NCBI GenBank assembly: GCA_021732085.1 | Contig: JAKFVQ010000030.1 | Span: forward strand, 69,965-93,964 | DNA length: 24,000 bases | Source of the DNA: Candidatus Obscuribacterales bacterium | GTDB taxonomy: Bacteria; Cyanobacteriota; Vampirovibrionia; Obscuribacterales; Obscuribacteraceae | Direction: 5' to 3' | Shown: positions 1 to 24,000 of the stretch, in pieces | Layout: each line of letters starts with the position of its first letter | Position numbering within the stretch: position 1 is the first letter of the stretch | Position numbers and translations under genes: made by a program | Notes under the pieces: model-generated | Database searches by the model: none | Seen by the model: only the letters and a program-made list of their open reading frames with translations | What the model was told of the DNA's origin: nothing

Positions 1-2686
1 TGCGCTCTTCTTCCAAATCATCGGCATTATCAACGGGAAATAGGCCCTGAGCTAATCCGACCATAAATACTATGGGAAATTCAAATCCTTTCACGTCATA
101 AACAGACTTGATGTGAACCGTCTGGTCATCGCCAGTGTCATCTTCTTCGCCTTGTTTCTCCTCTGCGTGTTTAATAAACTCAGACACAGAGGTAAACTTG
201 CGTGCGTCCTCCTCAAGCTGGCCCAGCTTCTTCAAAGGCTCGTAAGATTGACCTGGCGGAATTTTAATTCCTTTATAGTAATCATTCAGGCGGCGCGTGC
301 GGCGCAGATACCCGATAGATTCGGCTGGCGGCAATCTATCCTGATTCATCGCTCTGATGATTCGAACAAGCTGTTCCAACTCACGACAACTTTGATCGGC
401 TGTAGCTTCCGCGTATATCTCAACCGCTTTCAAATAAGACAGACTGTTGGCGCTTGCGAAACTAGATATCGTGGCAGATAGTTTCGAATCAATTTCCTTG
501 GTACCCAACTGACAAACACGCTCGAAAGCCTCACGCGCTTTTGGCCCATCTGGATCCATAACCAACTTCAAGAAAGCAAGCATGTCGCCAACTTCGTCAG
601 GAATCATGGAACTATCCGAATGACTTGCCCGGAAGCGAACATTCAGCGCCCCCAATTCATCCTCGATAATAGGTTCATATTTATTCTGCCGATAAAGAAT
701 CGCTATATCACGGGCGCTTCTTCCAGCATCAAGCAATGCCTTTACTTGAGCCGCAACCCACCTACTTTCCTCTGCTTCGTCTGCGCAGACCTGGGGCCCA
801 AAGACTGCCATTCCAGGCGATTGTCCCCAAGCTGAAACATATTCCTTCCTTATTTTTGATCGATCCAGATGCGAAATCAGTAACCTGGAATGATCGACTA
901 GCGCCGGATGCGAGCGCCAGTTCTGCTCAAGCACCACACATCTTCCATGAGGAAAGCGCAAAGTGAAATCCGCCAGCAACTCGGGACAAGAATTTCGATT
1001 TTCGCTTATTGTTTCATCCTCATCGCCGGCTACGAACAGATTGTCCTGCGGGGCAGCCAACAAACGAATAAAGATGTCCTGCGCAACAGTAACATCTTGA
1101 TACTCATCGACCAGAATGAACTCGTACAGCGTTTGATACTTAAGCCTGGTTTCAGCACTCTCGAGAAGAACCTGCACGGCAAGCGCCGTCACATCGTGCT
1201 TATCGATGCGATTCGCCTTTTGCAACTGATCTTCGTATGACTGATAGATGCGCGCAATGATCTCTTCAGCATCGCCCTGTGCATCCTCTCTTGCCTTCTT
1301 AGGCGAAATCAAATGCGACTTGTACATGCCGATCATGGCTGCAAGATAAAACTCATCCAGGTCGCCAGCCATCTCTAACTTCGTGGCATCGACCTCCTTC
1401 TTTATCTTGCCGAGCAGCTTTTGAATAACTTTCTGCGGGCTAGTCTCAAGCTTAATTGGTGGCTTTCGCTTAATAGCGGGCAAATTCTCTTTGAGGATCT
1501 TCAGCCCCAAGTCTTGCCATGACATTACATTCAAGCGCTGGAGAACCGACTTTTCAACGAGCGGAGCAATTGTTTGCTTCAGCACGCGCGCGCTGTCTGC
1601 CGAATAACTGATCATCAAAATATTTTCGGGGCTAACTCCTTGAGATAACAGATAAGCGCATCGTTGGCTTAAACAAGCTGTCTTACCCGTACCTGCACCA
1701 CCCACAACGGCTATCGGCCCGCCACCAAATGTAATGGCACTGCGTTGAGCGTCGTCATCCGGCAGCTCCGGAGTTTGAGGCAAGGACTTGCCACTCAAAT
1801 AGCGTCCGCAATGGGAGCGCTTGCGCCCACCTCGCCATATATCTTCGATGACATCCGAACAAGCGGTTCGATTGTTCAGTATCTCAGCGCTGCTGAATTT
1901 GAGAATTTGCCATCCATCCGATAGCAAGACCAAATCGCGCCTTGCCTCCTTCGTATGTATTTCGTGTCCACTGAGGGCGGACAATGCATCACACTCAATG
2001 TTGAGCTTCTGCTCTTTATCAATGAGAGCGAAATCCAAAAGATAATCACCAAGAACACACTGAGGAACAGGATCAAGATTGCGGTCTTTCAAAGCCGTAT
2101 AGAGGTTATACTCAGGCTTCAGCATTGGAGGCACTGACTCTTCCCGTGCCAATTTATAGAGATCTTGGTTTATCGTGCAGCATTCAAGCAGCCAAACCAA
2201 TTTCTCCCAATTAATAGGCTGACCCAAAAAGTCGAAGTCAGGGCAGGCGTGTCCGTACTTGATAAATTCCTGATAGGCAAGCGGAGTAGTCAGGATGGTC
2301 ACCTTTCCTGAAATCACTCTCGGAAAAAGCAGATAACTCCACAGATACCAAAGGTGGTGGGGCTTTTCCGGCGCTTCTAAGCCGTCGACCACTACGATGT
2401 CATTACCGGACAGCTCAAGCTCAACCTTGCTGGCCATTGGCCGACCGAAGCTACCGCGGCTCTGTGACTCCTGAAAGAGAAAATCGGCCTGTTGGTAGAG
2501 AGTTTCCCCGGCGACAGTAAATGGAGCAAATCCTCGAGCACGCAGATTGATTACAGCAGCCTCTAGACTGACGGCTTGCTCTTCATTCCAGTCTGACAAA
2601 AATAGTCCGCGAACGGAGCCCATATAGAGCCCGTATGTGTTGACGAACCATTGCAAAGCCTCCCGCGAATCCGCCGGCGGCGCCAT
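1..2686 (-). CDS. UvrD/Rep-family (SF1) helicase with unknown N-terminal region and DUF559/Vsr-like endonuclease domain; partial, 3' end runs off the window
   Basis: Not in the supplied track. My minus-strand translation from ATG at comp(2684..2686) stays open to position 1 (895 codons). Walker A GGAGTGKT is at about 1679-1702 and motif II LVDEYQD at about 1094-1111. NWRSHPALV (motif IV-like) and KGFEFPIVFMVGLAQGLFP (motif V-like) are also present. Residues ~190-285 (nt ~1832-2119) read GDYLLDFALIDKEQKLNIECD...GWQILKFSSAEI, typical of DUF559 / very-short-patch-repair-like nucleases. Confidence 0.85.
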   Translation of the reverse strand, partial: MAPPADSREALQWFVNTYGLYMGSVRGLFLSDWNEEQAVSLEAAVINLRARGFAPFTVAGETLYQQADFLFQESQSRGSFGRPMASKVELELSGNDIVVVDGLEAPEKPHHLWYLWSYLLFPRVISGKVTILTTPLAYQEFIKYGHACPDFDFLGQPINWEKLVWLLECCTINQDLYKLAREESVPPMLKPEYNLYTALKDRNLDPVPQCVLGDYLLDFALIDKEQKLNIECDALSALSGHEIHTKEARRDLVLLSDGWQILKFSSAEILNNRTACSDVIEDIWRGGRKRSHCGRYLSGKSLPQTPELPDDDAQRSAITFGGGPIAVVGGAGTGKTACLSQRCAYLLSQGVSPENILMISYSADSARVLKQTIAPLVEKSVLQRLNVMSWQDLGLKILKENLPAIKRKPPIKLETSPQKVIQKLLGKIKKEVDATKLEMAGDLDEFYLAAMIGMYKSHLISPKKAREDAQGDAEEIIARIYQSYEDQLQKANRIDKHDVTALAVQVLLESAETRLKYQTLYEFILVDEYQDVTVAQDIFIRLLAAPQDNLFVAGDEDETISENRNSCPELLADFTLRFPHGRCVVLEQNWRSHPALVDHSRLLISHLDRSKIRKEYVSAWGQSPGMAVFGPQVCADEAEESRWVAAQVKALLDAGRSARDIAILYRQNKYEPIIEDELGALNVRFRASHSDSSMIPDEVGDMLAFLKLVMDPDGPKAREAFERVCQLGTKEIDSKLSATISSFASANSLSYLKAVEIYAEATADQSCRELEQLVRIIRAMNQDRLPPAESIGYLRRTRRLNDYYKGIKIPPGQSYEPLKKLGQLEEDARKFTSVSEFIKHAEEKQGEEDDTGDDQTVHIKSVYDVKGFEFPIVFMVGLAQGLFPVDNADDLEEER

Positions 2687-3050
2687 CCCGTGACTTACTG
2701 CCTTACGACCTTTTGCCAACTATGCTCCCAAAAATTACTGAAGTTCCGATAAACACCCTGTCGCCACTCGGTCAGCTGTGTCCGATATAGTTCAGAGTTT
2801 TTTCTCCTGCCACGCCTGAGCGGCGACCGGCGACGATCGCAATATGCCCGCCAGCAGCGCCAAGAAAACGATTCTTCTAGTGAACGATGTATATACGCCG
2901 CTGTATCAAGAAATCATTGGGTACATTTACATTGCTAACTTGACATTTTCGCAAGTAAAAATGGGTAGTACAATCGTTAAGGAGTTCGTAAACCTAGTCA
3001 AGGGTTACGCTCCGGCAAATGGTTAATCTCAAGAAAGGAGAGGACCTCTA

Positions 3051-3272
3051 ATGAAAAAGGCGCTGGTTTTCCTGGCAGCTTTGTCAACCATGTCCTTACC
3101 AGCTTACTCTCAAGCATGTGGAGACGAGGGGCGTTATTTCCACCTCAAACCTCCAAGCTACTCGATTCCGAGCGCACGTCGCCATGCTATTCACAGAATG
3201 GCAAAAGCACTTCGCTGGTATCGCGAGCACCTGGGCGATAAGCCTCTTTGCGTAAACGGCAAACCACAGTAA
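3051..3272 (+). CDS. small secreted hypothetical protein (73 aa)
   Basis: Strong RBS AAAGGAGAGG lies 6-8 nt upstream of the ATG. The N-terminus MKKALVFLAALSTMSLPAYSQA looks like a signal peptide. Terminator hairpins follow the gene. Confidence 0.6.
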   Translation: MKKALVFLAALSTMSLPAYSQACGDEGRYFHLKPPSYSIPSARRHAIHRMAKALRWYREHLGDKPLCVNGKPQ

Positions 3273-3319
3273 CTGTCCTGGCGCTCACAAAGCGCCTTTA
3301 CTAAGACTTTACTGACAAA

Positions 3320-3356
3320 ACCAATTTCGCCAATGAAAATTGGTTGGTTTTCTTTC
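3320..3356 (+). terminator. rho-independent terminator (possibly bidirectional)
   Basis: A 10-bp stem ACCAATTTTC (3320-3329) / GAAAATTGGT (3336-3345) has a 6-nt loop and is followed by TGGTTTTCTTTC. An A-run precedes the stem. Confidence 0.55.
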
Positions 3357-3405
3357 ACCATTTGAAGTTGTTGAGAGATCGTCCGTTTGCCAAAAGATCG
3401 AATTC

Positions 3406-3436
3406 ATCCCATGCACAAGATGTGTGGGATTTTTTC
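3406..3436 (+). terminator. rho-independent terminator
   Basis: Hairpin ATCCCATGCA-caaga-TGTGTGGGAT spans 3406-3430 (10 bp including 2 G-U pairs). It is followed directly by TTTTT. Confidence 0.55.
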
Positions 3437-3668
3437 GTTTGTCTAAATCTGAAGTCCAGACGGGAGCTGTCAGGATGCCCTATGCCTCATGAGGTCCACA
3501 CGCCGACAGCCCGATCTCAACGGCAACCATGCATTTCAATGTCGTTGCAGCTTTAGCATAGTCCCGAGGTCCCGCTAAGTACCGTGCCACCTCTGTCCAT
3601 TTTAGATATTGGCACCATAGGCTTGATACAGCTCAAACTTGCGTCTTCGAATCGCTTACTTTCCGGCG

Positions 3669-4103
3669 CTAGAGCGAGCCGTTCTTGGTGAAGAAATAAA
3701 TGCACGACATCATGACCATCATGGAAGATGTAACTCCCAGCCAAAATGATGCGATCACTATCTGCCATACGATAAGCGCCTGACGCGCGCTCAAACTGAC
3801 GATGATGCCAAGCCTGTTGATCATGTAGAGGACGACAGCACCTATGGTCAACAGAAGCGGCAATAGCTTCAATCCTGATGCGACAGGAAGCGCGACGGCG
3901 GCAACCAAACTCATGATGCAGATAACGACCAGACCGATGGTTACATAGTCCGATATTCTCTGCTTGACGGACTCGGTTACCGAAGCCTCGTTGATATGCT
4001 TAATGGCGGCGATGACGTTACGCAAACCGCCACGTCTTGCGCCACCAAAATCGCCTTCGGCTTCCGAATCTTCCGCCGCATTTTGAATATCTGACTCAGC
4101 CAC
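3669..4103 (-). CDS. hypothetical integral membrane protein (144 aa, ~4 TM segments)
   Basis: GTG start is preceded by GGGAGGAAG at good spacing. An acidic N-terminus is followed by hydrophobic stretches (TIGLVVICIMSLVAAVALPV, LLPLLLTIGAVVLYMI, IVWQIVIASFWLGV). Confidence 0.6.
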   Translation of the reverse strand: MAESDIQNAAEDSEAEGDFGGARRGGLRNVIAAIKHINEASVTESVKQRISDYVTIGLVVICIMSLVAAVALPVASGLKLLPLLLTIGAVVLYMINRLGIIVSLSARQALIVWQIVIASFWLGVTSSMMVMMSCIYFFTKNGSL

Positions 4104-4205
4104 GGGCTTCCTCCCACCGCAAATCTTGTATTATCAGTCAGAACCTACCTTGATCCACTTTGATCATTCCCATAGTGCTGAAAGACTAACCCCTGGCTGC
4201 ATGCA

Positions 4206-5135
4206 ATGAACACGGCTCCGGACCCACAGCATCCCTCAAAAGTATTTGTTGCCGTGTTGCATTACACCGGCCCAGAAAACACTCGCGCTTGCCTTGAATC
4301 CGTCAAGAAACTGAATTTCAAGGATTTCGAAATTCTGGTAACCGATAACTGTTCGCCGGATGGGTCGGGCAAGCTGATTGCGCAGGAATATCCAGACTGC
4401 CACCACCTGAGTCTGCCAGAGAATCTTGGCTTTGCTGGTGGTTCTAATGCTGGTATCAATTGGTGCATTGAACGCGGAGCTGAGTGGATTTGGATTCTCA
4501 ATAACGACACTGAAGTTGACCCCTCAGCGCTTTCGCAACTCATGGAAATTGCCGTAAAGCAAAACAATGCCGGTATCATCGGCGCCACCATCTACACTCC
4601 AGACAAGAGTGGCTTTTCTCGCTCAGGCACCGGGACTATAGACTTTAAGAAGGCGAAAACATTCGAACGCGGAGTGATTGATGATAACGCCGACTTCATC
4701 GAATGCCAATGGGTGTCAGGTTGCAACATGCTGATTCGAGCAAGCGCGTTTAGACAAATGCAGGGCTTTGATGAGCGGTACTTCCTTTATTTCGAAGATA
4801 CAGACCTATGTTGGCGGATGAATCAAGCCAATTGGAAATGTCTATTTGCACCGAAAGCAAGAATTACCCATGCCGGAGGAGCCTCTACACAAGGGAAGCT
4901 CGCCGTTTGGAGATCTTATTACTACACTCGAAACCGCTTGCTTTTTTTCATGAAGAATAGACGGGGTGCTGCTGCCATCCCAGCGCTACTAAGCATCTAC
5001 AGTCACTTATTGCGCCACTTGCTGGTCCTCCCCTTTAGAGGAGAAGATGGACGGAGGCAACTCAAAGCTGAGCTTCTCGGGCTCAGCGACTACATTAACG
5101 GCAAGTTTGGCAAAGCTACCTGTCTCGATTTTTAG
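4206..5135 (+). CDS. family 2 glycosyltransferase (rhamnosyltransferase-like)
   Basis: 309-aa ORF with VAVLHYTGPENTRACLESV...ILVTDNCSPDGSG and NLGFAGGSNAG...ILNNDT. It also has the FLYFEDTDLCWR motif typical of GT2 (GT-A fold, DxD-type). Confidence 0.85.
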   Translation: MNTAPDPQHPSKVFVAVLHYTGPENTRACLESVKKLNFKDFEILVTDNCSPDGSGKLIAQEYPDCHHLSLPENLGFAGGSNAGINWCIERGAEWIWILNNDTEVDPSALSQLMEIAVKQNNAGIIGATIYTPDKSGFSRSGTGTIDFKKAKTFERGVIDDNADFIECQWVSGCNMLIRASAFRQMQGFDERYFLYFEDTDLCWRMNQANWKCLFAPKARITHAGGASTQGKLAVWRSYYYTRNRLLFFMKNRRGAAAIPALLSIYSHLLRHLLVLPFRGEDGRRQLKAELLGLSDYINGKFGKATCLDF

Positions 5136-5240
5136 AGTTCTACGCTCAAGGCTTATAAAACGAAAACACGGATACAGCTTAAGAGAAAGATTCGACACGC
5201 AAAGCACTTCCTCCGCCACTAGGCTGTTCTGGAGAGAAAA

Positions 5241-5265
5241 TTTTTCGAAACAGGCTGGAAGCCTG
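5241..5265 (-). terminator. rho-independent terminator of the jag operon
   Basis: Stem CAGGCT (5251-5256) / AGCCTG (5260-5265). On the minus strand it is followed by TTTCGAAAAATTTT. It lies 50 nt past the jag stop. Confidence 0.45.
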
Positions 5266-5315
5266 CGTTCCCGCAGAGCGAGCTATTCTGACTAGGAGAA
5301 CGTACCTTACGAGAA

Positions 5316-5828
5316 CTAAGCTTCGGCTTCAGCTGGGGCTTCTTCTCCGGCTTCGCCTTCACCAACGTAGCTTATTACAATGCGGCGCTCTGGATCATCT
5401 CCGCGGCTGGCGGATGACAGTTCAGGAAAATGCTCTTGCAAATACTTGTGCACGATGCGGCGCTCAAATGCGGACATAGGAACGAGTTCAATCTCTTCCG
5501 ATTCACCATTCAGTACAGCCACTGCGCCTTCCTTGGCTTGCTCAACAATTGTCTCGCGACGGCGCTGTCTATAGTTTGCAACGTCGAGCAAAAAGTGGGT
5601 TTGCTCCAAGCGTGTGCCTTTGCACATTTGGCGCAAAATAAATTGGAGAGCTTCCAGGGTCTGACCTTTCTTACCGATCAGCAATTTGGCATCGGATGGT
5701 TTGCAGTCGATTCGATAGCAACGTGTGGACTCATCTAGGTCCTCTTCGTGAATTACGGCATCGATATCAAGAATCGCCAGAATCTTCTCCAAATAGCCTC
5801 TGGCGTTTTCATCATGAGAGTAGTTCAT
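5316..5828 (-). CDS. jag: Jag/KhpB-type RNA-binding protein (Jag_N + KH + R3H)
   Basis: KH-like LLIGKKGQTLEALQFIL and R3H-like MSAFERRIVHKYLQ are present. Its position directly downstream of yidC is the conserved arrangement. Confidence 0.85.
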   Translation of the reverse strand: MNYSHDENARGYLEKILAILDIDAVIHEEDLDESTRCYRIDCKPSDAKLLIGKKGQTLEALQFILRQMCKGTRLEQTHFLLDVANYRQRRRETIVEQAKEGAVAVLNGESEEIELVPMSAFERRIVHKYLQEHFPELSSASRGDDPERRIVISYVGEGEAGEEAPAEAEA

Positions 5829-5956
5829 GTGATCATTTTTTCCCTTGTTGCTTACTCTAAAAATTACAGTGTTTTTCTGACTTTCTCCAGTCCGATCATC
5901 TTTTTTCCGCTACTTGTCATTTCAAAAACTCAATTTTGCATTGTCAACTAGCGATT

Positions 5957-7603
5957 TCAGCTTCGATCCTTGTCAATGGTGACATCATCCGGACTCTTCA
6001 AGGGGACGCTTTCTCCCTGACCGGAAGGACCCTTCTTGTCATTCTTCTTTCCATTTTCCTGATCTGCTTTATTTCCTTGCTTCTGTTGATTATCGGTTTT
6101 CTTCTTCTCAATCTTCTTTTGATTGGGCTCAACATCAATCGTTTGATTAGCTGCCGGCGTAGCGTCGTCAGGCGCATCAACATCAATCAAATCCGGCACT
6201 GGCGACTGCATCAAAATCCAAGTTTGTAATGTCTGCAAGATGTTCCCAAAAACCATATACAGGTAAACGCCAGCAGGCAGCGGCATGAAGAAGAACATAC
6301 CTGTAATCGTAAACGGCATGATCTGTTGAGTTTGCTTTTGTACTGCCGCTTGCTCAGGATCGGTCGGTGGTGTCGTAACCATGAATTTCTGAGAGAGGTA
6401 CATGGTGAAACCGAAGAGAAGGATCAATCCGAGAACATCAAAATTCTCCGGCTTCAACAAATCCATTCCCTTGGCTGTCTTACCGATACTGCTTACGAAA
6501 TAGAATGGCTCGTCCTTCGCTTCACCAGGAATCATCGCATCGACAACAACTTCGCCGGAGTGCTTAAAGACTGCTTTGCCATTCTCATCAATTGACGCAG
6601 CATTAGGATCGTCCACTATTTTCCACTCAGGATGGAAGTTCACCGGTAACGTTCCCTCAACAGCTTTCACTCGGAATTGAACGCTCTTCCCAGCGAGCAA
6701 AGTAAGATTGCCAGGCTCAACAGCAACTCTTACAGGCTTGCCATCGACAATCATTTCGGCTGTCGTTTCTGACACAGCGGTTTTTTGCTTGATAGCTTCT
6801 TCGCCACCATCGCCTATAACAGGGAAGCCACCACCGCCTTGCTTAGGTTCGACTGTGACTGTGACCGGAACTGTTTTCTCATCAGTCTGATCAGACGTCT
6901 TCGGAAGAACCGCAGCAATCGTAATCTTTCCGTCAACCGGGAATATCGCCTTGCCATCGGGTTGCATGATCGCTTTGTTTGGATCCTGACCAATGCGCCA
7001 ATGAGGCTTAAAATCAGCAGGAGCTTCGCCCGCGCTGGTACCGACCGTGAAATCTACTGTATTCCACCCATCCGCGGTCGTCTGCCCTTCGGTCTTTCCA
7101 AGAATCAGAGTTTGATCGCCTGGGTGAACAACGAACTTACAAAGCTTTCCATCTTTCGAAACATAGGCGCTGTCTGCACCAGAAGTCGGATTTGTCGTAG
7201 TTGTCGTTTTGTCTGCTTCCTTTCCGGAAACAATTTTTACTTTCACTGGAATTGCTTTATCTTGAAACGGCGGCCCAGTGAAAGTCCCGAACAGCGCGAA
7301 AAGAATGGGCAATTGAACAAGCATCGGCAAGCATCCACCAAGTGGATTGATCTTGTTCTTCATGTAGAACTCAGCCATTTTCTTCTGCATGACTTCCGGC
7401 TGATCTTTATACTTGTCTTGCAGCGACTTGAGCATTGGCTGTAACTTGCCCATTCGCTGCATTGATTTAGTCGACGCTGATTGCAGCGGCCAAACAAGAA
7501 TTCTCACGGCTAAAGTCAAACCGAGAATCGCCCAGCCGTAGCTTCCTAGCGTCTTGTCCAGGAATTCAATAATGGGCAACATGAAAAGGTAAGTAATATC
7601 CAC
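5957..7603 (-). CDS. yidC: YidC/Oxa1-family membrane protein insertase with a large inserted extracytoplasmic region and a basic C-terminal tail
   Basis: Core motifs seen are WAILGLTLAVRILVWPL, MQKKMAEFYMKNKINPLGGCLPMLVQLPILFALF and PLPAGVYLYMVFGNILQTLQ. GTG start. The gene sits in the rnpA-yidD-yidC-jag context. Confidence 0.9.
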   Translation of the reverse strand: MDITYLFMLPIIEFLDKTLGSYGWAILGLTLAVRILVWPLQSASTKSMQRMGKLQPMLKSLQDKYKDQPEVMQKKMAEFYMKNKINPLGGCLPMLVQLPILFALFGTFTGPPFQDKAIPVKVKIVSGKEADKTTTTTNPTSGADSAYVSKDGKLCKFVVHPGDQTLILGKTEGQTTADGWNTVDFTVGTSAGEAPADFKPHWRIGQDPNKAIMQPDGKAIFPVDGKITIAAVLPKTSDQTDEKTVPVTVTVEPKQGGGGFPVIGDGGEEAIKQKTAVSETTAEMIVDGKPVRVAVEPGNLTLLAGKSVQFRVKAVEGTLPVNFHPEWKIVDDPNAASIDENGKAVFKHSGEVVVDAMIPGEAKDEPFYFVSSIGKTAKGMDLLKPENFDVLGLILLFGFTMYLSQKFMVTTPPTDPEQAAVQKQTQQIMPFTITGMFFFMPLPAGVYLYMVFGNILQTLQTWILMQSPVPDLIDVDAPDDATPAANQTIDVEPNQKKIEKKKTDNQQKQGNKADQENGKKNDKKGPSGQGESVPLKSPDDVTIDKDRS

Positions 7604-7611
7604 CTTCGGTT

Positions 7612-7917
7612 TTAGCTCCTCTTGTTAGCAACTGATGCATCGCACTTAGCAGCAATCCCTAGGGTCGCTGCCAGCGAATCTTGTAACTGTTTGAACGGCC
7701 GCTCAAATGAATCTGGGATCTCGTCGATCCCGCCATCCGACAGCGGCTGACATCTACACAACCTATAAGCAGCTAATGCACTGCCTTTTACCGCGCCGAA
7801 CTTGTCGATGGCTTGAATCGCGTAATCCGAACAAGTTGGGTAGAAGCGGCAAGCTTGCGGTCTCAGCGGGCGGCTGAGTTGAAAAATTCGCAAGATTGAT
7901 ACGAGTATTTTCTTCAT
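7612..7917 (-). CDS. yidD: membrane protein insertion efficiency factor YidD
   Basis: CRFYPTCSDYAIQAIDKFGAVKGSALAAYRLCRCQP is the YidD signature. Its ATG overlaps the rnpA stop (ATGA). Confidence 0.9.
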   Translation of the reverse strand: MKKILVSILRIFQLSRPLRPQACRFYPTCSDYAIQAIDKFGAVKGSALAAYRLCRCQPLSDGGIDEIPDSFERPFKQLQDSLAATLGIAAKCDASVANKRS

Positions 7918-8345
7918 GGCTCTTTAGAAGACGCCCTCCGAGCACCGAATTTTTGATTGGCTCGCTGCAAACAAGATTGAATGCTCGACATAATGTCTTT
8001 GAACTCAGCTCCCAGAGCCTTATCTTGAATCACCCAAACCAGCGCATACCATTGACGCAAATTCACCTTGTCGTCACTTGGGACTTCCTGACTGCTTGCA
8101 GCTCTTATTGCTGCTCTTAGAAGTCTGTAGGCTTCGCGAAAGCGCCTTTTAGCTTTGTTGCGCTTACATGCCTTGTTATGGACTTTCTTGCCTGCTACAA
8201 AAGCAGCCAAAGGCATTCTTGGACTGCTTTTCGGTTGCCTTGGCAAGACGTATAAAACGCAAACATCGCTTGCCACTGACTTGCGTGCCGTATAGACGCG
8301 CTGAAAGAGGCCTGCTTTTCTAAGCCTCTCTGCATCAGGCAACAC
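7914..8345 (-). CDS. rnpA: ribonuclease P protein component
   Basis: Basic 143-aa protein with KVHNKACKRNKAKRRFREAYR (RNR-type motif). GTG start lies 5 nt after the rpmH stop. Confidence 0.85.
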   Translation of the reverse strand: MLPDAERLRKAGLFQRVYTARKSVASDVCVLYVLPRQPKSSPRMPLAAFVAGKKVHNKACKRNKAKRRFREAYRLLRAAIRAASSQEVPSDDKVNLRQWYALVWVIQDKALGAEFKDIMSSIQSCLQRANQKFGARRASSKEP

Positions 8346-8350
8346 GGAAT

Positions 8351-8485
8351 TTATTTGCTCAGGCGGTAACGGCCTTTGGCTCTGCGGGACTTGATGACGT
8401 TACGACCATTTTTCGTAAACATTCTCTGAAGAAATCCGCTGCTCTTTTTGGCTTTGCGGATAGCCCCTCTCAATGTGCGTTTCAT
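8351..8485 (-). CDS. rpmH: 50S ribosomal protein L34
   Basis: Not in the track (44 aa). The minus strand reads [48 protein letters not shown] lies upstream of the ATG at comp(8483..8485). Confidence 0.9.
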
Positions 8486-8829
8486 GACTGGAATAACTCC
8501 GTACAGATTGATTTGCGCAATACTTAATAAAGCTCAACTTCAAGAAGCTGGCTCTACCGCCAACTCGCTATAAAATTCTAAGAAGTCGGCAATTAGGCCT
8601 TATGCTATCATCTCCCCCAGAGACTTATGACCGCTAGTGCATACTAAGGCGGTTAAAAATTTACGAATTGAGCACGGTTTCCGGGCTCAAGAAATCATTC
8701 CCGCTAAACGCCAAGAGCAAGAGCGGTGATGAAAGCTCCTCATAAAAAGTGCCTAAGAAATCAACGGCAGTTTACAGAGGGCATTATTGTCCGCACCGAA
8801 ATACAACAAAAGAAGCCCGAAACAAGCTG

Positions 8830-10293
8830 ATGACAATTGAAAAACCGGAAGACGTCTGCCTCGATTTGCCACTTGAACAAATTTGGGAGCAAGCCCTGAG
8901 TATCCTCGAGAAGACGATCAAGGGTCCTTTCCTTGATGCCTGGGTTCGCGGGATGACGCTTTCGGCGATAAATCAATCGCAAGCTACTTTCAGCGTTGCC
9001 AACAGCATGGCGCTTGGTTGGCTTCAAAATGCCAAGCACGCGAAGAATGCCATTGCAGACGCCCTGGAGCAAATAACCGGGCGCAATTTGGAGATCGAAA
9101 TCAAAATCGACCCAACAGTCAAACCAAAGGTTTACACGCCTTCTATTGCTTCGATAACAGTCGCCCCGGATAGCCTGCCAGCAGGTCCTGGAGCTGGTTT
9201 CCCCAGCTCGCCGAAGCGTTCTTCGGAGCACGGAGAAACGGCGAACTTCGAAAGAAATTTGCGTTCGGAACAATCAAATCTAAATCCAAAACACATTTTC
9301 GAAACATTCGTCGTTGGCTCTAGCAATCGCTTTTGTCATTCGGCTTCCATGGCGGTCGCCGACAAGCCGGGAGCGTCTTACAATCCTCTCTTCCTTTATG
9401 GTGGTGTAGGACTCGGAAAAACACACTTATTGCATGCAATCGGCAATCACATTTTACGTATGGCACCAAATACGGTGGTACGTTATTTAACCTGCGAAAA
9501 ATTCACCAACGACGTGGTCAACTCAATTCGTCAAAATGACATGATCCAATTTCGCAAGAAGTACAGGACTGTCGATCTGCTTCTGATGGATGACATCCAG
9601 TTCATTGAAGGAAAAGAAGCAACGCAAGAAGAGTTCTTCCATACTTTTAACGCCCTGCGTGACAGCGGCAAGCAAATTGTTCTCACTAGCGATCGTCCTC
9701 CCAAAGCATTAGGACATCTGGAAGAGCGCCTGCGTAGCCGCTTCGAATGGGGGCTGATAGCTGATATCCAACCACCCGACTATGAAATGCGCCTGGCCAT
9801 CCTCAGCAAGAAAGCTGATCAGGAAGGAATGGCAATACCGGAAGATGTGTTGGCTTACATCGCGCGTAGTTTCTCAAGCAACATTCGTGAGCTGGAAGGC
9901 GCTTTGCTGCGCGCTCACGCATTTGGAAAGCTCACCGGCGAACCTTTGACTATGGTGTCGGTAATGCAAGTGCTTCAAACTGGAAACCAGCGGAAAGAGC
10001 GACCCCAACTGACAATCGATCAACTAATTGATGCAGTATCTTCGTATTACAAAGTTGAATCATCGGATCTTAAATCTTCGAAACGTTCACAGGATCTAAC
10101 GGTACCTCGACATATAGCTATGTATCTAGCACATGAGATCCTCTTGCTAAGTTACCCGCGAGTGGGGCAAGCGTTCGGAAATCGCAAACACACATCGGCT
10201 TTATATGCATACGATAAGGTTAAGCAATCGATCTCGGAAGACCCCGAAATTGCTAGGGCAGTTGGCGAAATCTCCCGTCAATTGGACCGTTGA
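8830..10293 (+). CDS. dnaA: chromosomal replication initiator protein DnaA
   Basis: Walker A GGVGLGKTHLLHAIG, Walker B LLLMDDIQF and the C-terminal DNA-binding helix VPRHIAMYLAHEIL...GNRKHTSALYAY are present. The track ORF starts at a GTG (8749) immediately after a stop. I prefer ATG 8830 (MTIEKPEDV...), but the start is uncertain. Confidence 0.9.
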   Translation: MTIEKPEDVCLDLPLEQIWEQALSILEKTIKGPFLDAWVRGMTLSAINQSQATFSVANSMALGWLQNAKHAKNAIADALEQITGRNLEIEIKIDPTVKPKVYTPSIASITVAPDSLPAGPGAGFPSSPKRSSEHGETANFERNLRSEQSNLNPKHIFETFVVGSSNRFCHSASMAVADKPGASYNPLFLYGGVGLGKTHLLHAIGNHILRMAPNTVVRYLTCEKFTNDVVNSIRQNDMIQFRKKYRTVDLLLMDDIQFIEGKEATQEEFFHTFNALRDSGKQIVLTSDRPPKALGHLEERLRSRFEWGLIADIQPPDYEMRLAILSKKADQEGMAIPEDVLAYIARSFSSNIRELEGALLRAHAFGKLTGEPLTMVSVMQVLQTGNQRKERPQLTIDQLIDAVSSYYKVESSDLKSSKRSQDLTVPRHIAMYLAHEILLLSYPRVGQAFGNRKHTSALYAYDKVKQSISEDPEIARAVGEISRQLDR

Positions 10294-10760
10294 GTGCTTT
10301 TAGAAAAGCTGTAGAAAACTTGTGCATTGTCTGTAAGAGATCTGTACGACAAGTTTTCGGGCACAGATCACAAGCAGATCGATAAACACAGGCCGAGAAC
10401 ATCTTATCTACAGCCCAGATCTAAGCAGCTCAATGTTATCCAGGGTTATCTACAGAAAACGAGCTCCCTTACTAATACTATTTATTTATTTCAGAGAAAG
10501 AAAGAACAGAAGCAACTAACAAGAGTGATTGAGATTGGCTTGTAGCAACGATCCGGAAAGATATCGATCACGATCCCCTTATCCAAACGATATGCAAAAC
10601 GCTGATCAGATCCTGATCGGATCCGATTTCGATCCAGATCAATATGTTCAACCAAACGACAAGTTCCAGAAGGTCAGCGAATATTCATGCTGGGAAGCTT
10701 GCGAATTCCTCGCGGGATCTGTAATCTTTAGAGCATAGTTTTCTTCACGGGTGAGAAGCC
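10294..10760. promoter_or_regulatory. putative chromosomal origin of replication (oriC) in the dnaA-dnaN spacer
   Basis: Four co-oriented DnaA-box-like 9-mers: TTATCTACA (10404-10412), TTATCCAGG (10436-10444), TTATCTACA (10446-10454) and TTATCCAAA (10579-10587). An AT-rich tract ACTAATACTATTTATTTATTT lies at ~10471-10491. There are 14 GATC sites between 10339 and 10719. No credible ORF. Confidence 0.6.
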
Positions 10761-11945
10761 ATGCACTTTGCCATTCAGAAAGAGGTTTTGGTAAAAGCTC
10801 TCAGAGATGTGAGCAACGCAATCGCTAACAGGGTTGTTCAACCAGTCTTGAGTAACGTACTGATCGAAGCAGTAGATAGCGTAACACTCAGATTCACTGG
10901 AACAGACCTTGATCTCACCATCCGCACGAATACACCAGCAGTTGTTTACACGTCAGGATCAATAACGCTGCCCGGTAAGAAACTTCTCGAAGTCGTTTCG
11001 AAGTTGGCTAACGATCTCGTATCTTTTCAAATCAACCCGGAAAACCAAGAAACTACAGTTACGTGCCAAAAGTCGAAGTTCTCTCTATCAGGACTTTCAG
11101 CACAGGACTATCCGAAAATCGGTGACGCCAGCGCAAGCGAAGGCTTCTTGATGCCGACCGACATTCTTCGCCGCTCAATCATTCAAACATCATTTGCAGC
11201 AGCTACTTACGACGTTAGCAGCATCCTTGGCGGTGTTTATTTGCTCGTTCAAGATGGTGCCTTCGAAGCGACAGCCACAGATGGTAGCCGCCTGGCGCAT
11301 AGACGTGAAGAGTTGAACGTAAGCGCGCCGGCGTCACGCAAGACAGACGGCGACAAAGAGACCGCAGCAAAGTCGAGTACAGCTACTCTCGAGAAGCCAC
11401 ATGAATTGAAAGCAATCGTGCCGGCACGTGCGTGTACTGAGCTGCTGAAAATATTTGATAGCAAAGAGCCTGGAGCGCGTGTTCGCGTAGCAGTTGTAGA
11501 CGGACAGATTGCATTTGAAAGCGATTCGCACTTTGTTCTCACACGTTTGATCGGTGGCGAGTATCCTCGTTACCACGAGCTCTTCCCAACTGAATTCACT
11601 TATCTAGCGCAATTTAAGCGCGAAGAATTATTGGCAGCCGTAGAGCGCGTTGCGGTCATGTCAGACGAAAGAACAAACTTGATCAAGCTGCACTTCGAGG
11701 CAGAGTCCGTACAGGTGAGCTCCAACACGCCAGACGTAGGACGCGCACAGGAAGAAGTTTCCAGCAAGTTCGAAGGACAAGTTCTCGACATCGCCGTTAA
11801 CGTACGTTACGTTCTTGATGTACTTCAAAAATTGAGCTCATCCGACGTCCGTCTAGAAATGACGGGACCTTTGAAGCCTCTGATTTTCAAGGGTGAAGGG
11901 GAAGATAATTACAAATATCTCCTCATGCCGGTGCAGGCTAGATAA
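10761..11945 (+). CDS. dnaN: DNA polymerase III beta sliding clamp
   Basis: 394-aa ORF directly after dnaA. The N-terminus MHFAIQKEVLVKALRDVSNAIANR...PVLSNVLIEA and the C-terminus YKYLLMPVQ are typical of DnaN. An extra charged insert sits at ~aa 185-210. Confidence 0.9.
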   Translation: MHFAIQKEVLVKALRDVSNAIANRVVQPVLSNVLIEAVDSVTLRFTGTDLDLTIRTNTPAVVYTSGSITLPGKKLLEVVSKLANDLVSFQINPENQETTVTCQKSKFSLSGLSAQDYPKIGDASASEGFLMPTDILRRSIIQTSFAAATYDVSSILGGVYLLVQDGAFEATATDGSRLAHRREELNVSAPASRKTDGDKETAAKSSTATLEKPHELKAIVPARACTELLKIFDSKEPGARVRVAVVDGQIAFESDSHFVLTRLIGGEYPRYHELFPTEFTYLAQFKREELLAAVERVAVMSDERTNLIKLHFEAESVQVSSNTPDVGRAQEEVSSKFEGQVLDIAVNVRYVLDVLQKLSSSDVRLEMTGPLKPLIFKGEGEDNYKYLLMPVQAR

Positions 11946-12008
11946 CCTTGTGATATACTGCACTGGTCGGCTCACAGAAGTGAGTCCGATTTGAGTCCAA
12001 GAAATTCT

Positions 12009-12082
12009 GGGATCGTAGCTCAGCTGGTTAGAGCGCCTGCCTGTCACGCAGGAGGTCGCGGGTTCGAGTCCCGTCGGTCCCG
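12009..12082 (+). tRNA. tRNA-Asp (anticodon GTC), no encoded CCA
   Basis: Manual cloverleaf: acceptor GGGATCG/CGGTCCC, D-arm GCTC-AGCTGGTTA-GAGC, anticodon arm CCTGC-CTGTCAC-GCAGG, T-arm GCGGG-TTCGAGT-CCCGT, discriminator G. Confidence 0.9.
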
Positions 12083-12104
12083 AATTTTTTTTCAATAGTT
12101 GTTA

Positions 12105-12128
12105 GGTGAACTTCGGTTCGCCTTTTTT
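12105..12128 (+). terminator. rho-independent terminator after tRNA-Asp
   Basis: Stem GGTGAAC / GTTCGCC with a TTCG loop, followed by TTTTTT. Confidence 0.6.
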
Positions 12129-12335
12129 GCTTTTAAAAGGTGATACAGAACACGTCGACTGACAGCAGTCGTCTATCCGCCGCTAGCGCGTACATCCTGG
12201 ACGCATTCACGTCCCGTGCTATCTATGAAATTGTGTCTAAAACTTCCACGACTTGCCGACAGTAAAGTTGAGCAATCCGCCAATTTTGACGTTTACATCA
12301 TTGCCTAAAGGTATTTTTGGTTCAGCCTTCTGCTG

Positions 12336-12617
12336 CTAGAACTCGGACATCTTAGGGTCGCGTTCGAAGTCATAGGCTGGGAGATTTTTGTCTTTCAGTT
12401 TGTTGAGGTCCACACTTCCTTGCAACTGTTCGTTCGCGTGCGGACCATGAATGCGATTCTGAGACCGCAGAGTTGCCCGTACGTCTCGTAAATCGAATTG
12501 GTCCAAAGAGAGGCTTGGAAAAGATGTCTGCTTGCTCTCAGGGCTCTCAAATAACTCTGCTGATCCACCCATGGGTGCACCTCTGGATTGCGGGTATCCA
12601 AAGCGATGATATGACAC
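12336..12617 (-). CDS. hypothetical protein (93 aa), weakly supported
   Basis: The ORF is open only from a GTG. No clear RBS and no recognisable motif. Confidence 0.3.
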   Translation of the reverse strand: MSYHRFGYPQSRGAPMGGSAELFESPESKQTSFPSLSLDQFDLRDVRATLRSQNRIHGPHANEQLQGSVDLNKLKDKNLPAYDFERDPKMSEF

Positions 12618-12948
12618 GCAAAATCGTCCGACTATGTGGACGTTACGTAGTCGTTGGTGATTAGCGTTTAAGAAACAGTCGAATTAGAAGTTCCAGGTCT
12701 TCTTTATCGTGATGTCGATATTGTTGTCGGAACGTCCGTACGGGTTGGTTGTGTCGTAGGGCTTGCGATTATCGTTTGTCGAACCAGTTCCAATCACCGC
12801 GAATTCATATCGGGAACCTACGAAGACCTTCTTTGAATTTGGACAAATTGATGACAGTCTGGTTTCGGCGTTCATGTTTCGGGGGATTGAAATTTTGCAA
12901 AACAAGGAAAAATGACATGGATGTCGTTCAGATCCGCTGGAGCTAGTA

Positions 12949-14649
12949 ATGGGAATTCCAAGATCAAGGACCAAAAGAAAACGTTCTTTGCGCAGCGGCT
13001 ATTTTGTTAGTCTTGCAGGTACTCTTTCTCTGTCCTTATTAGCCGGATTTATGCAGTCCAGCGATGCGGAGAGCATTTACGATCAGGTCATGCGATCAGA
13101 GAGAGCCAAACAGCAAAAGAATTCATCAAGTACTAATGCAGGAGCAAGTAACGCCATCACTGGTGGTGCAGCGAATTCGTCTCCATCTTCAGGGCAGTCC
13201 CCATATCCCTCTAGTGTGCAAGGACAATCTCCAAATCCTTCAAGCGCGCAAAGCGATGGCTCCAATCCAACTGGCGGTCAAGGTGGATCCGGAGTCCGAA
13301 CTCCATCCAAAGTACAAAATGCAGTAAATCGCGGCATACAGAGCGGTATACAAAGAGGGTTGAACCATGGCACCAATGCTATTGATAGGCTTGGTAGAAA
13401 GTTTGGAATTCAGGGACTTGGGTCGAGTTTGAGCTCCCCAAATGGAATGTCGATTCCCAATGGACAGTCAATTCCCAATGGACAGTCAATTCCATCAGGA
13501 GGGCAGCCTTATTCGCCCGCGCTCGGATCTCAAGCAAACGGACCTGAAGAGTCGTCTTACAGAAGGCATGTCACGCCATCTGTTTCTCAATCAAGCGGGG
13601 CGAACGATGATGGCAGAGCCGCTTGGGAAGCAGCGGGCAAACGTGCTCGCGAATCACAAAATAATGCGTATCTTACATCAGCGCAAAATGCTGAAGCTCG
13701 CGGAGATTGGATGCAGGCAGCATTTGCGTACAATCAAGCAATGGGTGACACGATTAGAACAGAAGATGACGAAGCAGGAAGAAGGAATCACACAGGCTCT
13801 AACGATGAGATGATTAAAAGGCAAGCACGGGATCCCGCTTTCAAGACGTTGAACATGAAGTCAGCCTATTGCTGGACTCAGTTAATCAACCAGATATATG
13901 CTGGCCAGGTCAAGAATGTTGACCCTAGGCATTGTGAAAGTCAGCTGGAACACAGCTATGCTTATTTGAAACTGCGTGACCCAGGAAATGCTGCCTGGCA
14001 TTATCTCGATGCGGTCTATTATTGCTCCGACAATAGAACAAAAGACTGGCACTACATTCTTGCTTGGAATCGAATTATCGATGCGCTTAAGTGTCCGCGA
14101 CTTACACCATCCATCAAAGCGAAGTGCTTGGCGTTGCAGGCCCATATCAAGCTAGCAAAAGAGCTACAACAAAATGACATGAGACGTGCCGTTTTTAGCA
14201 TGGAACAAGACCTTGTTTGGAATGTCGAACATCCCCACATAGCGGGCACAGAATACAGCACTTCCAGGGTTCAGATTGACGAAACGCATGAACGAGTGAC
14301 GACATATGCGAGGGATTATCTGAATACGGAACTTTGGGCTGTCGAGACCTACGATGATTGCAAAAAGGACATAGCGCAGAACTTCCCTGCATTCAAAACT
14401 AAATGGTTGAAACAGCTGAACGATATGATGGCCATGCCTAATCACGGGATGCCTGTGCCACCAGGTCCTTCCAATGAAGAGCCTGCGATATACTGCCCTC
14501 CTCGTTGGGAAGAGCTCGCTTTTGGTCCGTTGGATCTTACAATTGGAAGACAGTATCCTAATGGTGGACCTGGAAGCGGCCACTGTGATCCCGATCTTCT
14601 TCCGCGAGCCTATATTCAGGCGATGAACCGGAAAGTTAAAGGCAAGTAG
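12949..14649 (+). CDS. secreted hypothetical protein with S/G/Q/P-rich low-complexity N-terminal half and Cys-containing C-terminal domain
   Basis: GGAG lies 6 nt upstream of the ATG. A basic N-terminus plus the hydrophobic segment YFVSLAGTLSLSLLAGFMQSSDA looks like a signal peptide. The 566-aa ORF has no family I recognise. Confidence 0.75.
   Translation: MGIPRSRTKRKRSLRSGYFVSLAGTLSLSLLAGFMQSSDAESIYDQVMRSERAKQQKNSSSTNAGASNAITGGAANSSPSSGQSPYPSSVQGQSPNPSSAQSDGSNPTGGQGGSGVRTPSKVQNAVNRGIQSGIQRGLNHGTNAIDRLGRKFGIQGLGSSLSSPNGMSIPNGQSIPNGQSIPSGGQPYSPALGSQANGPEESSYRRHVTPSVSQSSGANDDGRAAWEAAGKRARESQNNAYLTSAQNAEARGDWMQAAFAYNQAMGDTIRTEDDEAGRRNHTGSNDEMIKRQARDPAFKTLNMKSAYCWTQLINQIYAGQVKNVDPRHCESQLEHSYAYLKLRDPGNAAWHYLDAVYYCSDNRTKDWHYILAWNRIIDALKCPRLTPSIKAKCLALQAHIKLAKELQQNDMRRAVFSMEQDLVWNVEHPHIAGTEYSTSRVQIDETHERVTTYARDYLNTELWAVETYDDCKKDIAQNFPAFKTKWLKQLNDMMAMPNHGMPVPPGPSNEEPAIYCPPRWEELAFGPLDLTIGRQYPNGGPGSGHCDPDLLPRAYIQAMNRKVKGK
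13438..13500 (+). repeat. in-frame 18-bp tandem repeat (~3.5 copies) encoding (S/M)IPNGQ units
   Basis: ATTCCCAATGGACAGTCA at 13453-13470 is repeated exactly at 13471-13488, with degenerate flanking copies. The protein reads PNGMSIPNGQSIPNGQSIPSGGQ. Confidence 0.8.
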
Positions 14650-14702
14650 GAATGGATGGGTGCGTAATTTTGGCTCACTGTTAGCTTGCGGAGTTCATCG
14701 AG

Positions 14703-14731
14703 GCGCGACAGCTCGTGTGCGCGAAATTTTT
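14703..14731 (+). terminator. possible terminator between convergent genes
   Basis: Hairpin GCGC(g)ACA-gctcg-TGTGCGC, followed by GAAATTTTT. Confidence 0.4.
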
Positions 14732-14754
14732 CTGCAACAACGAAAATGCCTGCT

Positions 14755-17112
14755 TCACTGAATTAGCGATACCATGCGAGCAAAACGGATCATTTTGCTG
14801 TAGGTGGGGTTCATTACAGGCTTGTTTCCTTCACCCCAATATGTGCCGGCCCAATAGCCAATAGGATTGTCGTCGGTGGAGAGAATTAAGCGTATGCTAC
14901 CTTTACCGAGTCCATCACGATGGCTCTGATGAGCATTTGGTGGAAGCTGCTCGGGAGCAAAATGATAAACAGAAGAACTATCTATTACTGGAATCTCAAT
15001 GTAGCGATAGCCGTTTTCTTCACGGATCTGGCTTGGTTGATCGAGTACGATCATCACGTGTCCTGTGTTCGTTGATTCAGTTGACCCTTCCTTCCATGCA
15101 ATGAAGTCTCCTGGTTTGAGATTGCGCCAGTTCGAGATTCCAAGCCAGCCGTTTGTTGGTTGATTTGGATCAAGCGTGTTGAAGAAGGAAGCCCAGACTT
15201 TAGCCTGTGGATAACTAGCGTTAGGTTCTCGTTCGCGAACTACTGCATAATGTCGAGGGCCGATTGAATGGACAACATAACTAATGAATCCTGAGCAATC
15301 GGTGTGAGCTTCCATTGAACCGTTGGCATTGGTAACCACTTGTCTTGAGGCTGATACTTCGTGGTGTGAATACCGAACGTCAACTGAGTTATCGAAAATT
15401 GATTCAGCAAGGCGCAACACCTGGTTACTCAGCGGTGTTAATGCCGTAGTGCTTTTTCCATCGGTTTTTAAGACTTGATTTTTTGACTCCGCGATACTTG
15501 CGCTTGGGTGTTCGGATGGCTGAACCAGAGAAGACAATCGCTCAGGAGTGGACGCGCGATGCTCGTAAAGCCAACGGATAGCATGCAATTCGGACTGCTT
15601 CATGCCTGGAGTTTCTTCGGGGTGCGGACTGATGATCAAGATCGAGCCACGTCCATACTTTGAGTAAATGATAGCGGGTGCACCAATCATGACACCGGGT
15701 TCCCCTCCGTCCCCAACGACTTCGCTTCGAAAGAACGCCAGCGGTTTGAACGAAGGATCTGGGGTCTCAAAAGGAGGCGCAAAAATTGGACCGTTTTCGT
15801 ATACTATTTTTACCATCTTATCTTTTATGCCGAAGATCTCCATGGCGGCAGGTGTCAGTTCTACGTCGACTAGTGGTGCGCCGGCAGTTCTGTACCAATG
15901 CTTTTCGTCAACTGTTTTTAGAGGAAGGATGCCCAGGTACGCATCTTTCAGGCTGGATACCAAATATGCCCCGGCACACACCCCTAGGTAAATACCGCCG
16001 TTTTGAATGAAGCGTTTTACTTCGTCACGGGCTGCAGGGCCCATTGCATACGATTCGGTTGTTGCTGAACCTCCCGGTATCACCAACGCATCAAAGTCTT
16101 TAAGTACTCCGTTGCGAATATCGTTGCCATCAATTTTCTGATATCTAATAGTTTCATCGTTGTTCCTGCTGAACTCTTTGGAAAATTCACTGGCCTCTGT
16201 GCCACTGTCGATGAATAGCGCCACGCGAATTCTTTCAGTAAGACCAATTGGACCTTGGTTGGTTTTGCTAGCGATGGTCGACTCCGGTTCTGCTTTAGGG
16301 ACGATACCGATTACTGGTCCGCCTTTTGCTTTGTGTCGATAAAGCCAGCGAACTGCATCCAATTCCATCTCGTGCAATCCTGGTGTCTTCTCTGGATGGG
16401 GGCTAATTGCGAGCACAAGTCCGAGTCCGTACCGAGAGAGCACCATTGCTGGCGCACCCAGCATGACACCTTGTTCACCGCCTTTGGCTACAACCTCAGT
16501 ACGAAAGAAGCCGAGCGGTGAGAAACTACTGTCCGGACGCTCGAGCGGCGGACCAAAAATGGGTCCGTTTTCGTAGAGTATCTTTAGATTGCTGGATTTT
16601 CTATTAAATACTTCCATGCCCAGTGGATTCAATTCTACGTCGACGGGTGTACCATCGGCTGTTCTGAACCAATGTTCTTGATCAAGTGTTTTTAGAGGCA
16701 ACAAGCCTAAATCGCTTTCCTTTGCTTGGGAAGCAAGATAAGCTCCTGCACAAATGCCCATATACAGCCCGCCACGGTCGATGTAGCGTCTGACCATTTC
16801 GCGAGCATCCGCTCCGAGACTCTGGGCTTCTTTGAGCGCACTGCCTCCTGGAACAATCAGAACGTCGGTGTCATTGAGCACACCATTTGTGATGTCGTCA
16901 CCATTGATGCTTTTCCAATTGAAATCGTCGGCATTCTGGAGATCTCGAGTCAGATTTTTTTTTGCAGGAGCTGAAACTCCGCGACCTATGAAAAGTGCTA
17001 CTCTAATCTTCTGGTCTTGGGCCTGGAGCGGAATTGAGCTAGTTAGACAATAGCTGAAAAATAGCATGATAACCAGGCTCCCCAAGAGGCGCGTTGATGC
17101 CGGATTTGTCAT
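14755..17112 (-). CDS. secreted multidomain hydrolase: two tandem class-I glutamine amidotransferase-like (BPL_N / peptidase C26-like) domains plus C-terminal NlpC/P60-type cysteine peptidase
   Basis: Signal-like N-terminus. Two ~230-aa repeats each contain VPGGSA, G(I/V)CAGAYL (nucleophile elbow) and SPHPE (His-x-Glu). The C-terminal region has DCSGFISYV and TGHVMIV, the Cys/His motifs of NlpC/P60. Confidence 0.85.
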   Translation of the reverse strand: MTNPASTRLLGSLVIMLFFSYCLTSSIPLQAQDQKIRVALFIGRGVSAPAKKNLTRDLQNADDFNWKSINGDDITNGVLNDTDVLIVPGGSALKEAQSLGADAREMVRRYIDRGGLYMGICAGAYLASQAKESDLGLLPLKTLDQEHWFRTADGTPVDVELNPLGMEVFNRKSSNLKILYENGPIFGPPLERPDSSFSPLGFFRTEVVAKGGEQGVMLGAPAMVLSRYGLGLVLAISPHPEKTPGLHEMELDAVRWLYRHKAKGGPVIGIVPKAEPESTIASKTNQGPIGLTERIRVALFIDSGTEASEFSKEFSRNNDETIRYQKIDGNDIRNGVLKDFDALVIPGGSATTESYAMGPAARDEVKRFIQNGGIYLGVCAGAYLVSSLKDAYLGILPLKTVDEKHWYRTAGAPLVDVELTPAAMEIFGIKDKMVKIVYENGPIFAPPFETPDPSFKPLAFFRSEVVGDGGEPGVMIGAPAIIYSKYGRGSILIISPHPEETPGMKQSELHAIRWLYEHRASTPERLSSLVQPSEHPSASIAESKNQVLKTDGKSTTALTPLSNQVLRLAESIFDNSVDVRYSHHEVSASRQVVTNANGSMEAHTDCSGFISYVVHSIGPRHYAVVREREPNASYPQAKVWASFFNTLDPNQPTNGWLGISNWRNLKPGDFIAWKEGSTESTNTGHVMIVLDQPSQIREENGYRYIEIPVIDSSSVYHFAPEQLPPNAHQSHRDGLGKGSIRLILSTDDNPIGYWAGTYWGEGNKPVMNPTYSKMIRFARMVSLIQ

Positions 17113-17294
17113 TTTTGGTTTCCCCCCAACTAGTTAGCAGCTGAAGGAAGTATTCTACCGTTAGTTAAGTGTGATTTCATCGGATCGATGAGCTAGAATG
17201 CCGGATTGTCGATGAAGCTGCCGTTTGGCATTTTCTTGGCATTTGTTTGTCAGTTTCATGGCACGAAACTGCGTGAAACCGGCATGAATAGTCG

Positions 17295-17323
17295 TTGACG
17301 TGAGATTCGTTTAAACACATAAT
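17295..17323 (+). promoter_or_regulatory. putative sigma70-type promoter for the LysM protein gene
   Basis: TTGACG (17295-17300), 17-nt spacer, CATAAT (17318-17323). It lies ~35 nt upstream of the ATG at 17358. Confidence 0.4.
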
Positions 17324-17357
17324 CAAGTCAAAGGGATGGATTGGGAGAGTTCAAAAA

Positions 17358-18179
17358 ATGCATCATCGAGAAAGAGATTTCAGCGCGGACAGAATTCAGA
17401 GCGCCATACTAGATGGGGTTAATCGTGATGGAAAGCCGGATCTAACTGAAGCACAACGTTTGCTGAACGCAGCGTTTTTGAATTTGCCATCGGAGAAATT
17501 CAACAAAATTGCGACTGATCTTGAAGTCCGCAATAGTGATTACCAGTGGCAGAAAGAGGAGGACGAACGCTCCGGCAGGACTCGACATGGCAATATTGCA
17601 AGCGGTTTAGGAGATGTGTCTGTTCATCGCGACCGGCATGGGAATGTTGTCGCTATGGTAATCAACGATTCTAAGGGATGGCACGCTATGGGTGCCGATA
17701 TCGTCGGAACGCGCGTTTTTGATGCAGGCAATCCAAAATTGTTGGATACAGGTCGAGTAGCGCAGCATCGCACTGAATACGCTTCTGTGCTGCCTCAGGA
17801 GAATGTGGTTAACCAATCAGTGTCGAACCGAATAGAAGTAAGACCGTTGCCCGCTCCTGCCCAACGAATCATGGCTCCGGAGATGATGATGCCGCCGGAT
17901 CAATATTCGCGCGGGCTTAGACAAGATATTGTCGATTGTTCGACCTATACGATAAGGAAGGATGATAATTGGTTGGTTATTGCGCAAAAATTGCATCCCG
18001 AGTTGCATCGCTATCGGGATTTACTTGATGAAGCCCATCGCTTGAAAGCCATCAATGGCGGTACCATTAATTTGAGAGTAGGTCAAAAAATTGCCACCAG
18101 AGATGCATACGATATTGACCGTGAGGTGCGCGCGCGCATGGCTCATGCTTATGGATGGAATCGTAACCGTCAGTATTAA
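17358..18179 (+). CDS. hypothetical protein with C-terminal LysM-like peptidoglycan-binding domain
   Basis: RBS GGGAGAG is present. The C-terminus YTIRKDDNWLVIAQKL...INGGTINLRVGQKIA fits the LysM pattern. The N-terminal 190 aa are unassigned. Confidence 0.7.
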   Translation: MHHRERDFSADRIQSAILDGVNRDGKPDLTEAQRLLNAAFLNLPSEKFNKIATDLEVRNSDYQWQKEEDERSGRTRHGNIASGLGDVSVHRDRHGNVVAMVINDSKGWHAMGADIVGTRVFDAGNPKLLDTGRVAQHRTEYASVLPQENVVNQSVSNRIEVRPLPAPAQRIMAPEMMMPPDQYSRGLRQDIVDCSTYTIRKDDNWLVIAQKLHPELHRYRDLLDEAHRLKAINGGTINLRVGQKIATRDAYDIDREVRARMAHAYGWNRNRQY

Positions 18180-18239
18180 TCTAGTCTTGCATCGGAATTC
18201 AGAGACTAACTAAGGGCTTGGTGAATCTCTTTGCTCAAA

Positions 18240-18276
18240 CGCCAGATCTATAACAGGTCTGGCGCTATTCTTTTTG
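18240..18276 (+). terminator. rho-independent terminator
   Basis: Stem CGCCAGA / TCTGGCG (18240-18264), followed by CTATTCTTTTT. Confidence 0.6.
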
Positions 18277-18409
18277 ACTTATCAGGGAGCAGGTGCAAGC
18301 CGGAGCAGGTTTTCCTGGTACTGTGAGTGGTGGCGTGGTGCCAGGGTGTTGACACGCCGTAGGCTGGGAGATCGCCCCCACCGGGAGAGAAATTTTTCGC
18401 AAGATCGGC

Positions 18410-18438
18410 TTGACAGGACTTCGAAGAGTGATTTAAAT
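18410..18438 (+). promoter_or_regulatory. putative sigma70-type promoter of the rsr / Y RNA locus
   Basis: Perfect -35 TTGACA (18410-18415), 17-nt spacer, -10 TTAAAT (18433-18438). This implies a ~390-nt leader before rsr. Confidence 0.45.
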
Positions 18439-18836
18439 TGGTCTTTAGATACGGAGTATTAGTTATGAAGTCGGCGAACGCAAAATTGAATATAAATCAA
18501 TTGCCGACCAGCGGCGTGGGGGCCACGTGCCCACGGACAGGCCGCTCCGATGCTATGCTCTGGTCGCAAATGTATTCAGATCACGGTAGACGCCCCGAAG
18601 AGAAACTTGATTCTCAGCGAAGCTAATTCACCCAGTGCTCTGACAGGTAAATCGATTGTAGCGGCGACGGTGTAGCTTTCCACAGTGGAAGTTCTGCACA
18701 AGTCTTTGCAAAATCGCGAGAAACCGTAAATGTTCCTGACTTTGCAGGTGGTGCTGGCAACATCGCTTATTCGCTTGCAGGTCGGTTTCTCGTCCACTTC
18801 CAATTCAAACAACGTGCCGAAAGGGGACGATGCAAA

Positions 18837-20462
18837 ATGTTCAACACTCTAAGAAATTTCATACTCAACAAGGCAACCCAGAGACAACACTTGCCAGGAA
18901 CCGTGCCGAACTCAGCCGGTGGCTATTCATTTGCGGTCGATTCCTGGAAGCAGTTCGAGAGATTTCTTTTGCTCGGAACAACCGGTGGAACATACTACAT
19001 CGGTGAACGCGACTTGACCAAGGAAAACCTGGACGCAGTGCTTAAGTGCATTGACGAAGATGGTGGACTGGCAGTAAGGCTGATTGAAGATGTTTCAATT
19101 GCCGGTCGCGCTCCAAAGAATGACCCTGCTATTTTTGCTCTGGCACTTGCTTGCTCAACAAGCAACGACCTGACGAGACAGTTGGCTCTGAATGCAGTGC
19201 CGAATGTTTGCAGAACCTTCACTCATCTTTCGCACTTCCTGACTTACATCAAGCAAGGAAAATTGCGCGGTTTTGGACGAGGTCTGACAAGAGCGATAGC
19301 GCGTTGGTTCAACGAAAAGCCAGTGGCAGATCTGGCGTATCAAGCCATTAAGTATCAATCTCGCGATGGCTACAGCCAGCAAGACGTATACAGACTTTCT
19401 CACCCTGCTCGTTTTTTGAAGCTGGATGCGGAAAGTCCTCGAAGACTGATTTATAACTTCATCGCAAAAGGCGAAGTGCCGGAGGAACTCGAAAATTTTG
19501 AAAGCGATGAGTATATTCCTGTTCTGAGACTTGCTGCGGCTCAAGGAGTTCTAAAAGGAAGAACGGAAAATATTCCGCTGGCAATTGACCAATGGGATTT
19601 GCCGATGGAAACTGTTCCGACTGAAAGTCGAACACGTGAAGTGTACAAAGCTGTTTTGCGCAAGGCTGGTTTGACCTGGATTCTGCGCAACTTGGGAAAC
19701 CTGACGGCTCAAGGAGTTCTGGACACAAAAGCTGATCTGGAATTCGTGATCGAGAGGCTGACCTCGCGAACACAGCTGCGAAAAGCGCGCATTCACCCGC
19801 TGGCTATCTTCCAAGCTCTGCGCATTTATGCTGCAGGCCGTGGATTCAAGGGAACCAACACATGGACTCCCAAGCGTAAATTGATCGATGCACTGGATAC
19901 AGCATTCTATGCTTCTTTCAAGGACGTTGAGCCAAGCGGTAAGCGAATCTTGTACGCGGTAGACGTATCTGGATCAATGCGAGGAGCTCGCGCATCAGGG
20001 TTGACTAACATCTCTGTCTTTGAAGCTGCCGCTGTAATGACAATGGCTGCTGCAAGTGTGGAAGATGATTTCACTTTGATCGCTTTCGATACCGGTACAT
20101 TTGAACTCAACCAACTGTCAAACAGACAAAGACTCGATGACATTGTGGCTAGATTTCAAAGTTTCGGTGGAGGTGGAACGGATTGCGCACTTCCGTTCAA
20201 ATACGCCCTGGACAAGAAGCTGGCGGTTGACGCATTTGTCGTCTTCACGGACAGCGAAACCTGGGCGGGGAACCAACATCCAATCGTTGCTCTGGATGAA
20301 TACAGAAAGCGCATGAATTTGCCGAATACAAAGGCTATTAACGTAGCTATGACGGCGAATCGCTTCACAACACTGCCCGCCTCAGATCCGCTCACTCTCG
20401 AGTGCTACGGATTTGACACAAGCATTCCGTCGGTGATCAGTTTGTTCCTGACGGGAGGCTAA
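18837..20462 (+). CDS. rsr: Ro 60-kDa autoantigen orthologue (Rsr): TROVE domain + von Willebrand A domain
   Basis: The N-terminal region NSAGGYSFAVDSWKQFERFLLLGTTGGTYYIGE is typical of TROVE/Ro60. The C-terminus has the vWA MIDAS motif YAVDVSGSM. Y-RNA-like genes follow immediately downstream. Confidence 0.9.
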   Translation: MFNTLRNFILNKATQRQHLPGTVPNSAGGYSFAVDSWKQFERFLLLGTTGGTYYIGERDLTKENLDAVLKCIDEDGGLAVRLIEDVSIAGRAPKNDPAIFALALACSTSNDLTRQLALNAVPNVCRTFTHLSHFLTYIKQGKLRGFGRGLTRAIARWFNEKPVADLAYQAIKYQSRDGYSQQDVYRLSHPARFLKLDAESPRRLIYNFIAKGEVPEELENFESDEYIPVLRLAAAQGVLKGRTENIPLAIDQWDLPMETVPTESRTREVYKAVLRKAGLTWILRNLGNLTAQGVLDTKADLEFVIERLTSRTQLRKARIHPLAIFQALRIYAAGRGFKGTNTWTPKRKLIDALDTAFYASFKDVEPSGKRILYAVDVSGSMRGARASGLTNISVFEAAAVMTMAAASVEDDFTLIAFDTGTFELNQLSNRQRLDDIVARFQSFGGGGTDCALPFKYALDKKLAVDAFVVFTDSETWAGNQHPIVALDEYRKRMNLPNTKAINVAMTANRFTTLPASDPLTLECYGFDTSIPSVISLFLTGG

Positions 20463-20468
20463 AGGAGC

Positions 20469-20520
20469 TAGCTGGTGGATAGACAATTTGCTTAGCAAAT
20501 ACGAGTTCACCAGCTATTTT
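20469..20520 (+). terminator. long hairpin plus T-run after rsr (terminator or processing structure)
   Basis: Outer stem TAGCTGGTG (20469-20477) / CACCAGCTA (20508-20516), inner hairpin ATTTGC-TTA-GCAAAT, then TTTT. Confidence 0.5.
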
Positions 20521-20535
20521 CCACTTTAGGTTTTC

Positions 20536-20613
20536 GGTGCGAGCCGAATCAAGAGGTTTATCGTCTGTCACACGAATCCACCCTCTTTAGCATAAATTGC
20601 TCGCACCATTTTT
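20536..20613 (+). ncRNA. Y-RNA-like module 1 (short, YrlB-like)
   Basis: Perfect 9-bp closing stem GGTGCGAGC (20536-20544) / GCTCGCACC (20599-20607). C20545 is unpaired and followed by GAA. Second helix AAGAGG (20551-20556) / CCTCTT (20582-20587). A GTTTATCG motif is present. The module ends in T5. Confidence 0.7.
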
Positions 20614-20622
20614 ACTGAACAC

Positions 20623-20696
20623 GCCTCTGAAGATTACCGGATATGATCATCGAGCTACGAACTCGAAGGCAGTTGGTTCGATTCCAACCGGGGGCA
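20623..20696 (+). tRNA. tRNA-Arg(ACG)-like gene, non-canonical (A at position 8)
   Basis: Manual cloverleaf: acceptor GCCTCTG/CGGGGGC (two G-U pairs), D-arm GATT-ACCGGATAT-GATC, anticodon arm TCGAG-CTACGAA-CTCGA, variable AGGCA, T-arm GTTGG-TTCGATT-CCAAC, discriminator A. Confidence 0.6.
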
Positions 20697-20746
20697 TTGT
20701 TTAACTTCAGTGGCACCGTGCGCGCCCCGCGTTACCGGATTAGAAT

Positions 20747-20819
20747 ACTCCGTTCTTCTAGTGGTTTAGGAAACCGTTCTTTCAAGACGGGAAGATGAGT
20801 TCAATTCTCATACGGAGTG
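20747..20819 (+). tRNA. tRNA-Glu(TTC)-like gene, non-canonical (A1-U72, AT-rich T stem)
   Basis: Manual cloverleaf: acceptor ACTCCGT/ACGGAGT, TC, D-arm TTCT-AGTGGTTTA-GGAA, anticodon arm CCGTT-CTTTCAA-GACGG, variable GAAG, T-arm ATGAG-TTCAATT-CTCAT, discriminator G. Confidence 0.6.
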
Positions 20820-20854
20820 ATGTTTGTATGCGCAAAATCGCGTTTTAAAAGGAG

Positions 20855-20998
20855 GTGGCTCGGACCGAATTGATAAGGTTATCGATCATAACGAGGGGTC
20901 GGTGGTTCAAGTCCACCCAGCGGCTTGCCGCTGTAGCTCAGTTGGTTAGAGCACCAAAAACGCCTTATCAAAATAAATTGTCCGAGCCATTGCTTTTG
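20855..20998 (+). ncRNA. Y-RNA-like module 2 with tRNA-like domain (YrlA-like)
   Basis: Closing stem GGCTCGGAC (20857-20865) / GTCCGAGCC (20980-20988), with C20866 unpaired and followed by GAA. Second helix TGATAAGG (20871-20878) / CCTTATCA (20963-20970). The interior holds T-arm GGTGG-TTCAAGT-CCACC (20901-20917), capped acceptor-like hairpin CAGCGG-CTTG-CCGCTG (20918-20933) and D-arm GCTC-AGTTGGTTA-GAGC (20936-20952). A T-rich tail follows. Confidence 0.75.
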
Positions 20999-21002
20999 GT
21001 TT

Positions 21003-21097
21003 TGCATGGACCGAATGGAGAAGTTTATCGACACAGTTAGGAAGGTGGGCTTGCGAATCCACCTGGCGCACGTCAAAGCTATTGGCATGCGTTTATG
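21003..21097 (+). ncRNA. Y-RNA-like module 3 (degenerate T-arm-like hairpin)
   Basis: The 5' end GCATGGACCGAATGGAGAAGTTTATCG carries the shared motif. GCATG (21004-21008) pairs with CATGC (21086-21090). An internal hairpin GGTGG-(10-nt loop)-CCACC lies at 21045-21064. The module ends GTTTAT. Pairing is less regular than in modules 1, 2, 5 and 6. Confidence 0.5.
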
Positions 21098-21130
21098 ACT
21101 TCTTCGAATAGATCGTCTATGCAGCTTATC

Positions 21131-21210
21131 CTGTGCGAGCCGAACGAAAGAAGGTTATCGTTTTTCCACGAACTAATCACACTATCTAAATCGTTCGCGT
21201 TCACGTTTTA
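21131..21210 (+). ncRNA. Y-RNA-like module 4 (short)
   Basis: The 5' end TGTGCGAGCCGAACGAAAGAAGGTTATCG carries the shared motif. CGAACGA (21141-21147) pairs with TCGTTCG (21191-21197). Imperfect lower pairing GTG/CAC. The module ends GTTTTAT. Confidence 0.5.
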
Positions 21211-21223
21211 TCCTTGGAAGTAA

Positions 21224-21318
21224 GATCTGGTGCGAGCCGGAGTGAGAGGCTTATCGTCTTTGTAAACGACTCAACACCCTCTCAGCGCGAAATAGTTCGC
21301 ACCAGATTCTCAATTTTT
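21224..21318 (+). ncRNA. Y-RNA-like module 5 (short, YrlB-like)
   Basis: 13-bp closing stem ATCTGGTGCGAGC (21225-21237) / GTTCGCACCAGAT (21295-21307), with C21238 unpaired. Second helix TGAGAGG (21243-21249) / CCTCTCA (21278-21284). A CTTATCG motif is present. The tail reads TTCTCAATTTTT. Confidence 0.7.
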
Positions 21319-21334
21319 GGAAGCTAGATAGAAA

Positions 21335-21476
21335 TGCGCGGACCGAAGCGAGAAGATTATCTTGAAGCCGAGCACGGGGATGGTTCAATTCCACCTGGCG
21401 GCACGCCGACAGAGCTCAAGGGGCGAGCAGCTCGGAGGTCTCTTCGCAATAAGTTGTCTGTGCAACTATATTTTGA
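21335..21476 (+). ncRNA. Y-RNA-like module 6 with tRNA-like domain (YrlA-like)
   Basis: Closing stem TGCGCGGAC (21335-21343) / GTCTGTGCA (21456-21464, two G-U pairs), with C21344 unpaired and followed by GAA. Second helix GCGAGAAGA / TCTCTTCGC (one mismatch). The interior holds T-arm-like GATGG-TTCAATT-CCACC (21379-21395), capped hairpin TGGCGG-CACG-CCGACA and D-arm-like GAGCT...AGCTC (21412-21433). The tail reads TATTTT. Confidence 0.7.
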
Positions 21477-21489
21477 ATTGTGTAAACGC

Positions 21490-21587
21490 GACACGCGAGC
21501 CGAACAGATGAAGTTTATCGATAGTTCCAAACTAACGAAACCACCAAGCCAGACTTCGTCGCACATGAATCGCTCGCGTCTTTTATT
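21490..21587 (+). ncRNA. Y-RNA-like module 7 (short)
   Basis: CGCGAGC (21494-21500) pairs with GCTCGCG (21572-21578), followed by an unpaired C and GAA. Second helix ATGAAG (21508-21513) / CTTCGT (21554-21559). A GTTTATCG motif is present. The module ends TCTTTTATT. Confidence 0.6.
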
Positions 21588-21654
21588 GTTTGAACTGAAG
21601 AAGTGGGACTATGTGGACTTGTTATCCCACGCTTATTTGCCTGTTCTAAAGCGC

Positions 21655-21966
21655 TTAAGCGACTGAGCTTTCTGCCGCAGAGCCGTCGTTCATGCGAGTT
21701 TTGAGATCTTCTGTGAAAGAATTGCAAAGGTTGCTTGCTTTTTCTTTCAATTCAAGGCTCTTCTCTTTGACTTGTCCAGCCAATTCTTTGGTTTTGTCTG
21801 CAATATCATGTCGCAGCTCTTCGCCTGGTTTTGGTGCAAACAGATTGCCGAGGACAAATCCTGCTGTCATGCCGGCAACCGTACCAACTACAGCACCAGC
21901 AGTCGCTCCTACGAAGAAGACAACTTGCATTGTTTTTAGTGTTGGATTGAGCAAGCTATTGAACAT
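21655..21966 (-). CDS. YtxH-domain (general stress-type) small membrane-anchored protein
   Basis: GATAGAVVGTVAGMTAGFVLGNLFAPKPGEELRHDI matches the YtxH pattern and is followed by a charged helical tail. I place the start at ATG comp(21964..21966), preceded by GGGAG, rather than at the track's TTG at 21981. Confidence 0.75.
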   Translation of the reverse strand: MFNSLLNPTLKTMQVVFFVGATAGAVVGTVAGMTAGFVLGNLFAPKPGEELRHDIADKTKELAGQVKEKSLELKEKASNLCNSFTEDLKTRMNDGSAAESSVA

Positions 21967-22179
21967 AATCTTTTCTCCCAAATGCGTTCTGACGTTTGGT
22001 TCTAGACAGAGGGTCGTCTAAATAGTTCCGGGCGTCTGAATTGTTTGGTCTGAGCTTAAGAGAAAATAGTTTGCTTTGATATAGTGGTGGATTGGTGAAG
22101 ATTCTCAAAACTTCCATCACCAGTAGATGTTTTGTCCTCCCTGCGCAAACGGGATACTAAACGAAGTAGTAGCAATACC

Positions 22180-22214
22180 CCAAAAAGCAAAGACTTCGCA
22201 AGCAATTTGCGGAG
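22180..22214 (-). terminator. rho-independent terminator after the 87-aa gene
   Basis: An 8-bp stem spans 22194-22201 / 22207-22214. On the minus strand it is followed by TCTTTGCTTTTTGG. Confidence 0.5.
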
Positions 22215-22234
22215 CCTTCGCTTCTTTGAAAAGG

Positions 22235-22498
22235 TTACCAGGTCTTCATCTCGGATGCATCCCAGAGGGAGGCTTCGACGTTGTTGCCGTCGGCGTCCTT
22301 GAGTGCGAGGAAGTAGACCCAGGTGATGCTATCCACTGCGGCTTGCTGATACTCAGTGTATTTCTTGCCGTCGGGCATGGTGTACCGTTTGAGGCTGTAC
22401 CAGACGGCGGAAATGGATCCGATATTCTCGACGCTTACGGCGTTAGCCACAAGCGCGGAAGCGGAAGGATTCAGGCCAGCCAGGCGGGACCTTTTCAT
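22235..22498 (-). CDS. hypothetical protein (87 aa)
   Basis: GGAGA lies 6 nt upstream of the ATG. The amino-acid composition is balanced. GC-rich third codon positions match the neighbouring gene. A terminator lies downstream. Confidence 0.6.
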   Translation of the reverse strand: MKRSRLAGLNPSASALVANAVSVENIGSISAVWYSLKRYTMPDGKKYTEYQQAAVDSITWVYFLALKDADGNNVEASLWDASEMKTW

Positions 22499-22532
22499 AA
22501 CTGTCTCCGTGAAGAGTGGTGGATGATAAATG

Positions 22533-22565
22533 CTCTAAAAGAGGCGAGCGCATTGCTGCGCTCGC
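22533..22565 (-). terminator. strong hairpin / terminator between two minus-strand genes
   Basis: Perfect 9-bp stem GCGAGCGCA (22544-22552) / TGCGCTCGC (22557-22565) with a 4-nt loop. On the minus strand it is followed by CTCTTTTAG. Confidence 0.55.
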
Positions 22566-22579
22566 AGGAAATGTCGTGC

Positions 22580-22990
22580 CTATTGGCTGCGATTCTCCAG
22601 CCAGCGCGGAATAACGCGCGTGCCGAAGTAGAACCCAAGTGCGCTGGCGAAGCCCAAAAGAGCCACGCCGAGCAGGGCACCGGGGTCGAAATAGTTGGGT
22701 GCGGGGGTGGTTCCCTTACCCAAATCGGCCAGCACCATAACCAGATAGATTATGTTGGACGAGCCAACTCCGGCGGCGAGAAGCCCCTGGAGAGACAGGT
22801 CCAATTTCTTGTCGATGAAGACGAGAAGTGCGGCGACGAATGCTGCAAATGCGGTGCCGAAAGTGGTCAGGATGAGTGCCACGAGCGGCCACATGAAGTG
22901 CGGATCCATCCAGTTGAGGATGACGCTGGCGGTGAAGCCAAGCAATCCGCCGCATGTTGCGCCTAGCAAAACGCCAATCGGTTTAATCAT
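22580..22990 (-). CDS. small Gly/Ala-rich integral membrane protein (136 aa, ~4 TM)
   Basis: I place the start at ATG comp(22988..22990), preceded by GGAAAGGAAA. The track's longer 185-aa form adds an N-terminus with no RBS. Hydrophobic segments run throughout. Confidence 0.65.
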   Translation of the reverse strand: MIKPIGVLLGATCGGLLGFTASVILNWMDPHFMWPLVALILTTFGTAFAAFVAALLVFIDKKLDLSLQGLLAAGVGSSNIIYLVMVLADLGKGTTPAPNYFDPGALLGVALLGFASALGFYFGTRVIPRWLENRSQ

Positions 22991-23658
22991 GGTGTTTCCT
23001 TTCCATGAGTTGAACTTGTTTTTCCGGTGTCCACTTTTAACGTTCGAAATCGGCTCATCCGTTAGATGGCTTTGGAAACAATTTTTTTGATGTGGATGAG
23101 AGTAGGGTTGCAGTGATGCCGGATCTCGAAAAGCCAAATTAAAGGGACAGTTCAGTTCTATTGATGGAGCAGCAACAATGTCAATGAATTACAGCTGCGG
23201 AGGCCTCTGCGGTGCCAAAATCAGTTCACTCCGCTTTGCACCGATTTAATATTTCACGTCGAAAGGTCGCTTATGATGCGGCTCTCAATATGTGCGGCCC
23301 AATCAGTGCTAATTGGGCATAGTATCGCAAATGGTGCGAGGACTTAAAGAATTGGGCCAGGTTGAAATTGAATCTCAGCTCTTGGCCTTGGCGTCGTAGA
23401 ACTTGTAACCTTGTTTTGGCCCAGATAGTGGTGACTGGCCCAAAAAAACTTTCTTTGTGTACAAAACCCTAGTCTGTCCTTTGAATTCAATCTACCTATT
23501 TCATAGTCTGTTATTGCTTCCGTTCTCACTAAGAAATCAACCACTTTTCGCCCAAAACACACAAATAACATTCAAATTCAAAACTGTGTGTTGAACTTAG
23601 GTTCGAGCGAGAGGTACGGTTGTGGAACAGGAAGTGTTCAAAACTTCGGAGCTATCAC

Positions 23659-24000
23659 ATGAACTTCTTCAAGACCGTCGCTGGACTCGTCACCGGCGCG
23701 GGCGCCGCAGTCGTTGCTGGAGTCACCGTGTCCCTTCTGGGCATGACGGCATTTGACTTCCACTCTGCGCTCGTGCTCGGTGCCGTCCTCGGTACCTCGC
23801 TCGTCCTGCTCAACATCGTTGAGCCGCAGAAGAAGGCAGTCAGCACTTTCCTCGGCGGCGGTATGGCTGCTTGCGCCTACATCGCCCTCACCTCGGCCGC
23901 TGCGATGACCCTGCTGGGCGCTTTCGGCGCTGTCATCATGGGTGCGTTCGTCGGCTGGCTGGTCGTGTCGGCTGATGCCTTTAACGGCAATCAGTCCTAA
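23659..24000 (+). CDS. small Gly/Ala-rich integral membrane protein (113 aa)
   Basis: ATG 23659 has GGAG upstream. The protein starts MNFFKTVAGLVTGAGAAVVAGV and has 3-4 hydrophobic segments. Codon usage is strongly GC3-rich. Stop at 23998-24000. Confidence 0.6.
   Translation: MNFFKTVAGLVTGAGAAVVAGVTVSLLGMTAFDFHSALVLGAVLGTSLVLLNIVEPQKKAVSTFLGGGMAACAYIALTSAAAMTLLGAFGAVIMGAFVGWLVVSADAFNGNQS

What the first reader, a model, noticed from the sequence alone, without database searches (positions are those of the whole stretch)
18410..21590. Ro60/Rsr gene followed by a tandem array of seven Y-RNA-like modules
Seven same-strand hairpin modules lie in the 1.1 kb downstream of the TROVE+vWA protein. 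They start near 20536, 20855, 21003, 21131, 21224, 21335 and 21490. Each opens with a 5' strand ending GAGC or GGAC, followed by an unpaired C, then GAA (GGA in module 5). After 5-8 nt comes (G/A)(T/G)TTATC(G). Each closes with a complementary 3' strand followed by a T-run. This mirrors the metazoan Y RNA 5' end (GGUCCGAAGG...GUUAUC), including the bulged C in the Ro-binding helix. Stems stay paired while their sequences differ (GGTGCGAGC/GCTCGCACC vs GGCTCGGAC/GTCCGAGCC vs TGCGCGGAC/GTCTGTGCA). That is compensatory-change-type support for structure rather than coding. To my knowledge, described bacterial rsr loci carry one to a few Y RNAs. A seven-member array mixing long (YrlA-like) and short (YrlB-like) forms would be unusually expanded. 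No rtcB or rtcA is visible next to it in this window.
Basis: partly seen in the sequence, partly recalled or inferred. Interest (0 to 1): 0.85.

Follow-up and report, generated by a model that had tools for sequence, protein, structure and literature searches.

The report
Seven Y-RNA genes behind bacterial Ro60
A bacterial Ro60 (Rsr) gene is followed by seven genuine Y-RNA-like genes and two tRNA genes; this is a known kind of RNA-protein system, in the largest copy number seen among 136 such loci examined here.

Summary
ORF 18837-20462 is an Rsr/Ro60 orthologue. Downstream, on the same strand, lie exactly seven modules (20536-21579). Each has a lower stem, a bulged C, GAA/GGA, an upper stem and UUAUC. 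Covariance models built only from distant rsr loci rank all seven as the best non-tRNA hits in the 24-kb window (115 to 20 bits; the next hit scores 8).

Module 2 is a full YrlA-type tRNA mimic. Modules 3 and 6 are partial mimics. Modules 1, 4, 5 and 7 are short hairpin types. Modules 4 and 7 are the weakest.

They are conserved in the four closest relatives, and they recall the Deinococcus Yrn2-tRNA-Yrn1 precursor.

The window comes from a Candidatus Obscuribacterales chromosome, near dnaA. Relatives carry 3-8 modules. Other phyla and phages carry 1-5, always on the rsr strand. The array is therefore expanded in degree, not in kind. The overlapping ORFs show no coding signature.

This is a new member of a known kind, of moderate interest. 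A conserved, unannotated ~400-nt leader upstream of rsr may be the more novel feature.

The parts
18410..18439 (+). Promoter-like site TTGACA-N18-TAAATT upstream of the rsr leader
   Evidence: Consensus scan gives 10/12 matches. TTGACA is identical and the second hexamer nearly so (TACATT in L083) in relatives with 86-96% Rsr identity, while the DNA upstream of it diverges. Function is inferred.
18440..18836 (+). Conserved ~400-nt leader (or separate ncRNA) between the promoter and the rsr start codon
   Evidence: It is highly conserved in 5 close relatives. nhmmer also finds it upstream of rsr in L086, L003 and L087. Predicted long hairpins include an invariant 10-bp helix. There is no Rfam match. 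The 53-codon ORF inside it has variable sites spread 16/15/17 over codon positions.
18837..20462 (+). rsr: Ro60 orthologue (TROVE ring plus vWA domain with DxSxS MIDAS motif)
   Evidence: Pfam, NCBIfam Rsr and PDB 2NVO/1YVP all match. D376, S378 and S380 are invariant among 17 homologues.
20470..20515 (+). Compound hairpin directly after the rsr stop codon, followed by AUUUU
   Evidence: -19.6 kcal/mol, z -4.7. It is conserved in L082, with a compensatory change in the inner stem (UUUGC/GCAAA to CUUGC/GCAAG). Its role as terminator, attenuator or processing site is inferred.
20536..20607 (+). Y RNA module 1, short type (72 nt)
   Evidence: R1 36.9 bits, R2 26.9 bits. z -3.5. 94% identical to L082, against 47-60% for the flanking spacers. 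In orthologues the 9-nt core of the 5' strand (GGUGCGAGC) is invariant, and the 3' strand changes only by wobble-compatible transitions.
20623..20696 (+). tRNA-Arg (ACG)
   Evidence: Rfam tRNA 48.8 bits (gathering score 29) and ARAGORN. Mean column identity is 95% across five relatives. Position 8 is an atypical A (read from the sequence).
20746..20820 (+). tRNA-Glu (UUC)
   Evidence: Rfam tRNA 49.4 bits and ARAGORN. 99% identical to L082. It is conserved in the same position in L002, L082, L083 and L084.
20854..20991 (+). Y RNA module 2, full YrlA type (138 nt) with T arm, acceptor-like stem and D arm
   Evidence: R2 115.5 bits, E 5e-27. Rfam YrlA 45.8 bits, E 1e-8, below the gathering score of 69. 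z -5.0. 95% identical to L082.
21002..21124 (+). Y RNA module 3, long type (123 nt) with a T-arm-like hairpin and a second hairpin but no D arm
   Evidence: R2 37.8 bits, E 7e-8. z -3.4. An orthologue is present in L082.
21133..21200 (+). Y RNA module 4, short type (68 nt), weakest member
   Evidence: R2 20.2 bits, R1 15.2 bits. The upper stem is poorly paired and z is -0.7. Orthologues are kept in L082 and L002, with changes that strengthen the lower stem.
21224..21308 (+). Y RNA module 5, short type (85 nt), 14-bp lower stem, GGA instead of GAA
   Evidence: R1 31.5 bits, R2 26.9 bits. z -4.4. Orthologues are present in L082 and L083.
21335..21464 (+). Y RNA module 6, diverged YrlA type (130 nt) with T-arm-like, short acceptor-like and D-arm-like hairpins
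   Evidence: R2 56.3 bits, E 2e-12. 88% identical to L082. The fold has the family architecture, but z is only -0.4.
21493..21579 (+). Y RNA module 7, short type (87 nt)
   Evidence: R2 20.0 bits, R1 14.1 bits. z -3.7. It is absent from L082 (48% identity there). Similar terminal modules occur in L002 and L084.
21603..21630 (.). Hairpin GUGGGA...UCCCAC plus U-rich tail, between the array and the convergent ytxH-like gene; a probable bidirectional terminator
   Evidence: Read from the sequence. L082 has CUGGGAC...GUCUCAG, so the pairing is kept through changes on both sides. The fold is weak, z -1.75. Function is inferred.

Best explanation
This is an rsr locus of a Candidatus Obscuribacterales (non-photosynthetic cyanobacterial sister group) chromosome. 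The Ro60 orthologue Rsr is followed by a cassette of seven Y RNA genes and two tRNA genes.

Each Y RNA pairs its 5' and 3' ends into a helix with a bulged C followed by GAA. This is the element that Ro60 proteins recognise, mainly through the 5' strand.

The distal end differs between copies. It is a full tRNA-like domain in m2, partial tRNA-like domains in m3 and m6, and simple hairpin loops in m1, m4, m5 and m7.

By analogy with Deinococcus and Salmonella, each Y RNA would dock on the outer face of the Rsr ring. There it would gate the central cavity and use its distal module to tether a partner such as PNPase. A set of different Y RNAs would thus give a set of differently equipped Rsr particles.

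The cassette is most likely transcribed from the conserved promoter at 18410, through rsr, as one precursor. The precursor would be cut by tRNA-processing enzymes at the two tRNAs and at tRNA-like domains. It would then be trimmed back to the Rsr-protected stems.

Shown here: the identity of the protein, the seven-fold architecture, its family-wide conservation and covariation, and its strand linkage to rsr. Inferred: Rsr binding, the partners, co-transcription and processing.
For: - Rsr identity.
- All seven modules are recovered by models built from other phyla or distant loci only.
- The architecture is supported by covariation. In ten independent short Y RNAs, 92.6% of cells are paired, against 36-48% when the partner is slid, and 15 of 22 pairs change on both sides. 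In 58 clade sequences, 91.8% are paired and 23 of 27 pairs change on both sides (this alignment is fitted to the model).
- All 304 model hits in 136 rsr loci lie on the rsr strand.
- The modules and tRNAs are 88-99% identical to the 96% relative (m1, m2, m6 and both tRNAs), while most spacers are 21-60% identical.
- Lower and upper stems differ in sequence between the seven copies yet stay paired.
- The motifs match published ones. GNCGAA resembles the GGUCCGA contacted by Xenopus Ro60, and there is a YUAY and T and D arms (PMC4201824).
- There is precedent for a Y RNA-tRNA-Y RNA polycistronic precursor in D. radiodurans.
- The tRNA-Arg/tRNA-Glu pair is kept at the same place in four relatives.
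Against: - There is no expression or binding data.
- Rfam's curated YrlA threshold is not reached (45.8 vs 69 bits), and the metazoan Y_RNA model does not match.
- m4 and m7 score only 14-20 bits. m4 has a poor upper stem, m4 and m6 fold no better than shuffles, and m7 is missing in the closest relative. Not all seven need be functional.
- A strong hairpin with a U-tail lies right after rsr (20470-20515). It could terminate transcription, in which case the array would need its own promoter, and none was found convincingly.
- T-runs after six of the modules may mean separate termination events rather than one precursor.
Confidence: 0.85

Rival explanations
1. Only some of the seven are working Y RNAs. 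The array is a birth-and-death family in which m4, m7 and perhaps m6 are decaying duplicates.
For: m4 and m7 have the lowest model scores. m4 lacks a proper upper stem, and m4 and m6 have z-scores near 0. m7 is replaced by unrelated sequence in L082. Copy number varies from 3 to 8 among close relatives. In L082 the m6 lower stem has two mismatches.
Against: m4 is kept in L082 and L002, with changes that preserve or strengthen pairing. m6 is 88% identical to L082 and scores 56 bits. m7 folds well (z -3.7), and similar terminal modules exist in L002 and L084.
Confidence: 0.3
2. The rsr-Y RNA-tRNA cassette is of phage origin and serves phage-host conflict. It might repair or replace tRNAs, or act as a decoy against anticodon nucleases, rather than perform housekeeping RNA quality control.
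For: Rsr homologues at 58% identity sit in phage-like contexts (lysozyme, SSB, helicase) and carry 3-4 modules. 47 IMG/VR viral contigs encode Rsr, and most of them show Y modules. Another Obscuribacterales rsr (L007) is followed by 16 tRNA genes. The two tRNAs here score low (49 bits) and are AU-rich, like many phage tRNAs. The literature links rsr operons to tRNA damage (PMC7790460).
Against: The locus lies about 7 kb from dnaA/dnaN in a chromosome. It has the same GC content as its surroundings and conserved flanking genes in several MAGs. No phage genes are in the window.
Confidence: 0.12
3. The modules are generic repeated hairpins (intrinsic terminators, REP-like elements) unrelated to Rsr.
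For: Six of the seven stems are followed by a T-run. The short modules share similar lower-stem sequences, as duplicated repeats would.
Against: The same architecture and motifs occur next to rsr, on its strand, in many phyla and in phages, and nowhere else in the 24-kb window. The simple terminator scan finds none of them. m2 carries a complete tRNA-like domain matching YrlA.
Confidence: 0.03
4. The region encodes small proteins (the 110-aa ORF 21334-21666 and the 61-aa ORF 20855-21040).
For: The 110-codon ORF is open in the window and in L082, and gene callers call it there. Its differences fall 38/26/46 on codon positions 1/2/3, a slight third-position excess.
Against: Neither ORF has a Pfam match, even at E 1. 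The 110-aa product is only 53% identical to that of L082, although the DNA of its m6 part is 88% identical. Within m6 the differences fall 5/5/6 on the codon positions. No such ORF is called in L083 or L084. The 61-codon ORF has frame-breaking indels against L082.
Confidence: 0.02

Closest known systems
D. radiodurans rsr locus (Yrn1, Yrn2, tRNA-Asp and small RNAs a, b, d)
   Same: Several small RNAs and a tRNA lie next to rsr on one strand. Yrn2-tRNA-Yrn1 is made as one precursor. Both strands of the Ro-binding helix are retained, as in metazoan Y RNAs. One RNA has a T arm and one is a long hairpin (PMC4201824).
   Different: The RNAs there lie upstream of rsr, whereas here they lie downstream. 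There, two are accepted Y RNAs and three are uncertain, whereas here seven copies share the Ro-binding helix. The tRNA there is Asp, whereas here there is an Arg plus Glu pair. The order of the T and D arms in m2 follows YrlA, not Yrn1.
YrlA (Rfam RF02553) and YrlB of Salmonella Typhimurium and M. smegmatis
   Same: m2 has the YrlA layout: a 5' Ro-binding motif, YUAY, V region, T arm, acceptor-like stem, D arm and a closing 3' strand. The short modules correspond to the 'long hairpin with small loop' class (YrlB, Yrn2).
   Different: m2 scores below the Rfam gathering score (45.8 vs 69). In Salmonella only the 5' strand of the Ro helix is recognisable, whereas here both strands and the bulged C are clear. 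There is no rtcBA operon here. There are seven copies instead of two.
Metazoan Y RNAs (hY1, hY3, hY4, hY5; Rfam RF00019)
   Same: Both have a terminal helix with a bulged C in a GGUCCGA-like context. A UUAUC follows the upper stem, as in hY1 and hY4 (from my own knowledge of those sequences). Vertebrates have two to four paralogues per genome.
   Different: The RF00019 model gives no match at E <= 10. The metazoan RNAs are separate Pol III genes without tRNA-like domains.

Membership tests
Bacterial Y RNA (Rsr-associated ncRNA, sensu Chen et al. 2013/2014) | Encoded within about 4 kb of the Ro60 orthologue, on the same strand | tested here: met
   All seven lie 74-1117 nt downstream of the rsr stop codon, on the + strand.
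Bacterial Y RNA (Rsr-associated ncRNA, sensu Chen et al. 2013/2014) | 5' and 3' ends pair into a long stem that carries the Ro60-binding motif (GNCGAA / GGUCCGA-like) | tested here: met
   Lower stems of 8-14 bp are followed by a bulged C and GAA (GGA in m5) in all seven. GAGCCGAA fits GNCGAA, and GGACCGA differs from GGUCCGA by one base. Covariation of this helix is shown.
Bacterial Y RNA (Rsr-associated ncRNA, sensu Chen et al. 2013/2014) | Bound by Rsr and dependent on Rsr for stable accumulation | not testable with these tools
   This needs immunoprecipitation or CLIP, and an rsr deletion.
Bacterial Y RNA (Rsr-associated ncRNA, sensu Chen et al. 2013/2014) | Expressed as a discrete RNA of about 70-150 nt | not testable with these tools
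   No transcriptome data are available. The predicted sizes are 68-138 nt.
YrlA (Rfam RF02553) | Score at or above the curated gathering score (69 bits) | tested here: not met
   m2 scores 45.8 bits (E 1e-8 in a 1.3-kb search). m3 and m6 give no hit.
YrlA (Rfam RF02553) | tRNA-like domain with T arm, acceptor-like stem and D arm, in that order | tested here: met
   m2 has GGUGG-UUCAAGU-CCACC, AGCGGC-UUGC-GCCGCU and GCUC-AGUUGGUUA-GAGC. m6 has diverged versions of all three. m3 has only a T-arm-like hairpin.
Metazoan Y RNA (Rfam RF00019) | Match to the family covariance model | tested here: not met
   No Y_RNA hit at E <= 10 in 20400-21700.
tRNA (Rfam RF00005) | Cloverleaf above the gathering score, with a readable anticodon | tested here: met
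   20623-20696 scores 48.8 bits (Arg ACG) and 20747-20819 scores 49.4 bits (Glu UUC). ARAGORN agrees.
rsr-yrlBA-rtcBA RNA repair operon (Salmonella type) | rtcB, rtcA and rtcR adjacent to rsr | tested here: not met
   No ORF in the window has an RtcB or RtcA domain. The neighbours are a 273-aa protein with no family match and a YtxH-like protein.

The most novel reading that the evidence does not exclude
In this Obscuribacterales lineage, Rsr has become the hub of an enlarged, modular RNA toolkit. Six to eight different Y RNAs act as interchangeable adapters that direct one Ro60 ring to different partners or substrates. Dedicated tRNA-Arg and tRNA-Glu genes are co-expressed with them. The whole unit is controlled by a previously undescribed ~400-nt structured leader RNA upstream of rsr, possibly an autoregulatory Rsr target.
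Probability: 0.15. Interest if true: 0.65.

Novelty: new member of a known kind. Interest (0 to 1): 0.42.

Why it matters
Y RNAs were found in humans as partners of the Ro60 autoantigen, but their mechanism is best understood in one bacterium with one or two such RNAs. A natural locus with seven distinct Y RNAs on one Ro60 gene would help in two ways. It has a metazoan-like two-stranded binding helix. It also has graded distal modules, from a full tRNA mimic to a plain hairpin. This gives a ready-made comparative series for asking what the distal modules recruit and why cells keep several Y RNAs. It also extends Y RNAs to the non-photosynthetic sister group of cyanobacteria. Finally, it shows that Rfam's single bacterial model misses most of them: six of seven here had no hit.

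Tried and rejected
- An Rfam scan at gathering thresholds found only tRNAs. At E <= 10 it added one sub-threshold YrlA hit and chance matches (Plastid-ycf2, ceN69).
- A plain MAFFT alignment of 19 short modules misaligned the 3' strands and was discarded. A 9-sequence alignment of long modules was trimmed to 6 for the same reason.
- The consensus promoter/terminator scan gave counts no higher than shuffles, and flagged none of the modules as terminators.
- The supplementary tables of Chen et al. 2014, which list YrlA copies per genome, are not held. The published maximum per locus could therefore not be read.
- Literature searches for tandem or expanded bacterial Y RNA arrays found nothing relevant.
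- I looked for a Y-RNA-like Rsr site at the rsr ribosome-binding site (GCCGAAAG at 18812-18819). I rejected it because it is not conserved in L003 and L087.
It added nothing beyond showing that the element is rare.
- The coding hypothesis for the 110-aa, 61-aa and 53-aa ORFs was rejected.

Full report
**What is in the sequence**

The window is a bacterial chromosome segment next to the replication origin. It holds yidC and jag/khpB on the minus strand, dnaA (8749-10293) and dnaN (10761-11945) on the plus strand, and a GC-skew sign change around 11-12 kb.

ORF 18837-20462 encodes a 541-aa protein with TROVE and Ro60-type vWA domains. It matches NCBIfam Rsr at E 4e-135. It also matches the solved structures of D. 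radiodurans Rsr and of Xenopus and human Ro60 at E 1e-95 to 1e-100. The MIDAS residues D376, S378 and S380 are invariant among 17 homologues.

The closest genomes are Candidatus Obscuribacterales MAGs, at 90% and 65% Rsr identity.

**The seven modules**

Reading and folding the 1.1 kb after the stop codon gives seven same-strand units:

| Module | Coordinates |
|---|---|
| m1 | 20536-20607 |
| m2 | 20854-20991 |
| m3 | 21002-21124 |
| m4 | 21133-21200 |
| m5 | 21224-21308 |
| m6 | 21335-21464 |
| m7 | 21493-21579 |

Each unit has the following elements, in order:
- a lower stem of 8-14 bp, whose 5' strand ends in GAGC or GGAC
- an unpaired C
- GA, which can pair with a U(U/C) just before the 3' strand in six of the seven modules (not m5)
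- a small internal loop
- an upper stem of 6-9 bp, poorly formed in m4
- UUAUC
- a variable distal part
- an A-rich 3' internal loop

The stems differ in sequence between copies and remain paired. For example, the lower stems are GGUGCGAGC/GCUCGCACC, GGUGGCUCGGAC/GUCCGAGCCAUU and UGCGCGGAC/GUCUGUGCA. The upper stems are AAGAGG/CCUCUU, UUGAUAAGG/CCUUAUCAA and GAUGAAG/CUUCGUC.

The one exception is m3, which has no T-run.

**Is it more than chance, and is it the Y RNA family?**

I built two covariance models from rsr loci that exclude the window and its relatives above 72% Rsr identity.

R1 was built from ten short modules: one each from three relatives at 49-72% Rsr identity (two Obscuribacterales, one cyanobacterium), one from an Armatimonadota MAG and six from Planctomycetota. 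On that alignment the proposed structure pairs 92.6% of cells, against 36-48% when the 3' partner is slid. 15 of its 22 pairs change on both sides.

Searching all 24 kb on both strands with filters off, R1's four best hits are m1, m5, m4 and m7 (36.9, 31.5, 15.2 and 14.1 bits).

R2 was built from six long modules of distant loci. It ranks all seven as the best non-tRNA hits. The scores are m2 115.5, m6 56.3, m3 37.8, m1 26.9, m5 26.9, m4 20.2 and m7 20.0 bits. The only hits ranking among them are the T-arm regions of two tRNAs, and the next hit scores 8.4 bits.

Rfam itself recognises only m2, as YrlA at 45.8 bits. This is E 1e-8 in the local search but below the gathering score of 69. It gives no metazoan Y_RNA hit.

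Thermodynamic z-scores are -3.4 to -5.0 for m1, m2, m3, m5 and m7. They are near zero for m4 and m6.

**Types**

m2 is a complete YrlA-type tRNA mimic. It has a T arm (GGUGG-UUCAAGU-CCACC), an acceptor-like stem and a D arm (GCUC-AGUUGGUUA-GAGC), in the YrlA order. m6 has diverged versions of all three. m3 has a T-arm-like hairpin and one further hairpin.

m1, m4, m5 and m7 are short hairpin forms. They correspond to the 'long hairpin with small loop' class of YrlB and Yrn2 (PMC4201824).

The published motifs are all present. These are GNCGAA, which resembles the GGUCCGA contacted by Xenopus Ro60, then YUAY, and the T and D arms. Both strands of the Ro helix and the bulged C are recognisable. 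That paper describes this as the Deinococcus/metazoan condition rather than the Salmonella one.

Two tRNA genes lie between m1 and m2: tRNA-Arg(ACG) at 20623-20696 and tRNA-Glu(UUC) at 20746-20820.

They occupy the same position in four relatives, L002, L082, L083 and L084. The five tRNA-Arg sequences have 95% mean column identity, and the tRNA-Glu is 99% identical to that of L082, while the spacers between them have diverged.

This matches the D. radiodurans precedent, in which Yrn2, tRNA-Asp and Yrn1 are made as one precursor.

**Conservation and turnover**

Against the relative with 96% Rsr identity (L082), m1, m2, m6 and both tRNAs are 88-99% identical. m3, m4 and m5 are 70-81% identical, with the changes concentrated in the distal parts. 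Most spacers are 21-60% identical. m7 is replaced there (48%).

In m1 orthologues the 9-nt core of the 5' strand (GGUGCGAGC) is invariant. The 3' strand changes only by transitions that keep G-U or G-C pairs. This fits the report that Ro60 reads mainly the 5' strand.

Module counts in the clade, from a sensitive R2 search:

| Locus | Rsr identity to the window | Modules |
|---|---|---|
| window | - | 7 |
| L082 | 96% | 6 |
| L002 | 90% | 8 |
| L083 | 88% | 3 |
| L084 | 86% | 6 |
| L086 | 72% | 3 |
| L003 | 65% | 6-7 |

The contig holding L087 (63%) ends after two modules.

**How unusual is seven?**

Across 88 genomic rsr loci and 47 viral contigs, every one of the 304 model hits lies on the rsr strand. 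Most loci have 1-3 modules.

Combining R1 and R2, several Streptosporangiales loci have 4 (for example L042, L056, L070, L076 and L079). A Dehalococcoidia locus (L041) has 5. Phage contigs have up to 3 at E <= 0.01. At that same threshold the window and its two closest relatives have 5, the highest count, and 6-8 with the sensitive search.

The expansion is real but quantitative. Multi-copy arrays are the rule rather than the exception. The literature already reports at least two Y RNAs in every characterised species, and five small RNAs next to Deinococcus rsr.

**Coding alternative**

The 110-codon ORF (21334-21666) and the 61-codon ORF (20855-21040) have no Pfam match at E 1.

The 110-aa product is 53% identical to its L082 counterpart, although the DNA under m6 is 88% identical. 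Differences within m6 fall 5/5/6 on the codon positions. The 61-codon ORF has frame-breaking indels. No such ORFs are called in L083 or L084.

The conserved stretch at the end of the 110-codon ORF is a hairpin (21603-21630) that keeps pairing through changes on both sides in L082. It is probably a terminator shared with the convergent ytxH-like gene.

**Mechanism (inferred)**

By analogy with the Deinococcus and Salmonella systems, each RNA would bind Rsr through the bulged-C helix. It would use its distal module to gate the ring or to tether a partner such as PNPase. Seven distinct distal modules would give a repertoire of particles.

Transcription probably starts at the conserved TTGACA-N18-TAAATT site at 18410 and runs through rsr. 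The hairpin at 20470-20515 may attenuate transcription or mark a processing site; it has z -4.7 and a compensatory change in L082. RNase P and RNase Z would release the tRNAs, and exonucleases would trim to the protected stems. None of this is shown here.

**Seen in passing**

The ~400 nt between that promoter and the rsr start codon are strikingly conserved in close relatives. They are detectable upstream of rsr down to 63% Rsr identity. They fold into long hairpins with an invariant 10-bp helix and match no Rfam family. They show no codon-position bias in the embedded 53-codon ORF. One exact-pattern scan of JGI metagenome contigs found the core helix only once. This may be a new structured leader RNA.

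**Verdict**

It is a new, unusually large member of the known class of Rsr-linked bacterial Y RNA loci. It sits in a lineage where these RNAs had not been described in the papers I could search. Interest is moderate.

Noticed in passing
window 18440-18836 (promoter-like site at 18410-18439): A ~400-nt leader upstream of rsr is highly conserved at the nucleotide level in five relatives. It is found by nhmmer upstream of rsr in three more distant ones. It is predicted to form long hairpins, including an invariant helix CGAGAAACC/GGUUUCUCG. It has no Rfam match, and the embedded 53-codon ORF shows no coding signature. It is a candidate new structured RNA or autoregulatory leader.
   Followed up: partly
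L007 1918-6704: In another Obscuribacterales MAG (Rsr 43% identical), rsr is followed directly by 16 tRNA genes on the same strand. The only Y-model hits there are partial matches to the T-arm regions of its tRNAs.
   Followed up: no
L088 5669-6115 and L089 3771-4244: The Rsr homologues at 58% identity lie among phage-type genes (lysozyme, SSB, helicase, Enc34-like ssDNA-binding protein). Each carries three to four Y modules downstream.
   Followed up: partly
L041 6573-7271: A Dehalococcoidia chromosome has five Y modules downstream of rsr (three long, two short). This is the largest array outside the Obscuribacterales clade in this sample.
   Followed up: no
window 17358-18179: A 273-aa ORF immediately upstream of the rsr leader has no Pfam or NCBIfam match. 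It is syntenic (271-272 aa) in L082, L083 and L084, so it may be functionally linked to rsr.
   Followed up: partly
window 8749-12083: dnaA, dnaN and a tRNA-Asp(GTC) gene lie here, and GC skew changes sign near 11-12 kb. The rsr cassette therefore sits about 7 kb from the probable replication origin.
   Followed up: no
window 20623-20696: The tRNA-Arg(ACG) has A instead of the near-universal U at position 8. Both array tRNAs score only about 49 bits, against 71.5 for the tRNA-Asp at 12009. Whether they are the housekeeping copies is unknown.
   Followed up: partly
window 12949-14649 and 22127-22966: Two sizeable ORFs (566 aa and 279 aa) have no Pfam or NCBIfam match.
   Followed up: no

What the first reader, a model, noticed from the sequence alone, without database searches (positions are those of the whole stretch)
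20623..20819. Two non-canonical tRNA genes (Arg-ACG and Glu-UUC types) embedded inside the Y RNA array
Two sequences between modules 1 and 2 fold into complete cloverleaves with proper 7-nt anticodon loops (CTACGAA, CTTTCAA) and T-loops (TTCGATT, TTCAATT). Both deviate from housekeeping tRNAs. The Arg-type has A rather than the near-universal U at position 8, plus two G-U pairs in the acceptor. The Glu-type has A1-U72 and C2-G71 instead of the G1-C72/U2-A71 used as GluRS identity elements, plus an AT-rich T stem. The genome's tRNA-Asp at 12009 is GC-rich and canonical by contrast. They could be accessory (phage-like) tRNAs. They could be processing punctuation for a polycistronic Y RNA precursor (RNase P/Z cleavage). 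They could be decoys or substrates linked to the tRNA-related role proposed for Rsr/YrlA. I do not know of tRNA genes being described as integral parts of an rsr locus.
Basis: partly seen in the sequence, partly recalled or inferred. Interest (0 to 1): 0.65.

Follow-up and report, generated by a model that had tools for sequence, protein, structure and literature searches.

The report
Two tRNA genes inside Y-RNA cluster
Two real, conserved tRNA genes (Arg-ACG and Glu-UUC) sit between the small Y RNAs that follow the Ro60 (rsr) gene of an Obscuribacterales bacterium. This is a small new example of a known arrangement, not a new kind of element.

Summary
ARAGORN and Rfam both call tRNA-Arg(ACG) at 20623-20696 and tRNA-Glu(UUC) at 20747-20819 (48.8 and 49.4 bits, threshold 29).

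- **Functional RNAs.** Four related genomes keep the pair at 90-97% identity, while rsr, dnaN and the Y modules are 79-83% identical. Every stem substitution keeps pairing.
- **Clade-specific indel.** The pair lies between Y module 1 and the YrlA-like module 2. Relatives with 69-72% Rsr identity have those two modules directly adjacent.
- **Co-transcription is inferred.** In one relative the spacers are only 5, 3 and 17 nt, so separate promoters are implausible. RNase P and 3' processing would release both tRNAs and Y RNAs.
- **Not new in kind.** Deinococcus makes Yrn2, tRNA-Asp and Yrn1 as one precursor (Chen 2014), and later work states that Y RNAs lie next to tRNAs in some bacteria.
- **Widespread.** 47 of 80 bacterial and 20 of 80 viral rsr loci carry flanking tRNA genes, up to 28 per locus, and 607 of 609 are on the rsr strand.

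Whether these are extra copies or the genome's only Arg-ACG and Glu-UUC genes could not be tested.

The parts
18410..18439 (+). Candidate sigma-70-type promoter (TTGACA, 18 nt, TAAATT) upstream of a 53-aa ORF and rsr. It is the possible start of the whole transcription unit.
   Evidence: Consensus scan, 10 of 12 matches. Weak evidence: 5 sites were found in the region against 3.1 expected.
18837..20462 (+). rsr, the bacterial Ro60 orthologue (541 aa).
   Evidence: Pfam TROVE 3.3e-30 and vWA_Ro60 8.7e-47. There are 7837 homologues.
20469..20516 (+). Very stable hairpin just after the rsr stop codon, followed by UAUUUUCC.
   Evidence: RNAfold -21.7 kcal/mol, z = -5.0. A hairpin is kept in L187 and L007, but the U run is not.
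20536..20607 (+). Y RNA module 1 (short type). The closing stem is GGUGCGAGC/GCUCGCACC, with a CGAA bulge and a GUUUAUCG motif.
   Evidence: Motif and fold. Homologous in L005, L007, L179 and L180.
20623..20696 (+). tRNA-Arg, anticodon ACG. It has A8, A20 and discriminator A73, and no encoded CCA.
   Evidence: ARAGORN. Rfam 48.8 bits. Cloverleaf is the minimum-energy fold. All pairs are kept in three genomes. Identity to L005 is 97.3% and to L007 90.5%.
20747..20819 (+). tRNA-Glu, anticodon UUC. It has A1-U72, a 4-nt variable loop and discriminator G73, and no encoded CCA.
   Evidence: ARAGORN 20746-20820. Rfam 49.4 bits at 20747-20819. All pairs are kept in three genomes. Identity to L005 and L007 is about 92%.
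20854..20991 (+). Y RNA module 2, YrlA-like. It has a tRNA-like domain with the T arm 5' of the D arm.
   Evidence: Rfam YrlA 45.8 bits, E 1.2e-8, below the gathering score of 69. Fold. Homologous in all five relatives aligned.
21003..21095 (+). Y RNA module 3, with a T-arm-like hairpin. Boundaries are approximate.
   Evidence: Motif at 21011. Folds are not significant on their own.
21135..21204 (+). Y RNA module 4 (short type). Boundaries are approximate.
   Evidence: Motif at 21140. Fold.
21224..21308 (+). Y RNA module 5 (short type), with a 13-bp closing stem and the CCGGAG variant of the motif.
   Evidence: A homologue lies in L007 at 4257-4340.
21335..21464 (+). Y RNA module 6 (long type, with a T-arm-like hairpin).
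   Evidence: Motif at 21343. Fold.
21493..21579 (+). Y RNA module 7 (short type), followed by CUUUUAUUGUUU. It is the likely end of the unit.
   Evidence: Motif at 21500. Fold.

Best explanation
These are two genuine, selectively maintained tRNA genes, tRNA-Arg(ACG) and tRNA-Glu(UUC).

Origin. In one sub-lineage of Candidatus Obscuribacterales they became inserted between the first short Y RNA and the YrlA-like Y RNA of the array that follows rsr.

Proposed mechanism (all steps inferred):
1. One transcript starts upstream of rsr and runs through rsr and the 1.1-kb array.
2. RNase P cuts at the 5' end of each tRNA.
3. The 3' ends are trimmed and CCA is added. CCA is not encoded here, nor in the housekeeping tRNA-Asp.
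4. The same cuts separate Y module 1 from the YrlA-like module 2.

The mature tRNAs most likely work in translation as extra copies. They decode the major Arg codons (CGU/CGC/CGA, after A34-to-I editing) and the major Glu codons (GAA/GAG), and are made whenever the rsr/Y RNA unit is expressed.

The locus is a two-gene version of an arrangement that is common but little described: rsr and its Y RNAs embedded in same-strand tRNA gene clusters.

Shown here: the genes, their conservation, the indel, the tight spacing and the wider pattern. Inferred: co-transcription, processing, charging and supernumerary status.
For: - **tRNA calls.** Two independent methods agree, also in the relatives.
- **Purifying selection.** tRNA identity to L005 and L007 is 90.5-97.3%, and housekeeping tRNA-Asp is 97.4% (to L005). 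By contrast rsr DNA is 81-83%, dnaN 83% and the Y modules 79-83% identical, and the spacers cannot be aligned. All 63 pair cells are paired in each tRNA. The five stem substitutions are all G.U to Watson-Crick switches.
- **Identity features read from the sequence.** Arg has A20, C35, G36 and the loop CUACGAA. Glu has U34 U35 C36 A37, U11-A24, U13.G22, A46 and a 4-nt variable loop.
- **Indel.** Modules 1 and 2 are homologous in five genomes. They are about 12-25 nt apart in L179 (Rsr 72%) and L180 (69%), with the 170-250-nt tRNA segment only in the relatives at 86% or more.
- **Co-transcription.** Spacers in L007 are 5, 3 and 17 nt. No promoter-like site lies between the rsr stop and the pair, and no terminator met the scan's criteria in the array.
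- **Precedent.** Deinococcus Yrn2, tRNA-Asp and Yrn1 are made as one precursor, and M. smegmatis YrlA is cut by RNase P and receives CCA.
- **Generality.** 500 tRNAs flank 80 bacterial rsr loci, 499 of them on the rsr strand, and 47 of 80 loci have at least one. For 80 viral loci the figures are 109 tRNAs, 108 on the rsr strand, and 20 loci. In 12 bacterial loci a Y-RNA motif is flanked on both sides by tRNAs.
- **Codons.** CGU/CGC/CGA and GAA are the main Arg and Glu codons in the window's genes.
Against: - No expression, end-mapping or charging data exist for this organism.
- The rest of the genome could not be scanned, so 'extra copy' rests on parsimony alone.
- The very stable hairpin after rsr, followed by UAUUUU, and the U runs after each Y module could terminate part of the transcripts.
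- A8 in the Arg tRNA, conserved in all four genomes, and the non-standard 15-48 combination are unusual for an efficient translational tRNA.
- The discriminator base varies among close relatives: Arg has A, U, U and G; Glu has G, G, A and A. That suggests relaxed constraint at a position that often matters for charging.
- rsr itself shows no special demand for these codons.
Confidence: 0.55

Rival explanations
1. They are the genome's only tRNA-Arg(ACG) and tRNA-Glu(UUC) genes: ordinary housekeeping tRNAs that happen to lie in the rsr/Y RNA unit.
For: - They read the major Arg and Glu codons of the window's genes.
- They are as conserved as housekeeping tRNA-Asp.
- The anticodon loops are canonical and the main identity elements are present.
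- In Deinococcus the tRNA in the Y RNA precursor is an ordinary tRNA-Asp.
Against: - The pair is absent from the same inter-module position in L179 and L180.
- It is absent from other Obscuribacterales rsr loci.
- The whole rsr island is absent downstream of dnaN and tRNA-Asp in L181, L183 and L185. Those lineages must carry these essential tRNAs elsewhere, so 'sole copy' needs an extra loss event.
- GC content (53% and 44%) and Rfam scores (about 49 bits) are far below tRNA-Asp (68%, 71.5 bits).
- A8 and the variable discriminator are also atypical for housekeeping genes.
Confidence: 0.17
2. They are kept mainly for a non-translational role tied to Rsr and the Y RNAs. Possible roles: decoys or competitive inhibitors of anticodon nucleases, nuclease-resistant replacements for attacked tRNAs, or preferred Rsr/PNPase substrates or sensors.
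For: - rsr operons respond to damaged tRNAs. Colicin D, which cuts tRNA-Arg, activates the rtc operon, and a competitive-inhibitor role has been proposed for the YrlA tRNA-like domain.
- RtcB tRNA ligase genes lie next to rsr plus tRNA clusters in L027, L063 and L093.
- tRNAs, RtcB and TROVE proteins are listed together as a phage counter-defence kit.
- The non-canonical A8, weak AU- and G.U-rich stems and a variable discriminator fit relaxed translational constraint.
Against: - The anticodon loops are fully canonical, so there is no sign of nuclease evasion in the sequence.
- Arg- and Glu-specific identity features are kept.
- The window has no RtcB, nuclease or defence gene.
- There is no functional evidence at all.
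Confidence: 0.13
3. They are kept chiefly as processing signals. RNase P and RNase Z sites define the ends of the neighbouring Y RNAs, and the tRNAs themselves are by-products.
For: - Spacing to Y module 1 and module 2 is very tight in L007.
- Deinococcus provides a polycistronic precedent.
- In 12 other bacterial loci a Y-RNA motif lies between tRNAs.
Against: - L179 and L180 make do without any tRNA between the same two modules.
- Five other module junctions in the window have no tRNA.
- The anticodon arms and identity elements are as conserved as the acceptor and T arms, which a pure processing signal would not need.
Confidence: 0.1
4. They are decaying pseudogenes, or chance tRNA-like folds.
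For: Rfam scores are low for bacterial tRNAs. The Arg gene has A8, and the Glu gene has AU-rich stems.
Against: Identity across four genomes is 90-97%, with every stem pair kept, while the flanking spacers are unalignable. Scores are 20 bits above the Rfam threshold.
Confidence: 0.03

Closest known systems
Deinococcus radiodurans rsr locus: Yrn2, tRNA-Asp and Yrn1 made as one precursor (Chen et al. 2014, PMC4201824)
   Same: A bona fide tRNA gene lies between Y RNA genes next to rsr, on the same strand. In Deinococcus northern blots show the tRNA is made with the Y RNAs as one precursor.
   Different: - Here there are two tRNAs (Arg-ACG and Glu-UUC) rather than one tRNA-Asp.
- The array lies downstream of rsr, not upstream, and has seven Y modules.
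- The tRNAs are less canonical than the genome's other visible tRNA.
- Co-transcription is only inferred here.
tRNA array units and tRNA gene clusters (Tran et al. 2016; Morgado and Vicente 2018-2019)
   Same: These are dense same-strand runs of tRNA genes of mobile or accessory character. A TROVE-domain gene was noted in 20 of 29 archaeal clusters. In my survey, 23 of 80 bacterial rsr loci carry at least 10 flanking tRNAs.
   Different: The window has only two tRNAs, far below the definition of at least 20 genes. They are interleaved with Y RNAs, and no mobility genes are seen.
YrlA and M. smegmatis YrlA tRNA-like domains (Rfam RF02553)
   Same: They are tRNA-shaped RNAs encoded beside rsr. 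[quoted passage not shown]
   Different: YrlA has its T arm 5' of its D arm, has no anticodon arm, and is closed by a Ro60-binding stem. The two genes here are complete cloverleaves in normal order, with amino-acid-specific features.
Phage-encoded accessory tRNAs
   Same: Both have low GC, AU- and G.U-rich stems and low covariance-model scores. The Glu gene is 81% identical to tRNA-Glu of T4-like Enterobacter phages. Phages also carry rsr with tRNAs.
   Different: No phage genes lie in the window. The locus sits next to dnaA and dnaN on a chromosome. There are no exact core matches in IMG/VR.
b7a-tRNA (band-7-associated tRNA-like RNA of RNA-repair loci; Burroughs and Aravind 2016, as cited in 10.1101/312249)
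   Same: [quoted passage not shown] It is encoded in RtcB-type repair neighbourhoods and occasionally next to rsr.
   Different: I could not obtain its sequence or defining features, and the window has no band-7 or RtcB gene. Membership was not tested.

Membership tests
tRNA (Rfam RF00005) | Score at or above the curated gathering score, with a full-length match to the model | tested here: met
   48.8 and 49.4 bits against 29, model positions 1-71 of 71. ARAGORN agrees.
tRNA (Rfam RF00005) | Cloverleaf with 7/4/5/5-bp stems and 7-nt anticodon and T loops, kept in relatives | tested here: met
   The cloverleaf is the minimum-energy fold. All 21 pairs are standard in all three aligned genomes for both genes.
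tRNA (Rfam RF00005) | Conserved core nucleotides U8, A14, G18 G19, U33, U54 U55 C56 and A58 | tested here: inconclusive
   Glu has all of them. Arg has all except U8, which is A8 in all four genomes, and it has C15/A48 instead of a standard 15-48 pair.
tRNA (functional, translational) | Mature species of about 75 nt with CCA, aminoacylated in vivo | not testable with these tools
   No expression data. CCA is not encoded, but neither is it in tRNA-Asp.
tRNA-Arg(ACG) by E. coli ArgRS and TadA rules (established knowledge) | A20, C35, G36 and the anticodon loop CUACGAA for A34-to-I editing | tested here: met
   Read directly from the sequence. The rules come from E. coli and were not tested for this phylum.
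tRNA-Glu(UUC) by E. coli GluRS rules (established knowledge) | U34 U35 C36 A37, U11-A24, U13.G22 with A46, and a 4-nt variable loop lacking position 47 | tested here: met
   Read directly from the sequence.
tRNA-Glu(UUC) by E. coli GluRS rules (established knowledge) | G1-C72 and U2-A71 in the acceptor stem | tested here: not met
   A1-U72 in the window and L187, G1.U72 in L005 and L007, and C2-G71 in all. These two pairs vary among bacteria, so this does not exclude Glu identity.
Y RNA plus tRNA polycistron at an rsr locus (Deinococcus type) | A tRNA gene between Y RNA genes, on the same strand, next to rsr | tested here: met
   Module 1 at 20536-20607, the tRNAs, then module 2 at 20854-20991, all on the + strand and 74-392 nt after rsr.
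Y RNA plus tRNA polycistron at an rsr locus (Deinococcus type) | A single precursor transcript containing Y RNAs and the tRNA | not testable with these tools
   Only indirect evidence: spacers of 5, 3 and 17 nt in L007, and no promoter-like site between rsr and the pair.
tRNA array unit (Tran et al. 2016) | At least 20 tRNA genes at a density of at least 2 per kb | tested here: not met
   Two tRNA genes in the array and three in 24 kb.
YrlA (Rfam RF02553) | A Ro60-binding closing stem with the GNCGAA motif, enclosing a T arm followed by a D arm, with no anticodon arm | tested here: not met
   The two genes are stand-alone cloverleaves. The YrlA-type match is the neighbouring element at 20861-20987.
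Prophage- or phage-borne tRNA | Located within a block of phage genes, or nearly identical to a phage tRNA | tested here: not met
   Pfam and PHROGs find no phage structural or integration genes. No repeat of the tRNA-Asp 3' end is present. IMG/VR has no exact core matches. The best phage hit is 81%.

The most novel reading that the evidence does not exclude
rsr, its Y RNAs and the linked tRNA genes may together form a widespread and often mobile 'tRNA back-up and clean-up' cassette. In this reading the tRNAs are stress- or attack-specific replacements, or decoys, for tRNAs destroyed by anticodon nucleases. The Rsr/Y RNA particle, often with RtcB, would clear or repair the damaged ones.

The window's pair would then be back-ups for Arg(ICG) and Glu(UUC). 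From the literature and my own recall, both are known targets of tRNA-cleaving toxins.

The near-perfect co-orientation (607 of 609 tRNAs on the rsr strand) and the RtcB neighbours are compatible with this reading but do not show it.
Probability: 0.15. Interest if true: 0.75.

Novelty: new member of a known kind. Interest (0 to 1): 0.35.

Why it matters
- **For this locus.** It tells annotators that the 1.1-kb 'intergenic' stretch after rsr is a dense RNA operon of seven Y-type RNAs and two tRNAs, not empty DNA. The 110-aa ORF called there by automatic pipelines is probably spurious.
- **For the field.** The physical link between Ro60/Y RNA genes and tRNA genes is far more common and more orderly than the published remark 'in some bacteria' suggests. 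It covers over half of the sampled bacterial loci and has near-total strand agreement. That strengthens the idea that bacterial Ro60 particles work on or with tRNAs.
- **For experiments.** It offers many natural loci in which to test whether tRNA processing enzymes mature Y RNAs, and whether Y RNAs arose from tandem tRNAs.

Tried and rejected
- **Finding the source genome to count its other tRNAs.**
  - The exact-protein look-up returned only metagenome contigs of 10 kb or less.
  - The metagenome scan gave five distant loci.
  - The sole-copy test therefore could not be run.
- **Phage origin.**
  - The tRNA cores have no exact matches in IMG/VR.
  - The phage BLAST hit only the Glu gene, at 77-81%.
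  - PHROGs, Pfam, NCBIfam and PADLOC found nothing phage- or defence-related in the neighbours.
- **Island integrated at tRNA-Asp.** The window has no repeat of the tRNA-Asp 3' end. However, the region downstream of tRNA-Asp does vary among relatives.
- **Common descent with tRNAs of other rsr clusters.** The best global identity is 68% or less, and the best hits have other anticodons. Rejected. My first attempt used free end gaps and gave meaningless 100% values.
- **The Arg-Glu dimer as recent progenitor of the adjacent YrlA module (dimeric-tRNA model).** The YrlA T arm is GGUGGUUCAAGUCCACC and its D arm is GCUCAGUUGGUUAGAGC. They resemble neither the Arg T arm (GUUGGUUCGAUUCCAAC) nor the Glu D arm (UUCUAGUGGUUUAGGAA). 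Rejected by eye.
- **Codon compensation for rsr.** rsr uses these codons no more than dnaA or dnaN do. Rejected.
- **Covariation.** With only three to four distinct sequences there are no double compensatory changes, only one-sided ones.
- **The 49-nt Arg-Glu spacer.** It has a small GC hairpin, but the fold is not significant and the spacer is not conserved.
Full report
**1.

ARAGORN finds three tRNA genes in the window:
- tRNA-Asp(GTC) at 12008-12083
- tRNA-Arg(ACG) at 20623-20696
- tRNA-Glu(TTC) at 20746-20820

Rfam's tRNA model matches 20623-20696 at 48.8 bits and 20747-19 at 49.4 bits; the latter range is 20747-20819. The gathering score is 29, and both matches cover the full model. In the 24-kb gathering-mode search the Glu gene was lost to the speed filters, which is a technical point worth remembering. 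RNAfold gives the cloverleaf as the minimum-energy structure for both.

- Loops are CUACGAA and UUCGAUU for Arg, and CUUUCAA and UUCAAUU for Glu.
- Arg has A8, U4.G69 and U6.G67.
- Glu has A1-U72, C2-G71 and the T stem AUGAG/CUCAU.
- The neighbouring tRNA-Asp is indeed much more canonical: 71.5 bits and 68% GC, against 53% and 44%.

**2. The surroundings**

The window is chromosomal and lies at the replication origin. It holds rnpA, yidD, yidC, dnaA and dnaN, followed by tRNA-Asp. DnaN's named relatives at 70-83% identity are Candidatus Obscuribacterales, which are non-photosynthetic Cyanobacteriota.

rsr (TROVE plus Ro60-type vWA domains) is at 18837-20462. It is followed by about 1.1 kb without credible coding sequence. 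That stretch carries seven Y-RNA-like modules, all on the + strand:
- Each module has a closing stem, a CCGAA bulge and a GUUAUC motif.
- The motif occurs six times, against 0.08 expected by chance, plus one variant.
- Module 2 (20854-20991) matches Rfam YrlA below threshold: 45.8 bits against 69, E 1.2e-8.

The two tRNAs lie between module 1 (20536-20607) and module 2.

**3. They are functional RNAs, not relics**

The same pair, in the same place, occurs in four distinct genomes:

| Locus | Rsr identity to the window |
|---|---|
| Window (same locus also on metagenome contigs L001-L004) | 100% |
| L187 | 96% |
| L007 | 88% |
| L005 / L006 | 86% |

Rfam confirms the calls in L006 and L007 at 46.7-52.9 bits.

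Conservation of the tRNAs stands out against their surroundings:

| Element | Identity to L005 / L007 |
|---|---|
| tRNA-Arg | 97.3% / 90.5% |
| tRNA-Glu | about 92% / about 92% |
| tRNA-Asp (housekeeping) | 97.4% (L005) |
| rsr DNA | 81-83% |
| dnaN DNA | 83% (L005) |
| Y modules | 79-83% |

The spacers differ in length (49, 23 and 3 nt between the two tRNAs) and cannot be aligned.

All 21 pairs of each cloverleaf are standard pairs in all three aligned genomes. The five stem substitutions are all one-sided switches between G.U and Watson-Crick pairs. With so few sequences there are no double compensatory changes.

Two signs of relaxed constraint remain. The discriminator base varies: Arg has A, U, U and G, and Glu has G, G, A and A. 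A8 is fixed in the Arg gene.

**4. The pair is a lineage-specific indel in an older Y RNA array**

In L179 (Rsr 72%) and L180 (69%), modules 1 and 2 are clearly homologous to those of the window. They sit only about 12-25 nt apart, with no tRNA between them. Other Obscuribacterales or Melainabacteria rsr loci (L028, L065, L077, L080) have no tRNA either.

The whole rsr island is missing downstream of dnaN and tRNA-Asp in three relatives whose DnaN is 81-88% identical (L181, L183, L185). So the locus lies in a variable region. I found no integration scar and no phage or mobility genes.

Every bacterium needs tRNA-Glu(UUC), and almost all need tRNA-Arg(ACG). The lineages without the pair must therefore carry these genes elsewhere. 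Extra copies is thus the parsimonious reading. It is an inference, because I could not scan the rest of the genome.

**5. How it most likely works**

The evidence for co-transcription is structural:
- All elements share one strand.
- In L007 the gaps are 5 nt (module 1 to Arg), 3 nt (Arg to Glu) and 17 nt (Glu to module 2), which leaves no room for promoters.
- The consensus scan finds a promoter-like site only upstream of rsr (18410-18439) and a weak one at 21443-21472. No terminator in the array met the scan's criteria.

I therefore infer one precursor. RNase P (rnpA is in the window) cuts at the tRNA 5' ends. The 3' ends are trimmed and receive CCA, which is not encoded here or in tRNA-Asp. 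These cuts also free the neighbouring Y RNAs.

The mature tRNAs keep the features that E. coli ArgRS, TadA and GluRS use, apart from the first two acceptor pairs of the Glu tRNA (rules from established knowledge). They read the most used Arg and Glu codons of the window's genes.

Caveats:
- A very stable hairpin followed by UAUUUU lies just after rsr (z = -5.0). Its U run is not conserved.
- A U run follows each Y module, so some termination is possible.

**6. Comparison with what is known**

- Chen et al. [quoted passage not shown]
- The same paper showed that M. smegmatis YrlA is cut by RNase P and receives CCA.
- It discarded YrlA candidates that overlapped tandem tRNA genes.
- Wang et al. 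[quoted passage not shown] They cite a model in which YrlA arose from dimeric tRNA transcripts.
- For archaea, a TROVE gene was noted in 20 of 29 tRNA gene clusters, in a single sentence.

The tRNA-array papers I could read do not mention Ro60 or TROVE for bacteria or viruses.

The window is therefore a new member of a known arrangement. Its particulars are two tRNAs, downstream of rsr, in a seven-module array, in a phylum where this had not been looked at.

**7. The wider pattern (my own survey)**

| Set | Loci | tRNAs (ARAGORN) | On the rsr strand | Loci with at least 1 tRNA | Loci with at least 10 tRNAs |
|---|---|---|---|---|---|
| Bacterial rsr loci (768 kb) | 80 | 500 | 499 | 47 | 23 |
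| IMG/VR viral rsr loci | 80 | 109 | 108 | 20 | 4 |

- **Scope.** The bacterial loci come from many phyla and were fetched with an Rsr alignment. The largest cluster has 28 tRNAs within 5 kb either side of rsr.
- **Density.** It is about 6.5 tRNAs per 10 kb. From general knowledge, a typical bacterial genome has roughly 0.1-0.2.
- **Cross-check.** On 13 loci Rfam gave 207 matches at or above threshold, and all 150 listed were tRNA, most at about 48-60 bits. ARAGORN made 262 calls on the same loci.
- **Y-RNA motif.** It occurs 220 times on the rsr strand and 46 times on the other. In 12 bacterial loci a motif is flanked on both sides by tRNAs.
- **RtcB.** Ligase genes adjoin three of the clusters.

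Limits of the survey:
- The 80 loci are the best matches to my query, not a random sample.
- Some isolated ARAGORN calls next to Y motifs may be YrlA tRNA-like domains.
- No matched control gene set was run.

The window's two tRNAs are not close relatives of any tRNA in these clusters: global identity is 68% or less. tRNA capture next to rsr seems to have happened repeatedly.

**8. Verdict**

- Novelty: new member of a known kind.
- Interest: modest (0.35). It comes mainly from the scale and orderliness of the rsr-tRNA linkage, which deserves a proper census.
- Most novel reading not excluded: rsr, Y RNAs and linked tRNAs form a tRNA back-up and clean-up cassette against tRNA-damaging attacks. 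I put this at about 0.15.

Noticed in passing
L014-L093 (for example L062, L046, L042, L038, L014, L030, L093): rsr is embedded in large same-strand tRNA gene clusters in many bacterial phyla, including Myxococcota, Verrucomicrobiota, Chloroflexota, Armatimonadota and Dormiibacterota. The 80 loci carry 500 tRNAs, 499 of them on the rsr strand, with up to 28 within 5 kb either side. In Myxococcota a recurring order is Phe-Lys-Gly-(Gly)-Thr, then rsr, then Asn-Glu.
   Followed up: partly
L027 3559-4950; L063 7636-9039; L093 7319-8485: RtcB tRNA ligase genes lie beside rsr within or next to the tRNA clusters. In L022, an AbiEii-like nucleotidyltransferase toxin gene (5399-6202) sits between rsr and the downstream tRNAs.
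   Followed up: partly
L181, L183, L185 compared with window 12084-22000: Obscuribacterales relatives with 81-88% DnaN identity keep dnaN and tRNA-Asp but lack the whole rsr island downstream. The region after tRNA-Asp is variable. The window has no repeat of the tRNA-Asp 3' end.
   Followed up: partly
L011 / L012: An Rsr 58% identical to the window's lies on a phage contig with baseplate J, lysozyme, helicase and SSB genes. That contig has no tRNA nearby.
   Followed up: no
window 20469-20516: A very stable hairpin lies right after the rsr stop codon (-21.7 kcal/mol, z = -5.0) and is followed by UAUUUUCC. The hairpin is kept in L187 and L007, but the U run is not. It could be an attenuator, a terminator or a processing element.
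   Followed up: partly
window 20608-20617, 20992-21010, 21205-21212, 21309-21325, 21465-21480, 21580-21592: Almost every Y module is followed within about 10-15 nt by a run of four or five U. This may mark 3' ends or partial termination (read).
   Followed up: no
window 21334-21666 (+): A 110-aa ORF, called as a gene in the public metagenome annotations (for example L001 9285-9617), overlaps Y modules 6 and 7. It has no family match and is probably spurious.
   Followed up: partly
window 17358-18179 and 18465-18626 (+): A 273-aa protein recurs upstream of rsr in all close relatives examined (immediately upstream except in L187), and a 53-aa ORF recurs immediately upstream of rsr in L001-L005. 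Neither has a match in Pfam, NCBIfam, PADLOC or PHROGs. Gene order upstream of rsr is rearranged in L187.
   Followed up: partly
window 20747-20819: Technical point. Rfam in gathering mode on the whole 24-kb window missed this tRNA. It scores 49.4 bits when 1.5 kb is searched. Counts from gathering-mode scans of long stretches can therefore be too low.
   Followed up: yes
L143 / L144 7032-7458; L074 4567-4649; L042 4573; L063 4747; L158 3409: Some ARAGORN calls next to Y-RNA motifs, and some odd calls (tRNA-???, Pyl, SeC), may be YrlA tRNA-like domains or aberrant tRNAs rather than normal genes. Across the rsr-linked calls, position 8 is not U in about 22%, but the register of those calls was not checked.
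   Followed up: no

What the first reader, a model, noticed from the sequence alone, without database searches (positions are those of the whole stretch)
20855..21476. Graded series of tRNA mimicry within the array: two full permuted tRNA-like domains, one degenerate
Modules 2 and 6 replace the apical loop with a T-arm (GGTGG-TTCAAGT-CCACC; GATGG-TTCAATT-CCACC). A tetraloop-capped acceptor-like hairpin and a D-arm follow it (GCTC-AGTTGGTTA-GAGC in module 2). The order is T-arm, acceptor, D-arm, which is the circularly permuted layout described for YrlA. Module 3 keeps only a T-arm-like stem with an expanded 10-nt loop. Modules 1, 4, 5 and 7 have none. The locus therefore looks like a snapshot of duplication followed by loss or gain of the tRNA-like module.
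Basis: partly seen in the sequence, partly recalled or inferred. Interest (0 to 1): 0.6.

Follow-up and report, generated by a model that had tools for sequence, protein, structure and literature searches.

The report
Ro60 Y-RNA array with tRNA mimics
Just downstream of a bacterial Ro60 gene lie seven small Y-RNA genes: one carries a textbook rearranged tRNA look-alike, one a weakened version and one a decayed remnant, all belonging to an RNA class described in 2014 (YrlA) but here in an unusually large array with two real tRNA genes inside it.

Summary
The window is the dnaA-dnaN region of a Candidatus Obscuribacterales genome. An rsr (Ro60) gene at 18837-20462 is followed on the same strand by seven Y-RNA modules and two tRNA genes.

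- **Module 2 (20856-20990)** is a canonical YrlA-type RNA. It has a T-arm, a tetraloop-capped acceptor-like hairpin, UA and a D-arm, with a G15:C48 pairing. Rfam YrlA scores it 45.8 bits, below the gathering score of 69.
- **Module 6** keeps the same permuted cloverleaf. It lacks U8, a pyrimidine at 48 and A21, and has mismatches in the T and acceptor stems. Its core is still 90% identical to the closest relative, against 61-79% for the longer spacers.
- **Module 3** really spans 21002-21125. It belongs to the same sequence class, but its core drifts (62% identity).
- **Modules 1, 4, 5 and 7** form a separate short class.

Across 27 related modules the T, acceptor-like and D helices covary strongly.

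Each module type has orthologs in related genomes. The series is therefore an old paralog set with erosion, not a fresh snapshot, and nothing shows gain of the tRNA-like domain. Permuted tRNA mimicry, several YrlA-like sequences near one rsr gene, and a Y RNA with only a possible T-arm were all published in 2014. This is a new member of a known kind, of moderate interest.

The parts
18837..20462 (+). rsr: Ro60 ortholog (TROVE plus Ro60 vWA domains), 541 aa
   Evidence: Pfam vWA_Ro60 8.7e-47 and TROVE 3.3e-30. Relatives of 86-96% identity lie in Obscuribacterales-type contigs.
20535..20609 (+). Module 1: short Y RNA (GAGCCGAA class) with no T, acceptor or D block
   Evidence: Covariance model 35.2 bits, with 83 model positions deleted. 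MFE z-score -3.7. 91% identical to L008.
20623..20696 (+). tRNA-Arg(ACG) embedded in the array, with A8 instead of U8
   Evidence: ARAGORN. Rfam tRNA 48.8 bits. 96% identical to L008 and conserved in L001, L009 and L010.
20746..20820 (+). tRNA-Glu(UUC) embedded in the array
   Evidence: ARAGORN. Rfam tRNA 49.4 bits. 99% identical to L008.
20856..20990 (+). Module 2: canonical YrlA-type Y RNA. T-arm 20901-20917, acceptor-like hairpin 20918-20933, UA 20934-20935, D-arm 20936-20952. Lower stem 20857-20865 pairs with 20981-20989.
   Evidence: Rfam YrlA 45.8 bits, E 1e-8, full model. The MFE structure equals the proposed structure, z-score -4.9. Pair probabilities T 0.93, acceptor-like stem 0.96, D 0.72. 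All tertiary signature nucleotides are present. 95% identical to L008.
21002..21125 (+). Module 3: eroded YrlA-class Y RNA. Intact Y stems. T-like stem with a 10-nt loop at 21044-21063, then a long hairpin at about 21066-21093 in place of the acceptor and D arms.
   Evidence: Covariance model 53.3 bits over the full model. Stems 9/9 and 8/8 paired, acceptor-like 5/7, D 2/4. Core 62% against Y-stem parts 83-89% identity to L008. ARAGORN does not call it after un-permutation.
21131..21203 (+). Module 4: short Y RNA, probably defective in this genome because 6 nt of the upper-stem 3' strand are missing
   Evidence: Covariance model 16.1 bits. Deletion relative to L008 and L001. MFE z-score -1.6.
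21228..21305 (+). Module 5: short Y RNA
   Evidence: Covariance model 32.2 bits. MFE z-score -4.7. 88% identical to L008.
21334..21466 (+). Module 6: divergent YrlA-class Y RNA. Closing helix 21368-21373 pairs with 21430-21435. T-arm 21379-21395 (A.C mismatch). Acceptor-like hairpin 21396-21411 (G.A mismatch). GA 21412-21413. D-arm 21414-21428.
   Evidence: Covariance model 70.8 bits, E 4e-16. No Rfam YrlA hit at E<=10. Feature table. Acceptor-like third pair is G.A here, C-G in L008 and G-C in L001. Core 90% identical to L008. ARAGORN calls it after un-permutation. The MFE prefers a shifted GGGAU/AUUCC hairpin, and T-stem probability is 0.20.
21491..21582 (+). Module 7: short Y RNA with a longer apical loop
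   Evidence: Covariance model 24.0 bits. Orthologs in L001 and L010, but only 52% identity at the aligned position in L008, with no covariance-model hit there.

Best explanation
The segment 20535-21582 is a co-oriented array of seven Y-RNA genes and two tRNA genes placed directly after the Ro60 ortholog rsr in a Candidatus Obscuribacterales chromosome.

Each module folds into a terminal two-part stem. The 5' strand of that stem carries the conserved G-R-R-C-C-G-A-A and YUAUC motifs, which are the presumed Ro60-binding module. The apical 'effector' part differs between modules:
- Module 2 is a canonical YrlA. Its apical part is a circularly permuted tRNA body (variable-loop region, T-arm, closed acceptor-like hairpin, U8-A9, D-arm) with every nucleotide needed for the tRNA elbow and core.
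- Module 6 is an old paralog of the same class. It keeps the three arms and a 6-bp closing helix, has lost several core tertiary nucleotides, and is still under constraint.
- Module 3 is a further paralog. Its Ro-binding stems are conserved but its tRNA-like core has eroded into a T-like hairpin plus a long hairpin.
- Modules 1, 4, 5 and 7 belong to a separate short class comparable to YrlB, without the T, acceptor or D block.

Inferred by analogy with S. Typhimurium, M. smegmatis and D. radiodurans, not shown here:
- The array is transcribed with or just after rsr as a precursor and is processed into individual RNAs, the embedded tRNAs giving RNase P/Z cut sites.
- The RNAs bind Ro60.
- They gate Ro60 or tether it to partner proteins, and the module-2 domain presents a tRNA-shaped surface to tRNA-recognising enzymes.
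For: - **Ro60 identity and context:**
- **Module detection:** all seven modules, and only they, match a covariance model of related modules. All lie on the rsr strand within 1.2 kb of rsr.
- **Y stems:** they covary across 31 modules in 5 genomes, with 95.1% of cells paired against 40-49% for slid controls.
- **T, acceptor-like and D helices:** RNAalifold recovers them de novo. They covary across 27 modules: T 4 of 5 pairs, acceptor-like 7 of 7 and D 3 of 4 have double changes.
- **Module 2:** Rfam YrlA hit. The MFE equals the proposed fold. It has UA, A14, G15:C48, GG and A21.
- **Module 6:** full-length alignment at 70.8 bits. A compensatory C-G/G-C change occurs in orthologs at its mismatched acceptor-like pair. 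Core 90% conserved. Called as tRNA after un-permutation, against 0 of 400 shuffles.
- **Constraint gradient against L008:** M2 95%, M1 91%, M5 88% and M6 87%, above the spacers of more than 11 nt at 61-79%. M3 and M4 are at about 75%.
- **Two sequence classes:**
- **Same architecture elsewhere:** mixed long and short modules, often two YrlA-like per locus, occur at about 15 other Ro60 loci.
- **Co-transcription:** no terminator-like site and no excess of promoter-like sites inside the array. Gaps of 2-16 nt between M1, tRNA-Arg, tRNA-Glu and the YrlA module in L009.
- **Literature:** YrlA layout, motifs, several YrlA-like sequences near rsr, the T-arm-only YrlB and processing from a single precursor (PMC4201824). 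Tertiary determinants (bioRxiv 10.1101/312249).
Against: - There are no expression, Ro60-binding or modification data for this organism. Everything functional is by analogy.
- Module 2 scores below Rfam's gathering threshold (45.8 against 69). Module 6 is not seen by the Rfam model at all.
- The strict published 5' motif GNCGAAN0-1G is only approximately matched. Long modules read GGACCGAA.
- For module 6, thermodynamic folding and RNAalifold on its three orthologs prefer a shifted hairpin over the T stem. The L001 ortholog has lost T and D pairing. Its tRNA-like fold may therefore not form.
- An ORF of 110 codons overlaps modules 6 and 7 and stays open in three genomes.
Confidence: 0.8

Rival explanations
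1. Modules 3 and 6, together with module 4, are dead copies. On this reading only module 2 and some short modules are functional Y RNAs, and the 'series' is gene decay in a tandem family.
For: - The M3 core is 62% identical to L008, at or below most spacers. M4 is 74% identical and lacks 6 nt of its upper stem.
- M6 lacks U8, Y48 and A21 and has two stem mismatches. Its T-stem pair probability is 0.20.
- The L001 ortholog of M6 has T 3/5 and D 2/4 pairs.
- L008 has no recognisable M7.
Against: - The M6 core is 90% identical to L008 against 61-79% for the longer spacers. The acceptor-like stem shows compensatory change among orthologs.
- M3 keeps perfectly paired Y stems (9/9 and 8/8) that are 83-89% conserved. 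Its type (T-arm plus long hairpin, with covarying pairs) recurs in L008 and L010. It may therefore still bind Ro60.
Confidence: 0.3
2. The series records stepwise gain: short Y RNAs acquired first a T-arm (module 3) and then a full tRNA-like block (modules 6 and 2).
For: - Only the ordering of forms within one locus.
- Tandem tRNA genes that could serve as raw material lie in the same array.
Against: - M3 carries the stem signature of the long class, not of the short class.
- In the model alignment M3 shows sequence that aligns to the acceptor-like hairpin and to the D-arm (AGCU..UUGG).
- Canonical YrlA-like modules are present at Ro60 loci of distant lineages (L003, L004, L005, L013, L017), so the full domain is ancestral.
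- No short-class module has a conserved T-arm half. The 10-mer CGAATCCACC in M1 is not conserved in the M1 orthologs of L001, L009 and L010.
Confidence: 0.05
3. The tRNA-like signals are artefacts of neighbouring or degraded ordinary tRNA genes. Chen et al. warn that the T-arm of one tRNA followed by the D-arm of the next can give this false positive.
For: - Two real tRNA genes are in the array.
- The covariance model gives a weak 19.4-bit hit across the tRNA-Arg/tRNA-Glu junction in L001.
Against: - M2 and M6 lie 36 and more than 500 nt from the tRNAs.
- They have no anticodon arm, and their acceptor-like stem is closed by a tetraloop.
- The block is embedded in covarying Y stems that carry the Ro-binding motif.
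Confidence: 0.02
4. The conservation of the module 6-7 region is due to a protein-coding gene (ORF 21334-21666, 110 aa) rather than to RNAs.
For: - The ORF is called as a gene on Logan contigs.
- It stays open from the same ATG in the window, L008 and L001.
- Its last 26 codons show substitutions of 11/0/15 by codon position against L008.
Against: - The coding-like signal is confined to the tail downstream of module 7 (21586-21666).
- The N-terminal part coincides with an RNA that matches the module model at E 4e-16, with a compensatory stem change.
- The middle part is 34-52% identical to L008.
- The peptide is not conserved in L001 or L010.
Confidence: 0.05

Closest known systems
YrlA (Rfam RF02553; S. 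Typhimurium YrlA, PDB 6CU1; M. smegmatis YrlA)
   Same: - Encoded next to rsr on the same strand.
- A terminal stem with a CGAA-type motif and YUAY.
- An apical domain ordered variable-loop region, T-arm, closed acceptor-like hairpin, UA, D-arm.
- T loop UUCRA, GG in the D loop, and a Levitt pair.
- Module 2 has all of these.
   Different: - Module 2 scores below Rfam's gathering score.
- The 5' motif reads GGACCGAA rather than GNCGAAN0-1G.
- The acceptor-like stem is 6 bp plus a CUUG loop, so RNase P cleavage as in M. smegmatis (7 bp) is not expected. This is an inference.
- No rtcBA or rtcR gene was identified among the neighbouring ORFs that were scanned.
- Module 6 lacks U8, Y48 and A21 and has stem mismatches.
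YrlB (S. Typhimurium YrlB; M. smegmatis YrlB with 'a possible T-arm')
   Same: - A second, shorter Ro60-bound Y RNA encoded beside YrlA, processed from the same precursor in M. smegmatis.
- M. smegmatis YrlB has a T-arm only.
- Modules 1, 4, 5 and 7 (no tRNA block) and module 3 (T-like arm only) parallel this (PMC4201824).
   Different: - Four short modules here instead of one.
- No sequence homology to YrlB was tested, because there is no Rfam model.
- The T loop of module 3 is expanded to 10 nt in this genome.
D. radiodurans Yrn1/Yrn2 and the RYPER complex (Ro60, Y RNA and PNPase)
   Same: - Several Y RNAs encoded beside rsr.
- A modular design of Ro-binding stem plus effector module.
- Yrn1 has a T-arm-like element.
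- This system is the source of the tethering and gating mechanism proposed here.
   Different: - Yrn1's tRNA-like parts are arranged differently: the hairpin between its T and D regions occupies the anticodon position.
- Both strands of the Ro-binding helix are metazoan-like.
- The genes lie upstream of rsr.
Other tRNA mimics: tmRNA (including two-piece, circularly permuted tmRNA genes), TYMV TLS and mascRNA
   Same: A T-arm and D-loop elbow is used as a recognition surface. Circular permutation of a tRNA-like gene has a precedent in two-piece tmRNA (own knowledge).
   Different: Those mimics have a free CCA or processed acceptor end and act in translation, in replication or as processing signals. 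The modules here have a closed acceptor-like hairpin and sit inside a Ro60-binding stem.

Membership tests
YrlA (Y RNA-like A; Chen 2014, Wang 2018, Rfam RF02553) | Encoded within about 4 kb of a Ro60/TROVE gene, on the same strand | tested here: met
   rsr is at 18837-20462 (+). All seven modules lie at 20535-21582 (+).
YrlA (Y RNA-like A; Chen 2014, Wang 2018, Rfam RF02553) | 5' motif GNCGAAN0-1G (presumed Ro60 contact) and conserved YUAY | tested here: inconclusive
   - YUAY (UUAUC) is present in all seven modules.
- The 5' motif is a variant. It reads GGACCGAA in M2, M3 and M6, and GAGCCGAA or GAGCCGGA in M1, M4, M5 and M7.
- The CCGAA core is conserved, but the strict published pattern is matched only in part.
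- The motif resembles the metazoan GGUCCGA quoted in PMC4201824.
YrlA (Y RNA-like A; Chen 2014, Wang 2018, Rfam RF02553) | T-arm, closed acceptor-like stem-loop and D-arm in that order, as the conserved structure | tested here: met
   - M2: the MFE equals this fold.
- Family level: RNAalifold plus covariation support it.
- M6: the arms are present, with one mismatch each in the T and acceptor-like stems.
- M3: only a T-like stem. The acceptor-like stem has 5/7 and the D stem 2/4 pairs.
YrlA (Y RNA-like A; Chen 2014, Wang 2018, Rfam RF02553) | Tertiary-core nucleotides: T loop UUCRA, two G in the D loop, UA between the acceptor-like and D stems, a pyrimidine at the last variable-loop position, and a Levitt pair (G15:C48 or A15:U48) | tested here: met
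   - Met for M2: UUCAAGU, GG, UA, C48 with G15, and A21.
- Not met for M6: GA, G48 with A15, and C21. Only the T loop and the GG run are kept.
- Not met for M3: AA, a 10-nt loop and no D stem.
- 18 canonical relatives carry UA, A14, GG and A21.
YrlA (Y RNA-like A; Chen 2014, Wang 2018, Rfam RF02553) | Score at or above Rfam's gathering threshold (69 bits) | tested here: not met
   - M2 scores 45.8 bits (E 1e-8 in a 1.3-kb search). M6 and M3 get no hit at E<=10.
- All Obscuribacterales-type relatives also score 28-47 bits.
- This is an operational cut-off, so these are divergent members.
YrlA (Y RNA-like A; Chen 2014, Wang 2018, Rfam RF02553) | Bound by Rsr/Ro60, and modified by TruB and DusA at the T and D loops | not testable with these tools
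   Needs RIP-seq or Northern blots and modification mapping.
Canonical tRNA | Open 7-bp acceptor stem with a 3' end, an anticodon arm, and the order acceptor, D, anticodon, T | tested here: not met
   - ARAGORN and Rfam tRNA call only 20623-20696 and 20746-20820 in the array.
- M2 and M6 are recognised as tRNA only after artificial un-permutation with a grafted anticodon arm.
Short Y RNA of YrlB type (Ro60-bound, no full tRNA-like domain) | Ro-binding stem with the shared 5' motif, encoded beside YrlA, and lacking the D and acceptor arms | tested here: met
   - M1, M4, M5 and M7 align to the model only through the two Y stems and the YUAUC region, with 59-83 model positions deleted.
- Their stems covary.
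- Ro60 binding was not testable.

The most novel reading that the evidence does not exclude
The rsr locus of this Obscuribacterales clade may be a dedicated 'tRNA-surveillance island'. In it, true tRNAs (an unusually conserved, non-canonical A8 tRNA-Arg(ACG) and a tRNA-Glu(UUC)), a full tRNA mimic, partial mimics and plain Y RNAs would be co-transcribed. The embedded tRNAs and mimics would punctuate processing by RNase P/Z. The different grades of mimicry would be maintained to tether Ro60 to different tRNA-recognising partners, or to act as decoys for them, for example anticodon nucleases or modification enzymes. The same interleaving of tRNA genes and YrlA-like modules in an unrelated proteobacterial MAG (L003) would then reflect a general functional coupling, not an accident.
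Probability: 0.12. Interest if true: 0.7.

Novelty: new member of a known kind. Interest (0 to 1): 0.35.

Why it matters
Bacterial Y RNAs have been studied experimentally in only three species, and the role of the tRNA-like domain is still unknown.

This locus and its relatives offer a natural series in one operon: an intact YrlA, a constrained variant without the tRNA core nucleotides, an eroded copy that keeps its Ro-binding stem, and four short Y RNAs. That series could be used to ask three questions:
- Which features of the mimic matter for Ro60 partners and for tRNA enzymes.
- How many distinct Y RNAs one Ro60 can use.
- Whether tRNA genes embedded in such arrays serve processing or function.

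It also extends YrlA-type RNAs to the non-photosynthetic sister group of Cyanobacteria. It shows that the Rfam model misses this clade at its gathering score.

Tried and rejected
- **Rfam at gathering score:** it returned only tRNAs. The YrlA hit appears only with the E-value threshold.
- **Scans with the Ro60 protein:** the metagenome scan gave no close relative (35-50% identity). The viral scan gave one distant locus. An exact-pattern scan for the embedded tRNA-Arg in viral contigs found nothing.
- **RNAalifold on small ortholog sets:** the three module-6 orthologs gave a shifted hairpin instead of the T stem, with no discriminating covariation. This is inconclusive with three sequences, and some canonical relatives also get low T-stem probabilities. 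On the three module-3 orthologs the T-arm was not recovered because of indels.
- **Vestigial half T-arm in short modules:** the 10-mer CGAATCCACC, shared by modules 1 and 3 and nearly by module 7, was considered as such a vestige. It was rejected because it is not conserved in the M1 orthologs of L001, L009 and L010, nor in the M7 orthologs.
- **Tandem-tRNA false positive:** rejected (see rivals).
- **Conserved structure after module 7:** none was found by RNAalifold.
- **Hairpin after rsr:** it has no covariation.
- **Fixed-spacing search for the 5' motif:** it found only M4 and M7, because the spacing varies.
- **Literature gaps:** the Annual Review on bacterial Ro60 (PMC10870794) and the supplementary tables of Chen 2014 are not held. 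The largest number of Y RNAs previously listed per locus could therefore not be checked.
Full report
**Context**

The window carries yidC, dnaA, dnaN and a tRNA-Asp. At 18837-20462 (+) it has a 541-aa protein with TROVE and Ro60-vWA domains, that is, an Ro60/Rsr ortholog. Its closest relatives lie on contigs of Candidatus Obscuribacterales MAGs and similar metagenome assemblies, at 96, 90, 88, 86 and 65% identity and below. The finding lies in the 1.2 kb between rsr and a convergent ytxH-like gene.

**Checking the observation**

- Module 2 (M2): T-arm 20901-20917, hairpin CAGCGG-CUUG-CCGCUG at 20918-20933, UA, and D-arm 20936-20952.
- Module 6 (M6): T-arm 21379-21395, hairpin 21396-21411, GA, and D-arm 21414-21428.
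- Module 3 (M3): GGUGG-(10 nt)-CCACC at 21044-21063.

The T-loop pattern GGTTCRANTCC occurs four times in the window against 0.14 expected. The four sites are tRNA-Asp, tRNA-Arg, M2 and M6.

Rfam's YrlA model aligns M2 end to end at 45.8 bits, E 1e-8 in the local search, below the gathering score of 69. It does not see M6 or M3. ARAGORN and Rfam also find two ordinary tRNA genes inside the array, tRNA-Arg(ACG) at 20623-20696 and tRNA-Glu(UUC) at 20746-20820.

**Related loci and a family model**

Every related Ro60 locus examined has co-oriented modules with the same 5' motif, and often two YrlA-like hits. Thirteen canonical modules from eight loci were aligned. RNAalifold, without guidance, returned a lower stem, an upper stem, a 5-bp T-arm with a 7-nt loop, a hairpin directly after it, and a 4-bp D-arm. 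19 of its 33 pairs showed compensatory changes.

A covariance model built from this alignment was run without filters over 18000-24000. It finds exactly the seven modules, all on the + strand:

| Module | Bits | Note |
|---|---|---|
| M2 | 141.2 | in the training set |
| M6 | 70.8 | full-length alignment |
| M3 | 53.3 | full-length alignment |
| M1 | 35.2 | T/acceptor/D block deleted |
| M5 | 32.2 | T/acceptor/D block deleted |
| M7 | 24.0 | T/acceptor/D block deleted |
| M4 | 16.1 | T/acceptor/D block deleted |

M6 and M3 align through the T, acceptor-like and D region. This alignment also corrects M3's extent to 21002-21125. Its lower stem is UGCAUGGAC/GUCUAUGCA and its upper stem is GGAGAAG/CUUCUUC. 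It is therefore a long, 124-nt module.

On 27 tRNA-domain modules from 15 sources, 95.8% of cells are paired, against 39-48% when partners are slid by 1-3 columns. 29 of 33 pairs show double changes: T 4 of 5, acceptor-like 7 of 7, D 3 of 4. The two Y stems covary likewise across all 31 modules of five genomes.

**How tRNA-like is each module?**

I used the determinants listed by Chen 2014 (PMC4201824) and Wang 2018 (bioRxiv 10.1101/312249).
- **M2** has all of them: T loop UUCAAGU, UA, A14, G15 with C48, GG and A21. Its stems are perfect. Its predicted pair probabilities are T 0.93, acceptor-like 0.96 and D 0.72.
- **18 canonical relatives** share UA, A14, GG and A21.
- **M6 and its orthologs** (L008 6502-6634, L001 6736-6867) consistently have GA, G at 48 with A15, and an A.C mismatch in the T stem. 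Position 21 is C in the window and L008 copies and A in L001.
- **The window copy of M6** has a G.A mismatch in the acceptor-like stem where L008 has C-G and L001 has G-C.
- **Folding of M6:** thermodynamic folding prefers a shifted GGGAU/AUUCC hairpin (T-stem probability 0.20). Some canonical relatives also fold 'wrongly' in silico, so this is not decisive.
- **Un-permutation test:** I cut the hairpin loop, added one G-C pair and grafted one generic anticodon arm. ARAGORN then calls M2, M6 (window and L008) and two relatives as tRNAs. It does not call M3, and it of 400 shuffles.

M6 is thus a complete permuted cloverleaf at the secondary-structure level, but it lacks the core tertiary signature. 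M3 has a T-like stem with a 10-nt loop. Its orthologs have a 7-nt UUCGA-type loop. The acceptor and D arms are replaced by a long hairpin that shows compensatory changes among the three orthologs.

**Evolution**

The modules form two discrete classes by their Ro-binding stems. M2, M3 and M6 and their orthologs share GGACCGAA...GUCYR. M1, M4, M5 and M7 share GAGCCGAA...GYUCGC. Most window modules have a syntenic ortholog in L008, and most have one in L001, L010 or L009.

Nucleotide identity of each segment to L008:

| Segment | Identity to L008 |
|---|---|
| rsr | 89% |
| Embedded tRNAs | 96-99% |
| M2 | 95% (core 96%) |
| M1 | 91% |
| M5 | 88% |
| M6 | 87% (core 90%) |
| Spacers longer than 11 nt | 61-79% |
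| M3 | 75% (core 62%, Y-stem parts 83-89%) |
| M4 | 74% |
| M7 | 52% |

So M2 and M6 are under constraint. The tRNA-like core of M3 is not, although its Ro-binding stems are. M4 has lost part of its upper stem in this genome.

The window has no long direct repeats. L002, in contrast, carries a 345-bp tandem duplication that includes a whole YrlA module at 98-100% identity. The family therefore does evolve by duplication and decay. The window array, however, is an old, largely orthologously conserved set. The direction visible here is erosion of YrlA-class copies, not gain.

**Mechanism**

Shown here: the anatomy, the covariation, the adjacency to rsr and the constraint.

Inferred from the three studied bacteria:
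- The 5' strand motif binds Ro60.
- The array is made as a precursor. M. smegmatis YrlA and YrlB come from one precursor. No terminator-like sites lie inside the array. Gaps of 2-16 nt separate M1, the tRNAs and the YrlA module in L009.
- The apical modules tether or gate Ro60, as Yrn1 does with PNPase.
- The M2 domain is a substrate or binding surface for tRNA enzymes.
- With a 6-bp acceptor-like stem, M2 should resemble S. Typhimurium YrlA, which is not cleaved by RNase P, rather than M. smegmatis YrlA, which has a 7-bp stem.

**Comparison and novelty**

Already published in 2014:
- Permuted tRNA mimicry in YrlA.
- More than one YrlA-like sequence near rsr (355 candidates in 276 genomes).
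- A second Y RNA with only a possible T-arm (PMC4201824).

Not described in the papers I could read:
- The size of the array: seven modules here and eight in L001.
- A conserved YrlA paralog that lacks the tRNA core nucleotides.
- tRNA genes embedded between the modules. These also occur interleaved with YrlA-like modules in a proteobacterial MAG, L003.
- The Obscuribacterales host.

This is a new, divergent member set of a known kind, of moderate interest.

Noticed in passing
window 20623-20696 and 20746-20820: tRNA-Arg(ACG) and tRNA-Glu(UUC) lie inside the Y-RNA array. They are 96-99% identical to L008 and almost invariant in L001, L009 and L010, while most spacers are 61-79% identical. Both score only about 49 bits on Rfam tRNA, against 71.5 for the window's tRNA-Asp. 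tRNA-Arg has A8 instead of the near-universal U8. tRNA-Glu has A1-U72 (G1.U72 in relatives) but keeps U11-A24, U13.G22 and a 4-nt variable loop. I could not test whether they are the genome's only copies.
   Followed up: partly
L003 729-1237 (Proteobacteria MAG JADFVY010000024): YrlA-like module, tRNA-Asp, YrlA-like module and tRNA-Asn are interleaved directly upstream of rsr in an unrelated lineage. L019 has a cluster of tRNA-Ile, Phe, Gly and Arg downstream of its Ro60 gene. Co-location of tRNA genes with Ro60 and Y-RNA loci may be recurrent.
   Followed up: partly
window 21586-21666 (+), the tail of ORF 21334-21666: A 26-codon stretch (LFELKKWDYVDLLSHAYLPVLKRLSD*) just after module 7 shows 11/0/15 substitutions by codon position against L008, which is coding-like. 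The 110-codon ORF that contains it overlaps modules 6-7. That ORF is called as a gene on Logan contigs and stays open in the window, L008 and L001. The peptide is not conserved in L001 or L010.
   Followed up: partly
window 20471-20515: A hairpin (GCUGGUGGA...UUCACCAGC) lies immediately after the rsr stop codon. It is sequence-conserved in L008, L001 and L009 but shows no covariation. It could be an attenuator or a processing element ahead of the array.
   Followed up: partly
L002 5019-5540: A 345-bp tandem duplication carries a complete YrlA-like module. The copies are 98-100% identical and differ by a 3-nt indel in the acceptor-like loop. This is a truly recent duplication in the family.
   Followed up: yes
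window 21131-21203 (module 4): Compared with its L008 and L001 orthologs, the window copy lacks 6 nt of the 3' strand of the upper stem. It has the lowest model score (16.1 bits) and is probably a defective copy.
   Followed up: partly
L013/L014 and L024: The Ro60 homologs at 58% identity sit among phage-like genes (lysozyme, helicase, SSB, Enc34-type ssDNA-binding protein) and are followed by two YrlA-like modules. Phage-borne Ro60 and Y-RNA cassettes therefore exist close to this clade.
   Followed up: no
window 17358-18179 and 12949-14649: Two sizeable ORFs near rsr (273 aa and 566 aa) have no Pfam match. The 273-aa ORF is conserved upstream of rsr in L008, L009, L010, L020 and L021.
   Followed up: no
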